Positions 1 to 64,000 of a stretch of 64,000 bases of DNA are shown here, piece after piece (the stretch's first letter is position 1; each line of letters opens with the position of its first letter). The notes below the pieces were generated by a model. The model was not told the origin of the DNA and searched no databases. It saw only the letters and a program-made list of their open reading frames with translations. This DNA is from Clostridia bacterium (GTDB lineage: Bacteria > Bacillota > Clostridia > UBA1212 > DUPL01). The stretch spans positions 448,001-512,000 of the forward strand of contig JBMNIW010000012.1 of NCBI GenBank assembly GCA_050951325.1. The letters run 5' to 3'. The position numbers and the translations under genes were made by a program.

Positions 1-1759
1 CCATCGCTTTGGCTCTTCCGCCTATTTTATGCCTGGTTACGCTCCTGAAATGCTCCACCATAATTTCAGTCTTTTGAGCAATATTGTGTGGATGGAGGCT
101 TACATATCGTGTTAATGCCTTGGTGGCTTTTGCTCTGTCAAAAGTGGGGTCTTCTTCAATTTTCTTCGCCAGTTTAAAGTAGGTTTCATATGTAACATAG
201 TTTTGAAGCACATCTAAAATAAAGCCTTCTTCAATTGCCTGTCTCATAGAGTATAGATGAAACGGATGTGGTAGTCCGTCAGACCCTATCGTTCCGAACA
301 TTTCAAGAGTTTTTGCTTTAGGTGTGGCTGTAAAAGCAAAGAAACTAATATTCGGCTGTTTTCCCCTTTTCTTTATTGTTTTTATAATTTCCTCCTCAGG
401 GTCATATTCCTTGCCTTCCAACTCTTCATCCAGTTTTACTGCTTCTTCCAGGCTATTGGCAGATAGAACTTCCCTTAAAGAAGCCATATTTTCTCCTGCA
501 CTGCTGGAATGAGCCTCGTCTATAATGACGGCATACTTACGATTTTCCAACTCTCCTACCTTTTCAATGATAAAAGGAAACTTTTGCAGGGTAGAGATAA
601 TAATTCTGGTTCCACTTTTCAGTGCATCAGCCAATTGATTTGAGTCTTTATCTATTTTCTGTACAACTCCGTGTTTATGCTCTAATTGATAAATACTATC
701 CTGCAACTGCCTGTCCAAAACCCTTCTATCCGTAATAACAACGACCGAATCAAACACGGGGTTATCGTTATCATCATGAAGATTGGCAAGCCTGTGGGCA
801 AGCCATGATATGGAGTTGGTTTTCCCTGACCCTGCGCTATGCTGCACAAGATAGTTCGTCCCTACGCCTTTCTTTTTTGCATCGGCTTCCAGTTTCCTTA
901 CTACATCTAATTGGTGGTATCTTGGGAATATGACGGTTTCCGAGGTATAAGTATTACCGTCTATGTCTTTCTTTTCTTGAGTCTCTATAAATACAAATCT
1001 TTTTAATATGTCCATCAGGCTATCTTTTTGAAGTATCTCTTCCCAAAGATAATCCGTTTTTAAGCCATCAGGGTTGTCTGGATTTCCTTTTCCTCCATTA
1101 CAACCTTTATTAAATGGAAGAAAAGAAGTTTTATCTCCTGAAAGCCTTGTAGCCATATAGGCTTCTTGAGTATCTACTGCAAAGAATACAATGGCTCTTT
1201 TCTTAAACTGAAACAACAGTTCATTAGGGCTTCTGTCTTTCTTGTACTGCATTATTGCATCTTCATATGTTTGACTAGTGAAAGGATTTTTAAGTTCTAA
1301 CACAACAACAGGAAGTCCGTTCACACAGATAAGCATATCTATACTGTTTTCGTTTTTGGTACTGTAGTGTACCTGCCTTGTGACGGATATCCGATTCTTT
1401 TCATAAAGTTTTATCATTTCATCATTTAATTTGCTGGCAGGCTGGAAATAGGCAAGGTCTAAATACACGCCATAGTCTTTAATTCCATGCCTTAATACAT
1501 CAATCATACCACGGTTATTTAATTCTCTATTTAACCGGCTTAATACTTTAAACTGATACTGTTCCTTATATATCTCTCTTAATCTCTCCATCTTCTTTGG
1601 TTGTGTATCTTCTAAAAAACCAAAAAGAAGTTTAGTATCAATGGCAAATTCTTTGTTATAGTCATCAGGATTACCCTTAATATATCCTGATTTTAATAAA
1701 TGTTCTTCAACATATTCCTCAAAACCCTTTTCGCTAAGTTCTACTGGTGTTTTAGCCAT
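1..1759 (-). CDS. hsdR: Type I restriction enzyme R subunit (3' end runs off the window)
   Basis: Manual translation from ATG at 1759 (MAKTPVELSEKGFEE...) shows nuclease motif IDMLICVNGLPVVVLELKN, Walker A HSAGSGKT, and IIDEAHSS; lies downstream of hsdM/hsdS. Confidence 0.93.
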   Translation of the reverse strand, partial: MAKTPVELSEKGFEEYVEEHLLKSGYIKGNPDDYNKEFAIDTKLLFGFLEDTQPKKMERLREIYKEQYQFKVLSRLNRELNNRGMIDVLRHGIKDYGVYLDLAYFQPASKLNDEMIKLYEKNRISVTRQVHYSTKNENSIDMLICVNGLPVVVLELKNPFTSQTYEDAIMQYKKDRSPNELLFQFKKRAIVFFAVDTQEAYMATRLSGDKTSFLPFNKGCNGGKGNPDNPDGLKTDYLWEEILQKDSLMDILKRFVFIETQEKKDIDGNTYTSETVIFPRYHQLDVVRKLEADAKKKGVGTNYLVQHSAGSGKTNSISWLAHRLANLHDDNDNPVFDSVVVITDRRVLDRQLQDSIYQLEHKHGVVQKIDKDSNQLADALKSGTRIIISTLQKFPFIIEKVGELENRKYAVIIDEAHSSSAGENMASLREVLSANSLEEAVKLDEELEGKEYDPEEEIIKTIKKRGKQPNISFFAFTATPKAKTLEMFGTIGSDGLPHPFHLYSMRQAIEEGFILDVLQNYVTYETYFKLAKKIEEDPTFDRAKATKALTRYVSLHPHNIAQKTEIMVEHFRSVTRHKIGGRAKAM

Positions 1760-1774
1760 TTTCTCACTTCCTTA

Positions 1775-3610
1775 CTAACTATTTGCTAATAAATCAATTT
1801 TATTTACATCCCATATCTTTTTGCATATTTCTTTATAGAGGGACTGCCTCTCTATTAATGCCTTTTTATCAAACTGATCATATGGCTTAAAGGGTAATTG
1901 TGTTTCGTTCATAAAGCGTAAAAATAGTGGATTATTACTATAGCAATTCTTATTTAATGTCCTAGCCAATAGGTTTTCACTATCATACTTAATTACTTTC
2001 TTGCTATATTCCATATCCTGTAAACTTCTGTTTTTATCTTTAGGAAGTATTAGTAGACCTCCAAATCTATTTCTAAACTGTTTAAATTCTTCTTCCGTTG
2101 AGAAATCCTGTTGATGGTTTCCCTGAGTATAATCATCAGCCCAAATATGCTCAATATCATATGGATTTTTTTGTTCTCTATTTACATAGTTGGCAAAATT
2201 GCTGTTGATACCGCTTTGTTCCTCTATGTAATAGGTCATTCTCGCAAGAATATGAAGCATATATCTTTTTGTAAACTGATTTAAATAAAAACCATCAATA
2301 CCTTCAAGAGTTAAGTCCATACCATTTATATAATGCTTTAATATTTCCGCCAATTCACTAATATCCTTATTGCGTATCATTTTTGTTATATTAAATACTG
2401 TATATCTAATAGAAGAATAATCAACCGTCTTGAAATTAAAAACTCTGATGGATATAAATTGGTCAACAAAGCAAGAAACCATTTTAATCTTCTTATCAAT
2501 GATGTCTCGTGTATCATCACTTCTTATAGCAGATAGTATAATCTGATACTGTAGTGTAAATCCTCTGTCTGCATTATAAAATACGTACTCATAATCTTTA
2601 TTGAAGTTACGTGAATAATCCTTTAAACGTATATAGATATCTGAATACATTTGAAATTTTTTCAGTATAAAATTCTCAAAGTCTATACTACTATTTAAAC
2701 CTATAGCAGACCTATTTTCTTGGACCCATTTGTGAAATGTTGTACCAATGTTATCAAAATCCTTGTTTTCTGCATCTTTCTTACCTTCTCTAATGGTTTC
2801 TGCATACTGTGCTCTCAACCAGTTCTTTATAAAGTCTGCATCGCCATCTTTTTCGATATCTTTCAACTGTACCACTTTACTCTTCCATAAATCATTCGCC
2901 TTATTTCTAATAGTGTTGTCATCAATCATGGAAAGAAGATAGCCTTTTAACATCTCCGTAGGAGTGAGTCTCAACCCTCTATCATTCATAGTTACAAAAA
3001 CTTTATGTGCATCTTGCTCTGAATCAGTCCGTATCTGTACTAAAGATACATTATCAATTAACCATTCAATAAATACCGGAAGAGGGTCCCCTTTTAATTC
3101 ATCCGGAAAAATCCGCTCAATATCTTTATAACGATTATAAAGATTTCTAACACTCTCTGATTGCTCATTAGCAATATCGTAATCACCTGTTTCAAATAAG
3201 GATGCTAAACACTCCTCCCTTTCAGGAACATTAATACAAAATGTCTTTTGTCCATACATTTCAGAATAGATATAGTTATCAATATTGACTTTAGGTAAAT
3301 TCGCCTGCTGTTTCTGTAGATTATTTAGATAAATAAGAAGCAGTGTTAATGATGACAATCTCTGCTGTCCATCTATAATTGCATTGTCATTAGTAAGGAT
3401 AATGGGACCGAGAAAGTAATTCCCATAATTCCTTACATCAATCTGCCTGTCACCTTCTTTATAGAACTCAAAAAACTCATTGGTTAAATCCTCTATCAAC
3501 TCTTCAATCTGTTTTGTTCCCCAATTATATTCTCGCTGATAGTATTGAACCGTATATTTGTTATTCAGCAATGTGCGTAAATTTACTGCATGGGCTGTTA
3601 TCTTATTCAT
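1775..3610 (-). CDS. DUF262 + DUF1524 (HNH) protein, GmrSD-like type IV restriction endonuclease candidate
   Basis: YQREYNW, IDGQQRL and FVTMNDRG motifs (DUF262); C-terminal DIEHIW...GGLLIL...KN (DUF1524/HNH). Confidence 0.85.
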   Translation of the reverse strand: MNKITAHAVNLRTLLNNKYTVQYYQREYNWGTKQIEELIEDLTNEFFEFYKEGDRQIDVRNYGNYFLGPIILTNDNAIIDGQQRLSSLTLLLIYLNNLQKQQANLPKVNIDNYIYSEMYGQKTFCINVPEREECLASLFETGDYDIANEQSESVRNLYNRYKDIERIFPDELKGDPLPVFIEWLIDNVSLVQIRTDSEQDAHKVFVTMNDRGLRLTPTEMLKGYLLSMIDDNTIRNKANDLWKSKVVQLKDIEKDGDADFIKNWLRAQYAETIREGKKDAENKDFDNIGTTFHKWVQENRSAIGLNSSIDFENFILKKFQMYSDIYIRLKDYSRNFNKDYEYVFYNADRGFTLQYQIILSAIRSDDTRDIIDKKIKMVSCFVDQFISIRVFNFKTVDYSSIRYTVFNITKMIRNKDISELAEILKHYINGMDLTLEGIDGFYLNQFTKRYMLHILARMTYYIEEQSGINSNFANYVNREQKNPYDIEHIWADDYTQGNHQQDFSTEEEFKQFRNRFGGLLILPKDKNRSLQDMEYSKKVIKYDSENLLARTLNKNCYSNNPLFLRFMNETQLPFKPYDQFDKKALIERQSLYKEICKKIWDVNKIDLLANS

Positions 3611-4967
3611 TTCTAAAAATCACCTCATTCTTATTCTGAAATTCTCTTACATCAATTTTACCTGTTACTGCTTCTGATATAAGGGATTGGCGGTATTCTT
3701 TGAGTTTTTCGATTTGGTTTTTTGTTTCTGTTACTAAACTATCTATTTCAGCAGTTTTTTGGTCAAGGAAATTTACAATAGCATTCTGTTCGTGTCTTTC
3801 TGGTAAATTGATTAATAACGATTTAATCTAAATTCTGGCTAATCTTAGATTGTCCACCTGTAAGCCATAGCAATAATATGGTTCCTGTCTTGCCAAAAAC
3901 CAATAAAATATACAATTTAATATTTACATTTTTAGTCTGTGCTAGTGCACAGCATGCCTATTCGTTGTCGCAATTATTCTTCTAATAGATACTTTCCTAT
4001 TGTCGCTCCATACATGGCAATTCAGTAAGTATCTATGTGCATTAACTTTAAGGTTGAATAATCTTTTAATGCTATATCTGTAATCATTTTTGACGTTTCA
4101 TAGAGATATCCATCATTTAAATTCTGCACCTGTATAACCAAGGTACATCTTCATCATACTATTCTATCTGATGTACTGGGAGTTGTTCCACTACCAATTA
4201 TATTAATAATCCAATATACTTTTTGTTACTTCCCAATGCTCCGGTATCTCCCCTATCCACTCAATTCCTGAATCCTTCATCCTAACATTCGGATTAAGTC
4301 CTTTAGTAACGGCTTCAGTTATAATAGCCTGCCGTTTTTCCTGTAGTAGTTCAATCAATTTTTCCTTATCAGCAATCAAACCATCTATTTCAGCAGTTTT
4401 TTGGTATAGGAAATTGGCAATGGCGTTTTGTTCGTCATACTTTGGTAAAGGGATATTAATTGATAATAAATTAGGAACCCTAATAGTTTTTATGGTTGTC
4501 TGGTCTGAATAGTTGTCTAATTCTTCATTAAACCTTGAACTTTCCATTAACCAAACAAGCCACTTTGAATATACTTTATTTTTATTAGGTGATAACCTTA
4601 ATAAATTTGCTGTTATATTAGCATTTTCAATGTTATTAGTAACTAACCCAATTTTTCCCATTGTACCTCTAACAGACATAACAATGTCATCTTTTTTTAG
4701 TTTTGTCATAGGATAGTTATTTGATATTTCCTCCGAAATAAACCTGGGCTCACAACTTTCAACATCTATCAGTCCGTTACCTTTTAGCATTTCTCCTCTT
4801 ACTTCAATTACACCATTATCTGAATACTGGATTCCATAATAAGTAGGATACCTATATACTAACTTAAAAATCCACTTGAGTTTTAGCACATCCCAATGCT
4901 CAGGTATCTCTCCTATCCACTCAACCCCTGAATCCTTATACCTTTCATACCTCTTAAACCTACTCAT
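3603..4967 (-). pseudogene. hsdS: Type I R-M specificity subunit; TRD1 intact (ORF 4203-4967), TRD2 broken by several frameshifts and stops
   Basis: Two KDSG(V/I)EWIGEIPEHW repeats; TRD2 motifs (IGSGTTP, LNDGYLYETSK, IAMYGATIGK) seen only in shifting frames; intact tail KLKEYRQSLISEAVTGKIDVR ends at 3603. Confidence 0.85.
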
Positions 4968-6991
4968 TCACCCATCACCTTCTTCAACTTCTCTAAGATG
5001 CTCTGTTCCAGTTCTTTAATCTCTTTCATAATCTCTTCAGAAGGTCTGAGGGGCTGGTATTTATAAAAATGCCTTGTGAAAGGTATTTCATATCCAATTT
5101 TAGTCTTAGTTTCATCTATCCAGGCATCAGGCACGTGGGGCTTTACTTCCCGTTCAAAGTACTCATATATATCTTCTTTCAAAGGTACGTTTTCAGTATC
5201 CCTCAGGTCTGGGTCTGGTTCAGGATTGCCATTGCTGTCCACACAAATATCCGCTGTTTCATCTTTTTCGGAAATGGCAGACAGGATAGCCTTTAAAAGT
5301 GCACTATCCAGTTTAATATCACTGTCTTTAAAAGCCTTCTTCAGCACTTTTGTAAATTCATCTCTATTTTTATACAAAATAGTAGAGTCCATTGTTTTTA
5401 AGGTTTCTATTATTTGCTGTTGTAGTTTCTTACCTTCTTCTATTTCTTTAAGCCCTGCTGTTCCCTTTTTCTTAGACTTTGCAAGATTACTAAAGGCTGT
5501 TTCATTATATAAATTATTAATTCTTTCTTCAGTTACCTGGAAATTAAGCCTTAAAGGCCTTTCCACAACTATTTTCTGGTATCCGAAATCTTCATTATCA
5601 AAAATCTTGCAGTATTCATTCTCCTTAAACTCACCATATATCCTTGTAATTTCTTTTATCTGCTCTTCAGTGATTTCATTTCTCTTATTCCCAAGGCTTT
5701 TTCTCATTTTTTGATAGAAATCTACTGCATTAACCAACTGTATTTTACCAGTCCTTACAGGCCCCTTCATTGGGTCATTATTTTTACGATTGGTAACTAT
5801 CCATATATAGGTAGAAATACCCGTGTTATAGAATAACTGGTCAGGCAGTGCAATAATACCTTCCAGCATGTCATTTTCAATTATCCAGCGCCTTATTTCC
5901 GATTCGCCTGAGCCAGCATCCCCAGTAAACAATGGCGAGCCATTAAAGATAATAGCAATACGGCTGCCTTTTTCGTCCTGTTTCATTTTAGATATTAAGT
6001 GCTGCAGGAATAAAAGGGAACCATCGGATATTCTGGGAAGCCCAGCACCGAATCTGCCGTTATACCCTTCTTTTTCATATTCTTCACGAATAAACTTCTC
6101 CGCTTTCTTCCATTCAACACCAAAAGGCGGATTGGTTAGCATGTACCTAAAAGTTTTGCCTCTATGTCCATCTTCAGTAAAACTGTCGCCCAAAATGATG
6201 TTATCTGCATTTTGCCCTTTTATGAGCATGTCAGATTTGCAGATACTAAAGGACTGAGGATTTATCTCCTGTCCAAATAATTCCACTTGTATTCCCGGGT
6301 TTAATTCTTTGAGGTATTGCTCTGCAACCGAAAGCATACCACCTGTACCTGCACAGCAGTCGTAAACAGTTACAACAAGCCCTGGCTGGGTTAGTTCTTC
6401 ATTATCCTCATTAAGAAGAATATTTACCATTAACCTTATAACCTCACGAGGAGTATAGTGGTCACCTGCCTCTGCATGTTCAGAAAATCTCCTGATAAGT
6501 TCCTCAAATATGTAACCCATTTCGGTATTGCTTACCTTATCAGGATGTAAGTCTATCTTATTAAACTCAGATACCACAAGATAAAGCAGGTTGTTGTCAC
6601 TAAGTTTTGTAATCTGCTTGTCAAAATCAAAGTGTTCTATAATTTCTCTGGCGTTTTTAGAAAAGCCGTTAATATAATTTCTTAAATTATTTGCGATATT
6701 ATCAGGGTCGGCTAATAATTTTTCAAAATCATACTTGCTTGTATTATTGAATCCTTGCTTTGATATCCTATTTAAAACAGGGTCCATGTTTTGGAGCCCT
6801 GACTTCTTTAAGGCTTCATACTTTTCCAATACTTCCTGCTTAGTGGCTGCAAGAACACAGTCAAACCTCCTGAGTACGGCCATTGGCAGTATTACATCGC
6901 CGTATTGTTCTTTTTTATAAGGCCCTCTTAAAAGTTCTGCTATGCTCCATATAAAGTTAACTTTATCTTGAAAGTTAATCAACTTTATCAC
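4964..6991 (-). CDS. hsdM: Type I R-M N6-adenine methyltransferase M subunit
   Basis: HYTPREVI, YDCCAGTGGML (motif I) and NPPF (motif IV). Confidence 0.96.
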   Translation of the reverse strand: MIKLINFQDKVNFIWSIAELLRGPYKKEQYGDVILPMAVLRRFDCVLAATKQEVLEKYEALKKSGLQNMDPVLNRISKQGFNNTSKYDFEKLLADPDNIANNLRNYINGFSKNAREIIEHFDFDKQITKLSDNNLLYLVVSEFNKIDLHPDKVSNTEMGYIFEELIRRFSEHAEAGDHYTPREVIRLMVNILLNEDNEELTQPGLVVTVYDCCAGTGGMLSVAEQYLKELNPGIQVELFGQEINPQSFSICKSDMLIKGQNADNIILGDSFTEDGHRGKTFRYMLTNPPFGVEWKKAEKFIREEYEKEGYNGRFGAGLPRISDGSLLFLQHLISKMKQDEKGSRIAIIFNGSPLFTGDAGSGESEIRRWIIENDMLEGIIALPDQLFYNTGISTYIWIVTNRKNNDPMKGPVRTGKIQLVNAVDFYQKMRKSLGNKRNEITEEQIKEITRIYGEFKENEYCKIFDNEDFGYQKIVVERPLRLNFQVTEERINNLYNETAFSNLAKSKKKGTAGLKEIEEGKKLQQQIIETLKTMDSTILYKNRDEFTKVLKKAFKDSDIKLDSALLKAILSAISEKDETADICVDSNGNPEPDPDLRDTENVPLKEDIYEYFEREVKPHVPDAWIDETKTKIGYEIPFTRHFYKYQPLRPSEEIMKEIKELEQSILEKLKKVMGE

Positions 6992-7192
6992 TCCTATGTA
7001 TTTCTCGATTTTGATACTTTAAGTCATTTATCAGTATATACACGCAAAATTATACCAATCTATACTTAAATATTCTATATTTTTTTAGATTTTCCTTTAC
7101 AATTTACAATCTTACAGAATATCGTAATATTTTATAAACTTTTTTATATTAAAAGCATCATACCTCCAGAGGATATATAAATAGTCTTCATT

Positions 7193-8866
7193 TCATGCAA
7201 TATTAAGACTCTTCAAAGACGATATCATATAGAATAGTTCATCTAAATACAATATCAATTTTAATGAGTTTATTTCATTATCATAGTTTAAAGCCTGCCC
7301 ATGAAATATCTTATGCCTACTAAAATCCTGTACTTCATCTGGCTCTTCAGGATTAAACCTTACATAAAATGAATCTATGCAATTAAAAGCATAGTTAACA
7401 ATAAAATTATCCAATTCTTTTGCTTTTTCTTTGAAATTATTATATAAATAACTAAATTTTTTCGCTGATATGTCATAAGTATCCCTTAAAAAATCTCGGA
7501 TAACTCCCTCAATCATAAATGTCCATATCGGAATGCACAAAGAGTATTTTCCTAATTTATGAGCATAAAAAGCATCGTCTATTTTGCTTCCCCACTTACA
7601 AAAATATTCCAGTCCATACCATTCTCTTATTATTTCTTCTAATTCTTTGTAATCATTGTCTTTATAAAAATCACATACTATTTTATCCACATCTTCTTGA
7701 AGTAAAGTTTCCCTGTTTCTATATATATAATTTATTTTTTCTATCGGTAAGGAACCGATAAACCACCAGCCAAACTGAAGCATAGTTTTGGCTTTCTTTT
7801 TTAAACTTTCATTTATATTCACATTTGAAACAAGTACAGTCTGTATGTTAAGTAAAAAAGGTTTTATATTATTAATAATACTTTGCTGTATATTTACAAA
7901 ATTCAATAATTTATCATTATATGTGAAGTTAAGTATATTATTTAGTTCTGTTCCGAGAGTCTGTATATGGCTCTGTAAGTTGTTATTTAAAGCCCTTCTC
8001 AGTAATTCTTGGCTCTCTAACGCTCTTCTAATGTATTCCATGTTATTGGGCTGTAGTATATCCCTTATGGCGTTTATTTCAGAATAGAAATTTTGAACCG
8101 TTGCAATCATGGCAGAAGACGATGCTATAGAAGACTGCATCTTTATCGCATTGCTTATATTATTGTATATTGGAGAATTAATTACTTTCGTATATGCTTC
8201 CATTGTACTTCCCAACTTACTTATGGTGGCAGCCAATTCTATTAATGCTGGATTATTTATAATATTTTGATACATTGCTGCATCAATAGAAGGATATCTT
8301 ACTGTTTCTGTTATCCTGCTTATTCTTGATGCTAATTCTATGCTTGGTAATAAATTTTTATAGTTGTCTAAAAAATCTAATTTAGACTTCATTTGTACTG
8401 CTATTTTTTTCATTTGTTCTCTATACTCTTCTGCTTCTTTTTTATGAATCAAATAGAACTTTATAAAAAAATCATCTGCTTCTTCAGTTACTTCTTCATC
8501 AAACCTTTTTAAATAATCTGAACTATCTATAATTTCTTCTCCAATCTTTTTTAAATCATTATCAGATAAACTTTCTATATCATCTAACTGAAGAGTAGGA
8601 AACTCATCTTCTTGGTATACTACATTACGACTATTCCTAATTATTCTTAAAACCATTTTGCAGAATGCTTTTCTATAATTTTTTGTTTCTTCAAAGGCCT
8701 TTTCATAAGTACTTGCGGCATCCATACTATAATAAATAGGTATTTCTAACTCTCTGTCCTGCCAATTTACAGGTACCAATTTTATCGCTCTTTTATAGGC
8801 TTCTGTTATATCTCCCAAACTTGTTATTTCCTTTATATCTTTAGGTTCTTTTTTCACAGATATCAT
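7193..8866 (-). CDS. Hypothetical protein with long helical middle and C-terminal HEPN-like domain
   Basis: 557-aa AT-rich ORF; C-terminal AFYAHKLGKY...MIEG...SRHKIFHG (Rx4H) pattern. Confidence 0.55.
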   Translation of the reverse strand: MISVKKEPKDIKEITSLGDITEAYKRAIKLVPVNWQDRELEIPIYYSMDAASTYEKAFEETKNYRKAFCKMVLRIIRNSRNVVYQEDEFPTLQLDDIESLSDNDLKKIGEEIIDSSDYLKRFDEEVTEEADDFFIKFYLIHKKEAEEYREQMKKIAVQMKSKLDFLDNYKNLLPSIELASRISRITETVRYPSIDAAMYQNIINNPALIELAATISKLGSTMEAYTKVINSPIYNNISNAIKMQSSIASSSAMIATVQNFYSEINAIRDILQPNNMEYIRRALESQELLRRALNNNLQSHIQTLGTELNNILNFTYNDKLLNFVNIQQSIINNIKPFLLNIQTVLVSNVNINESLKKKAKTMLQFGWWFIGSLPIEKINYIYRNRETLLQEDVDKIVCDFYKDNDYKELEEIIREWYGLEYFCKWGSKIDDAFYAHKLGKYSLCIPIWTFMIEGVIRDFLRDTYDISAKKFSYLYNNFKEKAKELDNFIVNYAFNCIDSFYVRFNPEEPDEVQDFSRHKIFHGQALNYDNEINSLKLILYLDELFYMISSLKSLNIA

Positions 8867-8956
8867 CCTCTATCCAAATACTGTTATTTCTATTTTAAGA
8901 CATTTATTTATTATCCTCAACAGAATTACAACATTTTTATCGACTATTATTAAAAT

Positions 8957-8985
8957 AAAAGCACATCTCGTAATGAGTGTGCTTT
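8957..8985 (-). terminator. Probable intrinsic terminator
   Basis: AAAAGCAC(A)...GTGCTTT hairpin downstream of the DUF2325 ORF. Confidence 0.55.
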
Positions 8986-9070
8986 GCTTACTGGTACATT
9001 TATTAGTTTTACATAAGAGAAGTGCTAACAACAATTCACTTATGAGAGTAAACTTATTACTTTTGGTTCC

Positions 9071-9730
9071 TTAACTTACAAGATGCTCACCTTTATACTG
9101 GCCGTTCTTTTGTCCAAACATTTTAAATCCTGCTGTAATTGAATTGTTATTGATAAAGACAATTTCTATTTTATTTTTGCGAACTGCATTTATAGTCTTA
9201 TAAAACATTGCATGCGAGTTATATGCAGTGTTAAAGTATATTTTGTCGGCATTTTCTAATATTTTTGTATCATAGTTTAACTGTTCTACTTCTATGAATT
9301 TAAAGTGAGGCACAATTTTACGCATATGCTGTTGCCATTGCGGAGTTCCGCCAATAATTACTCCTCTCGTTCCAGTTAATGCGTCATTAGTTATCTGCTC
9401 TTCATTAACGTATCGGCTTTCATCAATTAAATTTTCTATAGTCATTTTAAGTAATTGAATTTCTTCTTTATTTTCCTCTAACAATTGGTCTTTTTCTTTA
9501 ATAATCTCATTGTATTTTTTCCTAATATCGATGATTTCTCTTTCTTTTTCTCTTACTGTATCCAAACTTATAATTTTAAGTTTTTCTCTTAATTGGTTGT
9601 TTTCTCTTTCTAATTTTTCAACCTGCTCTTTAAGACAATATATTTGCGTTGCAAATTTTTCAAGTTCAATGTCCTTTTCTATGCTATTTTTACTTCTAAT
9701 TAATATGCTATCCGTTATTATTGTTATTGC
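9071..9730 (-). pseudogene. DUF2325-like protein with coiled-coil N-terminus, probably 5'-truncated
   Basis: C-terminal VIIGG...ENADKIYFNTAYNSHAMFY fits DUF2325; the frame stays open upstream of the called start (9565) to ~9730 without a clear start or RBS. Confidence 0.55.
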
Positions 9731-9895
9731 TTACTGTTCTTTTGTATAGTTTTTTATTAAGAGATATTCTAAATAGTGTTGAATCCTTCTTATTATCAAA
9801 TTACTAAAATCCTAAATAAAAAAGTGCAGGTTCTCTCCCCGCACCTTACCCCTTATTCCTTATCCCTTATATACCTAATTCCTTTTTATCCCCTG

Positions 9896-10050
9896 CTATT
9901 CATCTATTAAGTACCTTGTAATAAGTTCATCCAGTTTCTGGCTTAGTCTCAACGTCTCTTCATTGTTTATTCCTTTGCCCTCGAGGGTAACTTTTTTATT
10001 CAACTCATCTCTTAATTTCTCTATTTCCCGAAGCAAATGCTTCAATTTTG
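9896..10050 (-). pseudogene. Spo0E-family aspartyl-phosphate phosphatase, 3' part (5' part at 12835-12862), split by IS21
   Basis: Translation KLKHLLREIEKLRDELNKKVTLEGKGINNEETLRLSQKLDELITRYLIDE*; SQxLD signature. Confidence 0.75.
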
Positions 10051-10459
10051 TGTTTGGTAAGTATAAATCCGTGCAGCGCGGAAGTTAAAAACCCTGCAGT
10101 GCGGAAGTTAAAATCCATGCACCTCGCTATTTAAACTATTTATTTTTTCTAATGACTATATTCTCTTGAACATTATTAGCCACATAAGCAATTTGTACAG
10201 CATCTAAAGTGAAAGGGCACAGCTTTTACACACATGATCCAGAAATCGGTTTTAAACACCATCCTGGATGTCTATGGTGTCTTTTGCAGAAGCCAGGCTT
10301 TAACTTCCAAACAGTACAGCTTGAGCTCTTAGGAACATTATTAGTTTAATTGAGAACAATGAAATGCACAACAACATGCACATTTTGCTTGTTCTATTTC
10401 CGAATTGCATTTTACCACCTCCAGCCATTCTCTCTTATGTACAACTTATTTAATAAACT

Positions 10460-11188
10460 TTAAGCCCTCATTGTTGAATGAGCAAGTCTAAAGCTTGGTC
10501 CATTATGCAATATTAAATAACCATGATGTACCATTCTGTCCAGAATTGCATTAGTTAGCTTTTCATCATAAAAGATAGTGTTCCATTCGTTAAAAGGTAG
10601 GTTTGTAGTAATTACTACACTACGTTGCTCATAGCATTCCGAAATTACCTCAAACAGTAACTGAGTACCAGTCTTTTCAAACGGGATATAGCCCCACTCA
10701 TCCAATATGACAAGTTTTGCATTTAAAAGCTTCTTCCAGATGCTCTCTAGATTCTTTGAGGCCATTGCCTCAACTAAATCGTTAACCAATCTACTAGTCT
10801 TGTAATAAGCAACTCTATTTCCTTTCCTGCAGGCTTCAACACCTATAGCGGTTGCTAAGTGAGTCTTTCCGGTTCCAGGCTTTCCAAAAAGTATTAAGTT
10901 CTGTTTATTTTCGATAAATGTACATTCTTTTAAATCGTCTACTGATAGCTCTTCAGGCAGTTGTACATAATCAAAGGAATAGTTGGCAAAGCTTTTAATT
11001 ACATCAAAACCAGCCTGTTTTAAATATCGGTTTTTACGTTCTATGTCTCTTTCTTCAACAACAACCCTCAGTAAACTTATTAAGAAATCTTCGTTAGTCT
11101 CAGCTTCTATTGTTTTGTATGCTTCGGCCATGTATGTTCCTAGTCTTAATTGCTTACAGAGCTCAAGTATTATTCTTTGCTTGCTCAT
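10460..11188 (-). CDS. istB: IS21 helper ATPase IstB
   Basis: GKPGTGKTHLA Walker A, VILDEWGY, TTNLPF, AILDRMVH. Confidence 0.95.
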   Translation of the reverse strand: MSKQRIILELCKQLRLGTYMAEAYKTIEAETNEDFLISLLRVVVEERDIERKNRYLKQAGFDVIKSFANYSFDYVQLPEELSVDDLKECTFIENKQNLILFGKPGTGKTHLATAIGVEACRKGNRVAYYKTSRLVNDLVEAMASKNLESIWKKLLNAKLVILDEWGYIPFEKTGTQLLFEVISECYEQRSVVITTNLPFNEWNTIFYDEKLTNAILDRMVHHGYLILHNGPSFRLAHSTMRA

Positions 11189-12701
11189 TATCCACACCCC
11201 TTTCTCGAACTAAAGACATATACGCTTGTAAATCTACTTTATACTCTGCATGTTTGGGAAACTTTACGTTTGTCTCGATATTAGCTTCAGGAAGCACAGG
11301 ATCGATTATGTACCTATATGCAGCTTGTATGCTTTCTGAGCTGTTTGCGCCTAAAGTTATTGCCTTATTGAAGAACTCCATTGCTTTTTCATAGCCTTCT
11401 ATCTCAGCTCGTTCTGCAAAGAACTTTAATGCTTTCTGTGCATCTGGTAGATCTGCTTGCTTAAAAAATTCTCTTGTTTCTTCTGGCAACTCCTCATAAA
11501 ACATTGTATACTTTAACGCCTTCGGTCTTTTTGCTATCAAAGGGAGATAGGTCTCCCACTTAATGGATTCTTGGTTTTTGCCATATAACCTTGGATGTTC
11601 AACAATTAACTCAGAATTAGCATTTAATATTCTGACAGACATAGCAGATACCTGTAGTATTACCTCACTCTGCCCGTAGTAACTGCTCGTGGAGTACAAA
11701 TTGGTTTCAAATTTTGCACGTCCGTATTTGTCAGTTTTAGCAAAAACAAATTTGCAAGCATCAAAGTCAATAGCTGGCAGTTCGTTCATTGCTGCTAAAT
11801 CCTCTTTGAAAAGGTCACATACTTGTCTTTCGTACTTGTAGTGTTCTCTTATCATATCACTTGAACATTTCTCTAAAAGAATCTTATTGTACTCGGATAA
11901 ATCCTCTATACGTGGCACAGGTACAAACATATTTCTTCGGCTTGTTCCAACATAATTCTCGGCAGATCCTTTTTCATGACCAGAGTTTGGGTTGCAAAAA
12001 TTGCTTTTAAAGCCATAATGGCACATTAGTCTCTTGAAGCCATCAGTGACTTCTCTTTCTCCGTACGATTTAATTCTTTTTACTGCTGTACTCATGTTAT
12101 CAAAACGAATTATTGTAGGCACCTTGCCTAGATACTCAAAGACATTTTTGAGTCCCTGCATCAAGCACTCTAAATTTTCACCTTTAAACAGCTGGACAAA
12201 CTTGCCATCTGAATGAGGAAATGTTACTACTAAATGATGTCCTTCATAAAGTATTCCCTTTTCGTAAAATTCAGTTTTCCCAAAGTCGACTTGTGCCTCA
12301 CCTGCAGGATGCTCAAGGGGTAAATGAGTATTTTTTATTTCTTTTATTTCTTGCCTAATATCAGCAACGAGAGTACGTATAGCGCGTTCAGATACATTAA
12401 ACTCTTCACCTTCTTTTAAAGCTTCTTCCTTTAATCTGGTGTAAACCCGATGTGCTGTATGACGTTGCTTTGGAGGGGCAGATAGATCATCCGTAAGCCA
12501 TTGTTTCACTCTTTCTCGATATTTAGATGTCTTGCCGCTACGCTTAACCTTTACAGGAACCTTGGGACTAAAGTCCTCCATTTCTACGTATTTCTTTACA
12601 GTCTCAAAATCGTGTTTTGTCTCCCTTGCAATCTGCCTCAAACTCTTTCCTTCATTTTTATACATATTTCTGATATTATATATTTGCTCCATTGTTAACA
12701 T
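11163..12701 (-). CDS. istA: IS21 DDE transposase IstA
   Basis: N-terminal HTH (SLRQIARE), AQVDFG, FDNM, GHEKGSAE. Confidence 0.95.
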   Translation of the reverse strand: MLTMEQIYNIRNMYKNEGKSLRQIARETKHDFETVKKYVEMEDFSPKVPVKVKRSGKTSKYRERVKQWLTDDLSAPPKQRHTAHRVYTRLKEEALKEGEEFNVSERAIRTLVADIRQEIKEIKNTHLPLEHPAGEAQVDFGKTEFYEKGILYEGHHLVVTFPHSDGKFVQLFKGENLECLMQGLKNVFEYLGKVPTIIRFDNMSTAVKRIKSYGEREVTDGFKRLMCHYGFKSNFCNPNSGHEKGSAENYVGTSRRNMFVPVPRIEDLSEYNKILLEKCSSDMIREHYKYERQVCDLFKEDLAAMNELPAIDFDACKFVFAKTDKYGRAKFETNLYSTSSYYGQSEVILQVSAMSVRILNANSELIVEHPRLYGKNQESIKWETYLPLIAKRPKALKYTMFYEELPEETREFFKQADLPDAQKALKFFAERAEIEGYEKAMEFFNKAITLGANSSESIQAAYRYIIDPVLPEANIETNVKFPKHAEYKVDLQAYMSLVRERGVDNEQAKNNT

Positions 12702-13019
12702 CTCCTTTATCTCTTTTCAGTTTAGTCACTAAAAGGATATATTATCTCGAGGTGCGAAGCAATGGAGTTTTACTTTTCCAAACTGCTCGGATTCTTAACT
12801 TCCGGAGTGCTGGGATTCTAGTCTACCATAAACAGTAAACTTATTTTTTTATCATTCAACATAGAATCTCTCCAAATTTATTTGTTTATGTTATGGCAAA
12901 ATTATTAATAACCCTTAATTAATATTATCACACTGAGTCGTATTATATAAAGAATGCGACTTACGCATTCTATTATAGAGTTTTTGAAATTATCTCTAAT
13001 TAACATAGATTTCATTGTT

Positions 13020-13460
13020 TCAATTTAAGTTTTTGAAAAAACTATATCCTTTAATATAGTAACCATTTTTCTTATAAAACTCATGTGCTTCTTTACGGTC
13101 AATTCCGCTATTCAATGTAATTGCAGTTGCACCTTCATCTATTGCCCATTTTTCTGCTGATTCTAATAATTTTGTTCCAATCCCTTTACCTCTATATTGT
13201 TCGTTAACTACCAAAGCAATAATTCTTACATATTCTCCATCAAACTCATATGCATATAATTTACATAAACCAATAAAACCAACAACTTTTCTATCCACTT
13301 CTGCAACAAGTGTATTATAGCATTTACTTGAATTAATTCTCGATAATCTTTCTGATACATTCTTTATAGACGATGGATAGCCTAATTCTTTAATTAACTC
13401 TGTCAGTTTCCCAAAATCATCATCAATTATTTTTCTAATATGAACTTCTATTTGACTCAT
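13020..13460 (-). CDS. GNAT family N-acetyltransferase
   Basis: YRGKGIGTKLL acetyl-CoA motif and AHEFYKKNGY; GGAGG RBS before ATG at 13460. Confidence 0.9.
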   Translation of the reverse strand: MSQIEVHIRKIIDDDFGKLTELIKELGYPSSIKNVSERLSRINSSKCYNTLVAEVDRKVVGFIGLCKLYAYEFDGEYVRIIALVVNEQYRGKGIGTKLLESAEKWAIDEGATAITLNSGIDRKEAHEFYKKNGYYIKGYSFFKNLN

Positions 13461-13637
13461 TTTACTAACCTCCAGTAAAAACCTCTTGTTGCACTTTATT
13501 TTACTAATGCGTACCATATACCTTTATTTTACACCACTTCATCTATAAAAACATCTATATTTTATAACCCATATCCAAAAATCCCCAACGCCAATAGATA
13601 AACTTTAAATATCGATTATACTTAAATGTGAATGAAT

Positions 13638-14400
13638 AACTTTATTTCATTTTATTAGAACTATATCGGTTATAATTTTTTTTCAAAATTATTATGCTCC
13701 CATTTTGGAAACAGAAAATGCAACGTATGTTCTATAGGAAATGCAAAAAAATTCCTTACATGGACTCCCTGCAATTACCAATCATCTTATACCCTAAACC
13801 CATATGAAATCTCGTATTTCCAATGCTTCCCTTGTTCCTTTCACCTTTCAATATCACAACTTTATTTTATTATAAAAGAACTTTAACATCCTTAAAAATG
13901 TCTTTCCTTTTTTTAAAATTTCTTCTTCATCATTTCTGAAACAGAAAAATATACCAAGTTCTTATAAAAATAAAATAAAGTCCTAATTCCTTTTCCCTTT
14001 TATCCCCATTCCCCTTGTATTTTATATACTTTATCCCCATTCTTGTATCAAGAAATGTGGTTAAAACCTTAATCTAAGGACTTTATTTTCTTTTTGTAAC
14101 TACTTTTCTGTCATGAAAGAACTTTTCTGTTTCTAAAATTTTTACCCATATGAATTTTAGAAACAGAAAAAAATCGCTATGTTATATAGCAAAAGCAAAT
14201 AAAGTCCTATTACAAATTTCCTTTAATCCCCATTTATCTTGTGTCTTGGAACTCTATTAACTCCAGTATTTTCAACACTTTCCCTTATTCCTTATTCCTG
14301 TAAATAAAACTACTTTATTTCATTTTCTTTTCCATTCAATCTTCCAATCCATTGATTTATCTTAATTTCGGCCTTGCTCCTTATTCCTTATCCCTTAAAA
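13638..14400. repeat. Degenerate tandem array of three ~220-bp units, each containing a ~120-130 bp imperfect palindrome
   Basis: GAAACAGAAAA at 13708, 13938 and 14160; palindrome arms ACTTTATTT...AAATAAAGT; perfect 18-bp inner stem 14123-14140/14153-14170. Confidence 0.75.
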
Positions 14401-14498
14401 CTAATACATAAAAAACATGGCCTACAGGACATTCTTTTGCCCTAATAAACCATGTTTTCTGATACAACTTTATTTACTCCGTTTCATACATTTGAAAA

Positions 14499-15971
14499 AT
14501 GAAAGGAGTTTATTTGATTTATACAGTAGAGTATGCAGAAAGCAACGGGTGGCGATATGATATTTATGAAGAAAAGGTAATGTCAGGGGAAAATTTGGAA
14601 GGTAGACCTGTTATACAAGAATTATTGACTGAAATTGAGAAACATAAATATGACGCTGTCCTCGTAATTCATCCAGATAGACTCAGTCGCGGAGGTAGTA
14701 GGGATTTTGGATTGATTACAAGCGTTTTTAAATATGCCAATACATACCTTTTAACTCCACAAAGAAGTTATGATTTATCGGATTCCAGTGATGCTTTAGT
14801 ACTTGGAATTGAAGGTGTCATGTCAAACACAGAACTAAATCTAATCAAAAGCCGTTTCAAATGGGGAAAAATTCAGAGTGTAAAAAAAGGGCGACTTAGC
14901 AATGGAAACCCGCCCTATCCGTACGAAAAAATTCGAAAAATTATTGAGGATGAGAAAGGTAGAGTGAGAGTAGATTTTGACATCATAGTAAATCCGGAAA
15001 AAAACCAAGTATACCAAAGAATAAAACAGATGTATCTCAGGGGAATGGGAACTGAAAGAATTGCTTTTAAACTAAATCGTGAAAATATACCTAGCCCTGG
15101 TGGAAAAACATGGAGTTCTAACACCATCCAAAGACTTCTAGTGCATGAATTCCATATGGGAAAAATAGTATATGGTAAGTATGAATGGAAGAAAAAACCT
15201 CTTTCTGGAGATAGAGAGGTAATAAAAAGAGATGAAGATGAATGGATAATCGGATATGGAAATCATGAAAAACTAAAAACCGAAGAAGAGCACACAGCAA
15301 TCTTGGAAATAATGGGTAGAAATAGAAAAATCCCTCACCGTGCGAGACATGGAGTATATCCAACAAGCGGTTTATTAACATGCAAACTTTGTGGAAGAAC
15401 AATGACTTATAGTCGTGGCAGGAAGGAAGTAAAAACAGGAAAAACGTATGATTATACAAAGTGTTATTATCACAGACCAACTGGAGAAAAATGTCCACAG
15501 CGAGGAGTAAAGATGACAGAAGAGTTTTATGAAAAATTGTATAATACTATAGTTAATAGTTATCTAGACAAAGAAAGAATCAAACAAATTAGTCAAAACC
15601 AAGAAGAGAAGAAAAATATAGAGAAACAAATAAAGACGAAACAAGCCGAATTAGAAAAACATGAAAATGCCCTTAAACTTGCAAGAGAAAAATTAGAAGA
15701 AGGCGTATATAGCGATGAAGACTTTTTGGATGCAAAAAAAAGAAGGCAACCTCAAATTACAAAACTGCGTAAAGAAATTATTCAATTTAAGAACAAACGC
15801 TTCACTGCTTACTCTGATGAAGAATTAGAAAAACTTATAGAGAATTTTAAATGTAACTGGCATAACGCAGTCACAGATAAAGAAAAAAATCAATTACTTA
15901 AGACAATAGTTAAGAAAATTTACTACAATCGTGAAGGTAATACTGTGACTTTTGAAATTGAGTATCTGTAA
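14499..15971 (+). CDS. Large serine recombinase, N-terminal catalytic motif missing
   Basis: SG...RP and DRLSR of the resolvase domain, recombinase domain, zinc ribbon (LLTCKLCG...C...C), coiled coil, KNQLLKTIVKKIYY tail; no YxRxS at the start. Confidence 0.88.
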   Translation: MKGVYLIYTVEYAESNGWRYDIYEEKVMSGENLEGRPVIQELLTEIEKHKYDAVLVIHPDRLSRGGSRDFGLITSVFKYANTYLLTPQRSYDLSDSSDALVLGIEGVMSNTELNLIKSRFKWGKIQSVKKGRLSNGNPPYPYEKIRKIIEDEKGRVRVDFDIIVNPEKNQVYQRIKQMYLRGMGTERIAFKLNRENIPSPGGKTWSSNTIQRLLVHEFHMGKIVYGKYEWKKKPLSGDREVIKRDEDEWIIGYGNHEKLKTEEEHTAILEIMGRNRKIPHRARHGVYPTSGLLTCKLCGRTMTYSRGRKEVKTGKTYDYTKCYYHRPTGEKCPQRGVKMTEEFYEKLYNTIVNSYLDKERIKQISQNQEEKKNIEKQIKTKQAELEKHENALKLAREKLEEGVYSDEDFLDAKKRRQPQITKLRKEIIQFKNKRFTAYSDEELEKLIENFKCNWHNAVTDKEKNQLLKTIVKKIYYNREGNTVTFEIEYL

Positions 15972-16022
15972 AAACGTCTATACCCCTTAAAAATGGCCGT
16001 TTTAAATACTCATTAATTGCTG

Positions 16023-16211
16023 TTATTTGCAGACTTGACACCAGTGACAGGTGCTATAACCAATTGACAGAAATACTGGTTTGTTTTCCAGTTTTGCCTT
16101 TTCAAAGGCTTTATCGCACCAGGGATACCAGTCGATGGGATTATATGCATGCTGCAGTAAGTAGGGAGATTTCTCGTGGATAAGTCTATTGGCTTGCTTG
16201 TTAGTTGACAT
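16023..16211 (-). pseudogene. 5' fragment of yyaL/DUF255 thioredoxin-domain gene (copy 1), truncated after CHWC
   Basis: [24 protein letters not shown]...[13 protein letters not shown] followed by a stop; GGAGG RBS. Confidence 0.88.
16027..16053. other. Putative LSR attachment junction (att-like), copy 1
   Basis: TTGCAGACTTGACACCAGTGACAGGTG matches 20193-20219 at 25/27; identity extends past the point where yyaL coding is lost. Confidence 0.6.
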
Positions 16212-16716
16212 CGGAACCACCTCCTATTGTTTATGATAATTGCACTATACGCTGTTTATGACATTATTTGGTATGAGCTGGATTCGTATATATTATACAA
16301 TACGCTATAAATTTTGGCATAATGTCTTATGCAAGAGGAACTGCTGTGTTGTTGAGTTAGCATGCTTCTTATTGATTCTGTTGAATTAAACACTTGAATC
16401 CTCTCCTTCATTATTATACAGTAAAACTCCCTTGTTTATACCCTGCTGCACTATTTCGAATACACTTTCTTCTTTACAAGCACATATGTTCAATATATTT
16501 CGCACCACGTCTTCTTTTTTTTCCTCGGCTTCTCGCAAGAAACTTTGCAATAACTTGGGCGTCGAGTGCCTTGTTGATGGTGCCACGATTACCTTTATCT
16601 ATTCAAATTTTATGTAAGAGGACTTTTGTTGACATCTTAATCATAGACTGAACTATAGTTAAGCTTGTAGTGGGGAGAGGTTCCGGTCCGTTAGTGAACA
16701 AAGTTCTAATTTTACT

Positions 16717-16758
16717 CCAAATTGATTAATTGTAATAAATAGCAATTAATCAATTTGG
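16717..16758. repeat. Perfect 16-bp inverted repeat
   Basis: CCAAATTGATTAATTG-N10-CAATTAATCAATTTGG. Confidence 0.8.
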
Positions 16759-16957
16759 TATTGTTACAAGGACGAGGACGACTCACCTCTTGGTGGGGTT
16801 TTCTTCTACCATCTTTTGTGTTAATCTATAAACGTTCCTCTTTAACCTTGATGTTTCTCCAGAGTTCGCCTTGTTCCTTTAAATATTGCAGTTCATTAAA
16901 AATTGGAGTTATTTCATGAAATAACTTTCTGAACAAGGAATTCCAAACCACAACTCG

Positions 16958-17164
16958 GAGCGGGGCCGGGTATGCCATAATCAACATCATCAACTTGTAC
17001 CTGGTGGGCAAAATGGAAAGCAGCGTGTTTTTCCCGGCATACAACGGACTGGTCATACTCGCCACAACAGTCGCAGGATCAATGTTTTTTAAGGAGAAAC
17101 TAACAACCCGCCAGTACGTAAGCATAGTTGTTGGCATACTTGGGGTTGTTCTGGTAAACATATG
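16958..17164 (+). pseudogene. C-terminal fragment of an EamA/DMT transporter
   Basis: SGAGYAIINIINLYLVGKMESSVFFPAYNGLVILATTVAGSMFFKEKLTTRQYVSIVVGILGVVLVNI*; no start. Confidence 0.7.
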
Positions 17165-17201
17165 AAAAAGGGCCGTTGACATTAGCAACAGCCCAGCAAC
17201 T

Positions 17202-18029
17202 TTATTTCTTCATGCTTTCCATGTACTTATCGTAGCATTGCTGCCATTTCTCAAACTCCTGTTTAAAGTAATCATTCATGAAAACATAATTGGATTCACC
17301 TGTTTCATTATCTTCCGTGTAGCACAATCCAACGCCATTATCAAACTTGAAGGTAACAGTACGTTTGTCGGTAACATATTGGATGTACGGGTTTGCGCTG
17401 GAAGGCGAGTAAACATCAGGATATCCAATCAAACCAAACAACTCATCCTGGGACAACCCGGCCAGCTTGCTCAATTCCTCGTCGGAGCTGAGTATGGTAT
17501 ACCTTAATTCGTCTTTTTCCTGGATGAGCTTCCTTACATCTTCAATATTTAAAGCATTACGGATTTCCATAATGTAAAACCCTTCACTATCCGTGCCCAG
17601 ACGAGCCAGTTTGCCAAGCTTGCCGTCATTGAAGACAAGCAAACTTGCGCCCTTGGAATATATCCACACATTGTCAAGTTCGTATTCCGGATCACCAAGA
17701 AGCTTGTGCACATCTTCCTTTGACAAGCCATCATGCAAAACCGGTTCACTCTTGAAATCAACACAAGTATCCAAATCCATGCTTGACAGCACATGATTTA
17801 GGACTGTCAAATCACATTCTTCGCCGGCATGGAGTTCAACATCCAACTCTTCTAACAGCGTGTTCAGTTGTTCCACAGAAACAGTATCATCGTACTTCCC
17901 GGCAGTGTCTTCCATTTCCATATCTTGACCGGACTGCCCGGCCGAAAACGGAAGGTTACTGTAAGATACTGCCAAGACCAATACAACAACGAATGATACA
18001 GCAACCAACAGAAGATACCCTTTTTTCAT
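17202..18029 (-). CDS. Secreted or membrane-anchored hypothetical protein with two SmpA/BamE-like motifs
   Basis: Signal-like N-terminus; GLSKEDVHKLLGDP and GLSQDELFGLIGYP. Confidence 0.6.
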   Translation of the reverse strand: MKKGYLLLVAVSFVVVLVLAVSYSNLPFSAGQSGQDMEMEDTAGKYDDTVSVEQLNTLLEELDVELHAGEECDLTVLNHVLSSMDLDTCVDFKSEPVLHDGLSKEDVHKLLGDPEYELDNVWIYSKGASLLVFNDGKLGKLARLGTDSEGFYIMEIRNALNIEDVRKLIQEKDELRYTILSSDEELSKLAGLSQDELFGLIGYPDVYSPSSANPYIQYVTDKRTVTFKFDNGVGLCYTEDNETGESNYVFMNDYFKQEFEKWQQCYDKYMESMKK

Positions 18030-18047
18030 ATATCATTCTCCTTTCTA

Positions 18048-18521
18048 TTAAGATTTTACTATTGATAATGTATAGTCTCCATTATTGCCACTACTGACAC
18101 CTAGTATTTTGAGTTTATATAACTTTCCAGGACTTAAAGCTACTTGCATGTAAACGCCACTACTAGACTGCATAAAAGTCTTTCCTTCATATAACACACC
18201 ATATAAACCATTATTACCATATGTCCGTATAACATAGACGCCAGCTTCATTTACCATAAACTCGTACCAATCAATGTCCCCTTGCCAACAATACCTATCT
18301 GAATCCGGTTCACTTGCACCAGTATTAGGTAGAACTATGTTCCAATATTCAATACTACCCGAGACAATAGCAGGTGAGGAAGATGAAATCAACGACAAAG
18401 AATTGCTCATTGACGCAATGTCACCAGCATTATCCCATTTATACATATCATTTGATGATCTTTTTCCATCATGAATTACTGCATCAATTCGTATCTTATA
18501 GTAAGACAAACTGATTAACAT
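18048..18521 (-). pseudogene. Probable C-terminal fragment of an extracellular protein (PPC-like beta domain)
   Basis: GDIDWYEF...GVYVIRTYG...LSPGKLYKLKI...GDYTLSI; no signal peptide or RBS. Confidence 0.45.
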
Positions 18522-18657
18522 GTTTTTTCATATTAAACTTCACCTCACTTACCATAATAGCTAATTCCATTAAATTGTAAACATATGTTATTTGAACTTT
18601 TTGTTAATATTTTTAAATGTATACAACCTATCTATTGCCCGGCATGTACATAAAACA

Positions 18658-18690
18658 GAACCGGCAGGTGATTTCCCACCTGCCTGCTTC
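18658..18690 (-). terminator. Hairpin downstream of the glycoside hydrolase fragment
   Basis: GGCAGGTG-N6-CACCTGCC. Confidence 0.5.
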
Positions 18691-18719
18691 ATTCCATCGT
18701 ACATTCCGCGACTCTCCCA

Positions 18720-19745
18720 TTAACTCCTGTAAACATAATTCAGCCTGCCATAAGGTGCTGTATCGCCATTAAGATAAAAATCCTCTATTGTCCAGTCACC
18801 GGCTATTCCATCCGCCCATTTGAATTGGAACTCAAAAGGAGTTTTTTCAAGCCCAATAAGCTTTCTTGGCACCATAAGCATCATCTCACTGCCTTCGTGC
18901 TTCATAGGGGCCCTGCCTATTGGCACGAACCTCCACGCTCCAAGGCTTTTGTAAACTATGGAGTTGTCCCCATCCACCAGCTCAAGATTCGCCGCATACT
19001 GGTACCTTTCCCATCCTATGAAGTCATTCCCTTCTACATGCAGGAACAACCTCCTCCATGGTGTGAAAGAATACCTCTGCATCCTGTCGAAAGTGCTTAC
19101 ATAGAAATACACATTCTCGTCATCGTAACAGATCTTCATTCTGTCAATGTCGTTCCTGCCGGTGTCATTCACGTACCTGTCTCCCCCTACGCCGAAATGA
19201 TCCCTGTGGCAGTTCCCAAAAGGAAGGTCATGGAACGTTGGCTCCACATCCTCCCACTGGGCAAACTGGCCATGAATATCGATGGTCTTCCTCATTCCGG
19301 GTTTTACTTCGTCCATACCTTTAAACCTGCGGACGTAATCGACAAGCTGCATGTAATAATCGTCAAAATGTCCATCGCGCATGGGCTCGATATCCCTGCT
19401 GAACTCCTGGTTTGCCTGGTCTATGAACGTGACAGGTCTCTCCTTTGAGCCACGGACCCTTCCCATGGTCCATTCATTCCATCCGGTCACGAAGATGATC
19501 CTTGGGTCCTGCTCCATCGCGTACTCCCACTGCTCCGCAATGTTGAATCCCCAGTTCAGGGCACCCTTGGTCCTGTCGTTGTATCCATCATGGAAAGCCC
19601 TTCCACGGTTCCTGACTTCTCCATACATCGCCGAATCCCCAAACTTTATCTGTGGATGCTGAGCAACGGAAACACTGATGATTTCGGGATTGCCGTCCTT
19701 GTCCCTGAATACATGCTGCGGACGCTCAAATGCAATCCAGTGGCA
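18720..19745 (-). pseudogene. 5'-truncated GH99/GH71-like glycoside hydrolase
   Basis: VTGWNEW and SRDIEPMRDGHFDDYY resemble ORF 27171-28430; frame open upstream of Met 19628 to ~19745, then lost; visibly higher GC than flanks. Confidence 0.65.
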
Positions 19746-19810
19746 CGCAACAGGTTAATGTTGATGACACCGTAGTCCTGTAGGCCGCCCTGCAGCAACA
19801 TAGGGATCAG

Positions 19811-20137
19811 ATGGGAAAGGAGTATAAAGCCCTAGACAATCTATTGATAATGCGTGAGGATGGGGAGATCGATAAAGAGACATTTTTAAGGCGAAAAGAA
19901 ATTAGGGAGACAAACATAAAAGTGATAAAAGAAAAAATAAATGAACTCGAGGAGAGAATTAAGAGAAGCCAGGCCATGGATGATAAAAGGCGACTGGCTA
20001 ATATTGAAAACTTTTTTACAAAATGGGAACAGACAGATAGCATTGAATTGAAAAATCAGTTTTTGAGAATGATTATCGACAACATTATCTATAAAAGAGA
20101 GTGAGATGAGATTGAGAACGTTGTAAATTTTTGTTAG
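19811..20137 (+). pseudogene. C-terminal remnant of a second large serine recombinase
   Basis: EDGEIDKETF...KNQFLRMIIDNIIYKRE*DEIENVVNFC parallels EEGVYSDEDF...KNQLLKTIVKKIYYNREGNTVTFEIEYL of 14499-15971. Confidence 0.75.
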
Positions 20138-20167
20138 GCGTATAGCGCAGGGACGGAACGCTTGATA

Positions 20168-20377
20168 TTACAACATTGTCGTTTGGTGTATATTGCAGAC
20201 ATGGCACCAGTGACAGGTGGAATAGCCGATGGAAAGAAAGACAGGCTTGTCCTCTGCCTTCGCCTTTACAATGGCTTCTTCACCCCAGGGAAACCAGTCC
20301 ACAGGATTGTATGCATGTTGCAACAAGTAGGGGGATTTCTCGTGAATCAGTCTATTGGCTTGTTTGCTGGTTGACAT
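20168..20377 (-). pseudogene. 5' fragment of yyaL/DUF255 gene (copy 2), truncated after CHWCHV
   Basis: [31 protein letters not shown]...[12 protein letters not shown] followed by unrelated residues. Confidence 0.88.
20193..20219. other. Putative LSR attachment junction (att-like), copy 2
   Basis: TTGCAGACATGGCACCAGTGACAGGTG, near-identical to 16027-16053. Confidence 0.6.
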
Positions 20378-20530
20378 CGGTATCACGTCCTTGATTTCTA
20401 GCGTTCTCATCACTATACGCATAACTTTGACACTTATTATTAGCGAGTCTCATATAACAAGTTGCTATTTGTATTATAACCTTTTTATGGTCTCTTTTAT
20501 TCTCGTCTTTCAGAGCTGTCCCTGCATACA

Positions 20531-21487
20531 CTATGCATAAATCAATTCATCATAAGGTATTCTTCTAACTAGTTCGAAATTAACAAGATATGTATCTAAC
20601 CTTTCTCCATGATATAGGTCAATACCATTTTCATTCAGTACTACTTTATATGATTCCCAATTATCTGGGTATAAGTCTTGAATATTCCATACCGGCTCCA
20701 TTGTCTCGCAATTAACAATTTCAGAGAAATAGAGTTCACCATGTTCCCATGTGTTCGTGGCTAATGCAAGGTATGTCACTCCATTGATACTTATAATCCT
20801 ATATGATAAACTGTCTTCCAAATAAGATATATCATATCTTTTACTTATAACTTCACCTGTAGTGCTGCCTGCTCAATGCCTTAGTGCAGGCGACTACCGC
20901 CCAGAATGCCTCATGGGAGCTCGCGGAAGTCTCCGGTCGGGAGCTGGTGCCCAGAATATATTGTCATCCATCCAATAAGCTATATAGTCTGTTCTATCAG
21001 GGAAAATAGTATGGTATATGTTATTTAAGATTTCTTCATTTTTAGTCAAATCCCTTATATATACATTTCTAACTGTCGGACTAGGTGTTTGTTGTTCTGT
21101 TTGGAATGGAGTCTTTTTCGGGGTGAGTATTGGTGTTGCAGTATAATTAGTTTGGAAATTTGGCGTTGTTTGAGAAGCAGGGGTAGGACTCACGCCAATG
21201 AATCGTTCATAAAGACTTGTTATCGTGTCCGGAAAAAGTATAACAAGCAATAAAACAAATAGTATTGCTGCTGTTGCTATGCTTGCAATCAAACTGTGCC
21301 TTTTTGGATATATATCAGCGCCAATCATAGAAGTAGTATTCATACTGTTAAGTTTTTCTATCTGAATGTTGTCTTCATTATTAAGAAGTTTAGTTATAGA
21401 CACAAATAACTTCTCGTTATCATTACTATCGTACTTTACTTTAGACATGAGTTCCAAATATTTATTTATACTATTATCATCCATCAC
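20531..21487 (-). pseudogene. Putative anti-sigma membrane protein split in two by a GC-rich insert
   Basis: ORFs 20894-21487 (single TM, Thr/Pro linker) and 20531-20821 are in the same frame; coupled to the ECF sigma gene. Confidence 0.55.
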
Positions 21488-21966
21488 TATTCCTCCTCAA
21501 TTCTTTTTTTAAGTTCAATCCTTGCTCTTCTCAGCCATGTACTTATTGTATTTATCTTTTTATCCAACAACTCTGCAATTTCGGGTACTGTATATTCTTC
21601 GTAATAGTAAAGATATAAGACGTTTTTGTATTTATCAGGCAGCTTCATTATTAATTCAAATATGTACCTATCCTCAGGTAATACAAAGAATTGGGTTGCT
21701 TCCCTTTCTTGAATTGATACAGTCCGTTTTCGCCAAGAAGATTTAGTGTGGTTTTTACACATATTTAGGGTTACTTTTATTAGCCATGCTTTTACATAGT
21801 TTTCGTTGTCAAACGCTTTCTTGCAAGTCATTAATTTTATAAATACCTCTTGGGTTATATCTTCTGCCACATAAAAGTCATTTGTGTTTTGTACTGCAAT
21901 TCGTAATATCATTGAACTATATTTCATTATCATATCACTTAGAGAACTTTCATCATATGTACCCAC
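21487..21966 (-). CDS. ECF RNA polymerase sigma-70 factor
   Basis: AEDITQEVFIKL, KAWLIKVTLN, LPDKYKNVLYLYYYEEYTVPEIAELL. Confidence 0.93.
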   Translation of the reverse strand: MGTYDESSLSDMIMKYSSMILRIAVQNTNDFYVAEDITQEVFIKLMTCKKAFDNENYVKAWLIKVTLNMCKNHTKSSWRKRTVSIQEREATQFFVLPEDRYIFELIMKLPDKYKNVLYLYYYEEYTVPEIAELLDKKINTISTWLRRARIELKKRIEEE

Positions 21967-22365
21967 GAAATCAAACTCCTTTTCTTAACATATATAAAAC
22001 AATTAACTAGACCAAAACCGTTCATTGCAGGAGAAAAAACTTTTAGTGATCAGTTTATACTTTTAATGTTACCATATTAATGCCTATTAATTTAGAGGCA
22101 ATTATGTAGATCTTGTACATCTTGCCATTGTCTGCCTTTGAGCTTGCAGCCAAGTTGCTTCCAGTCCTATTGCTGATTCAAGGTTTGAGTTAAGTTTTAA
22201 AAGGCTCTTCTAATTTTAGTATGTTTTGTCCAATTATATTGTTGTAGAAATGTATTCTAAAAATCAAAAACTGATTCCAGGCTGAATAAATAAGTAGGTC
22301 TTGTGTATTTTCATTTATTACATATTGTGATAATACAGTAATAAATATTAGTGGGGGGTTTTGTT

Positions 22366-23181
22366 ATGAGAATAAGAAATTTAGCTGTATTTTCTATTGT
22401 TATTGTATTGTTATTATCGTTTTTAGCCACATCGGCTTCAACTAGTGGGTATGTAACCGACGGTCTTGTTGCGTTATATGGTGGTAACAGAAACCAAGGC
22501 AACAAGCATGACAAGCAAAGTACTATATGGAAGGATCTGAGTGGTAACAATAATGACATATCTTTGACATTGGGCGACAATGTCAAGTGGGAGGACAATG
22601 GATTGTTTCTTGACACCATCAAGGTTTACTTGCCTGATGTCATTAAGGATACCATTAACGGAAACGAATTTACTGCTGAGGTTGTCCTCAACAACTTTAC
22701 ATCAAAGGCGGATAGCTTCAATACGTTCTTAAACAGCACCAATGACAATTTTGCATTGTACCGCAGAGTACCAAACGATGTCTTTATGTTTAAGAACAAC
22801 TCCAATGCAAGACCTGTAACTCCTGACGGAACGGCTCTTGACTATCTTTCTACCAGTGTAACTATTACCGTAACATACAAGGTTGGAGGCAAGGCAACTC
22901 TTTATGTCAATGGTGAAAAGCAAGGCGCCACGGACGCTGTAGTTGCAATTGGTGCCAATGATATGTATATTTGTATAGACCATCCTCAAAAGAAGTTCAG
23001 CGCTGTATATGAAGGATTACGTTTTTACAACAGAGAGCTGACGGCTGAGGAGGTTGCCCAAAACTATGAGGCAGACCTTAATCCTGTCAACCCTGCAACA
23101 GGTGTTGTTCCGACATTCTTCTACATGACGGTAGCACTGGGACTTGCAGGAAACGCCTTCAAGAGAAAGAAGGAAGAATAA
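22366..23181 (+). CDS. Surface protein with LamG/ConA-like domain and NPATG sorting-like signal
   Basis: Signal peptide; WKDLSGNNN, LYVNG, RFYNRELTAEEV; NPATG + hydrophobic stretch + KRKK. Confidence 0.8.
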   Translation: MRIRNLAVFSIVIVLLLSFLATSASTSGYVTDGLVALYGGNRNQGNKHDKQSTIWKDLSGNNNDISLTLGDNVKWEDNGLFLDTIKVYLPDVIKDTINGNEFTAEVVLNNFTSKADSFNTFLNSTNDNFALYRRVPNDVFMFKNNSNARPVTPDGTALDYLSTSVTITVTYKVGGKATLYVNGEKQGATDAVVAIGANDMYICIDHPQKKFSAVYEGLRFYNRELTAEEVAQNYEADLNPVNPATGVVPTFFYMTVALGLAGNAFKRKKEE

Positions 23182-23201
23182 TTAATTTTGTCTGCAAGAT
23201 A

Positions 23202-23230
23202 AAGGGCTGTAGCAAATGCTGCAGTCCTTT
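23202..23230. terminator. Bidirectional terminator
   Basis: AAGGGCTGTAGCA-AA-TGCTGCAGTCCTTTT between convergent genes. Confidence 0.6.
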
Positions 23231-23243
23231 TACATAATGTATG

Positions 23244-23861
23244 TCATTTTACTCTCGCTACTGCTCTTGCTATTGAGCTGTCAGCATTTATTCTTAAAGG
23301 GAAAGCATAGACTTCAAATCCGTCTGTTTCCAGCAGTTTGTCAAGATTTGTCATGTTCTCAATAATATAAATATTGTTGGATAGCAGCATTTTATGAATT
23401 TCAAAGGGATATTTGTCTGGAGAGGGCATGTCCATTCCAACCATTTTAATATTCATCCTCACAAGAAACTTGCAAAAATCCATATCCATACATGGATGAT
23501 TTTCATAATACTTGTCTGTTCCGTAATATTTATCAAATCCTGTGTACAAAAGGACAATGCAGCCTTCCTTTATTAAATCTTTATACTCTTCTTTCATAGT
23601 GATTACATCATGATATCTTACATCTAGCACACATCCCTCTCCAATTAACGATTCAAGTGGTATTTCGGAAACAAGTTGCTTGCTTTCAGTAAGATGCATG
23701 GGCGCATCTATATGTGTACCTGAATGCACACATATATTCAGTTTGAAGTTGTTGTATTCATCATGTTCATAGTATTTGATCTGACTTAGTTTAGTATTCG
23801 GATCGCCAGGATAGACAGGCATGCCGTTATGTATTACTTGTGATAAATCAATCAGTTTCAT
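23244..23861 (-). CDS. Cyclase family metal hydrolase (kynurenine formamidase-like)
   Basis: IDLSQ...PVYPGDP, HSGTHIDAPMH, IIENM. Confidence 0.9.
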   Translation of the reverse strand: MKLIDLSQVIHNGMPVYPGDPNTKLSQIKYYEHDEYNNFKLNICVHSGTHIDAPMHLTESKQLVSEIPLESLIGEGCVLDVRYHDVITMKEEYKDLIKEGCIVLLYTGFDKYYGTDKYYENHPCMDMDFCKFLVRMNIKMVGMDMPSPDKYPFEIHKMLLSNNIYIIENMTNLDKLLETDGFEVYAFPLRINADSSIARAVARVK

Positions 23862-23965
23862 CAGCTAATCTCCTTTGAAAACATACATGTTTCTGAAAAA
23901 ATACTTTATCTTAAAGCAATAAAAATGTAAAGGGTCTGTGTGATATGTATTATTTAAAGGTAGTC

Positions 23966-23997
23966 GTCGCATTAGTTGAAATATAAACTAATGCGAC
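23966..23997 (-). terminator. Terminator after codA
   Basis: GTCGCATTAGTT-loop-AACTAATGCGAC. Confidence 0.6.
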
Positions 23998-24003
23998 TTT
24001 ATA

Positions 24004-25260
24004 TCAATATTTTATCCCTAAATCAAGTGCAACTTCGTATTCAACAGGCTTTCTCTTGAATAGATATTCGCCTTTTCTGACTGAAGCAAGAACTGGGGCA
24101 CGATTTCTAATAACATCAAACGAACTGTCCCCGTCAAGGACAATGAAGTTTGCATCTTTGCTAGCATCAAGGCCGTACTTGTCCTGGATGTGCATGCAGC
24201 GTGCGCCATTGTATGTTATCAAATCCAGATCCTTTTCAATCTCTTCAGGGGACATGATTTGTGCAAGATGTATTCCATTGTCAAGAATGTACATCATATT
24301 TCCGTTACCCATAGGATACCATGGGTCGTTTATGGAGTCTTGTGCAAAAGCAATATTAATGCCAGCTTCCATAAACTCTTTTACTCGGGTCAATCCGCGG
24401 CGTTTTGGATAAGTGTCCTGGCGTCCTTGCAGATATGCGTTTTCCGTTGGGCATGCTATAAAGTTCATTTTGCTCTTTTTGAACAAATCCATCATTCTAA
24501 ATGCATATGAATTGTCGGCAGAGCCAAACGAGCATGTGTGGCTTGCTGTTGTCTTTTCGCCATATCCTTCCATAAGAACAACCGCATTCAGAAGTTCAAC
24601 AAAACGTGAATTAGGGTCATCGGTCTCATCGCAGTGTACATCAATGAGTTTGTCATATTTCAGAGCAAGTTCCAACGTGTCGTATATTGATTTCTCGCCA
24701 AACTCCCTGGCCGGCTCGTAGTGTGGTATTCCTCCTACAACATCAGCGCCCATTTTAAGAGCTTCCTCGACCAAATCACGACCGCCTTTGAACGTATACA
24801 TACCTTCCTGTGGGAATGCAACAACTTGAATCTCAACAATATTTTTTAACTCTTCTCTTAGTTCAAGAAGAGCTCTTAAAGCTGTGAAGTTTTTGTCTGT
24901 AATGTCCACATGTGTTCGAATGTACTGAACTCCCTGGGAAACCTCATCTCTGATTGCTTTTGTTGCAAGTTTCTTTACACTATCAACTGTCAATGTCTCT
25001 TTGAACTTTGGCCACATTTCAATAGCTTCGAAAAGGGTTCCTGAACCAGCGCCAGCCTGTCCAAGTTCCGACAAAGTGTATACGTAATCCAGGTGCAAGT
25101 GAGGATCAACATAAGGTGCTATAACCAGTTTTCCTCCCAGATCAATTACCTCGTCTGCAGGCCCAAGATTCGTTCCAATCGCTTTTATAACTCCGTTATC
25201 TACCAGTATTTCATTTGCGTCTCCATGACGATATATTACTGCATTAGTATATTTCTTCAT
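24004..25260 (-). CDS. codA: Cytosine deaminase
   Basis: DPHLHLD, GTLFEAI, GGIPH, DVHCDETDD, YPKRRG, QDSINDPWYP. Confidence 0.9.
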   Translation of the reverse strand: MKKYTNAVIYRHGDANEILVDNGVIKAIGTNLGPADEVIDLGGKLVIAPYVDPHLHLDYVYTLSELGQAGAGSGTLFEAIEMWPKFKETLTVDSVKKLATKAIRDEVSQGVQYIRTHVDITDKNFTALRALLELREELKNIVEIQVVAFPQEGMYTFKGGRDLVEEALKMGADVVGGIPHYEPAREFGEKSIYDTLELALKYDKLIDVHCDETDDPNSRFVELLNAVVLMEGYGEKTTASHTCSFGSADNSYAFRMMDLFKKSKMNFIACPTENAYLQGRQDTYPKRRGLTRVKEFMEAGINIAFAQDSINDPWYPMGNGNMMYILDNGIHLAQIMSPEEIEKDLDLITYNGARCMHIQDKYGLDASKDANFIVLDGDSSFDVIRNRAPVLASVRKGEYLFKRKPVEYEVALDLGIKY

Positions 25261-26191
25261 AATGTCCTCCTTTATTTAATCCTTTCCTAGAATCTTTTGC
25301 AGTTGGAATATTCATATTGATTAGCACAATTGATGCAAGCATTATGATTATTCCAACATAACCAACCACGTTTATTTTCTCATTTAACAGAAATACTCCG
25401 GCTACAGTAGCAATAACCACCTCAATGGAAGCAACTATTGTAGTCTTTGATGCATCTATACCCATTGACAGCCCTTTAAAGAAGAGAATGTTTGCCACAG
25501 TGCCACTTAGCCCTGCACCGGTGAATGACCAGAATAAAAATTCGCCGTTTGCAAACAGCTCCACATTGTTCCATGGTTTTGCAAAAAAGGCTGTTGCAAG
25601 CGAGCTGAATAGAAGCATATAAAATGCCATGGTGACAGAGTCATCACCGCTTGTCCCGATTTTACCAAGAATTGTACTGAGTCCATACAGAAATCCTGCA
25701 ATAAGTCCCAATGCCAACCCTAAACCTGAAATATTCAGCTCTGCAAAATTGCCTCCGGTTACCATAAGTGCACACCCAAACAGATTTAACGCCAGTGCAA
25801 ACACCTGATAACCCTTAAGTTTCTCTTTGAAGAATATTATAGCCATTATTGCTGTCCAAACTGGTGCTAGATACATTAGAATTGTAGATGTAGCCACTCC
25901 TACGAGTATCATGCTGGTGTCCAAAGACAGTTTGAAAATTCCTTTGGTTAGTACACCCAGCATAATACTGACCAATAGTCCTTTTTTAGATATTTTTAAA
26001 CCTTTGATACCTTTCTTTGCCAGTAAATAGATTAGTAATGTTGGCAGAGCCAAGAAATGACCTGCGAAAGCAGTCATTAGCGATGATGCACCCGCTTCAC
26101 TCATCTTTGTAACAAAAAAACCGCCGATGCCCCATAAGGATCCGGCTATGGCAACGAAAAGATATCCTTTTAGGTGTTTTCTTTTTTCCAT
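25244..26191 (-). CDS. DMT/EamA family transporter
   Basis: About 10 TM segments, duplicated EamA pattern, FFKEKL. Confidence 0.88.
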   Translation of the reverse strand: MEKRKHLKGYLFVAIAGSLWGIGGFFVTKMSEAGASSLMTAFAGHFLALPTLLIYLLAKKGIKGLKISKKGLLVSIMLGVLTKGIFKLSLDTSMILVGVATSTILMYLAPVWTAIMAIIFFKEKLKGYQVFALALNLFGCALMVTGGNFAELNISGLGLALGLIAGFLYGLSTILGKIGTSGDDSVTMAFYMLLFSSLATAFFAKPWNNVELFANGEFLFWSFTGAGLSGTVANILFFKGLSMGIDASKTTIVASIEVVIATVAGVFLLNEKINVVGYVGIIIMLASIVLINMNIPTAKDSRKGLNKGGHYEEIY

Positions 26192-26503
26192 AATAACCTG
26201 CCTTTGATAAATATTTGGTTATACCTATAGTATTACACAATTTTCTAATTGTATCAAATTTTTTGGAAACGCAAATAATTTATATAACAATTTTACTATT
26301 GCTCATAAACCTCTTGAGTGCTATTATGTGCCATATTAAAATTATTATGGGGGATAGAAATGGTAGTATTTGTTTTTGGCGTTGTGAAATAAATATTTAC
26401 GAAATAATGAATAAAGGGTGTTGTAAAAGCGTGTAAATTAATTTATAATAAATTTGAACAAAAAATTAACGAACAAAAAATTGTGAATAAGGAGGCAATT
26501 CTT

Positions 26504-27133
26504 ATGTCAAAAAAATTAATAATAACCATGGTTTTGGTTATGAGTATTATTGGATCAATAATGGCTTTTGCAGCACCTACTGATATTCCACTGAATGGAA
26601 CAGGTGCCGGGGTTGGTGCTCCACAAATTACAGCTACTGACCATCTTGGTGTCAAGTTTGCAGTTCCTGAAGGTAAAGTATTGCTTAAGTTCTCAATAGT
26701 AAATATGCCTACATATGAATCTAACAATGCATACTATACATTCAAGCTGTTTGCATGGAATACTGATTTTGATACTACAGTAAGTGGAACGCCATTGTAT
26801 ACAAAGAAGGTTGAGAATCAACACGATAATGTAACTGCCACGTTTGAATTCCCAGAGGCTCTTCCGGCTGGTGAATACCTGGCACATGTCAGCGAGGGTG
26901 GAGTAACCGAGGGTACTGGATGTCCTGCAGTCTGGACTTCAGGTCCAAAGGAAGGCGTAACCACTTTCTGGTCAGGTAAGCAAAGAGATGACTTTACCGC
27001 CAATGTTGCTATCACTGTAGATGATGCTCCAAATCCCCAAACAAGTGACAGTATATTAATTCTTCCTTTTGTATTGGCTGTAATGCTGCCTGTTGCAGTA
27101 TTAACAAATACAAGGAAAAGAGTGTCAGCATAA
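26504..27133 (+). CDS. Secreted beta-sandwich protein with NPQTS(D) sorting-like signal
   Basis: Signal peptide; C-terminal NPQTSD + hydrophobic stretch + RKR. Confidence 0.65.
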   Translation: MSKKLIITMVLVMSIIGSIMAFAAPTDIPLNGTGAGVGAPQITATDHLGVKFAVPEGKVLLKFSIVNMPTYESNNAYYTFKLFAWNTDFDTTVSGTPLYTKKVENQHDNVTATFEFPEALPAGEYLAHVSEGGVTEGTGCPAVWTSGPKEGVTTFWSGKQRDDFTANVAITVDDAPNPQTSDSILILPFVLAVMLPVAVLTNTRKRVSA

Positions 27134-27137
27134 CTTA

Positions 27138-27158
27138 AAGCCGGCGAGAGCCGGCTTA
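27138..27158. terminator. Bidirectional terminator
   Basis: AAGCCGGC-GAGA-GCCGGCTT. Confidence 0.7.
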
Positions 27159-27170
27159 TTATTACACTCT

Positions 27171-28430
27171 CTATTTTTTTATCTTGTCTTCATAACCTTT
27201 CTCAACAAGGACGGGACATTTTTTTCTTGCCTTGTATGCCTCTATGTATTCTTTCATCCAGCGGTAATACTGATCGCCATGACCGCCTTCCATTGGTTCG
27301 ATATCTCTACTGTATTCAATATTGTAGTTGTCAACAAAGTGAGATTCCGGTTTTCCATCACCATCTATATCAACCAGAAACCTTTGAGCAACCCATTCAT
27401 TCCACCAGGTTATAGTAACTACCTTTGGATGATACTCAAAAGCCCTTTTCCACTGATTATAGAAGGTTACTCCTCCATTTCTTCCTATGGCGGATTTGGT
27501 ATTGGACATGTAGTTTTCCTGCCTTGCAACATATACGCTAATGTGTTCATAGAAACCCAAGTCGTCCGCACATGGCACGGAACCGTCGTACAGGAATGAC
27601 CACTCGTGTTGTTTGAGCTGCTGGCCTTTTCTGAAAATTGCAACCGTCATCTGTCGAAGAGTTAAATTATCTTTATACTTGAATCTATCCACGCTGGCGA
27701 TTCCAGGCTCGTTTGTCAGTCTTGTTACAGCCATAAAGGGCTTTCCATCCCAGTATACCCAGCAGTCCTTGTACTTGTCGTTGGTGTAGAATTCTTCATA
27801 AACTCTTTTGGGAGTCGCCCACCCAATATTTGAGTCCACTCTGTTCCAGAAGACAACGTATGGTGTTTGCAACCCCTCTTCCCTCATTTCAACTATTGTA
27901 TCCAAGAGAGCGGTGCAGGATTGGGTGACCATCCTGTCCCAATAGCTGTTTTCAACGCCTGCCTGCCATGTTGTTGCCTGTGCATTTGTGTTATCGATGA
28001 TTATGAAATCAACACCTGCTTCATAAAGCTGTTTCATGTGAGCTCTTATTACATCCTTGTCATCGCTTCTGTAATACCCTAGAGCAGGCTTTGCCCAATA
28101 GTGGAAGGCGTGTTCAGGACCCCATTGTGGTGTTTCACCCTTTTTCTCCTGTTCCAATATTTCTGTGATGTTGTAGATTACCGGGTTTGTTTTGCTTACA
28201 ACAGGATTGAACCAGGTTGAGTAACAGATTGATACAAGGTCTTCCTTTAATGTTATGTCAAGGCCGTAGGATACTTCCTGATAATCCTTGTATCTCTCTT
28301 CCAAAGCTAATATGTAATCTGATTTTGGTGTAGCTGTTGGTTCGGGAGTGGGTTTTCCCGGCTGATTACTGCATCCAACAGCTATCAATCCAAGGGATAA
28401 AGCAAAGAAAGCAATAAAATATTTCTTCAT
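27171..28430 (-). CDS. Lipoprotein, GH99/GH71-like glycoside hydrolase
   Basis: Lipobox AVGC; HYWAKPALGYYRSDD, AGVDFIIID, ITWWNEW, SRDIEPM. Confidence 0.7.
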   Translation of the reverse strand: MKKYFIAFFALSLGLIAVGCSNQPGKPTPEPTATPKSDYILALEERYKDYQEVSYGLDITLKEDLVSICYSTWFNPVVSKTNPVIYNITEILEQEKKGETPQWGPEHAFHYWAKPALGYYRSDDKDVIRAHMKQLYEAGVDFIIIDNTNAQATTWQAGVENSYWDRMVTQSCTALLDTIVEMREEGLQTPYVVFWNRVDSNIGWATPKRVYEEFYTNDKYKDCWVYWDGKPFMAVTRLTNEPGIASVDRFKYKDNLTLRQMTVAIFRKGQQLKQHEWSFLYDGSVPCADDLGFYEHISVYVARQENYMSNTKSAIGRNGGVTFYNQWKRAFEYHPKVVTITWWNEWVAQRFLVDIDGDGKPESHFVDNYNIEYSRDIEPMEGGHGDQYYRWMKEYIEAYKARKKCPVLVEKGYEDKIKK

Positions 28431-28569
28431 GGTTATCCTCCGTGCTTGTTTTTCTTACATATATAATATGATTATTGCTGACAAAATACAAGGACAAAAG
28501 CAAATTTAAAACTTTATAATTCCCCTTTTCTGTGATATATTAGTTTTAAACGAATGAAGGGAGTCAATT

Positions 28570-29799
28570 ATGAACAAAAGGGTCTTGGCTAATGTTATTG
28601 CAGTAGTGTTGATAATCGTTGTCTTGTTCACATTCTACATGTTCATGTTTGCAAATACAAAAAATAATGATGGAAAAAACAGGCTGTTTGTACACAGCTC
28701 TTACGATTCATATACCCTGCAGGCCATGCAGTGGAGAGAAGGAAGAATAAAACTTGATAAGGACTACCCTTGGCTTGAACTTGCCATTTACAAAGGGGAC
28801 TATTATGTAAGTTTTCCCCCAACTCCAACAGTGCCCATGTATTTTCTAACTTTCATATTTGGCAGATTGACACCCAGCAATGCGGTGGTGATGATATACA
28901 ACGTGCTTTCATTTATTTTTGCATACCTCCTTTGTAGGAGAATGGATGTGTCTGTATTTGCGTCAATAGTTGGTGCGGCTTTTTCATGTATTGCTTCTGC
29001 ATGTCTGTTTCTATCGATGTCAGGAGGGGTATGGTTCATGGCTCAAATCATGGCAATATTCCTTACATTTGCCGCCATGTACTTTATGATGCTGGATAAT
29101 AAGGTGTGCTGGCATCTAGGCATGTTTCTCTTAGCCCTTTCTGTAGGGTGCAGACCCTTTCAAATCGTATATTTCGTATTCTTCATATACCTTTTGTTTA
29201 AAAGATATGAGTTTAAAATATTGAGGACGTGGAAGTACTTCATATCACCAGGAATTGTTGCCATCACCTACATGGTTTACAACTACGTCCGCTTTGACAG
29301 TATTTTTGAATTTGGACATAACTATCTCCCCGAGTTTACAAGGGATTATCCGGGAAACTACGGCAAGTTTAATTTAAGGTATGTAAAATCAAATTTTAAT
29401 GTGTTTTTTAAGGACCATCCAAAGCTTACTGAAAACGGCCTTGAATACAGCGAGTTTGGTTTCACCTTTTATATTTCCAACGTAATCTTTATACTTTTGG
29501 CTGTCGCTGTAATATGGTTTGTAATTAAGTGTTTAAAAGACTTTGAACCAACAAATGCAGTGGAAGTTGTCATGCTGTTTGTATTGGTTTGCATACATCT
29601 GTTTTTGATGCTTATGCATAGGACCACGGGAGCATGGCAGTTTGGTGCGCGCTACATGGCTGATATTATTCCAGGAGCTCTTCTTTGCATCCTATACTGC
29701 AAGAATGTGTTACATAAAAGGCCGTCTCCGCCTGTTTTAGCCCTTCTTGCATTTGGAACTGCTTTGAATATATTTGGAGCACTGGAAATGTATCTGTAA
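28570..29799 (+). CDS. Polytopic membrane protein, GT-C glycosyltransferase-like
   Basis: Many TMs; DSY, YYVSFPP, GVWFMAQ, VGCRP, QFGARY. Confidence 0.55.
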   Translation: MNKRVLANVIAVVLIIVVLFTFYMFMFANTKNNDGKNRLFVHSSYDSYTLQAMQWREGRIKLDKDYPWLELAIYKGDYYVSFPPTPTVPMYFLTFIFGRLTPSNAVVMIYNVLSFIFAYLLCRRMDVSVFASIVGAAFSCIASACLFLSMSGGVWFMAQIMAIFLTFAAMYFMMLDNKVCWHLGMFLLALSVGCRPFQIVYFVFFIYLLFKRYEFKILRTWKYFISPGIVAITYMVYNYVRFDSIFEFGHNYLPEFTRDYPGNYGKFNLRYVKSNFNVFFKDHPKLTENGLEYSEFGFTFYISNVIFILLAVAVIWFVIKCLKDFEPTNAVEVVMLFVLVCIHLFLMLMHRTTGAWQFGARYMADIIPGALLCILYCKNVLHKRPSPPVLALLAFGTALNIFGALEMYL

Positions 29800-29815
29800 T
29801 TTCAGGAGGGTTTGT

Positions 29816-31927
29816 ATGGAATGCAGTGTTAATAAGGACGGCAAAAGAGTTGTTTTAACAATAGACGGGAAGACTGTAACACCTGTTGCATACATGACAT
29901 ACAACCCTCGCAAAGAGAACTTTACCAGATTTTCTGATATAGGGGTCAACTTGTTTAGCTTTGGAGTTTATCTTGGTGATCAGGGAATTAACAGTGAAAG
30001 CGGTATAAAGCCTTTTAGAAGCGGCTTTTATAAAGGATACAACGAATACGACTTTACGGAAGTGGACAAAGATCTCGAAATGATAACAAGCCACAACAAA
30101 GGTGCATATATCATTCCCCGTGTTTATCTTGACTGTCCTCAATGGTGGGAGAAAGAAAACAAGAGCGAGCTTTCTTTGGATGCCAAAGGAAGGCCTATGA
30201 GGCAGTCGTACGCATCTGACAAATGGCGTGAAGATGCATTGAGCGCAATATATGCACTAATTGACCATATATCTAGTTCCCAATGGGACGAAAATGTAAT
30301 CGGGTATCAGGTTGCAGCAGGATTGACAGAAGAGTGGCAGTATCATCATACATATCCGTACCAATACCTGGATTACTCAAACTGTAATTTAAAAAATTTC
30401 AGGGAATGGCTTAGAAACAAGTATGAATCAATTAGCGATCTTAACAGGGAATGGAACACAGTATACAAGGATTATGAAAATATCGTGTTTCCCAATCCCT
30501 TTGAGAGAAGCCATGCTTTAAACGGGGCGTTGAGAGACCCAAAAAAAGAAAGGCATGTTATAGACTTCTATACATACCACAGCCACATAATGGCAGATAC
30601 AATATTGTTTTTCTGTGAGAAAATCAAGAAACACACCAATTATGAAAGACTGACAGGTGCTTTTTATGGCTACATACTTGAGATAATGAGCAACGATTAC
30701 GGGCACTGTGGGATACATGAGGTTTTGAAATCGGAATACATTGATTTTCTAGCAAGCCCCAACAGCTACATGGACGCAAGAAGTCCGGGTATAGACTGGC
30801 CGTATATGTCAGTTGTGGATTCTGCCAAGCTGCACGGCAAACTCTGGTTTATTGAATCTGATACAAGAACTTCTCTTACAAGACCTCTTAAAGAGTCCAT
30901 GCCTCATGCTGCTCCAGACAATTCAAGATATTCATTTGAAGGTGTATGGAAAGGGCCAGGCAAGAACTTGTCACTGTCCCTTATGTTGAAAGGTTTTGGG
31001 AGGGTTTTGACAGGTGGAATTGGAACCTGGTGGTTTGACATGTGGGGCGGATGGTTTAATGATCCTGATTATCTTGGATTAATTGAAAAGACTACAAAAA
31101 TATTGGAGGAGCATATAAAGAAGGATGTAAGAGCTAAAGCTGAGATTGCTGTATTTGTCGACCCTGAGTGTTTCCACTATTTTTCAACAAATCATTATAT
31201 CCTCCACGAACTTGTATACAGTCAGAGAAAATCCTTGGGACAAATGGGCGTCCCCTATCACATATATTTAACTGAGGACCTGGAGTTGGAATCTTTCGAT
31301 ATTGAAGCATACAATCTGTACATATTTCTGAATAATGTATACATGAAAGACAGTTTAAAAGAATGCATTGACAGGAAGATAAAAAGAAACGGCAGAACTC
31401 TTCTTTGGATATATCTTCAGGATATGTTTACGCAATCTGCTTCTATTACTGGTTTCAACATTAAATATGCAAAAGACTCATTGCCCATTCAAGCAGTGTA
31501 CAAGTCTGAGGTGTTTCCTTCTTTGGCGGTTGTCTGTCCTGAGTTTTCTGTGGCAGATTTGGCCAATGCCAGAGTTCTTGCGACACAAAAAGATACGAAT
31601 ATTCCTGTATGTACGGTAAAATGTTTTGATGACTACAACAGCATTTACTGTACGGTGCCCAATATGCCTGTCAGTCTTTTAAGAGATATTGCCAACATGA
31701 GCAGGGTTCACATATATTGTCACACAAATGACGTAGTATATGCTGATGAGGAATATATAATTATTCATGCAAGTTATTCAGGCGAGAAGCGAATATACCT
31801 GCCTGTAAAGGCTATAGTATATGACGGTTTAACAGATAATAAGCTATACGGACCATGTACGTATTTTGATTTTCCGATGGAACAATATGATACAAAAATG
31901 TTTAGAATCATAGATTGTGAGGTGTAG
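29816..31927 (+). CDS. Beta-galactosidase-like glycoside hydrolase (GH42-related)
   Basis: [36 protein letters not shown]; AGGAGG RBS. Confidence 0.7.
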
Positions 31928-31931
31928 TTTA

Positions 31932-33728
31932 ATGAAAAGAAACCGATACATAGGTGAGTATCCGGTAGTTGGAATCAGGCCTGTCATTGATGCCAGAAGA
32001 GGTGTGCTGAAGGTAAGGGAATCTCTTGAAGAGCAGACAATGACAATGGCAAGAAAGGCTGCTGAATTGTTCAGAGAGAACCTGCGATATGCCAATGGTG
32101 AACCTGTAAAGGTGGTCATATCAGACACAACCATAGGCAGGGCAGGGGAAGCTGCATTGTGTGATGCTCAGTTTAAAAAGGAAGGTGTTTCAATAACATT
32201 AACGGTAACCCCATGCTGGTGCTACGGTTCTGAAACAATGGACATGGACCCAAGCACAATCAAAGCGGTATGGGGTTTTAATGGTACAGAAAGACCCGGA
32301 GCTGTTTATCTGGCAGCGGTGCTTGCATGCCATGCACAAAAAGGTTTGCCTGCCTTTGGCATCTACGGAAGGGAAGTGCAGGACAAGGACGAAACCTCCA
32401 TACCTGACGATGTAAAGGAAAAGCTTCTGCGGTTTGGAAGGGCGGCGGTAGCAGTAAGCTCGATGAGAGGAAAATCCTATCTCCAGATAGGCTCAATGTG
32501 CATGGGTATTGCGGGATCATTAATAAATGCGGACTTCTTCGAAGACTACCTGGGAATGCGGGTTGAATCTGTTGACGAAGTGGAGATTATTAGACGAATT
32601 ACAGAGGAGATATATAACAAGGAAGAGTATGAAAAAGCCATCCAGTGGGTAAGGGAAAACTGTGTTGAAGGATTTGACAAGAACCCGGTTGATAATCAAA
32701 AGTCAAGAGAAGAGAAGGATGAGGAATGGGAGTTCCTTGTCAAGATGATGATAATTATAAAAGACTTGTATCATGGAAATCCTAATCTGCCTGCTGGCTG
32801 CGAAGAAGAAAAGGCAGGACATAATGCAATCGCAGGAGGTTTCCAAGGTCAAAGACAGTGGACTGACTTCTATCCAAACTGTGATTTTCCAGAGGCAATG
32901 CTTAATTCAAGCTTTGATTGGGAAGGTGCGAGAGAACCGTACATCCTGGCTACAGAGAACGACACGTTGAATGGCGTTTGCATGTTGTTTGGAAAACTCC
33001 TTACAAACACTGCCCAGCTTTTTGCGGACGTAAGGACATATTGGAGTCCGGAATCCGTCTACAGGGTAAGCGGATTCCAGCTCGAAGGCAAGGCAAAAGA
33101 GGCAGAGGGTATCATACACTTGATAAACTCAGGGGCGGGCTGCCTTGATGCCTGTGGAGAGGCAAAGGATGAGAAGGGCAATGGAGTCATCAAACCATTC
33201 TGGGAGATGTCTGATGAAGATATTCAGGCATGCCTTAAGGCAACAACTTGGAATGCAGCCGACAGGGGGTATTTCAGAGGTGGAGGATTCTCTTCAAGAT
33301 TTGTAACTAGAGCAGAAATGCCTGCTACCATGTTTCGGCTGAATATTGTAAAGGGATTGGGCCCTGTTTTACAACTTGCTGAAGGATACACCATCAATCT
33401 CCCGGATGAGGTTACTGATATCTTGTGGAAGAGAACAGATTATACATGGCCTTGTACCTGGTTTGCTCCAAGACTTACCGGCAGTGGGGTATTCAAGAGC
33501 GCTTATGATGTAATGAACAACTGGGGTGCAAACCATGCAGTTGTAAGTTATGGACATATAGGTGCGGATTTAATAACCTTGTGCTCGATGCTGAGAATAC
33601 CAGTGTGTATGCAAAATGTGGATGAGGATAAAATGTTCAGGCCTGCCAGTTGGAATGCTTTTGGAATGGACAAGGAAGGACAGGATTACAGGGCATGTCT
33701 GACATATGGCCCCCTGTATAAAAAGTAA
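31932..33728 (+). CDS. fucI: L-fucose isomerase
   Basis: [48 protein letters not shown]. Confidence 0.96.
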
Positions 33729-33747
33729 ATAAACAATAGTATGTATT

Positions 33748-33773
33748 AAGGGACGCATATCAGGCGTCCCCTT
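33748..33773 (+). terminator. Terminator after fucI
   Basis: GGGACGC-loop-GCGTCCC followed by T-rich tract. Confidence 0.65.
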
Positions 33774-33847
33774 ATATTATTTACAATTTTGTGGATTTGG
33801 TATAAACTAATGTGTGGACAATAAACAAGCATAAGGAGCCGCAAGAG

Positions 33848-35305
33848 ATGAAAAAGTTGGATTGGTCAGATACCAGGAATCTTACCATGTTGATGGATTT
33901 TTACGAGTTGACTATGGCAAACGGATATATGGAAAGTGGACTTGAAGGTATTTCAGCATGCTTTGACATGTCCATTAGAAGGATACCTGACGGTGGCGGT
34001 TTTGCCATTATGGCAGGTCTTGAGCAAGTGATTGAAAATTTGAAAGAGCTTCGATTTAAGGAAAAAGATATTGAGTTTTTAAGAAGCAAAAACCTTTTTT
34101 CAGATAAATTTTTGGAATACCTTAGAAATTTCAAATTCTCCTGTGATGTATGGGCAGTACCCGAAGGAACTCCAGTGTTTCCAAATGAACCAATAGTAAA
34201 GGTTGTTGGTCCTATTGTGGAAGCGCAGCTGTTGGAGACTTTGGTTCTTGTACTCATTAACCACCAAAGCCTTATTGCTACCAAATCAAACAGGATTGTA
34301 AGGGCTGCTCAGGGAAGGGCTGTTATGGAGTTTGGCTCAAGAAGAGCCCATGGCGCAGATAGCGCCATTTATGGAGCAAGAGCTGCGTATATAGCAGGGT
34401 GTGTGGGAACATCCTGTGTTCTTTCAAGTAAAATGTTTGGGATTCCAGCCCTTGGGACAATGGCGCACTCATGGGTTCAGCTCTTTGATACTGAACTGGA
34501 TGCATTTTTAGCATATGCAAGAGCTTTCCCGAGCTCATGCACACTTTTGGTTGACACTTATGATGTATTAAGAAGCGGTATACCAAATGCCATTAAGGCA
34601 TTTGAGCAAGAAGTAGTGCCAAGAGGTTTCAGACCTTATGCTGTAAGGATAGACAGTGGAGACATTGTGCAACTGTCAAAGAAGGCAAGAGAAATGCTTG
34701 ATGAAGCTGGTTTTGAGGATTGCAAGATTGTGGCTTCAAATTCTCTTGACGAGTACAGCATACAGGAGATGCTTTCTAAAGGAGCTTGCGTTGACCAATT
34801 TGGAGTTGGTGAAAGACTTATTACTTCTGCCAGTGACTCAGTATTTGGCGGAGTGTACAAGCTTGTGGCAATCAAGAGGGATGGAGAGATAATCCCGAAG
34901 ATAAAGATAAGTGAGACTACGGGTAAGATTAACATCCCTGGAGTCAAAGAACTGCACAGGCTTTATGACAATCACACCAACGAGGCTGTGGCTGATATTA
35001 TTTCATTAAGGGGAGAGGAAATAGACGTCACAAAGCCATATGAGGCGTATGATGTTTATGAGAAAGACAAAAAGGTTGTCTTAAAGAACTTTTCCACTAA
35101 GAAGCTCTTGACGCCGATTTTTGAAAAAGGCAAATGCGTATATGACAGCCCAAATATTGAGGAGATAAAAAGCTACTGCAGACAGCAGGTTGACACTCTG
35201 AGCAATACAATCAAGTCTCTCAAGAACCCTGAGCACTATCCAGTGTATCTGTCTCCTGGGGTGTGGCAACTAAAAAACGAGTTGTTTGAGGAGAAGAAGG
35301 TTTAG
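33848..35305 (+). CDS. pncB: Nicotinate phosphoribosyltransferase
   Basis: DFYELTM, EFGSRRAHG, GTMAHSW, LVDTYD, RIDSGD, GGVYKLV. Confidence 0.95.
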   Translation: MKKLDWSDTRNLTMLMDFYELTMANGYMESGLEGISACFDMSIRRIPDGGGFAIMAGLEQVIENLKELRFKEKDIEFLRSKNLFSDKFLEYLRNFKFSCDVWAVPEGTPVFPNEPIVKVVGPIVEAQLLETLVLVLINHQSLIATKSNRIVRAAQGRAVMEFGSRRAHGADSAIYGARAAYIAGCVGTSCVLSSKMFGIPALGTMAHSWVQLFDTELDAFLAYARAFPSSCTLLVDTYDVLRSGIPNAIKAFEQEVVPRGFRPYAVRIDSGDIVQLSKKAREMLDEAGFEDCKIVASNSLDEYSIQEMLSKGACVDQFGVGERLITSASDSVFGGVYKLVAIKRDGEIIPKIKISETTGKINIPGVKELHRLYDNHTNEAVADIISLRGEEIDVTKPYEAYDVYEKDKKVVLKNFSTKKLLTPIFEKGKCVYDSPNIEEIKSYCRQQVDTLSNTIKSLKNPEHYPVYLSPGVWQLKNELFEEKKV

Positions 35306-35826
35306 TTTTTGATAAAGTCCTTGTACAACAGGCTTGGCTGTATGCCCGTATTGTTCTGGTACTTTCCGCTTTTGTATTCTTCAAACTCACCTTCTATGGT
35401 ATGGTAGTATATTTGACAGCACTCTATATATGGATAAATTTTGACAGGTTGTATGCAGAACATTTCCAAGGTCCAATATCCGGAGAATCCCACATCACCA
35501 AAACCTGCAGTGACATGGATGAAAAGGCCAAGTCTGCCTATTGAGGACCTGCCTTCAAGCATTGGTACCAGGTTGCTTGTCTTTGTATACTCTGCAGTTC
35601 TTCCCAAATACAGTTTGTTCGGTTCCAAAACAAGGCCTTCTTCAGGGATTATGATTTTCCTTGCCTTGTTTTCCTTTTTCATATCCAGAATATCATCTTC
35701 ATAAACCAACAGCTCGTTATGCAGTCTTAAGTTGTAACTGTTTGGATTCAACTGCTTTTTATTAAACGGCTCTATAACTATATCTTTCCCGATTCTTTTC
35801 TCTATTTCTTTTCCTGACAGTATCAT
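35302..35826 (-). CDS. dcd: dCTP deaminase
   Basis: QLNPNSYNLRL, EGRSSIGRLG, GFGDVGFSGYWTLE. Confidence 0.92.
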   Translation of the reverse strand: MILSGKEIEKRIGKDIVIEPFNKKQLNPNSYNLRLHNELLVYEDDILDMKKENKARKIIIPEEGLVLEPNKLYLGRTAEYTKTSNLVPMLEGRSSIGRLGLFIHVTAGFGDVGFSGYWTLEMFCIQPVKIYPYIECCQIYYHTIEGEFEEYKSGKYQNNTGIQPSLLYKDFIKN

Positions 35827-35945
35827 GTCTCTTGCACCTCATATTTTTAGTGAATTAGTATTGTAATCGTAAAACATATAAAGCGCAAGAGAAAAATACG
35901 AAGATTAAAACAATCTCCGTATCCCATGCAAATATTTAACTTTTC

Positions 35946-36224
35946 TTAATTGATGCTTTCGCTCAATTTCCTGATTTCTTCAAGCTTGAGGTCAAGCACC
36001 ATTTCCAGTTTGATGACTTTGTTTAGAGTATCCGATACGGATTGGTTGACTGAAAGCATTTCGTCAACGGTGCAGCAACCCATATCAAGAACTGCCTGAA
36101 TTTTGCTTCCTTCGTTGTCAATAAGTTTTGCCAGACTGGCATGTTGCGTTGCAAGAGACTCAATCAGATTGGCTATGGCTTGCGATTGAGGCGTAATTGA
36201 TGGAGTGTTTTCAGGGGTTGACAT
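35946..36224 (-). CDS. Small conserved helical protein of spore-forming Firmicutes (function unknown)
   Basis: LIESLA...LAKLIDNEGSKIQ...VNQSV..TL...IKLEMVL pattern. Confidence 0.55.
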   Translation of the reverse strand: MSTPENTPSITPQSQAIANLIESLATQHASLAKLIDNEGSKIQAVLDMGCCTVDEMLSVNQSVSDTLNKVIKLEMVLDLKLEEIRKLSESIN

Positions 36225-36288
36225 TTTTTCTTCACTTCCAAAATTCGTTCTAGTATATGATATTTGGAAAACATTAAAGTGGTTACCC

Positions 36289-38607
36289 CTAAAAATGCGT
36301 AAACTGGTTCATATTGTATCGCTTCAACGCACTCATGTACATGTCGAAGTCTATGTCTATTATATTGGTGAAATAATGGTTAAAGTGCTTTCTTCCCTTG
36401 TTATCCTTCCATTCGATATAATAGAAGTCTTTTTCGTTTTCTTTGATGGGAATGTTGCATACTATGCATGAGCTATCATGCGGCGCATTGAAAACACCTT
36501 CCGCTATAACCAAGTTATCTGAAAACCTTGTTACGGTGTATTTAAGAAGTGTATCATATTGAGTGTCATTTACCGCATACAGGGGAAGCAGGTTGTTTTT
36601 TGGTTCGTCGCACATAAGGCAAAGAGGCGATTGGGATCGTTTTATGTAATGATAGGCCAGCTTTTTGACGAAATAGTAGTCGACTACTGCATCGGAAATC
36701 TGTGGCCAGCCGTCAAGCAGATTCCACCACAAGATACCTGTTCTTCTCCATTTAGAGATGCGGAAGCGCTCTATAAAATATTTTTTTGCCTCTGCCTGAG
36801 AAATCTGACTCATATATGCAAAGGTAGTTATATTGTCAGGAAGGGATCCGAAAAGGGTCTTAACCTGATCTGCCATAAGTCCAATCCTGTATGAAAACTC
36901 AACACCCATTTCCGTTTCCATACAGGAAGCGTGGATCTGCCATTCCGGTACGGTGTTGCCGTTTTCCTCAAACATGGGCCATAACTTGTCTTCGGGAATG
37001 AACTTCTTGAGAGAGTTGGGTGAAGGACAGCCGTGATAACCGGTTTCAGACGCAAAGTGGCATAAGCTGTTTTTGTAAAAGCTGCCTTTGAAATAGTCTC
37101 TAGGTCCCCATAGATGGTCTTCACTCAAAGGCTTTTTGGACTCAAATGCAAAATCATCGATATATGGGGAGCTTGGGAGATAGGGTCGTGCAAAATCGTG
37201 GATTCTGCAGACTTCTTTTAGGGTTTTGCGTGTAATTATGTTGTCATTTGGGTCCACTATATTGTTATGAATGACTTGAAACAAATCACACTCATTGTCT
37301 CCTGCCCACAATACAAGAGAAGGATGATTTCTCAATTTCTTTACAATGTATGCAGCTTCCTTTTCTATTTTCTTCTGAAACTCTTCATCCTGTGAATAAA
37401 CACCACAACCCATGGCAAAATCCTGCCACACCATTATTCCTTTTTCATCGCAGAAGTCAAAGAAAGCATGATCCTCATATACATTGCCGCCCCAGCATCT
37501 GACCATGTTGCATCCTATGTCATCCATAAGCTCCAAAGCTTTTGGCAGTCTATTCATATCATTTGAATGAAATGCGTCGAGAGGCACCCAGTTTGTCCCC
37601 ATGCAGAAAACCTTTCTACCATTTATTTTAAACACGAACTCTCCATTTCCTGATTCGTCGGTTGTAGAGGTTCTGACAAGATCAACTGTCCTTATGCCAA
37701 TCTTTAGTTTTTTCTTGTCAATAAGCAAATCTCCTCTGTACAAGGAAACCGTTGTATCATAAAGATGTGGCTCTCCTGCATTCTTGGGATACCATAGCAT
37801 GGCATTGTTTACTGTTATGGACATGGCACCATAGGTGTGAAAAAGCCTTTGAGACATTTCAAAAGTGGAATCTTTGCATACTCCTTTGACTTTAATCATC
37901 AAATCCTTTATCAGGTCTGCATCGGTTTCAATATTGTAGAATGCCCGAATGTATGCAGTGCTGCTTTCGGGAGAAGCGGATAATGTATAGATATAAATGT
38001 CTTCTATTCTCTCATTCTTTTTCTGTACAAGCTTTACCTCTTTCCAAATGCCGCCGGATACGATACGAGGCATTATGTCCCAGCCAAACATGGATGCAGC
38101 TTTTCTTATTCTTAAGCTAGCATAATTGTATCTAAGGGCAAAGTTTAGTGGTGTAAGCTCATATTTTCTTGCTTCGATTGTGGCTGGATATATGTGAACC
38201 AAAAGCTCATTGTTTTTATCTCTTAGATATTCTTCAACCAAAAACTCATGGGCGATAAACATATTGTCCACATGGCCTAAAAAGATGCCGTTTAAAAAAA
38301 TATCTGCAATGGTATCAATGCCTTCAAATACAAGGTATGTTTTTGAGTTTTCTTCCCTGTTTTCCAGGTTGTCGAATACTGTGGTGTAGAACAAATGCAG
38401 GTTTTCAAGTTCCTGCATTTTCAACACATTTGTCCCATAAAAAGGATCTTCGATAAGACCTGCTTCCATCATGTCCAGTTCAAAGTTGCCAGGAACTTTT
38501 GCAGGTATCGATTTATAGTTTTCCTTGAGTTCGCTCATGGTTTTAGGATTAAACTTTTTATTCGTAACTTCATGATTAGGTATTATGTACAAGTCCCAGT
38601 TTCTCAT
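36289..38607 (-). CDS. GH2 beta-mannosidase
   Basis: FEGIDT, FGWDI, GTNWVP, RCWGGN, WQDF, LWAGDNE, ASETG. Confidence 0.9.
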   Translation of the reverse strand: MRNWDLYIIPNHEVTNKKFNPKTMSELKENYKSIPAKVPGNFELDMMEAGLIEDPFYGTNVLKMQELENLHLFYTTVFDNLENREENSKTYLVFEGIDTIADIFLNGIFLGHVDNMFIAHEFLVEEYLRDKNNELLVHIYPATIEARKYELTPLNFALRYNYASLRIRKAASMFGWDIMPRIVSGGIWKEVKLVQKKNERIEDIYIYTLSASPESSTAYIRAFYNIETDADLIKDLMIKVKGVCKDSTFEMSQRLFHTYGAMSITVNNAMLWYPKNAGEPHLYDTTVSLYRGDLLIDKKKLKIGIRTVDLVRTSTTDESGNGEFVFKINGRKVFCMGTNWVPLDAFHSNDMNRLPKALELMDDIGCNMVRCWGGNVYEDHAFFDFCDEKGIMVWQDFAMGCGVYSQDEEFQKKIEKEAAYIVKKLRNHPSLVLWAGDNECDLFQVIHNNIVDPNDNIITRKTLKEVCRIHDFARPYLPSSPYIDDFAFESKKPLSEDHLWGPRDYFKGSFYKNSLCHFASETGYHGCPSPNSLKKFIPEDKLWPMFEENGNTVPEWQIHASCMETEMGVEFSYRIGLMADQVKTLFGSLPDNITTFAYMSQISQAEAKKYFIERFRISKWRRTGILWWNLLDGWPQISDAVVDYYFVKKLAYHYIKRSQSPLCLMCDEPKNNLLPLYAVNDTQYDTLLKYTVTRFSDNLVIAEGVFNAPHDSSCIVCNIPIKENEKDFYYIEWKDNKGRKHFNHYFTNIIDIDFDMYMSALKRYNMNQFTHF

Positions 38608-38670
38608 TTTCTATACCTCGCTAAACATAAAAAAAAGAAGGCAGAATTCTGCCTTTCTTTGCAAAAAACA

Positions 38671-39450
38671 TTATTGCTCTACACGGTAGTGCTCATCCGC
38701 AAGAACCAAGTTGTCAATTGCAATGTGGTTGTTATTGTTCCAGAAGAATCCAATGTTGTCATGTTTGTACAAGGATGTGTTGGTGTGTTCCAGAACAAGT
38801 TGTTTGTTGATATAGATCTTGATTGTGTTGTCGGATGTAAGCTTGATTGCAAGGTGGAATTCTTCGTTCAAGCCAATTTCCGAAACAGTAGCATCCTTTA
38901 AGAGTCTGGTGCCATCCTTGTTGTTCTCAAGAATTTTAACTTTCTTGTCTTTTGGCCAGAAACCTGCAATTATTTTGCTCTCCATCAGTTTTGGACCTAT
39001 CCAGCATCCTATGTAGTTTTCAGTATCTGGCTTATGCTCCAGGAAAACCACATCCATTGCCAAGGTGAAGTTTGAAAGCTTTCCACCAACCCTGGCTTGC
39101 AGTGCATAAGCATTAAAATCTGCAATAAGTTTACCGTTTTCCACCTTGAAGGCCTGCAGCTCCCATTCGTTCTTTGACTTTTCGGGATCTGAAAAGTCGT
39201 CCTGTATATGGATCACAGGATCAGGCTCCTCTGTAGGTTCCGGCGTTGGTTCCTCTGTAGGTTCCGGAGTAGGTTCCTCTGTCGGTTCCGGGGTTTGCTC
39301 ATCCGTTTTATCTGGTGTTGGTTCCTCTGTTGCTGTTGCTGTCGCTGTGGGTTCCGGATCTTTGTCCTGCTTTTTGCAGGCACTTGCCATTACCAAGAAA
39401 GCAGCTACAAGCATTAGCAGAACTAAACACTTGACTAACTTTTTATTCAT
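38671..39450 (-). CDS. Lipoprotein with Pro/Thr/Glu linker and ConA-like (DUF1080-like) domain
   Basis: Lipobox ASAC; EPTPEPTE repeats; IQDDFS...IAIDNLVL. Confidence 0.7.
   Translation of the reverse strand: MNKKLVKCLVLLMLVAAFLVMASACKKQDKDPEPTATATATEEPTPDKTDEQTPEPTEEPTPEPTEEPTPEPTEEPDPVIHIQDDFSDPEKSKNEWELQAFKVENGKLIADFNAYALQARVGGKLSNFTLAMDVVFLEHKPDTENYIGCWIGPKLMESKIIAGFWPKDKKVKILENNKDGTRLLKDATVSEIGLNEEFHLAIKLTSDNTIKIYINKQLVLEHTNTSLYKHDNIGFFWNNNNHIAIDNLVLADEHYRVEQ
39223..39296. repeat. 24-bp coding tandem repeat (x3) encoding the TPEPTEEP linker
   Basis: GGTTCCTCTGTAGGTTCCGG units. Confidence 0.8.
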
Positions 39451-39471
39451 CTTAAAACCTCCTGATATATA

Positions 39472-40152
39472 TTAATATGAAAGCATTACCTTCACATTAT
39501 TGTTCAACGTTATTTCATCAGATTTCACAATGCAGTCATAGGCACATATGTTTACACCGTTTTCATGGGCTTTCACAAGGGCATCGGCAAACTCTTTGTG
39601 TATTGCTTCGTTGGGTGTAAAGTATGAAACTTCCTCCATCTGTACAACAAAAATTATGTATGCTTTGTGCCCGTTTTTTACTGCATCAATCAACTCCTCA
39701 ACATGCTTTATTCCTCTTTTAGTAGGTGCGTCTGGAAACATGGCAATGTTATCAAACTCTTGTGTAACACCCTTTATTTCTATATATATTTTATCACTTT
39801 TTGTTTGAACATAGAAGTCAAATCTTGAATTTTTATATGTTTTTTCCCTTTCATATCCAATTAATTGGGGAAACAGCTCTTCCATGTTCTCTTCTATGAC
39901 CCAATTTGGGACCATGCTATCTATATTAATTATCCTGTCACCTTTTCTTGCAGCAATGAGATCATACTTTGTCTTTCTCTCCGGCTTGTCAACTTCTTGA
40001 ACATATACTTCTGTATCAGGCAGAAGGATTTCCTTCAACCTTCCGGTGTTTTTTACATGACAAGGTACAATCTCACCACATATCTCCACATATGCTGTAA
40101 ATCTATCTTTCCTTGAAATAAATTTACTTTTTCTAATGTTTTCGTATTTCAT
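39472..40152 (-). CDS. sfsA: Sugar fermentation stimulation protein / nuclease SfsA
   Basis: HVKNTGRL, SRFDF, EIKGVT, FPDAPTKRGIKH. Confidence 0.95.
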   Translation of the reverse strand: MKYENIRKSKFISRKDRFTAYVEICGEIVPCHVKNTGRLKEILLPDTEVYVQEVDKPERKTKYDLIAARKGDRIINIDSMVPNWVIEENMEELFPQLIGYEREKTYKNSRFDFYVQTKSDKIYIEIKGVTQEFDNIAMFPDAPTKRGIKHVEELIDAVKNGHKAYIIFVVQMEEVSYFTPNEAIHKEFADALVKAHENGVNICAYDCIVKSDEITLNNNVKVMLSY

Positions 40153-40312
40153 GAATCTCCTTATTGCTTTTTCTAAAGTTCTTTTATATGAATAATATCA
40201 AATCAGAAGAAAAAAATAAAGATGGTTTGATTAAAATTAATAAAAATGCATCCAATGCATTAATGTTTTGCAGAGTCATAACCTGCATGTTAAAGAAACT
40301 GGCGTAAACTGT

Positions 40313-40341
40313 TTGACATGATTTTGTTGAAAATGTATAAT
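40313..40341 (+). promoter_or_regulatory. SigA promoter
   Basis: TTGACA-N17-TATAAT, perfect consensus. Confidence 0.75.
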
Positions 40342-40369
40342 TGCTCCAATAGAAAACGATTGTAAGGGG

Positions 40370-41116
40370 TTGTTGCAGGTGGTAGTACGCCTGATGTCAT
40401 TTAATATTCAGCACTGCAGGGATTACATCATGGCAAAGGAACGTGGAGGAGATCCCATTGACTTTGATTTGATGGCGGATGCTATAAAGTCGCAGGAGCC
40501 AGACATTGTGGTTCTAAACGAGGTTAGGAATTTGGGCCCTTGTCCTTCATACAAAAACCAGGCGAAGATTCTGGCTAAAAAGGTGGGTTTTCAATACTAC
40601 AAGTTTGGGGAAGCAATAAGGTTTGGAGGTCTTTTGCCTTATGGAAATGCCATTTTGTCGAAGTATCCCATTGGAGAGTTCCGCGTGGTACGCATCCCGG
40701 ATCCAATTGTAAAGGATGAAGATGTATACTATGAATCAAGATCTGTTATCAAATGCAGGATAGATATCGGAAAACACAGAATACATGTTTTGGGTACTCA
40801 TATCGGGCTTGCAAATAGTGAAAAGACAAATGCCGTTAACACACTGGTAGAACTAATTGACGACACAGACATTCCCTGCGTGTTAATGGGAGATTTCAAC
40901 ATGACACCCGAAGATGACAAGTTAAGACCAATACATGAAAGGATGATAGACACTGCAAGGTACTTTGAAGAACCAAAACTGACCTTTCCCTCCGATGAAC
41001 CAAGAATAAAGATAGACTATATTTTTGTATCAAAAGATTTGAAAGTTGTGAATGCAGATGTTCCTGACGTCATTGCCTCCGACCACAAAATGGTAATATG
41101 CGATGTAGAGCTGTGA
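40370..41116 (+). CDS. Endonuclease/exonuclease/phosphatase family protein
   Basis: MSFNIQH, DIVVLNEV, YGNAILSKYP, MGDFN, IDYIF, SDH. Confidence 0.9.
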   Translation: MLQVVVRLMSFNIQHCRDYIMAKERGGDPIDFDLMADAIKSQEPDIVVLNEVRNLGPCPSYKNQAKILAKKVGFQYYKFGEAIRFGGLLPYGNAILSKYPIGEFRVVRIPDPIVKDEDVYYESRSVIKCRIDIGKHRIHVLGTHIGLANSEKTNAVNTLVELIDDTDIPCVLMGDFNMTPEDDKLRPIHERMIDTARYFEEPKLTFPSDEPRIKIDYIFVSKDLKVVNADVPDVIASDHKMVICDVEL

Positions 41117-41171
41117 GTTAACCGACAAAAGCGAAGTTTTTGTTGATAAATCACTCGTTTTGTTGTAAAAT

Positions 41172-42041
41172 GTGCGTGAGGTGAAAAAAATGTACGAATG
41201 GTCTGCGATATATAGGGAAACGTATGAAGCGGAAGAAGAAGACATTATAGATAAGGAGCATTTGCATCCCAACATGCATCAGATTGTCTTTGTAACCGAA
41301 GGTGAGATGGAGCTGAGTACAAAGGGAAAGGACTACCATGCCAAAAAAGGTTCCATCTCCTTTATCAGCAACATTGAAATGCACTGTGTAAAAGTAAAAG
41401 CTTTCCCATACAAACGATACATAGTTAACATGGATGAATCCTTTATTCAGAACATACAGATGAGCAAGGAACTTACAAGCATTCTTAACTTAAGAACAGA
41501 TAATTTTGAGCATTGTGTCAATGTTGTGGAAATAATGGACGAGCTTGATTGTTTTTTTAGCAAGCTTGTAAAGGAAAGCATGAATAAAAAAGACAAGAAT
41601 GTTCCATACATATACGAGAATGCGTCTTCACTGCTCATACTTGTTTTGATTACCTTGTTCCGGGCAAAACCTGAAGCTTTTCCAATGCCTACGAAGGATA
41701 TGGATTCAATAATATACAAGGTTAAGGAGTATATAGATAATAATTATACGGAAGAAATAACTGTAAATAGTTTGTCAGAGCAATTCTTTATCAGTCAGTC
41801 CTATCTTAGTCAGAATTTCAAACAGCTGACCGGTTATAGTCCAAAGAAGTACATAATGCTTTGCAGGATCGCTGCAGCAAGATCGCTTTTGTACAAGACA
41901 GATATGCCAATAAACGATATTGCCATGTACGTAGGTTTTAACGACACCAGCAATTTTATCAGATACTTTAAAAAAGAAACGGGTGAAACACCGTTTCAGT
42001 TTAGAAAGTCTCTTAAAACTTTGGCATCTTCCAAGAATTGA
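41172..42041 (+). CDS. AraC family transcriptional regulator
   Basis: N-terminal cupin (HLHPNMHQ); C-terminal double HTH ...GFNDTSNFIRYFKKETGETPFQFR. Confidence 0.93.
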   Translation: MREVKKMYEWSAIYRETYEAEEEDIIDKEHLHPNMHQIVFVTEGEMELSTKGKDYHAKKGSISFISNIEMHCVKVKAFPYKRYIVNMDESFIQNIQMSKELTSILNLRTDNFEHCVNVVEIMDELDCFFSKLVKESMNKKDKNVPYIYENASSLLILVLITLFRAKPEAFPMPTKDMDSIIYKVKEYIDNNYTEEITVNSLSEQFFISQSYLSQNFKQLTGYSPKKYIMLCRIAAARSLLYKTDMPINDIAMYVGFNDTSNFIRYFKKETGETPFQFRKSLKTLASSKN

Positions 42042-42793
42042 TGGTCTGAATCATTTTTAACGAACTCCATTAACGCATAATGGGTTCTGTCAGACATGTT
42101 CCGCACCTTTTTAAATATGTCATTCCAATAATCCCCGTCAGAAGTCATGGGCAGTCTGTGAATTTTTCCGTCTACTACCTTCCAGTTGAATACATGCAGG
42201 TTCTTGAGATACGGATTGAGTTTCTCAAGATACTCATATACATCTTTCATTGGCATTGATGCATAAGGCTGAAAATATGCGTAAGCTATAGAATCTTTAC
42301 CATTGTTTTTAGCAATTTTCTTAACATTTTCAAGAAGCTCCATGTATGAAGGAAGAGTATCCGTCAGTGTGCCTCCGTGACATTCATAAGATACTGTCAT
42401 ACCTTCCTTTTTCGCCTCTTCAACAATAGCAAAGGATTCTTCTTCGATTCTTTTTCTTGTATCGCTGTCGGTATGTTCGCTTCCTTTTACACCTGCCCAA
42501 ACCCTGATATTTTGAGCAGACAAGGCTTTTGCCGTTTCAAGTACAGGTATGAAAGAATTCATAGAGTTGTCGCCATATGCTCCTACTCTGTAATATGAGC
42601 CGTAGGAACAGCATGCAAGACCAGCTTTTATTGTCTTTTCCCCAACAACTTTTGCATTTTTCAAGTCGTTGGGAGGAACATGAATGTCTCCCCCCCATTC
42701 AATGGCTTCCAAATCAGCCCTCTTCGCAATCTCTATAACTTCCTCTACATTCTTGTTTCTAAAAGTAACTGAAACCAGTCCAAGTTTAATCAT
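41996..42793 (-). CDS. Sugar phosphate isomerase/epimerase (xylose isomerase-like TIM barrel)
   Basis: GLVSVTFR, IEWGGDIHVP, IRVWAG, ECHGGTLTD. Confidence 0.8.
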   Translation of the reverse strand: MIKLGLVSVTFRNKNVEEVIEIAKRADLEAIEWGGDIHVPPNDLKNAKVVGEKTIKAGLACCSYGSYYRVGAYGDNSMNSFIPVLETAKALSAQNIRVWAGVKGSEHTDSDTRKRIEEESFAIVEEAKKEGMTVSYECHGGTLTDTLPSYMELLENVKKIAKNNGKDSIAYAYFQPYASMPMKDVYEYLEKLNPYLKNLHVFNWKVVDGKIHRLPMTSDGDYWNDIFKKVRNMSDRTHYALMEFVKNDSDHQFLEDAKVLRDFLN

Positions 42794-42801
42794 TCTTCAC
42801 C

Positions 42802-43851
42802 TCACGCCATAATTGGAAATCTTTTCTTATCGACTTCCCAGTCAAGCTTTTCGCCGTTTAAGAATTTTTCTAATTCTGAAAGCATGTAGTCTCCCATCCT
42901 TGTACATTCTCGGCCAACCGAGCCTGCCACATGAGGAGTAAGAATCACGTTGGGAAGGTCAAACAATGGTGAATCCTCCTTTGGAGGTTCAGGATGGGTT
43001 ACATCAAGACATGCATATAAGTCAGGACGTTTTTTTAGAACCTCAATCATTTCATTTTCCTTTATTATTGCACCCCTGGAAGTGTTTATAAAGGTGGTGG
43101 AAGGTTTCATCATTTCAAAATGTCTTCCTTCAATCATTCCTACCGTTTCAGGCAGCAGTGGAGTGTGCAGTGACACAACATCGCTCTGGCTGAACACCTC
43201 ATCCAAAGTACACATTTTAACATCAAGACCCATTTTGTCTGCCTGCTCCTGGGTTACAAACGGATCGTATGCAATTATGTTAAGGTCAAATGGTTTGAGA
43301 AGCTGTGCAACCATCCTTCCTATCATGCCAAGCGAGATAATGCCTACGGTGCTTTTGTATGTGCCGTAGACTATCCTTTTTACATCATTGTCTTGAATTC
43401 CTCTTTTTCTGTTTCGTTTGAAACTGTCCATGTAATACCAACCCAGTTTCAGGCTGTATAATACTTGTGCCACGGTAAAGTGGGCAACGGGTACGGCATT
43501 TGCTCCCCAGGCACTGCAAACCCTTACTCCTCTGTTCCAAAATGCATCAGAGACAACGCTCTTCAATGATCCTGCTCCATACAAAACAATTTTTAGATTT
43601 TTAAACACATCCAAAAGTTCTTCATTAAATTTTGGACATGACCAGGTGGAAAAAACAATATCAACATCCGCATATGCTTCTTTGTTTGCAAGCACTTTCT
43701 CCCTATTTGCCCATCCTGCGGACATGTCTACAAGGGCAGCTATTTTCTCCTGTGTTTCTTTTGAATATACCCTGTCGATTACGCCTGCGTTTTCAGTCAA
43801 ATAAATTCCCTTCACGATAATCCCTCCAAACATTTTCAAACCAGGTGTCAT
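42802..43851 (-). CDS. D-isomer-specific 2-hydroxyacid dehydrogenase
   Basis: GIISLGMIG, SLHTP, FINTSRG, LDVT, TPHVAG. Confidence 0.9.
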   Translation of the reverse strand: MTPGLKMFGGIIVKGIYLTENAGVIDRVYSKETQEKIAALVDMSAGWANREKVLANKEAYADVDIVFSTWSCPKFNEELLDVFKNLKIVLYGAGSLKSVVSDAFWNRGVRVCSAWGANAVPVAHFTVAQVLYSLKLGWYYMDSFKRNRKRGIQDNDVKRIVYGTYKSTVGIISLGMIGRMVAQLLKPFDLNIIAYDPFVTQEQADKMGLDVKMCTLDEVFSQSDVVSLHTPLLPETVGMIEGRHFEMMKPSTTFINTSRGAIIKENEMIEVLKKRPDLYACLDVTHPEPPKEDSPLFDLPNVILTPHVAGSVGRECTRMGDYMLSELEKFLNGEKLDWEVDKKRFPIMA

Positions 43852-45709
43852 GCTCCGGTATGGGGCGCACTTTCTCCCAGTAGTTTTTTATATTTCCGTT
43901 TAAGTAGCTTGTTACAAGTATTCTGTCCATAAAGGTCTTTTCATTGCCTTGATTGTCTACAACAAGGTATGAGCCTCTGCTGGTTCCTCCGTTTTCTATG
44001 TATGCTATCATTGCACTTATATAGCATATTTGGCTAATAAGGTTGTAATAAGTATAGAAAAACATGTTTATATCAATTTTTCGTCCACTTGCTTTTTCAA
44101 CAACCAAAGAAAGATCTTCCTTTGCTTCATTTAAAGCTTCTTTGAGTAAATCCAATCTTCTAATGGCCCCCGCTTTTTCGCTCATCCTCTTTTTCAGCTT
44201 TATGTCAAGCTCATAAATATTTAAACCATCTTCCTTTTGCTTTAGGAATGCACTGCCAAGATTAATGGTTTCTTTTACAGAGTCCAATAGTTCATCAAAA
44301 GCATATTTTACATAATCTTCTACGTCTTCAATTCTTCTTTTTGCTTTTATATATTCAGCACATCTTACGCTTCCTGTCTGCGTTGAATTAAGAGCCGACC
44401 CGCCTGGCCTGTATACACCATAAATGCCTGCAGCTTCACCAATAGGAAAGATACCTTTAATATTGCTCTGCCAATATATATCTACCTTAAGTCCTCCGTT
44501 GTTATGCTGTGCGCAGACAGCAATCTCAAGCTTTTCCTTTTCCAGGTCTATTCCGTTGTTCTTGTATAAATCATAGGCTTCAGGATTAATCTTTCTTAAA
44601 CGGTGAAGTGGAGACTTTTTTGCATCTTCTTCAGTTATTCCGCATTTTTGCAAGTATTCCTTGCCTTCGGGTCCAATTATCGAAAACCAGTCATCACATA
44701 TATTGGTTGTATAATCCAGCCAGACTCGTCTGTTTTTCTTGTATATTTCTTCGTAAACAAGCAAATCTATGTTTGACGAGCCTTCGTTTTCCAGTTTCTT
44801 TGCATCAAATGGCCACTGGTATCCTTTGAGGAAAACAGCATCAATGGCTTTTTGTCTGGTGGAAAAGTGTTCAAACAAAAAGTCTTTTGGGTCATTGCCT
44901 TCCTGATCTGTAGATACATATCTAGGAACTACCTGTTGATAAGTTCCTGACAGATTCCATCTGAATTTAGTAGAAGCAATTCCATACTGCCACTCAGTAA
45001 GATTAACTCCATCACATCCAACAGCAAAGGCAACCCCGGTTGCACCTACCTGGCTTGGAGGAAACACGGAATCCCTGTACATGCCTGCAGGTCCTCCTGT
45101 GGCAAGAACAATATTTGGACTAAAAACAATCTTGTAACCGTCTTTTGAAAGTGCCACAAGACCGTATGCTTCATTGTCCTTTACCAGTAGTTTCACAAGC
45201 TGCATGTCATCAAGTATAGGGATGCCCTTTGATTTAACCGACTTTTCAAGAGCTTCAGTCATGTATTTGGATGTAAGGGGGCCTGCAGAAGTTGCTCTTG
45301 AGGAGGAATCGTGGTCAGTCCGATATCCTACATACAACCCATATTTGTCATGCGGGAAGGGGACTCCAAGACCTGCAAGCTTGTAAAAGTTTCTTAACGA
45401 CAAGGCAGCTTCAACAAGAGCATGGTCTCCATGAATTCCTCCACCCTCGAATAAATCTTTTGCCATGTCATAAATAGAGTCTTTTTCTTTTGATTGGGAA
45501 AGTTTATAGAATGTCTGCTTGTCGGAACCTGTATTTCTTGAAGTTCCGGAGTTAATACCGTTTGAAATTACAATTATGTCTTTAACTCCAAGATTCCATA
45601 GAGTGTCTGCGCAATTAAAGCCTGCACAACCAGTTCCTACGATTACCGCATCGCAGTAAACGCAGGGAAAGGTGTCCTCCTGAATTGTAATAGAATCAAA
45701 CTTAATCAT
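43793..45709 (-). CDS. FAD-binding protein, succinate dehydrogenase/fumarate reductase flavoprotein-like
   Basis: IVGTGCAG, SRNTGSDKQT, VLATGG, QHNNGG, RPGGSALN. Confidence 0.8.
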   Translation of the reverse strand: MIKFDSITIQEDTFPCVYCDAVIVGTGCAGFNCADTLWNLGVKDIIVISNGINSGTSRNTGSDKQTFYKLSQSKEKDSIYDMAKDLFEGGGIHGDHALVEAALSLRNFYKLAGLGVPFPHDKYGLYVGYRTDHDSSSRATSAGPLTSKYMTEALEKSVKSKGIPILDDMQLVKLLVKDNEAYGLVALSKDGYKIVFSPNIVLATGGPAGMYRDSVFPPSQVGATGVAFAVGCDGVNLTEWQYGIASTKFRWNLSGTYQQVVPRYVSTDQEGNDPKDFLFEHFSTRQKAIDAVFLKGYQWPFDAKKLENEGSSNIDLLVYEEIYKKNRRVWLDYTTNICDDWFSIIGPEGKEYLQKCGITEEDAKKSPLHRLRKINPEAYDLYKNNGIDLEKEKLEIAVCAQHNNGGLKVDIYWQSNIKGIFPIGEAAGIYGVYRPGGSALNSTQTGSVRCAEYIKAKRRIEDVEDYVKYAFDELLDSVKETINLGSAFLKQKEDGLNIYELDIKLKKRMSEKAGAIRRLDLLKEALNEAKEDLSLVVEKASGRKIDINMFFYTYYNLISQICYISAMIAYIENGGTSRGSYLVVDNQGNEKTFMDRILVTSYLNGNIKNYWEKVRPIPEHDTWFENVWRDYREGNLFD

Positions 45710-46476
45710 AGCCTTTTAATATGAAAACCTCCATCGATATCGATTACTGTTCCTGTTGAATAGGGGAACAAACCAAGGGCAAAGGCAAGAACGGCTTTTG
45801 CTATGTCTTCGGGTTTTCCCCAGCGCTTTAGTGGCAAAATACCTTTGTTAAATATTAACTCGTCGTACTTTTCCTTAACAGTGGAAGTCATGTCTGTATC
45901 TATTATTCCAGGTCTAATCTCATAAACATTGATTCCGTAAGTTGCAAGTCTGTCGGCAAACAGTTTGGTTATCATTGATACGCCGGCTTTTGATATGCAG
46001 TATTCGCCGCGGTTTACACTGCTGGTATCAGAAGAAATCGAGCTTATGTTTACAATGATGCCGGATGATTTGCCTTTTTCCACTTGTTCTATCATTGTGT
46101 TTGCCACCAGCTGTGTAAGAAAGAAAGTGCCTTTTAAGTTTACACCCAATACAAAGTCCATGCTTTCTTCAGTCATTTTCAATATGTCGTTTCTTTCTTT
46201 CGGTGCAACACCTGCATTGTTTACAAGCAAATCAATGCTTTTCTCATTCCGCATGACTGTGTCGACAATCTTTTGCCTGTCTTTTGCATTCTGAATGTTT
46301 GCGCATATGTATTTACAGTTATTATTATTCTTTTTGAAGGCGTTAAATTCAGGATAGTCGTCTTCCTTTTCACGAGTTCCCACGGCATAGACAATAAAAG
46401 AGTTTTTAACAAGTAATCTAACTATGCCAAACCCTATCCCTCGGGTTCCTCCAGTTACTATAGCCACCCTAGCCAT
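45706..46476 (-). CDS. SDR oxidoreductase (3-ketoacyl-ACP reductase-like)
   Basis: TGGTRGIG, NNAGVAP, YCISK. Confidence 0.9.
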   Translation of the reverse strand: MARVAIVTGGTRGIGFGIVRLLVKNSFIVYAVGTREKEDDYPEFNAFKKNNNNCKYICANIQNAKDRQKIVDTVMRNEKSIDLLVNNAGVAPKERNDILKMTEESMDFVLGVNLKGTFFLTQLVANTMIEQVEKGKSSGIIVNISSISSDTSSVNRGEYCISKAGVSMITKLFADRLATYGINVYEIRPGIIDTDMTSTVKEKYDELIFNKGILPLKRWGKPEDIAKAVLAFALGLFPYSTGTVIDIDGGFHIKRL

Positions 46477-47794
46477 ATTTTCTAACCTCCCTCAATATTG
46501 GAAGATATACTTCCTGGTCTCTTACAGGACAGCCGGCAAATCTTCCTGCACGCATGATTTTTGTACACAGACTGCATGTAAGGCATATTTTATCTGAAAA
46601 CATTCTGTTGTGATTTATTATGTCATTTGCAAAGTCCGGGTACGCAAGGGCAACTCTTCCCATGCCCATGATATCCGTTTTGTTGTTTGCAATTTCATTG
46701 GCAGCAACATGAGGGGCGCACTGCCTGAACCAGCTGTAGCCGGTACCCACAACAATCATATCAGGATACTCCTGTTTTACTTTAGCCGAACCTTCGATAA
46801 GTCTGCCAAGGCCAACCAGTGGATGTTCAGGTGGGGTGTATCCTCCTGCATTGTAGGGCCTGTTGATATGGGGATTGTGGTAGGGGTTACCCATTGTAAT
46901 GTTGATAACTTTCATTCCCATATCTTTAAGCATCCCAATTAGTTTGATAGGTTCGGTCAAATCCATCTTGTCGACATTGCCACCCCAGCCGGGATTGTTT
47001 TCAGTCTTTAGGTACGAATCGTAAAGATTAAGTCTTACAGTTAATATAAAGTTGTCGCCGCAGGCTTCCTTTACCTTCTTAAAAGAGGTCATAAGTAGTT
47101 TTACTCTGTTTTCAAAAGAACCTCCGTATTTGCCTTCTCTTTCGTAAGCAGAAAGAAGTTCCCCCAGGAGATAGCCGTGACATGCTTTAATATCCACACC
47201 ATCAAAGCCTGCCTCCTTTAGTAAAAGGGCTGTCTTTGCAAACATATCTGGCAGGGAATCAAGGTATTCATCGGCTGCATATGTAAAGGCATCTTCAGGC
47301 AGGCCGGAGCTTTCCCTTAATTCCACATTGTCATAAGCGCATATGGGGGAAGCAGCTCCATTTGGTTTTGAGTATCTTCCTGAGTGTGTAAGCTGTGCTA
47401 TCAATATCTGTTTTTTGCTGCTGACTTCACTGCGTGTCTTCCTTATTTCATCTACAAATGTCTTAAACACTTCCTTGTTTTGTTCGGTTATGTATAACTG
47501 TCTTGGGTTTGCCCGCGACTCTTCACAGATTGCAATAGCTTCAAACCAAACAAGTCCTGCTCCGCCTCGTGCAAATCTTTTATACCTTCTCAAGGAAAAC
47601 TCCGACGGTGAACCGTCGGTATGGCCGTCGCAGCCCTCCAAAGGGTGTATTGCCATGCGGTTTGGGGAGATATAACCATCTCCCAAATCAACTTCTTCCT
47701 TGAGTATTGAAATGTCATCCTGATATCCCAAATCCAGGTTGAAATCTTTTATATAAGTCATAAGGCTGTCTTTGTCGTATTTAAATTTCTGCAA
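46469..47794 (-). CDS. NADH:flavin oxidoreductase (Old Yellow Enzyme family)
   Basis: NRMAIHPLEG, ARGGAGLV, QLTHSGR, GFDGVDIKACHGYL, YGGSFENR, C-terminal CxxCxxC. Confidence 0.88.
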   Translation of the reverse strand: MQKFKYDKDSLMTYIKDFNLDLGYQDDISILKEEVDLGDGYISPNRMAIHPLEGCDGHTDGSPSEFSLRRYKRFARGGAGLVWFEAIAICEESRANPRQLYITEQNKEVFKTFVDEIRKTRSEVSSKKQILIAQLTHSGRYSKPNGAASPICAYDNVELRESSGLPEDAFTYAADEYLDSLPDMFAKTALLLKEAGFDGVDIKACHGYLLGELLSAYEREGKYGGSFENRVKLLMTSFKKVKEACGDNFILTVRLNLYDSYLKTENNPGWGGNVDKMDLTEPIKLIGMLKDMGMKVINITMGNPYHNPHINRPYNAGGYTPPEHPLVGLGRLIEGSAKVKQEYPDMIVVGTGYSWFRQCAPHVAANEIANNKTDIMGMGRVALAYPDFANDIINHNRMFSDKICLTCSLCTKIMRAGRFAGCPVRDQEVYLPILREVRKYG

Positions 47795-47867
47795 TTAAAA
47801 TCCTCCTAAAATTCTAATTCCCTTAAATACTACCACAACAGTTGGTGTATAAATAAGAATTATCATT

Positions 47868-48986
47868 TTAAAAATATGCATTATTGCCAAATACCTTTTT
47901 TATAGCCTCCAAATATCCATATCCATACAAATCATCCGGCTGCAGGTAGCTGGTTTCAGTCCATTCATTCCAGCTGTTAATGGTAATAAGTGGCGGCTGG
48001 TTTGGGTGATTGTCAGCATATTCCTTTGCCATTCTAAAGGCCTTCTCAACATTTTCGGGTGTGTTGTTTTTTACTATTCCCGGTCTGAATTCCTTAAACC
48101 TGGGATTGTTGTCCCAGCCAACGGATATGTGAGGGAAATATGGGATTTTGTACTTGGAAAGTGCCTCCCATTCTTTTTCAACATCTTTAAGAATCTCGAG
48201 ATAATCCCTGTCAATATTGGCAAAATGGACAAACTGATAGTGGCTCATGCTGTCGAACCCCAGCACTTCAATTATTTCAGACGGTTTCATTGTCCTCTCT
48301 TCGTCCACTCCTGAAACATTCTTTACGTTCTGGGACCACATAGTAAGTTGAAGATGCAGACCCTTCAACCCTCTTTTTATGCATTCGTTTTTAAACCAGT
48401 CTAAAGCATTTCGCGTTTGCTCAAGACCACCAAGGCCTCTTATTAAGTTTTCTATGTCGTAAATCATGAAAACAGGTTTTTCATCAATTGTATAGTAGTT
48501 TGAACGCTTGAAGTATTTTTCGATGACTCTTGTTGCTATTGTTTCAAAAACGCTTCTTGATACAGCTCCGTCCCATATAATGTTGTAAAGATCATGAGAC
48601 AGCCTTTTGTCCCACACATTGTTTACACTGTGGTTTGCCCACATTAAATAGAACTTCATTTTATGATTGTTTTTTGCCTTAAGAAAGCCGTCATTCAGGC
48701 AATTTTCCAAAAAAGGTCTGTTGTCATACCAATACCAGTCGTAGATGAATACATTGACACCATGGTCCACTGCGCACTCAATCTGCATTTCCATCACATA
48801 AGGGTCCGCTTCGTTTACATAACCCCAGAGTGGTCTTCTTGGCCAGGTGTGACCTTCAAACCTCTTGTCTGCATCCCTTACGGACTGCCATTCTCCCATA
48901 CCTTCAGGCCAGAACATTCTTGTCCTCGGTTCATCGCCTGTATATGCTGGCCAGATGTATGCGGCTATATCATACTTTTTATCCAT
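47868..48986 (-). CDS. GH99-like / WbsX-family protein
   Basis: GEWQSV, PLWGY, FIYDWYW, MWANH, VGWDNNPR, INSWNEW. Confidence 0.8.
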   Translation of the reverse strand: MDKKYDIAAYIWPAYTGDEPRTRMFWPEGMGEWQSVRDADKRFEGHTWPRRPLWGYVNEADPYVMEMQIECAVDHGVNVFIYDWYWYDNRPFLENCLNDGFLKAKNNHKMKFYLMWANHSVNNVWDKRLSHDLYNIIWDGAVSRSVFETIATRVIEKYFKRSNYYTIDEKPVFMIYDIENLIRGLGGLEQTRNALDWFKNECIKRGLKGLHLQLTMWSQNVKNVSGVDEERTMKPSEIIEVLGFDSMSHYQFVHFANIDRDYLEILKDVEKEWEALSKYKIPYFPHISVGWDNNPRFKEFRPGIVKNNTPENVEKAFRMAKEYADNHPNQPPLITINSWNEWTETSYLQPDDLYGYGYLEAIKKVFGNNAYF

Positions 48987-49218
48987 TTTATCAGCTCCAT
49001 ATTGTATATTTTATCATGTTTACACTAATTATAGATTATATACAACAGGGTGGACAGTTTCAATATCTAATATCAGTCTGTCCATATGTTGTGCTTGAAT
49101 AAAGATGAATATAATGCTACAATTGAATTGAGCGGAGTATTTGAAAATGTCCGGTTTTTGTAGTAAATGAATTCTTTATTGTAATAATCAACAGCAGATT
49201 TTTGGAGGTAGTATTCAA

Positions 49219-50379
49219 ATGAATCGTAAAAGAGCACCTTTTTCATCGCACTCATTCCCTGTAGGTCCCCTAGGATTGATAGGTATGGAGAGCTGCCAGG
49301 ATCTGGCCCAGAAAGTTGACGAATGGTTAATTGCGATGAGGGAGGAGGAAACTCAACAAAAAGCATCTTCGTTTCTAATTAAGAACAGATGCCCGAGATT
49401 CGGAAACGGAGAAGCAAAGGGTATAATTGATGAATCAATCAGGGGCAAGGACCTGTATATTTTGATAGACGTGGGTAACTATGGCTGCACATACAATATA
49501 ATGGGCAGGGAAAATGTGAAGTCGCCCGACGATCACTTTATGGATCTGAAAAGAATAATCTCTGCAATTGGAGGCAAGGGAAAGAGGATAAATATAATTA
49601 TGCCTTTTCTGTACGGTGGAAGACAGCACAGGAGGGTAATTAGAGAATCTCTTGACTGTGCGCTGGCACTGCATGAACTTCAGAATCTTGGCATAAGCAA
49701 TATTATCACATTCGATGCTCATGACTCAAGAGTCCAAAATTCCATACCAAATATCAGCTTTGAGAATATTCTCCCATATTACCAGTTCACCAAAGCCCTG
49801 CTTATAGCGGAGCCCGACATAAAGATAGACAAGGAGAACTTGATGATAGTGAGCCCTGACGAAGGCGGAATCCACAGGAATCTATACTATTCATCAATAT
49901 TTGGAATCAACCTGGGTATCTTCATCAAGAGAAGAGATTACTCCACGATGGTTAACGGCAGGAATCCAATAGTTGCTCATGAATTTATTGGCGATGATGT
50001 TGAAGGCAAGGATATTTTGGTTGTGGACGACATGATTTCATCGGGAGATTCATTGCTTGATATTGCTTACGAACTCAAGAGAAGAAAAGCTAGAAAGATT
50101 TACTGCGCAGTTACTTATGCACTGTTTACCGACGGAATAGACTTGTTCAACAAGGCTTATGAGGATGGAGCATTAAACAGAGTATTTGCAACCAACCTGA
50201 CATACAGAAGGCCAGAGCTTAAAGATGCTGAATGGTTTGTTGAGGTTGACATGTCAAAATATATTGCAAAACTGATTGATGCACTTAATTATGACGAGTC
50301 TCTGGGTGTGCTTGTTAATCCTGCACAGAGGATTATAAGTCTTTTGGAGAAGCATTCAAACGGAGAACCCATTGTTTAG
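49219..50379 (+). CDS. prs: Ribose-phosphate pyrophosphokinase
   Basis: RFGNGE, YGGRQHRR, FDAHD, SPDEGG, VVDDMISSG. Confidence 0.93.
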   Translation: MNRKRAPFSSHSFPVGPLGLIGMESCQDLAQKVDEWLIAMREEETQQKASSFLIKNRCPRFGNGEAKGIIDESIRGKDLYILIDVGNYGCTYNIMGRENVKSPDDHFMDLKRIISAIGGKGKRINIIMPFLYGGRQHRRVIRESLDCALALHELQNLGISNIITFDAHDSRVQNSIPNISFENILPYYQFTKALLIAEPDIKIDKENLMIVSPDEGGIHRNLYYSSIFGINLGIFIKRRDYSTMVNGRNPIVAHEFIGDDVEGKDILVVDDMISSGDSLLDIAYELKRRKARKIYCAVTYALFTDGIDLFNKAYEDGALNRVFATNLTYRRPELKDAEWFVEVDMSKYIAKLIDALNYDESLGVLVNPAQRIISLLEKHSNGEPIV

Positions 50380-51029
50380 TATATTAATTCATCCAAAATT
50401 ATTTTACGTGGGTTTGTGATGAAAAGGCTTTCAGCCACTTCAATACCGAAGTTTTCCTCTACAACCTGATAAGCTTTGGCAATATCCAAACCTCCCACAA
50501 AGGAAACAAGGCCGTCTTTGATCATTTCAAAGGCGGTTTTTTTAGCTTTTTTGCCATTTCTTCCGGTGATGTCTTCCGCATTGAGCATATTCAGCATACC
50601 AAAAGGAGTATTGTCTTTAACACATTTATCATTTTTCAGGTTGTGAAGTTGCACCAGAACAATGCCAAACCTGCCCATCTCGGAAATGAGTTCCTGGAGA
50701 TAGGAAGGTTTTTTGTGCAGCTGAACAAGCAGATACCGAGAAGACGCAAGGGTATACTCCCTGTCAAGAATCTTCTTTAGTACATCTGGTGCATCCGGTA
50801 TGAAGAAATCGCAGTTTAAAAGATACCCTGGAAGAATTCTTGTATCTAGTTCCTGACTCTCTGCAAATTCTGCAAGGATAAGAATATTGTCTTCAATATC
50901 GTCACTTTTCCCATAAGTATATTCCTGCGTTGCAATTACATGGGAGCACACAAGCTGCTTCTTCAATTCCCTATAAATCCTTGCCCTGCTTCCTTTAAAC
51001 GGGCAGTACAGGTTAATCATATGCTTCAC
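50376..51029 (-). CDS. Degenerate CpsB/CapC (PHP) tyrosine phosphatase-like protein
   Basis: TLASSRYLLVQL, ITGRNGKKAKKTA, GLVSFVG, LFITNPRKII; metal-binding His motifs missing. Confidence 0.55.
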   Translation of the reverse strand: MKHMINLYCPFKGSRARIYRELKKQLVCSHVIATQEYTYGKSDDIEDNILILAEFAESQELDTRILPGYLLNCDFFIPDAPDVLKKILDREYTLASSRYLLVQLHKKPSYLQELISEMGRFGIVLVQLHNLKNDKCVKDNTPFGMLNMLNAEDITGRNGKKAKKTAFEMIKDGLVSFVGGLDIAKAYQVVEENFGIEVAESLFITNPRKIILDELIY

Positions 51030-51067
51030 CTCTTGAAAAAACAGCCCACTTTACGTGGACTGTACTT

Positions 51068-51880
51068 CTACTCTTTAATAATTTCATAAACATCTTTTAT
51101 ACTGTCAAACACATAATCCGGCTTTACATCCGATGTCTCCAGCAGTTCTTTTGTGGTTTCACCGGTAAGAACACAAATTGACATTACTCCTGCGTTTATG
51201 GCGCACAGAACATCTGTATTCAAACGGTCGCCAATAACTGCAATTTCATCCTTGCTGCAGTTTTCCTTCTCCATAACCATTTCAATAATCAATGGATTGG
51301 GTTTTCCAGCTATCATGGAAGGTCTTCTGCCTGTGGCAGCAGCTATCAATTCCATGAAAGCACCTGCATCTGGTATTGAGCGCCCAACACCTACAGGGCA
51401 TACCATGTCCGGGTGGGTTGCTACATAAGCCACACCATCATTTATATAATCGCAGGCTATTCTAAGTTTTTCATATGTCAGGGTGGTGTCAAATCCCATA
51501 ACCACATAATCTGGTCTTTTGTCTTCTTCGGTATAGTAATCCTTTACAAGTTCAAAACCGCTTTCCACAATGTAGTTTTCAAGAGAAGGAGTACCAAGCA
51601 AAAAGATTTTCGCTCCCTCTTTTTCTTTCTTCAAATTGTGCACAAGTGCATTTGCAGATGTGCAAAAGTCGTCTTCAGTAGTTTCAATGTTCAAAGACTG
51701 AAGTTTTTCGATGTACTGTGCTACAGCTTTTGATGAGTTGTTGGTTATATAAATAGCTCTTTTGTTTTGTTTTTCAAGTTCATTTAAAAAATCCATAGTT
51801 CCGTCAATCAATGTTGTATCAAGATATATTGTCCCGTCCATATCAAGTAAAAAGTACTTTATGTTTTTGATCTTGTGCAT
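51068..51880 (-). CDS. HAD-IIA hydrolase (NagD/AraL-like)
   Basis: DMDGT, TNNS, GKP, IGDRLNTD. Confidence 0.92.
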   Translation of the reverse strand: MHKIKNIKYFLLDMDGTIYLDTTLIDGTMDFLNELEKQNKRAIYITNNSSKAVAQYIEKLQSLNIETTEDDFCTSANALVHNLKKEKEGAKIFLLGTPSLENYIVESGFELVKDYYTEEDKRPDYVVMGFDTTLTYEKLRIACDYINDGVAYVATHPDMVCPVGVGRSIPDAGAFMELIAAATGRRPSMIAGKPNPLIIEMVMEKENCSKDEIAVIGDRLNTDVLCAINAGVMSICVLTGETTKELLETSDVKPDYVFDSIKDVYEIIKE

Positions 51881-51884
51881 TTTA

Positions 51885-53549
51885 TCAGTTTATCTCCTTT
51901 GCAATATTTTTTAGTCTTTTCATTACATCGTTGCCGCCTCTTCCAAAGTAGTCATGCAGCAATTTATACTCTTCATACAGTTTTGTGTATGTTTTTGCGT
52001 TTTCAGGATTTGGTTTGTATACAAAGTCATCAACTTTGCCCATGTTTCCAATCGCTTCATAAACGTCATCATAGCCGCCTAGCTTGCTGCCTGCCGCTAC
52101 AGATGCATATATAGCAGAGCCTAAAGCCGAGGCATACGATGTATGCACAACGGATATGGGCATGTTCGTCACATCCGACAAAATCTGCATAATTAAAGGA
52201 TCCTTCTTGGCAATTCCTCCAGCAGCCACAATTTCAGTTATTGGTATGCCGCTTATCTTGAAGTTGTCAATTATTGTTTTTGTTCCAAAGGCGGTGGCTT
52301 CTATCAAAGCCCTGTAAACTTCCTCTGGTTTTGTTCTCAATGTCATTCCAACTACAAGACCGGACAAGTCAGCATCTACAAGAACGCTTCTGTTTCCATT
52401 CCACCAGTCAAGGGCTACAAGACCGCTTTCCCCTGCTTTCAATAGAGATGCTTTCTGTCTCATGTATGCATAAATGTCCATTCCATGATTTTTGGCTTCT
52501 TCATAATATTTATATGGTACATTGTTTTCTATGAACCAGGCGAAGTGGTCTCCGCCGCCGCATTGACCAGCTTCATAACCGTAAAAGCCTGGAAGTATCC
52601 CGTCCTCCACAACACCACAGATGCCTGGGATGGGCATTTCATCAGAATGGAGCACTTTATGTACATAGGATGTTCCGAGTATCAGAAGCATTTTGCCGGG
52701 ACCTGTGATTCTTGCCGCAGGTAGACACGCATGACCATCAATGTTTGCCATGGACACAGGTGTACCAACATTTAAGGTTGTCAATTTTGCTCCTCTTTCA
52801 GTCAGGGTTCCTGCTCTGGTATATGAAGGGTATACTGGAAGACCAAGCTTGGTTTCATAGATATTCTCAAGTCTAGGGTCAAGCTGTTTTAAAAACTCCT
52901 TGCTTGGATAGCCTTCTCTTTTGTTCCACAGACCTTTGTAACCTGCGCAGCATGCATTGACTTTTGCTTCTTCGCACATAAGCCAGGTAAGCCAGTCTCC
53001 TGCCTCTATAAAATAGTCCATTTTCTCAAAAATCTCCGGAGCTTCATCCATTACTTCCATAAGCTTTGGAAGAGCCCATTCAGACGAGATTTTTCCACCA
53101 TAACGAATAAGCCAATTTTCGTCTCTCTCATTGGCAAGATCGTTTATCCTGTTGGCTTTGTCCTGGGCTGCATGGTGTTTCCACAGCTTTACATAGCTGT
53201 GTTCGTTGGACATGAATTCCGCCAGAAAGCAAAGTGGCGTGCCGTCTTTGAAAACGGGAAGAATCGTGCAGGCTGTAAAGTCAATACCTATACCGATGAC
53301 ATCATCTTTTGATACTTCTCCAATTTTTAGAACCCTGGGTACAACTCTTGCTAATGCATCCAGATAGTCTTGGGGATGTTGAAGTGCCCAGTCTATGTCC
53401 AGCTTTTTTCCGTTTGGAAGCTTTTCATCCATGACGCCGTGTGGATACTTGTACTCACAGCTGGCTATTTCTTCTCCAGTCTTTGCATGTACCAGCAAAG
53501 CTCTTGCAGACAATGTACCGAAATCTATACCAATAACATACTTTGCCAT
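51885..53549 (-). CDS. araB: Ribulokinase
   Basis: GIDFGTLSAR, IDFTACT, LWKHHAAQ, YGGKISSEW, DWWNGNRS. Confidence 0.92.
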   Translation of the reverse strand: MAKYVIGIDFGTLSARALLVHAKTGEEIASCEYKYPHGVMDEKLPNGKKLDIDWALQHPQDYLDALARVVPRVLKIGEVSKDDVIGIGIDFTACTILPVFKDGTPLCFLAEFMSNEHSYVKLWKHHAAQDKANRINDLANERDENWLIRYGGKISSEWALPKLMEVMDEAPEIFEKMDYFIEAGDWLTWLMCEEAKVNACCAGYKGLWNKREGYPSKEFLKQLDPRLENIYETKLGLPVYPSYTRAGTLTERGAKLTTLNVGTPVSMANIDGHACLPAARITGPGKMLLILGTSYVHKVLHSDEMPIPGICGVVEDGILPGFYGYEAGQCGGGDHFAWFIENNVPYKYYEEAKNHGMDIYAYMRQKASLLKAGESGLVALDWWNGNRSVLVDADLSGLVVGMTLRTKPEEVYRALIEATAFGTKTIIDNFKISGIPITEIVAAGGIAKKDPLIMQILSDVTNMPISVVHTSYASALGSAIYASVAAGSKLGGYDDVYEAIGNMGKVDDFVYKPNPENAKTYTKLYEEYKLLHDYFGRGGNDVMKRLKNIAKEIN

Positions 53550-53692
53550 AATATTATCCTTTCTTTAAATTGATAATACATTATCATTGTACACTAAAAT
53601 ACAATTTATTTAAATAGCTTGGATGAACTTGTTAACATAGAAGGCCATTGAATGGCAGAGCAGGCTCAAAGGAGTTTGCTTTTTATCTTTTC

Positions 53693-53721
53693 TTGACATA
53701 ATTTTATGTTCGCTATATAAA
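53693..53721 (+). promoter_or_regulatory. SigA-like promoter for the GH20 gene
   Basis: TTGACA-N17-TATAAA. Confidence 0.55.
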
Positions 53722-53726
53722 TTAGT

Positions 53727-55469
53727 ATGAGCATTATGAAAGAGTGGTGTAAATCTATGAATGGAATAGTTATATATCCTGTGCCGAAAAAGGTTAAGTA
53801 TTATGACTGTGCTATTGATTTTGACGAAAGTGAAGTTAATGTAAAGTTTAATGAGAAAATGAGGAAAGAAGAGTATATTATTACCGTGGACAAGGATGGT
53901 GTATGCATTAAATGCAGGGATGACGAAGCCTTGTTTAGGGCAAGAACAACCTTGAAGCAGATCTTGAGTCAGACAGGAAAGCAAATACCATATTTGAAGA
54001 TTGAGGACTGGCCTGATTTCGAAGACAGAGGCCTTATGATAGATATTTCAAGATGCAGGGTCCAAACTCTTGATACATTGAAAAGGATTGCCGACATTGC
54101 CAGTGAGTTGAAATTCAACCAGATGCAGCTGTATATTGAAGGGTTTTCATTTGCATACGAGGACTATCCTCAGGTTTGGGAAGGAATAACTCCTCTTACT
54201 GGAGAGGAAATCAGCGAGCTTGACAAATACTGCAAAGAGAGATTTGTTGATTTGGTGCCAAACCAAAACAGCTATGGTCACATGATGCCCTGGCTTGAAA
54301 GAGAAGAGTTCAAACATCTTGCCATGTGTCCTGACGGTTTCTACTTCGAACTGTTTGGTCACATGAAAACGGGCTGGTCATTGGATCTGCAGGATGAAAA
54401 AGCTCTTGAGTTTCTCTTTGGTTTGTATGATGACCTTTTAAAATTCTTCTCCTCGGACAAATTCAACGTATGCTGCGATGAAACCCTTGATCTGGGCCAG
54501 GGAAAGAGCAAGGAAGCCTGCGAAAAATACGGAAAAGGACATGTTTATTATGAAGGTCTTATGAAGATATATGAGAATGTGAAATCCCGTGGTCTTAAGA
54601 TGATGTTTTGGGGTGACATAATTCTTAATCACCCTGAATATGCAAAAAAACTTCCCAAGGATGTCATTGCTCTCAACTGGGGCTATGATGCAAACGATGT
54701 GAGCGAGGAAAGCTGCAAATGCTTCCAGCAAGCTGGTGTGCCATATTACGTATGTCCAGGCACCAGTGCATGGAATTCCATCTGGGGCATGACGGACAAG
54801 ATGATGAGCAATATTAGAACTTCCGCATACAATGGACTCAAATATGGAGCAGTAGGATACCTGCTTACTGATTGGGGCGACTTGTGGCATCTGCATCATC
54901 TTCCTGTTAGCTATCCTGGCTACTGCTATGGAGCTGCCATGGCATGGAATGCCTGTGAGGAGCAGGAAAAGTATCTGGCAGAGTATATGAACATGTTCAT
55001 CTTCAAGGATAAGAATAATGTTATGGGACAGCTTCTTATTGACATGGGAAGGTATATCAACGAGGAAATGATTGACAGGCTGCCCAAGTATGGAAGAACC
55101 CATCTTGCACATATTCTTTGTGGAAGTCTTGAGGAAAAGGATACTGCCGCAGAAGTAACAAAGGATAATCTTATCAAGGTTTATTCGTATATAGAGGAGA
55201 AGCTGACAAGACTTCAAAAGGCCTCCATGGAATGCGATGATGCTGATTTGATTAAGCTTGAGGTTGAAGCTGGAGCCATGATTCTTAAGTTTGCATGTCT
55301 GCTTGGTTTGTACAAGATTGATGGATACGATGTAAGCAAGGAGACTTATTTGAAAGTCTTGAAAGAGATACAGGACAAGACCATTGAGATGCATAAAAGA
55401 GCATGGCTTGCTAGAAACAAGCCAAGCCGCATGCATGAAGGTGTGGAGGCTCTTGCAAAAATCAAGTAG
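53727..55469 (+). CDS. GH20 beta-N-acetylhexosaminidase-like
   Basis: IEDWPDFEDRGLMIDISR, NSYGH, CCDET, MFWGD, TDWGD. Confidence 0.85.
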   Translation: MSIMKEWCKSMNGIVIYPVPKKVKYYDCAIDFDESEVNVKFNEKMRKEEYIITVDKDGVCIKCRDDEALFRARTTLKQILSQTGKQIPYLKIEDWPDFEDRGLMIDISRCRVQTLDTLKRIADIASELKFNQMQLYIEGFSFAYEDYPQVWEGITPLTGEEISELDKYCKERFVDLVPNQNSYGHMMPWLEREEFKHLAMCPDGFYFELFGHMKTGWSLDLQDEKALEFLFGLYDDLLKFFSSDKFNVCCDETLDLGQGKSKEACEKYGKGHVYYEGLMKIYENVKSRGLKMMFWGDIILNHPEYAKKLPKDVIALNWGYDANDVSEESCKCFQQAGVPYYVCPGTSAWNSIWGMTDKMMSNIRTSAYNGLKYGAVGYLLTDWGDLWHLHHLPVSYPGYCYGAAMAWNACEEQEKYLAEYMNMFIFKDKNNVMGQLLIDMGRYINEEMIDRLPKYGRTHLAHILCGSLEEKDTAAEVTKDNLIKVYSYIEEKLTRLQKASMECDDADLIKLEVEAGAMILKFACLLGLYKIDGYDVSKETYLKVLKEIQDKTIEMHKRAWLARNKPSRMHEGVEALAKIK

Positions 55470-55554
55470 CGTATAATTATGGAAACTAATACTTTATATA
55501 AAGAGGAAAGTATGGTAAAATACAAAAGAGTATCATAAAGGAGGTTGCACAGAT

Positions 55555-56115
55555 ATGCTTAACAAAAGTGATTATAAACGATTCAGTGAAAAGATGGACA
55601 AATCCATCGCTGTTCTTGAGGATCAGTTGACGCAGATACGTGCCGGAAGAGCAAATCCCAGTATTTTAAACAAAATAACAGTTGAATATTATGGTGTTCC
55701 AACACCTATTAATCAGTTGGGCAGCATTAATGTTCCTGAAGCCAGGATGCTTGTTTTCCAGCCTTGGGATGTTTCCGTACTGAGTCTGGTTGAGAAGGCT
55801 ATCCAGAAATCTGATATCGGCATAAACCCGAACAACGATGGAAAAGTAATCAGAATCGCATTCCCTCCTTTGACTGAGGAACGCAGAAAAGAGCTTACTA
55901 AGCAGGTCAAGAAAATGGGAGAGGATACTAAGATTGCAATCAGGGCTATAAGAAGGGAAGCCAACGAGTATTTCAAAAACCTTGAAAAGAAGTCTGAAAT
56001 AACGGAAGACGAGTTGAAAGTGGCGGAAAAGGATGTTCAGGAGATGACAGACCAACATATCGAAGAAGTGGACAATGTCGTCAAGAAGAAAGAAAAGGAA
56101 ATAATGGAGATATAG
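55555..56115 (+). CDS. frr: Ribosome recycling factor
   Basis: IRAGRANP, YYGVPTP, PPLTEERRKEL. Confidence 0.97.
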   Translation: MLNKSDYKRFSEKMDKSIAVLEDQLTQIRAGRANPSILNKITVEYYGVPTPINQLGSINVPEARMLVFQPWDVSVLSLVEKAIQKSDIGINPNNDGKVIRIAFPPLTEERRKELTKQVKKMGEDTKIAIRAIRREANEYFKNLEKKSEITEDELKVAEKDVQEMTDQHIEEVDNVVKKKEKEIMEI

Positions 56116-56117
56116 TT

Positions 56118-56150
56118 GACAAGTCCCCACCTTAAGTGGGGATTGTGTCA
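56118..56150 (+). terminator. Hairpin between frr and uppS
   Basis: TGACA..TCCCCAC-loop-GTGGGGA..TGTCA. Confidence 0.45.
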
Positions 56151-56164
56151 GTTAGGAGTGAAAT

Positions 56165-56890
56165 ATGTTGAAGGAGAATGATAAGAAGAGCCTACCTATG
56201 CATGTGGCCATAATTCCCGATGGAAATAGGAGATGGGCAAAGGCAAAAGGCTACCCTGTGAAATATGGGCATAGACAAGGGGCAAATACATTCAAGGAAA
56301 TTGTCAGGTATGCCGGTGAGCTAGGCATCAAATATATTTCCTTTTATGCCTTTTCTACTGAGAACTGGAAAAGAAGTCCTTCAGAAGTGGAAAGTCTTAT
56401 GGAACTGTTGAGAGGATTTCTGAAAAATTCAGATAAGGAACTGGGTAAAGACAAGGACAAGATTAAGATAATGGTTTCAGGCAAAATTGACAGATTGTCG
56501 CCTGAACTTCAAAAAGAAATCAAAAGAATAGAAGAAGAAACCAAAGAAAACACGGGTATTATCGTCAATATCTGCATAAACTATGGTGGAAGAGATGAAA
56601 TATTGGAATGCACAAAGCAAATCTGTCGAAAAGTTGTGGAAAAAGAGATTAGTATTGATAAAATAGATGAGGAGGCTTTCATTTCCCATCTGTTTACAAA
56701 AGACCTTCCCGACCCCGACCTGCTTATTAGAACCAGTGGGGAAGTAAGGATTTCGAACTTTTTGCTGTGGCAGCTTGCCTATACCGAACTGTATTTTACT
56801 GAAAAGTTATGGCCCGATTTTGGTAAAAAGGATTTCGATGCGGCTTTGAAGGAGTATATCGAACGACAGAGGCGTTTTGGAGCAAATTGA
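56165..56890 (+). CDS. uppS: Undecaprenyl diphosphate synthase
   Basis: HVAIIPDGNRRW, FSTENWKR, RTSGEVRISNFLLWQ. Confidence 0.97.
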   Translation: MLKENDKKSLPMHVAIIPDGNRRWAKAKGYPVKYGHRQGANTFKEIVRYAGELGIKYISFYAFSTENWKRSPSEVESLMELLRGFLKNSDKELGKDKDKIKIMVSGKIDRLSPELQKEIKRIEEETKENTGIIVNICINYGGRDEILECTKQICRKVVEKEISIDKIDEEAFISHLFTKDLPDPDLLIRTSGEVRISNFLLWQLAYTELYFTEKLWPDFGKKDFDAALKEYIERQRRFGAN

Positions 56891-56903
56891 CTGGGAGGTT
56901 TAC

Positions 56904-57743
56904 ATGAAAGTAAAAACTATAGCGGGCTTTATAACGGCAATAGTCGCTCTCGTTATTGTCATTCTTGGCGGAACAACCATGGGGGTAGTATTGCTTTTTC
57001 TAAATATAATTGGATTATATGAGTTCTATCATATATTTGAACTTAAGGGACATAAACCGATAAAATGGGTTGGTCTTCTTTACATTCCGCTGATACCATT
57101 CATATTTATTAACAACATATCCGAGCCCCTTACAATAAAAATAGCAGGTACAAAGGACATAAATCTGTTTACCTTCATCCAGTATGTGGTTATGGCCTTG
57201 CTGTTGGTAATTATTGTAGTAAGACACAAAAAGCACAATATAATAGACGCTGCCATAACCGTTATGGGAGGATACTATGTGGTGTTTCTATCAAGCTTTT
57301 TCCTTTTGCTCAGATACAAGGAGTCGGGAGTGTTTTTGTTCTTTATTGCACTGGTGGGAACTGTATCTTCCGACACAGCAGCCCAGGTATTCGGGGTGAA
57401 GTGGGGAAAGAAAAAGCTCATTCCTGAGGTCAGCCCCAAGAAAACGGTTATTGGAAGCTTTGGAGCATTTGTAGGTCCATTGATTTTTGTAGTATTGTAC
57501 GGCTACATAATAAACAGACTGGGATATGTAAATATTAAACTGTACCATTTTGTAATTCTGGCCATACTTTTGGGAGCAGGTGCACAGATTGGAGATCTGG
57601 CGGCATCTGCAATGAAGAGATACGCAAATGTTAAAGATTTTGGTAAGCTCATACCGGGACATGGTGGAGTACTGGACAGGATTGACAGTCTTTTGTTCTG
57701 TGTACCAATGGTATACTACTACTTGAGATTTATAAGCATTTAG
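56904..57743 (+). CDS. cdsA: Phosphatidate cytidylyltransferase
   Basis: VSPKKT, KDFGKLIPGHGGVLDRIDS. Confidence 0.95.
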   Translation: MKVKTIAGFITAIVALVIVILGGTTMGVVLLFLNIIGLYEFYHIFELKGHKPIKWVGLLYIPLIPFIFINNISEPLTIKIAGTKDINLFTFIQYVVMALLLVIIVVRHKKHNIIDAAITVMGGYYVVFLSSFFLLLRYKESGVFLFFIALVGTVSSDTAAQVFGVKWGKKKLIPEVSPKKTVIGSFGAFVGPLIFVVLYGYIINRLGYVNIKLYHFVILAILLGAGAQIGDLAASAMKRYANVKDFGKLIPGHGGVLDRIDSLLFCVPMVYYYLRFISI

Positions 57744-57754
57744 AAGGAGAACAT

Positions 57755-58924
57755 ATGGTAAAGACCGTTTCAATCATAGGATCGACGGGTTCCATCGGGA
57801 CCCAGACCCTTGAGGTGATAAGGGAACTGAATGAAAAGGGAGCGGATATTCGTGTAATAGCGCTCAGTGCTGGGAACAATGTAGGCTTGCTTTTGGAACA
57901 GGCAAGGGAGTTTAATGTAAAGTACTTATCGATAGTCAGGGAAAAAGATGCGGAAACCTTAAGAGAGAATCTGAGGGATATAAATCCGGAGGTATATTCC
58001 GGTGATGAAGGATTAAATAGAATAGCTGAAATCAAGACGGATCTTCTCTTTACTGCAATAGTGGGAATGCGCGGACTTCTGCCCACAATAACCGCCATAA
58101 ATGCAGGCAACAATATTGCACTGGCCAACAAGGAAACTCTTGTCAGTGCAGGCAGTATAGTAATGAATCTTGCAAAAGAGAAAGGTGTTATAATTTTTCC
58201 TGTTGACAGCGAGCATAATGCAATACTGCAGTGTCTGGACGCAGGACAGAAGAAGGATGTAAAGAAACTCATACTTACAGCATCGGGAGGCCCTTTCAGG
58301 GCTTTTACAAAAGAGGATATGTATAAAGTGTCCGTGGAGGATGCTCTTAATCATCCCACCTGGAATATGGGAGGAAAGATTACCATTGATTCCGCAACCC
58401 TTATGAACAAGGGACTTGAGGTAATTGAGGCTATGCATCTTTTTGACATGGATGCTGAAGACATAGAGGTTGTGGTACATCCGCAGAGTATTATTCATTC
58501 CATGGTATGTTACAAGGATAACAGTGTCATTGCTCAATTAAGCATGCCAAGCATGAAATTGCCTATCCAGTATGCGTTGACTTATCCTGACAGGATGGAG
58601 TCACGTATACCGCAGGTATCCTTTGCAGAGATTGGTACTCTAACCTTTGAGGAGCCTGATTTGGATAGATTCCCATGCCTCAAGTACGCATATGAAGCTG
58701 CAAGGACAGGTGGTACCATGCCTTGTGTTATGAATGCAGCAAATGAAGTATGTGCGGAAAGTTTTCTAAGAGGCGAAATCCCGTTTATGACGATTTCCGA
58801 GATTGTAAAAAAAGTTATGGAAGGACATAAAAGTTTGCCAAGTCCTGATTTGGAGGATATACTTATGTGTGACTTGGAAGCCAGAAGAACAGCAGGAGGA
58901 ATTATAGATGGATATGTTAGGTAG
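57755..58924 (+). CDS. dxr: 1-deoxy-D-xylulose 5-phosphate reductoisomerase
   Basis: GSTGSIG, LANKE, PVDSEH, NKGLEVIE. Confidence 0.97.
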   Translation: MVKTVSIIGSTGSIGTQTLEVIRELNEKGADIRVIALSAGNNVGLLLEQAREFNVKYLSIVREKDAETLRENLRDINPEVYSGDEGLNRIAEIKTDLLFTAIVGMRGLLPTITAINAGNNIALANKETLVSAGSIVMNLAKEKGVIIFPVDSEHNAILQCLDAGQKKDVKKLILTASGGPFRAFTKEDMYKVSVEDALNHPTWNMGGKITIDSATLMNKGLEVIEAMHLFDMDAEDIEVVVHPQSIIHSMVCYKDNSVIAQLSMPSMKLPIQYALTYPDRMESRIPQVSFAEIGTLTFEEPDLDRFPCLKYAYEAARTGGTMPCVMNAANEVCAESFLRGEIPFMTISEIVKKVMEGHKSLPSPDLEDILMCDLEARRTAGGIIDGYVR

Positions 58925-59966
58925 TGTGTTAATTATGCTCTTTATGCTCAGTATACTCGTCGTGGTACACGAGTTTGGGCATTTTATAGCGGCCAGACTG
59001 TTTAAAGTCAAGGTTGAGGAGTTTTCCATATTCATGGGTCCAAAGATCTTTTCAAGAGTGAGCAAGAAAACCGGAACAAGATGGTCGATAAGAGCTTTGC
59101 CGATAGGCGGATTTTGCCTTATGGAAGGAGAAGAGGAGACGGTACAGAGTTCGACTTCCTTTGACTCCAAACCCTGGTATGCCAGGGCGGTAATTTTGCT
59201 TGCCGGAGCTCTTATGAATCTGCTTTTAGCCATCCTCATTATTGCCATTATGTTTTCTTTTTTTGGTTATGAAACAAACAAGGTTTCCGAAGTGTTGGTC
59301 GCTGAGGAAGGCACATATCCTGCTCAGGAACTTGGCTTTGAGGTAGGAGACAGAATCATATCCTATGACGGAAAGAGAGTCCATACTCCGAATGATTACC
59401 GTATTTTTGAAATGGTTGACAAGGATATGACAAGTGAGATTGAAATAAAGAAGGCGGATGGCACGGTCAGGAAACACACTATAGAAAGAGAAAAGCTTGA
59501 AAATGGAGCAAAAAGCTATATAGGTTTCCGTTTTGGTGTCGAGAAAGGCAACTTCTTTGGCATATTAGGAAACACCATGCTCTATATTTTCTCCTTGATT
59601 AAGTCTGTTTTCTACGCAATCTTCTGGCTCATAACCGGCCAGCTCGGACTTGACGCCGTAGCAAGTCCGATAGGAATGACGGGTATTGTCAATGAGGTGG
59701 TTCAACAGGATGCTTCCTGGCTTCCAAAACTGCTTGCACTTATTAATATGACTGCTTTAATAAGCGCAAACCTTGCAGTTTTCAATCTGCTTATAGTGCC
59801 AGGCCTTGATGGCGGAAAACTATTGTTTATACTTATTGAGCTTTTAAGAGGAGGAAAAAAGATTTCCCCGGAGACAGAAGCAAAATTCTCATATGTCGGA
59901 ATCGGACTGCTTCTGTTGCTTGCATTGGTTGTAGCAGGAAATGACATACTAAGACTGATAAGATAA
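58908..59966 (+). CDS. rseP: RIP metalloprotease RseP/RasP
   Basis: HEFGH, PDZ-like middle, NLLIVPGLDGG. Confidence 0.92.
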   Translation: MDMLGSVLIMLFMLSILVVVHEFGHFIAARLFKVKVEEFSIFMGPKIFSRVSKKTGTRWSIRALPIGGFCLMEGEEETVQSSTSFDSKPWYARAVILLAGALMNLLLAILIIAIMFSFFGYETNKVSEVLVAEEGTYPAQELGFEVGDRIISYDGKRVHTPNDYRIFEMVDKDMTSEIEIKKADGTVRKHTIEREKLENGAKSYIGFRFGVEKGNFFGILGNTMLYIFSLIKSVFYAIFWLITGQLGLDAVASPIGMTGIVNEVVQQDASWLPKLLALINMTALISANLAVFNLLIVPGLDGGKLLFILIELLRGGKKISPETEAKFSYVGIGLLLLLALVVAGNDILRLIR

Positions 59967-59972
59967 GAAGGA

Positions 59973-61055
59973 TTGGGGATTCAATTGTATCTACGGAATG
60001 AAACCCGAGTTGTTCGTGCAGGTAACGTTTATATAGGTGGCGGTAATAGAATCAGTGTGCAATCAATGACTAATACCGATACCAGGGACGTAAAGAGCAC
60101 CGTAAAACAGATAAGGATGCTTGAGGAAGCGGGCTGCGACATTGTAAGGGTCGCAGTTCCCGATTTGGAAGCCGCAATTGCTGTAAAAGAGATAAAGAAA
60201 CAGATTAATGTTCCTTTGGTCAGCGACATACATTTTGACTACAGGCTTGCTTTGGAGTGTATTAAAAATGGAGTAGACAAGGTAAGAATCAACCCTGGCA
60301 ATATTGGGGATAGAGACCGGGTTGAACAGGTTGTAAAGGCGGCGAAGGAAAGAAACATTCCCATAAGGATTGGAATTAATTCAGGCTCTCTGGACAAAAG
60401 TATAAAGGAAAGATACGGGCTTTCAAAGGAAGCTTTGGTGGAAAGCGCCATGGAACACATAAAGATTTTGGAGGGTCTTGATTTTTACGATATTGTAATA
60501 TCGCTAAAAGCTACAAACATTAAATTGTGCGTCGATTCATATATGCTGATGGCCAACATGAGGAATTATCCTCTTCATGTGGGTGTAACCGAGGCGGGAA
60601 CCTTCCTGTCTGGAACCATCAAGTCGTCTGCTGGCATCGGCGCAATTCTCATGCAGGGGATTGGTGATACCATAAGAGTCTCTCTTACCGGGGATCCTGT
60701 CAGGGAAATAGAAGTGGGAAAGAGCCTTCTTGCTGCATTGGAACTGGGAGGAAGGAATTTTACTTTCATTTCCTGTCCTACTTGCGGAAGAACAGAGCTT
60801 GATTTGACAGGTATTGCAGAAGAGGTGGAAAAGGCGCTTTTTGAAATGGACGGAAAGGGGGAGATAAAGAGGCATATTACCGTTGCGGTGATGGGTTGTG
60901 CTGTGAACGGACCTGGAGAAGCCTCGCATGCTGATATTGGCATTGCAGGTGGCAGAAACGAGGCACTTTTGTTTTCTAACGGAAAGATTGTAGGCAAATT
61001 GAAAGGCGATTCAATAGCAGAACAATTCATACAAAAGATTAGGGAGTTAGGATAA
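59973..61055 (+). CDS. ispG: HMBPP synthase
   Basis: VQSMTNT, RINPGN, GDTIRVSL, CPTCGR, GCAVNGPGE. Confidence 0.97.
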   Translation: MGIQLYLRNETRVVRAGNVYIGGGNRISVQSMTNTDTRDVKSTVKQIRMLEEAGCDIVRVAVPDLEAAIAVKEIKKQINVPLVSDIHFDYRLALECIKNGVDKVRINPGNIGDRDRVEQVVKAAKERNIPIRIGINSGSLDKSIKERYGLSKEALVESAMEHIKILEGLDFYDIVISLKATNIKLCVDSYMLMANMRNYPLHVGVTEAGTFLSGTIKSSAGIGAILMQGIGDTIRVSLTGDPVREIEVGKSLLAALELGGRNFTFISCPTCGRTELDLTGIAEEVEKALFEMDGKGEIKRHITVAVMGCAVNGPGEASHADIGIAGGRNEALLFSNGKIVGKLKGDSIAEQFIQKIRELG

Positions 61056-61058
61056 GTC

Positions 61059-64000
61059 ATGGACGGAAATATAGTTATTCAAAGTGTTAATGCCGTACAC
61101 GGCAGCAAAAAGTTCATAGTCAAGGCTGTTGCTGATACATTTGTATCATACAACAAGATAAAGGAAATAAAGAAGAAGATATGCAAGAAGATAGGATACG
61201 ACCAAGTCATACTCCAGCTTTCATGCAAGGCATGCATGGAATCTGTTATTAATGGAGAAGACTTTTGGGAAAATATGCTTTCATATTTCAAGGAAGAGAA
61301 CAATTCCGTTTGGGCCCTTTTGGAAGGAAGCAAATGCGAGCTTAGAAATAAAAGACTTGTTGTTGATTTGGACAAAAAGGTTGCTGGCATTCTTAAGGAA
61401 AAACAAGTAGACAAATTCATTGCAGATCAAATTAAAATGATGTGGGACGAGCATGTAGAGATAGATTTTTCAGATTGTGATGTGGAGATCGAAGGAATAA
61501 ACACTGAAGTTGTCAAGGTGGATTTTACGTCCCAGGACCATGACAGGGCTATTCAGGAAAGTATTAAGCGCAATGAAGAAAAGCTGCGTCAGCAGAAGTA
61601 CAATGGCTCGAATGGCACGTCAAACGGCGGAAATGGAAACTTTGTACGAAGAAATGGCGGAGGGTCAAGAAGAGGAAACAAGCTTAATTTTCAAGAGGAT
61701 GGAAGCCTGCCAAAGGATTCCAAAGGTAATGAAATTATTTATGGAAGAGAAATAGACATGCCAATCACTCCCATGAAAGATGTTGACGTATACACAGGGC
61801 AGGTGGCAATAAGGGGCAGAGTGGTTGGTATTGAAATAAAAGAGATTGCAAATGAAAAAGCAATATGCTCATTCCATATAGCTGACAATACAGGTGCGGT
61901 TACTGTAAAGTTCTTTTTTGAGCAAAAGGACCTAAAGGCAGTAAACGGGGCTATTAAAAAGAACATGCATTTTACCGTCATGGGCAAGACGGAGTTTGAC
62001 CCATTTACACATGAACTGTCAATCAGTGCATGGAGTATAGTAAGATTCAAGCCTGTTGAGAAGGAGGACAACGCTCCTGTCAAGAGGGTGGAACTGCATC
62101 TGCATACAAACATGAGTCCGCAGGATGCGGTTACAAGACCTGAACAGCTTATCCCCAGAGCATTGAAATGGGGACACAAGGCCATCGCCATTACCGACCA
62201 TGGTGTTGTGCAGGCTTATCCCGAGGTATACAAGGCGGCCAAGAACAAGGATATTAAGATAATATATGGTGTTGAGTGCTATCTGACAAATCAGATGGAG
62301 GAAATGCCCTTGTTCAAGGCAAAACAGTTCAAGTCATACCACTGCATTCTTTTGGTTAAGAATCAGGTGGGACTTAAAAACTTGTATAAATTGATATCGA
62401 GGTCCCATATAGATCATTTCTACAAAAGACCGAGAATACCCAAGTACATACTGGATGCTCACAGGGAAGGAATTCTTGTAGGCAGTGCCTGCTGTGAGGG
62501 AGAACTTTTTAATGCATTTTTGGAAAACAAAAGCACTGAGGAAATTGAGAAAATTGCTTCATACTACGACTATTTTGAAATACAGCCGGTTGGAAACAAC
62601 ATGTTCTTAATCCGCGAGGGTATTTTGAACAGTGTAAAGGATATTGAGAGAATAAATACAGAGATTGTAAAACTTGGAGACAAACATGGGAAAATGACTG
62701 TTGCCACGGGAGATGTGCATTTTCTTGAGGAGAATGATTCCATATACAGGGCGGTAATGATGGGTGCTCAAGGATACTCTGATGCCGACCTCCAGCCTCC
62801 GTTGTTTTTCAGGACTACGGAGGAAATGCTTAACGAGTTTACATATCTTGGCGACAGGGCTTATGAAGTGGTGGTTGAGAATACAAATAAAATTGCTGAC
62901 ATGATAGAAGAAGTGAGGCCGGTTCCAAACGGTTTCTATCCACCTGTCATTCCTGGTTCGGATGAGGAACTTAGAGAAAAAGCCTACACAAGGGCAAAGG
63001 AGCTGTATGGTGAAAACCTTCCCGAACTGGTCAAGACAAGGCTGGACAGGGAGCTTAACTCAATTATTGAAAACGGCTATTCCATCATGTACATAACTGC
63101 TCAGAGACTTGTTGCCGAGTCTGCAAGGAACGGCTATACTGTAGGTTCAAGAGGATCGGTAGGTTCATCCTTTGCGGCGTACGTGGCAGGTATTACTGAA
63201 GTTAATTCACTGCCGGCACATTATTTGTGCCTGGAATGTCACTACAGTGAGTTCCATGAAAACGAGGGACTTGACTGTGGTTATGATCTGCCGGAAAAGG
63301 ATTGTCCCAATTGCAATACACCTCTTAAAAGACAGGGATTTGACATTCCCTTTGAGACATTCCTTGGATTTGACGGGGACAAGGTACCTGATATTGACCT
63401 TAACTTTTCCTCCTATGACCAGGCAAATGCTCACAAGTATACTGAGGTGCTTTTCGGAGCAGACTACGTTTTCAGGGCGGGGACCATTTCAGGTATTGCA
63501 GAGAAAACTGCAAGGGGATATGTTCTTAAGTACATGGAGGAAAGAGGGAAGAAGCCTACCCAGGCAGTTCTGACATGGTTGTCCAGCGGCTTTGAAGGTG
63601 TGAAAAGAACAACAGGACAGCACCCGGGTGGTATCATGGTTATTCCCAAGGATATGGAGATATATGATTTTACACCCATACAAAGACCTGCTGACAAGGT
63701 GGAAAGCGACATCATAACCACCCACTTTGACTACCATTTTCTGCACGACAATATTTTAAAACTTGACATACTTGGCCATGATGGTCCTACGATGATACGT
63801 CTCCTTGAAGACTTTACGGGAGTCAGCTGCATGAATGTCGACATAGCCGATGAAAAGGTTCTGTCCTTGTTCAACTCAACGGATGCACTGAAGCTGGACA
63901 AGGATAAGCTAAAGATTGACTTAAAGGTTGGTACTTTTGGCATTCCTGAGTTTGGAACAAACTTTGTTCAGAACATGCTCATAGATACAAGACCTACCAG
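61059..64000 (+). CDS. polC: DNA polymerase III PolC-type alpha subunit (runs off the right edge)
   Basis: Manual translation: PolC N-terminal domain, OB fold, ELHLHTNMS, AITDHG, GSRGSVGSS, Zn finger (YLCLEC...CPNC), FLGFDGDKVPDIDLNF, TTGQHPGG, LKLDILGHD. Confidence 0.95.
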   Translation, partial: MDGNIVIQSVNAVHGSKKFIVKAVADTFVSYNKIKEIKKKICKKIGYDQVILQLSCKACMESVINGEDFWENMLSYFKEENNSVWALLEGSKCELRNKRLVVDLDKKVAGILKEKQVDKFIADQIKMMWDEHVEIDFSDCDVEIEGINTEVVKVDFTSQDHDRAIQESIKRNEEKLRQQKYNGSNGTSNGGNGNFVRRNGGGSRRGNKLNFQEDGSLPKDSKGNEIIYGREIDMPITPMKDVDVYTGQVAIRGRVVGIEIKEIANEKAICSFHIADNTGAVTVKFFFEQKDLKAVNGAIKKNMHFTVMGKTEFDPFTHELSISAWSIVRFKPVEKEDNAPVKRVELHLHTNMSPQDAVTRPEQLIPRALKWGHKAIAITDHGVVQAYPEVYKAAKNKDIKIIYGVECYLTNQMEEMPLFKAKQFKSYHCILLVKNQVGLKNLYKLISRSHIDHFYKRPRIPKYILDAHREGILVGSACCEGELFNAFLENKSTEEIEKIASYYDYFEIQPVGNNMFLIREGILNSVKDIERINTEIVKLGDKHGKMTVATGDVHFLEENDSIYRAVMMGAQGYSDADLQPPLFFRTTEEMLNEFTYLGDRAYEVVVENTNKIADMIEEVRPVPNGFYPPVIPGSDEELREKAYTRAKELYGENLPELVKTRLDRELNSIIENGYSIMYITAQRLVAESARNGYTVGSRGSVGSSFAAYVAGITEVNSLPAHYLCLECHYSEFHENEGLDCGYDLPEKDCPNCNTPLKRQGFDIPFETFLGFDGDKVPDIDLNFSSYDQANAHKYTEVLFGADYVFRAGTISGIAEKTARGYVLKYMEERGKKPTQAVLTWLSSGFEGVKRTTGQHPGGIMVIPKDMEIYDFTPIQRPADKVESDIITTHFDYHFLHDNILKLDILGHDGPTMIRLLEDFTGVSCMNVDIADEKVLSLFNSTDALKLDKDKLKIDLKVGTFGIPEFGTNFVQNMLIDTRPT

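Follow-up and report, generated by a model that had tools for sequence, protein, structure and literature searches.

A palindromic array in clostridial DNA is very probably the inner part of the long end of a recR-targeting Tn7-like transposon

Introduction

Prototypic Tn7, which uses TnsD to recognize attTn7 at glmS, encodes TnsABCD, inserts in one orientation at a fixed distance after a conserved gene and leaves a 5-bp target duplication, and the family described here resembles it in its genes, its mode of insertion and its duplication. The family differs from Tn7 in targeting recR and in having an end region of 0.7-1.2 kb with back-to-back internal sites. Directly repeated, two-ended terminal modules, which also occur solo between target duplications, are a feature of composite transposons, MITEs and solo LTRs. 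In the phage Mu enhancer, several internal transposase-type sites lie within ~1 kb of one end, and a separate domain binds them as a different sequence.

Each Tn7 end carries three or four sites (PMC9308760); by convention the right end is the one upstream of the tns genes, and an end whose sites are closely spaced is usually turned toward the att site (PMC11406308). Varied att sites, nested ends and composite capture have all been described for Tn7-like elements (PMC11014353, PMC8649781, PMC10293859). Tn6022/AbaR of Acinetobacter resembles the recR family in its repeated and nested insertions, its composite DNA capture and its several ends per island, but differs in its target, comM, and in its host group, and the available part of its account describes neither a standing two-ended module nor a palindromic unit array (PMC11014353). 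TnsB sites without TGT or ACA still give immunity in Tn6022 (PMC11014353), and the reading that we propose for the recR family is similar in allowing immunity from TnsB sites without a terminus.

Here we analyze a 64,000-nucleotide stretch of DNA from a Clostridia bacterium (the window). The original prediction, made from the letters alone, placed in it a non-coding array of three palindromic units beside a large serine recombinase (LSR) gene and proposed that the array was a cis-acting module of the recombinase's element or a set of structured ncRNAs.

Results

A palindromic array without long reading frames

The three units, their arms and spacings, the repeated 11-mer and a fourth arm were all located where the original prediction had them. 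Copies of ACTTTATTT lie exactly at window positions 13639, 13859, 14080 and 14312, with the complement at 13973 and 14197, while GAAACAGAAAA is found at 13708, 13938 and 14160. The perfect 18-bp inner stem described for the third unit (14077..14208) was found at 14123-14140/14153-14170; it is peculiar to the window copy, since homologues keep the outer 11-12 bp only. As stated originally, the array holds no ORF of 60 aa or more, the longest being 47 aa at 14417. When DNA folding was compared with that of dinucleotide shuffles, the segments 14070-14215 (z -7.2) and 13850-13990 (z -3.5) folded more strongly and the segments 13630-13765 (z -1.3) and 14300-14440 did not, such that strong stems were confirmed for two units but not for the innermost one. 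Searching the 3.08-Mb genome with a paired-arm pattern and a unit profile gave no second match elsewhere. Absent from the original prediction were two further sites at 14467-14475 and 14507-14515, the terminus at 14525, the deletion at ~14318 and the truncation of the LSR, all described below.

Homologous arrays and ends lie after recR

A search pattern made from the array arms retrieved at least 120 loci, mostly by chance; among the 120 listed, seven were matched by blastn, and these seven homologues lie either directly after dnaX-ybaB-recR (five) or at contig starts (two). A second pattern was taken from a conserved inverted repeat with a long loop and a following T run (14412..14458, minus strand) and retrieved 96 stretches, nearly all from Clostridia. 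Carriers include Clostridium, Tissierella, Tepidanaerobacter, Herbinix, Lutispora, Fervidicella and Thermoclostridium. This inverted repeat could possibly stop read-through from recR; a terminator scan did not flag it.

recR is adjacent in 64 loci, 57 of which keep the first site. The end begins 14-16 bp after the recR stop codon, in one orientation, in 53 of these 57 loci, and it carries TGT in 56 of 57, preceded by five bases that take 48 different forms; because the loci are kin, these counts do not represent independent events, although the boundary is nonetheless sharp. The family was present in 24 of 397 other genomes in an even sample of the class, and neither end nor array had a match in plasmids or viral contigs. 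The recR site of the window's own genome is empty, the window copy being located off-site.

Homology to the relatives starts in the window at a transposon terminus, TGT (14523..14525, minus strand), which is recR-proximal in relatives and corresponds to the right end by Tn7 convention. Matrix scores identify TnsB-type sites in the adjoining terminal block (14467..14515, minus strand) at 14507-14515 and 14467-14475. These two are spaced 40 bp apart and flank a weak site, which is the layout of a Tn7 end. In a Tn7 end from an E. coli plasmid (L496), the terminal TGT is likewise followed by the AATAAAGT core, with one copy 11 bases inside the terminus and a second 41 bp further on. The layout of the recR-proximal end also fits the right-end convention and the tendency of close sites to face the att site (PMC11406308).

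Complete elements repeat a two-ended module at both extremities

Two relatives are complete from end to end, G067 (~47 kb) and G068 (~55 kb), and both have the order recR, cargo, tnsABCD, far end. Pfam confirmed the TnsA, Mu-transposase, TniB/AAA and TniQ/TnsD families in the tnsABCD genes, which lie 31-44 kb from the recR-proximal end in three elements, and among solved structures Tn7 TnsB (7PIK, E 2e-110) was the best match to TnsB. These genes are absent from the window's truncated copy. No tnsE was recognized, and Pfam identified no second targeting protein (TnsE, TnsF or Cascade) that could explain an off-target insertion in the five genes after tnsD in two elements. A 5-bp target duplication was present in seven of nine end pairs (G067, G068, G070, G072, G073, G074 and L253), three of them pairs whose ends lie on separate contigs of one genome and two of them solo modules; G063 has a 6-bp duplication and G076 no matching one. 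All nine pairs come from relatives, since the far end of the window copy is missing. The far terminus is ACA or ATA.

Both extremities of G067 and G068 are formed by the same ~455-bp module, in direct orientation and with a terminus on each side, and partial elements agree. The module also occurs stacked, with 4-8 nt between copies, and solo between duplications (G074, L253), as in composite transposons, MITEs and solo LTRs; in contrast with those elements, it encodes nothing and depends on a targeted Tn7-type transposase. Solo copies could stem either from transposition or from recombination between two modules. By comparison with relatives, the window copy has lost the inner terminus of its module to a ~320-bp deletion, the scar of which lies at 14317..14320 with a 4-nt microhomology; undeleted forms appear as loose ends at 14317 in contigs of public runs.

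Units start 190-193 bp inside the inner terminus of the recR-side module. Of the 40 module ends that were followed by sufficient DNA, 20 had the conserved inner flank and units, 17 had neither and three were mixed, and no unit was found just inside the far module or between cargo genes. The number of units ranges from 0 to 3 (1-3 where present), with hybrid and shortened units and 20-bp deletions. All 24 arrays examined end on an inward-facing site, beyond which the DNA falls into 17 unrelated groups, and stacked insertions at recR are frequent. Taken together, these sequence comparisons leave little doubt that the array belongs to the long end of a recR-targeting Tn7-like transposon, of which it would form the inner part.

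Cargo of the window copy and its relatives

The first cargo gene of the window encodes a GNAT acetyltransferase (13020..13517, minus strand; Pfam PF00583), and the first cargo gene varies among relatives. Further cargo, including type I restriction-modification and GmrSD genes, occupies 1..8985 on the minus strand and runs on for ~9.5 kb to the left of the window; from contig position C12:438,527 to window position 8985 it is collinear with the cargo of the complete elements G067 and G068 at 69-91% identity. The hsdS gene at 4203-4967 is short (254 aa compared with 430-440 aa in G067 and G068), with likeness resuming at 4220-4435, and may be split or rearranged. An IS21-family element (istA, istB) is inserted at 10460-12701, between the GNAT gene and a Spo0E-like ORF (9896-10045), and another IS21 splits the array of L216. 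A promoter scan gave no hits beyond those expected by chance. Ahead of the first cargo gene, at 13516-13549 on the minus strand, a conserved motif recurs in nine of 29 records and could be a cargo promoter, although the scan did not flag it.

In the cargo of L196, L201, L202, L209 and L236 a block recurs in which a four-helix gene of the 23S-IVP family is joined by an actin-like (ParM-type) gene and its small partner gene; the small genes before this block vary in order. A truncated tnsD of another family starts a few bases after the last array site in L198, L471 and L472.

The window's genome carries a second Tn7-like element after rpsI (G000:C3:15,900-22,450; L264), with tnsABC, a frameshifted tnsD and different end repeats. 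It is 45-51% identical to the recR family and probably does not provide the cognate transposase for the recR-family end. BREX-like genes, judged by eye from ORF starts, lie behind it. A sister Tn7-like family shares the core motif and has ends with three sites spaced at 20 bp; such ends were observed in L040/L160 (~3189-3790), L490 (2600-2950) and L039 (3423). One sister-family copy lies in an array linker. The L490 copy has one unit and starts right after the stop codon of another gene, which also precedes ends in L164 and L178, suggesting a second att site.

The unit arms resemble terminal TnsB sites

We scored the array with a site matrix trained on terminal sites only, the window's own two included. 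All six unit arms and the arm at 14312 scored between p 3e-4 and 3e-7. The unit nearest the terminus (14077..14208), which consists of back-to-back clusters of TnsB-type sites by alignment, had the best arms (3e-7 and 5e-7), followed by the middle unit (13858..13984; 2e-6 and 2e-4) and the innermost, most decayed unit (13638..13756; 2e-5 and 3e-4), whose last site forms the border to the variable cargo. The fourth arm is an inward-facing site (14312..14320, minus strand; p 9e-5) that lies behind a decayed terminus in relatives, TGT preceding it in only 10 of 24 compared with 56 of 57 at the real end. Twelve sites reached p 1e-3 within 1131 bp, where 2.2 were expected, two of the twelve being training sites and three probably due to chance.

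When aligned to the 54-bp terminal block, the inner half of the unit outscored every one of 20 shuffles in 39 of 45 units, while the outer half did so in only 20 of 45. In nine three-unit arrays that are 70-90% identical overall, site columns were 98% conserved compared with 84% elsewhere, a difference that is partly circular given that the columns were picked by consensus and the loci are kin. These data make it very likely that the unit arms are TnsB sites, so the palindromy of the units would reflect two site clusters placed back to back.

An exact end-target-end junction was rejected as a description of the unit, the centre measuring 25-28 bp with the terminal trinucleotides out of line. 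Because the unit centre lacks exact junction geometry, we infer, rather than read directly, an origin of the units as relics.

The neighboring recombinase gene is a remnant interrupted by the transposon end

The listed ORF at 14499-15971 takes its ATG from the transposon end, and its annotation is corrected here to that of a truncated LSR remnant, which extends from codon 37 (14526..15971, plus strand) and is without the start and the catalytic-serine motif. The 517-aa database protein P0001 is 99.8% identical to it from residue 37 only, and the differing start of P0001 holds the catalytic-serine motif; the missing 5' part was not found in the genome. Intact LSR copies (L388, L391) and contigs of public runs part from the window at 14525, and the DNA upstream of them is unrelated. 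The LSR element is bordered by a 5' piece of yyaL (16023..16220, minus strand), the rest of which lies at C12:436073-437959; yyaL is the target of the LSR and not of the array. The segment 19811-20422 is probably an older LSR element at the same site, containing part of another serine recombinase (19811-20104) and a further 5' piece of yyaL (20168-20422).

The original prediction proposed a search for homologous arrays beside yyaL-targeting LSRs. Unit and end profiles run on 160 loci of LSR relatives gave no unit match and one weak end match, and a search of genomes with the window LSR yielded no close relative, with matches of only 21-32% in 59 related genomes. Since no unit was found in these 160 loci and the LSR sequences diverge at 14525, the array is not a module of the LSR element.

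Most simply, the arrangement in the window's genome would have arisen by an off-target insertion at LSR codon 37, a later deletion in which tnsABCD, the far end and the start of the LSR were lost, and a second deletion of ~320 bp of the module at ~14318. Just beyond C12:438,527 the DNA no longer resembles the transposon cargo but instead LSR elements and the yyaL border. An inverted repeat (G000:C12:438,535-438,580) stands at this junction of LSR-derived and transposon-derived DNA; in G067 and G068 it is flanked by genes for a tyrosine recombinase and a 659-aa protein, and it may be a recombination site. Among the contigs listed for four runs, none crosses either the 14525/14526 junction or the deletion at 14318, and both may be strain-specific or assembly errors, although the nucleotides shared at them number only one and four, respectively. 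The transposon and LSR elements of this genome are probably immobile on their own.

Discussion

Our analyses favor, as the probable explanation of the whole, a Tn7-like end in which the units are an extra TnsB platform that was kept from stacked ends. TnsD would read the 3' end of recR, and each unit arm, like the terminal block, would consist of clustered TnsB sites. The units would descend from end-to-end junctions of stacked insertions whose termini were lost, and the additional bound TnsB could benefit the element in one of two ways, by protecting the att region against more insertions or by favoring movement of the whole element over that of the terminal module alone. Strong immunity is argued against by the variable number of units (0-3) and by the family's stacking at its att site, which leaves either an end choice biased to the whole element or a neutral relic. 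We regard a selected function of the units as an even question. The original prediction of a cis-acting, multi-site protein-binding module of a mobile element was thus right about the kind of module, with binding being predicted, but assigned it to the LSR element rather than to a Tn7-like one.

One possible but less favored reading keeps the same element and origin and considers the units to be neutral remnants of stacked ends in a transposon that has spread recently. The variable copy number (0-3) and the hybrid and shortened units, 20-bp deletions among them, are what such relics would show, the linkers are well conserved too in arrays that are 70-90% identical, and stacking at the att site is ongoing. 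However, the sites outlast the termini that adjoin them, and all 24 arrays stop on a recognizable site where the cargo changes.

A more ambitious version, which we advance only tentatively, is an LTR-like build in which each extremity is a full mini-transposon and an array of cleavage-dead, back-to-back TnsB clusters, serving as an enhancer or selector, directs the transposase to the outermost ends, such that the 50-kb cargo moves and not the 455-bp module. If true, a Tn7-type element would possess a device dedicated to end choice; we found no description of such a device in the part of the literature covered. Unlike in the Mu enhancer, the array motif is the end motif itself, and an enhancer role for the array is a prediction.

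It is improbable that the units instead bind another protein, such as a host architectural protein, a cargo-promoter regulator or a cargo-swapping recombinase, with their TnsB likeness being inherited or secondary. The inner motif TTTTCTGTTTC is strongly kept despite scoring poorly as a TnsB site, and the left and right arms differ by about one helical turn. In addition, the cargo changes abruptly behind the array, and an XerC/D-like recombinase is present in the two complete elements. Its gene, however, is missing from the window genome's copy, cargo genes have no units between them, and the outer arms are near-perfect matches to terminal sites. An integron attC array was also considered and rejected, given that the units cluster at the element end only and do not follow each cargo gene; by eye, no shared site was seen in the intergenic DNA of nine loci.

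The suggestion that the units are structured ncRNAs, or single-stranded hairpins, appears unlikely. RNAalifold found no consensus pair among 38 units, pairs with two-sided changes did not outnumber those in shuffles (180 of 500), 14-36 of the 38 copies cannot form one or another of several stem pairs, both strands fold alike and no unit matched an Rfam family. Two of the three units do fold better than shuffles. On a hand-drawn structure there was a small covariation excess, with a score of 0.086 versus 0.072 that was reached by one of 500 shuffles and is inflated by kinship according to the tool's own warning, and there were 32 cells with two-sided changes (four of 500 shuffles). Contigs from two RNA runs do not cover 13416-14143 and are uninformative on expression. 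The possibility that the array serves the yyaL-targeting LSR element, as a binding platform or as an origin of replication or transfer, can practically be dismissed. Array and LSR adjoin each other in the window genome only, the end cuts into the LSR reading frame, relatives have the array but no LSR, the 160 LSR loci lack units, no relaxase or Rep gene is among the neighbors (GNAT, IS21, LSR) and plasmids and viral contigs gave no match.

While the Tn7-like kind of element is already known, the recR att site, the doubled module and the internal array may be new: in the literature covered, which is partial, we found no account of a Tn7-like family with an att site after recR and no description of a doubled two-ended module with an internal site array. 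Defence genes are part of the cargo that the family carries in clostridia from digesters, compost and hot habitats. Its conserved site, which leaves recR intact, could serve targeted integration in clostridia that are hard to engineer, and its nested ends and internal sites provide a natural test of Tn7 end choice and of how site number relates to target immunity.

Follow-up and report, generated by a model that had tools for sequence, protein, structure and literature searches.

The yyaL gene of the Clostridia bacterium analyzed here (DUF255, PF03190; a thioredoxin-like CxxC domain and a six-hairpin domain) lies on the minus strand and is broken at its CHWC-coding sequence. The elements found at the break belong to a family of large serine recombinases (LSRs) whose members bring along a 5' copy of the gene that ends in a stop codon. 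We consider it somewhat more likely than not that LSR recombination brought these elements in and that the stop-closed copy keeps YyaL as a two-piece protein, so that the cost of insertion is lowered. The LSR family thus appears to have converted its target into a two-piece gene, which, if true, is the answer of LSR elements to a problem that tyrosine-integrase elements solve trivially.

The window, i.e. the whole analyzed stretch of 64,000 nucleotides, contains two 5' fragments of yyaL that share a breakpoint, each lying tail-to-tail with the 3' end of an LSR gene. A first-pass annotation had read this from the letters, and a profile search bears it out: PF03190 matches at 16023-16220(-) with E 3.6e-27 and at 20168-20422(-) with E 1.1e-27 (95.8 and 97.5 bits against a curated cut-off of 27, CxxC included), and both fragments end in (Q/H)V before they depart from yyaL. 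The shared junction that had been claimed is real, although its count is 24/26 under the annotation's own pattern instead of 25/27. In a whole-genome scan PF03190 matched at three places, namely both window fragments and a third 5' copy 10 kb left of the window. There, as had been predicted, the copy precedes the 3' part of yyaL, which is open for 636 codons, ends at C12:436076, matches PDB 7TKV at 6e-88 and is the single instance in the genome.

The outermost fragment (copy1; 20219-20377, minus strand, from ATG to GYS according to PF03190 and sequence reading) lies downstream of an ECF sigma operon. It is followed by attL_X, a dead LSR_X tail, 3.6 kb of host-like DNA, the middle copy (copy_X; 16053-16211, minus strand, with RBS, ATG and 53 codons to GYS according to PF03190 and junction reading), attL_Y, the 26-kb island Y and finally the island's own 53-codon copy (copy_Y; C12:438002-438160, minus strand, left of the window). 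Copy_X continues without insert through TCH and the core into the P' arm of island Y. Copy_Y ends in GYS-TAG; a 21-nt outer attP arm, in which TAG occurs in frame once more, leads on to the core and the 3' part of yyaL. The three copies do not represent a local duplication, because their DNA identity is 67-79%. Nor is the layout an assembly artefact, since a public DNA contig from an independent run (14525-18689) and an RNA-library contig (20042-20297) bridge the junction regions.

Both recombinase genes are on the plus strand. The open reading frame 14499-15971(+), with Resolvase, Recombinase (PF07508, 2.4e-19) and Zn-ribbon (PF13408, 2e-6) domains, the last two C-terminal to the first, had been taken for a nearly full-length LSR; the tail-to-tail arrangement stands, but the gene (LSR_Y, 14526-15971) is 5'-truncated to residues 37-517 of an intact 517-aa protein, to which it is 99.8% identical across that range. 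It covers positions 25-144 of the 145 of the Resolvase profile and misses the catalytic-Ser segment; the intact form contains the YLRKS segment. The place expected for the first 36 codons is occupied by an AT-rich array with units of about 225 nt (13600-14525, repeat analysis), and the identity to the intact LSR begins at 14526 (at 14525 in the comparison with locus L100). LSR_Y is therefore a dead copy of a true LSR. The second recombinase, LSR_X, is a tail remnant of 92 codons with an in-frame stop (19856-20131, by alignment to the 517-aa protein). Its alignment spans residues 427-512 at 33% identity (E 9e-5), and other LSR tails are closer to it, at 48-50%. The other LSRs of the genome reach at most 25% identity. 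In their present state neither island can move. A skin-like excision linked to sporulation had been held conceivable; the analysis lends it no support, as LSR_Y has lost its catalytic N-terminus, a 92-codon tail is all that is left of LSR_X and the genome's other LSRs are distant. In four sequencing runs no excision joint was seen, which by itself is weak evidence.

The attachment sites have kept their structure. On the minus strand, attL of Y (16017-16068) consists of a P' arm (16017-16041), a core (16042-16043) and a B-type arm (16044-16068), and attL of X (20183-20234) of a P' arm (20183-20207), a core (20208-20209) and a B arm (20210-20234); the two P' arms are alike at 19/25 positions. 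At the far end of island Y, left of the window, copy_Y, its stop and the 21-nt outer P arm lead to the core at C12:437970-437971. The P and P' arms of this island form an inverted repeat at 22/25 positions, where 20,000 chance draws gave a mean of 6.9 and a maximum of 16. PMC3783163 describes LSR attP sites as 25-bp half-sites around a central dinucleotide, and an imperfect inverted repeat of this type is found in the Y arms and in the homotypic attP of loci L116 and L117. As expected of an LSR element, attL and attR are hybrids and share no long direct repeat. From the reading of the arms, the exchange is confined to the 8 nt CAC-TG-GTG at the Trp codon of CHWC. An inverted-repeat attP of about 52 bp would thus have recombined with the attB of the gene when the LSR brought island Y in, with the strands, judging from what is known of the LSR family, probably exchanged within CAC-TG-GTG. 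The outer half-site of such an attP would have to differ from that of attB (the LSIGYS codons), and an element would therefore be barred from rejoining the gene seamlessly.

The same recombinase is found in other surroundings. In L100 the LSR of Y recurs with 100% amino-acid identity, the same P' arm adjoins the 5' fragments of other hosts in L100 and L105, and a complete relative of 10.4 kb, L101, has ends built in the same way. Islands of type Y are, by this comparison of sequences, evidently mobile, given that one LSR and P' arm stand beside fragments of different hosts. Moreover, yyaL pieces lie within 10 kb in 42/80 related LSR loci, in line with the earlier proposal of a dedicated LSR family, and the clade evidently targets the CxxC-coding sequence of yyaL.

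A census of 60 junctions yielded 26 of attR-type (element-borne 5' copy to 3' gene), 11 of attP-type, 21 of attL-type and 2 seamless ones, the latter out of 28 LSR-adjacent full genes. In 26/26 attR-type junctions, this genome included, a stop (TAG, TGA or TAA) directly follows GYS, and 14-54 nt of outer attP arm separate it from the 3' gene; the insert starts in a stop in 9/11 attP-type junctions as well. The gene is thus not rebuilt as one reading frame, and the suggestion that the elements restore their target and recreate an attB does not hold for the usual product, which is neither an intact gene nor a standard attB. Seamless rejoining is exceptional (copy_X here, L038 and L080). The other part of that suggestion, that a 5' gene copy and its RBS travel with the element, proved correct: an intact homotypic attP lies beside the copy in the viral contigs L116 and L117, so the element carries it before integration.

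The element-borne copies have their own start codon and a strong RBS, and the 24/24 that are listed start with ATG and are 53-60 codons long. Their median dN/dS is 0.086 over 69 pairs versus 0.08 for native fragments, at saturated dS (median 1.7) and in a set of 25 sequences that represents few independent lineages; this pattern indicates purifying selection on the element-borne copy. The 5' frame is intact in 24/26 copies that adjoin a 3' gene versus 22/32 that do not (Fisher p 0.048, ignoring relatedness, with one of the 'decayed' calls, L048, being a regex miss). Copy_Y is closest to other element-borne copies and copy_X resembles native-type fragments. Among the 22 attR loci open to judgement, 20 have a full-length 3' frame. 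Two loci have an explicit two-ORF layout, L126 with an SD-like GAGGA and an in-frame ATG in the insert, and L065 with a stop/start overlap (TCATGA). Promoter-like matches upstream of the 5' copies were not above chance for this AT-rich DNA.

On the favoured two-piece reading, the element would supply an RBS, the initial ~53 codons and a stop that lies immediately beyond attP. To make the remainder, ribosomes would probably re-initiate on the conserved Met of CHWCHVM, which in this genome is 39 nt past the stop. The host would then retain a two-piece YyaL, which should make the insertion less costly. A complex model of the 53-aa piece and the 628-aa Met-started piece is consistent with this. 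Its score was 0.84 (best of 3 controls 0.00) and passes a mark that 116/157 solved complexes and 2/215 mismatches reach, with a contact agreement between runs of at least 98% and a partner pLDDT of at least 87, but the pass may reflect known structures, because full-length homologues have been solved (7TKV, 3IRA). A canonical start codon before CxxC is absent from the 3' frame in 20/25 attR junctions, this genome included. TCHWCHV, presumably the active site, would be missing from a Met-started 3' piece, and a YyaL devoid of CxxC may be useless. The seamless junctions beside an LSR (L038, L080 and copy_X) show that another outcome exists, and the interrupted form may be selected against.

The alternative that each element's 5' copy rebuilds an intact yyaL and a true attB, into which the next element integrates, is unlikely but has some observations on its side. 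Since copy_X runs insert-free into the core and P'_Y, a seamless junction between copy_X and the 3' part existed when Y arrived, and it is this junction that Y would have had to enter. An intact LSR immediately precedes a seamless yyaL in G041, where a displaced attL-type fragment is found 13.3 kb upstream, and G040 shows a similar arrangement. The LSR_X tail is closest, at 40-50% identity, to the clade of L058 and L034, which have the shortest inserts (15-16 nt), and of the seamless L038 and L080. Nevertheless, the stop and outer P arm in every attR-type junction and the mere two seamless cases among the LSR-adjacent full genes argue against it as a rule. An attP with a B-type arm would, moreover, be attL-like, and such a site is not recombined with attB by LSRs, according to PMC3783163. 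Here, copy_X is like native-type fragments and not like element-borne ones, and host-like DNA separates it from LSR_X.

This interior of island X (16212-19810) has a GC content of 0.39-0.45 and gave no matches with Pfam and PADLOC. Positions 18720-19730 hold a truncated copy from a family represented about 55 times in the genome; the nearest copy (82% protein identity) is on C8, where a neighbouring stretch matches too. Two small genes of the interior appear in RNA-library contigs. That host-like DNA fills the 3.6 kb from the LSR_X tail to copy_X also raises the possibility, which we regard as distinctly unlikely, that the outer pair of copy1 and LSR_X tail did not arise by stacking in one gene. 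Either two neighbouring yyaL paralogues were each hit once, after which a deletion took the 3' part of the first and most of X, or a fossil attL junction came with foreign DNA. The GC3 of copy1 (0.57, versus 0.37-0.39 for the 3' gene and 0.43 for copy_X) and the GC of the block 19001-20500 (0.45) would fit, but GC3 across 46 codons is noisy and there is one 3' yyaL only in the genome. In addition, recurrent attL-type stacks with unrelated 5' pieces argue for a general process: such fragments are 64-70% identical in L037 and 82% in L066, some of them ~0.4 kb apart. Stacks in yyaL (L032/L026, L037, L033, L066, L067 and G040) are in fact common in Bacillota, as the first-pass annotation had anticipated in proposing serial integration, and in L036 and L109 an element has integrated into the attR of another.

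It is quite improbable that the 5' copy has no role in expression and is a relic of target capture or homology for RecA-mediated gain and loss. Homologous exchange between copies does occur, as the stacked near-identical fragments of L032 (91-94%) show, but copies at one locus are mostly 64-72% identical, too diverged for efficient homologous recombination, and intact frames, ATG starts, strong RBSs and a dN/dS of 0.09 (dS saturated) speak against it as well.

Least probable is a recoding cassette in which ribosomes bypass the stop and the attP-derived gap, with take-off on the Ser codon that precedes the stop and landing just before Thr-Cys, so that full-length YyaL would be kept despite the insertion at CxxC. 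The layout resembles that of T4 gene 60, as described in PMC5462505, in its short sense segment (53-60 codons in the family), the immediate stop (26/26) and a non-coding gap of tens of nucleotides (14-54 nt), and one subfamily, with gaps of 44-54 nt, has the stop in a strong tetraloop hairpin (z -2.3 to -5.5 in 7/9 such junctions folded) with TAG-to-TGA changes compensated on the other strand in 3/11 pairs; a same-box Ser codon immediately precedes Thr-Cys in 8/25 junctions. Unlike T4 gene 60, however, the present genome has no matched codons (landing CCG, take-off TCG) and no hairpin (insert z 0.3), close relatives differ in having TCG or CCG as landing codon (L046 and L069 versus L061 and L083), and CCG occupies the same position in L102 even though this locus is devoid of a 5' copy, so that it belongs to the P arm. 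The likeness is a lead only; if bypass were true, the hairpin subfamily would be the second natural bypass system borne by a mobile element after T4 gene 60.

Replacing a displaced gene end is familiar from other integrating elements. Tyrosine-integrase phages and islands duplicate the end of their target, as in tRNA genes and in icd for e14 and phage 21. They too bring a replacement for the displaced part and leave the displaced fragment at their other end, but they use another recombinase family and replace the 3' end seamlessly via a long identical core, whereas the yyaL elements replace the 5' end and the join cannot be seamless. Similar in organization are SCC and SCCmec, which with SCC composite islands occupy rlmH (orfX) of staphylococci and are moved by the Ccr large serine recombinases. 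Features shared with the yyaL elements (compare PMC11470126 and PMC13739063) are site-specific, LSR-driven entry into one conserved housekeeping gene that remains usable, tandem cassettes stacked at one site and anti-phage defence cargo. SCC elements differ in targeting the 3' end of rlmH, where a few codons are replaced seamlessly, in lacking a gene copy of 160 nt with its own RBS, an obligatory stop and an attP-derived gap, and in hosts and, as it appears, recombinase clade; with yyaL as target instead of rlmH, the locus is not an SCC-type composite island. Spore formers of the Bacillota also have gene-intervening LSR elements, i.e. skin in sigK, SPbeta in spsM and gin in gerE, with the recombinase at one end by the att site (PMC4191935, PMC5595907 and PMC5025042). 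According to these sources they bring no replacement gene end, and the gene is restored by developmentally timed excision; the yyaL family supplies a 5' exon instead. Both LSR genes here are defective and have no close paralogue in the genome, so there is no support for placing the locus among the excised elements of the skin/SPbeta type.

In the open-access literature we found no publication that links serine recombinases with yyaL or DUF255. Under the favoured reading, yyaL would be to defence-carrying islands of Bacillota what rlmH is to SCC, namely a widespread hotspot of integration and stacking. Its loci yield natural attP/attB/attL/attR sets by the dozen for a single LSR clade, a resource for studying LSR site recognition and for the design of recombinase tools.

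Island Y, about 26.1 kb in total (C12:437972-464041, of which 1-16041 in the window), has a GC content of 0.28-0.35 versus 0.398 for the genome. The defence genes that had been ascribed to it are indeed there (2-6991, minus strand, Pfam and PADLOC): an HsdR gene that extends past the left window end (Pfam), a GmrSD/HEC-06-like gene (1775-3610; PADLOC HEC-06, 1.1e-31), HsdS (4203-4967; Specificity_I, 2.7e-77) and HsdM (4964-6991; MTase_I, 3.6e-301), the Hsd genes making up a type I R-M system. The Spo0E-like cargo is equally real, as a gene of 49 aa on the minus strand (9896-10045; PF09388, E 3.5e-13), and an IS21-type insertion with IstA- and IstB-like genes occupies 10460-12701 on the same strand (PF01695, 2.2e-63; PF22483).

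Members of the yyaL family are found in exactly three places of the genome. Two of these are 5' fragments of a yyaL/DUF255 gene within the window, both on the minus strand (16023-16220, PF03190 E 3.6e-27; 20168-20422, PF03190 E 1.1e-27), which read to ...(Q/H)V and thereafter depart from yyaL. The third lies 10 kb to the left of the window on the same contig (C12, JBMNIW010000012.1, positions 437636-438142) and has two internal TAG codons. In gene orientation it opens with a 53-codon 5' copy ending GYS, followed by a TAG. The next 18 nt include another in-frame TAG and lead into PTCHWCHVMAEESF..., and the 3' yyaL part stays open for 636 codons up to the gene end. The first-pass annotation had predicted precisely such a 3' part, continuing VM...SF and with a third 5' copy ahead of it. 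The outermost fragment is referred to here as copy1, the middle one as copy_X and the copy adjoining the 3' gene as copy_Y. The native 5' copy could not be identified by synteny, as the nearest genomes belong only to the same order, have a yyaL that is ~50% identical and share nothing in the flanks. The idea of a promoter shared by copy1 and copy_X was dropped because their homology stops ~14 nt upstream of the ATG, and promoter and terminator scans upstream of all three 5' copies gave no excess over shuffles.

Island Y, which interrupts the CxxC-coding sequence, measures ~26.1 kb (C12:437972-464041). Its arms, read in gene orientation, are the 25 nt that lead up to the far-end core and the 25 nt that follow the other core (window 16041-16017), and they form an inverted repeat at 22 of 25 positions (20,000 null draws: mean 6.9, maximum 16). 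The attP of large serine recombinases (LSRs) is described (PMC3783163) as 25-bp half-sites flanking a central dinucleotide, and judged by sequence the repeat has the look of such a site. Comparison of the arms limits strand exchange to 8 nt, CAC-TG-GTG, and on grounds of symmetry the crossover would be the TG of the Trp codon. The break after CHWC(H/Q)V that had been noticed before is indeed the same in both window fragments, but it marks the end of the resemblance between attP and attB and not the crossover. The registers of the zinc-ribbon motif, compared by eye between P and B arms, showed no clear shift for Y.

The recombinase gene of Y (window 14499-15971, plus strand; Resolvase, Recombinase and Zn-ribbon domains) matches a public 517-aa protein with 100% identity across 98% of LSR_Y. 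According to tblastn, the coding part left in the window spans just residues 37-517 (99.8% identity); the catalytic-serine segment (YLRKS) is missing and an AT-rich array of ~225-nt units stands in its place. The remnant in the outer, decayed island X (LSR_X; window 19856-20131, plus strand) contains an internal stop and aligns, at 33% identity (E 9e-5), with residues 427-512 of this 517-aa protein. It is closest to the LSR tails of two other loci, L058 and L034 (48-50% identical across 105 residues), with L038 and L080 next (40%), and other LSR-like genes in this genome are just 25% identical. The LSRs of X and Y are thus distinct members of one clade, and both genes are dead. The array (window 13600-14525) consists of about four units with internal inverted repeats, occupies the place of the first 36 codons of LSR_Y and has no second copy elsewhere in this genome. 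Summed contig depth over it was 210-298 in two DNA runs, as compared to ~30 nearby in one of these, and thus related sequence is plentiful in digesters. A DNA contig of run X8 (4760 letters) fits window 14525-18689 over 4165 letters, and its remaining 595 do not fit the window; it may represent a strain that differs left of 14525 and perhaps carries an intact LSR 5' end.

A scan of genome contigs with LSR_Y alone yielded no relative, and an alignment of 26 LSR homologues yielded 196 candidate stretches, 178 of which were confirmed. In 42 of the 80 genome loci fetched from these, yyaL pieces lie within 10 kb, in line with the proposed family of LSRs aimed at the CxxC-coding sequence. The host range includes Paenibacillus, Desulfosporosinus, Sporomusa and relatives, Clostridia MAGs and others. 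Island Y belongs to a large family of mobile elements. Two metagenome contigs (L100, L105) have the LSR of Y, with 100% amino-acid identity in L100, and its P' arm, which in them stands beside very different 5' fragments of other hosts. A complete relative of 10.4 kb (L101) likewise has at its far end a 5' copy, a stop, a 22-nt insert and the 3' gene. The copy is not universal in the clade, since a locus with an LSR 80% identical to LSR_Y (L102:11552-11600) continues directly, in opposite polarity, into a P arm and 3' yyaL without any 5' copy. The element does bring the 5' copy with it into integration, as the first-pass annotation had supposed: two viral contigs (L116, L117) have a 5' copy, a stop and an intact homotypic attP contiguously downstream of the LSR. 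A tblastn search with the 53-aa copy returned one unannotated 4.5-kb record from phages and only full-length yyaL genes from plasmids, and no free attP.

The junctions were collected by a pattern that required the GYS codons and, after a spacing of 0-70 nt, the CHW core, and that left stops unspecified; duplicate DNA was removed. The resulting 60 junctions comprise 26 of attR type (a 5' copy joined via an insert to the 3' gene), 11 of attP type (via an insert to an element arm), 21 of attL type (displaced fragments that adjoin an element arm without insert) and 2 seamless ones (a whole gene beside an LSR). All 26 attR-type inserts open with a stop (TAG 15, TGA 9, TAA 2), as do nine of the 11 attP-type inserts, and the inserts are 14-54 nt long. 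Integration therefore usually yields neither a rebuilt gene nor a regenerated attB; the earlier view that the gene is restored and the site recreated would fit the two seamless junctions and the step that involved copy_X.

Stacks in yyaL are frequent. Five 5' copies are present on a Paenibacillus typhae contig (overlapping loci L032 and L026), four in L037 and several each in L033, L066, L067 and G040. At two junctions (L036:11613, L109:1521) the 5' copy and outer P arm of one element are joined at the core to the P' arm of another, which indicates integration of an LSR element into the attR of another element. The stacked fragments of L032 are 91-94% identical and represent local duplicates; those in this genome (67-72%) and in L037 (64-70%) are unrelated.

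The gene that Y entered in this genome must have been seamless, made up of copy_X and the 3' part. That single step fits the serial integration into a restored gene that had been suggested. The seamless junction may be the product of an element that restores the gene; the LSR_X clade holds two seamless cases, and in one of them (G041) a displaced fragment lies 13.3 kb upstream. However, copy_X resembles the native type, host-like DNA separates it from the LSR_X tail, and the GC3 of copy1 is odd (0.57 versus 0.37-0.39 for the 3' gene). The same arrangement may also stem from captured host DNA, from repair that used a displaced fragment as template, or from two former yyaL paralogues. Between copy_X and LSR_X, window 18720-19730 is a truncated gene of a family with ~55 copies in this genome, the nearest of which is on another contig (C8:167610-169271, 82% aa), and a neighbouring stretch (window 16989-17161) also matches that contig (C8:166242-166414).

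Median dN/dS among the element-borne copies is 0.086 (46 conserved codons, 69 informative pairs; the median dS of 1.7 is saturated), and the value for native and displaced fragments is 0.08. ATG is the start codon of all 24 copies listed, which have 53-60 codons, and strong SD sequences stand upstream of those read. Copy_Y is closest to other element-borne copies (77-78% identity) and not to the fragments of its own genome, and the Gly codon GGG is common to most short-insert copies whereas it is rare among native fragments; the copies have thus been inherited with the elements. Among copies that adjoin the 3' gene, 24 of 26 have an intact 5' frame, versus 22 of 32 among those that no longer do (Fisher p 0.048, relatedness ignored), and one of the two 'decayed' calls in the former group (L048) is a pattern miss. 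Moreover, of 22 attR loci in which the 3' frame could be assessed, 20 have it at full length. Taken together, selection, frames and starts point to a function of the copy that depends on the downstream 3' gene.

The most likely way in which the interrupted gene works is as a YyaL made in two pieces. The outer attB arm codes for LSIGYS and the outer attP arm has to differ from it, so the element would set a full coding copy outside the P arm and close it by a stop. The downstream part would be translated separately, with a restart at the invariant Met of CHWCHVM, here 39 nt past the first stop. Of 25 junctions, 20 (among them that of this genome) lack a canonical start in the stretch from the last stop to the first Cys codon, and the ORF that starts at this Met has 628 codons in this genome. 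Such a piece would lack the CxxC, which is the chief weakness of the two-piece model. Only a few lineages have an explicit second start by which the CxxC is retained: in L126 (~7662-7700) the stop overlaps an SD-like GAGGA, followed after 5 nt by an in-frame ATG within the insert, L065 (~11634-11660) has an overlapping stop and start (TCATGA), and L053 and L059 have an in-frame ATG ahead of the CxxC. A model of the complex of the 53-aa and 628-aa pieces scored 0.84 (best of three controls 0.00), a mark attained by 116 of 157 solved complexes and by 2 of 215 mismatches; contact agreement between runs was at least 98% and partner pLDDT at least 87. This result may reflect mere likeness to homologues solved at full length (7TKV, 3IRA).

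It is quite improbable that a single product is made instead by ribosomes that bypass the stop and gap. The junctions do resemble T4 gene 60 (PMC5462505) in that a stop directly follows the last sense codon of a sense part of ~55 codons and precedes a gap of tens of nt. Moreover, one subfamily has the stop within a tetraloop hairpin (L046:28-72, L048:225-269, L061:9099-9143, L069:9054-9098, L083:4046-4090, L053:9414-9458, L059:5938-5982, L056:2536-2580 and the junction at L036:11613), with fold z of -2.3 to -5.5 in seven of the nine junctions folded and with a TAG/TGA change compensated on the opposite strand in 3 of 11 pairs. However, the insert of this genome has no structure (z 0.3), its candidate landing codon is CCG versus TCG, and the landing position differs between close relatives. 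As L102, a locus without a 5' copy, also has CCG there, the position is part of the P arm. In the hairpin subfamily the Tyr-Ser-stop codons are in the hairpin, outside the 25-bp attP arm, and a TAT-to-TAC change is likewise compensated. Readthrough of the insert was ruled out as a general solution, since insert lengths fall in all three phases (modulo 3, in 25 junctions: 0 in 13, 1 in 7 and 2 in 5) and several in-frame inserts have two stops.

Searches of the open-access literature, including broader ones, found no paper that pairs a serine recombinase with yyaL or a large serine recombinase with DUF255; a mention of yyaL that came up had no bearing on the subject. Tyrosine-integrase elements, with their duplication of target ends, are one of the closest known systems. 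Others are the SCC composite islands at rlmH, some with defence cassettes in tandem (PMC11470126), and the gene-intervening LSR elements of spore formers.

Fourteen DNA runs contain the layout, each with at least 0.80 of the sampled words. A DNA contig spans 14525-18689, an RNA-library contig spans the attL_X junction (20042-20297), and RNA-library contigs cover window 16857-18583. The loose contig ends listed at 20199-20239 mismatch the 3' yyaL of this genome and resemble yyaL of other organisms. No joint that removes X or Y was seen in the Logan contigs of two DNA and two RNA runs, where contig gaps cannot prove absence. As both recombinases are dead, the conceivable skin-like excision during development finds no support in this genome.

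The cargo of Y, with a GC content of 0.28-0.35 versus 0.398 for the genome, includes a type I R-M system in which a GmrSD/HEC-06-like gene is embedded; the interior of X gave no match to a defence gene. Further genes of Y encode a 658-aa protein with a weak match to a primase zinc finger (C12:438790-440766, L111:8790-10766) and a small serine resolvase of 207 aa (C12:441076-441699, L111:11076-11699), both near the 5'-copy end, an ADP-ribosylglycohydrolase, a GNAT protein and the Spo0E-like protein recognized earlier. An IS21-type element with IstA- and IstB-like genes is inserted in Y (window 10460-12701). On both sides of the interrupted yyaL there are genes for ECF sigma factors (window 21487-21966 and C12:435091-435591, L111:5091-5591) that are 38% identical to each other, and a beta-propeller protein is encoded after the left one.
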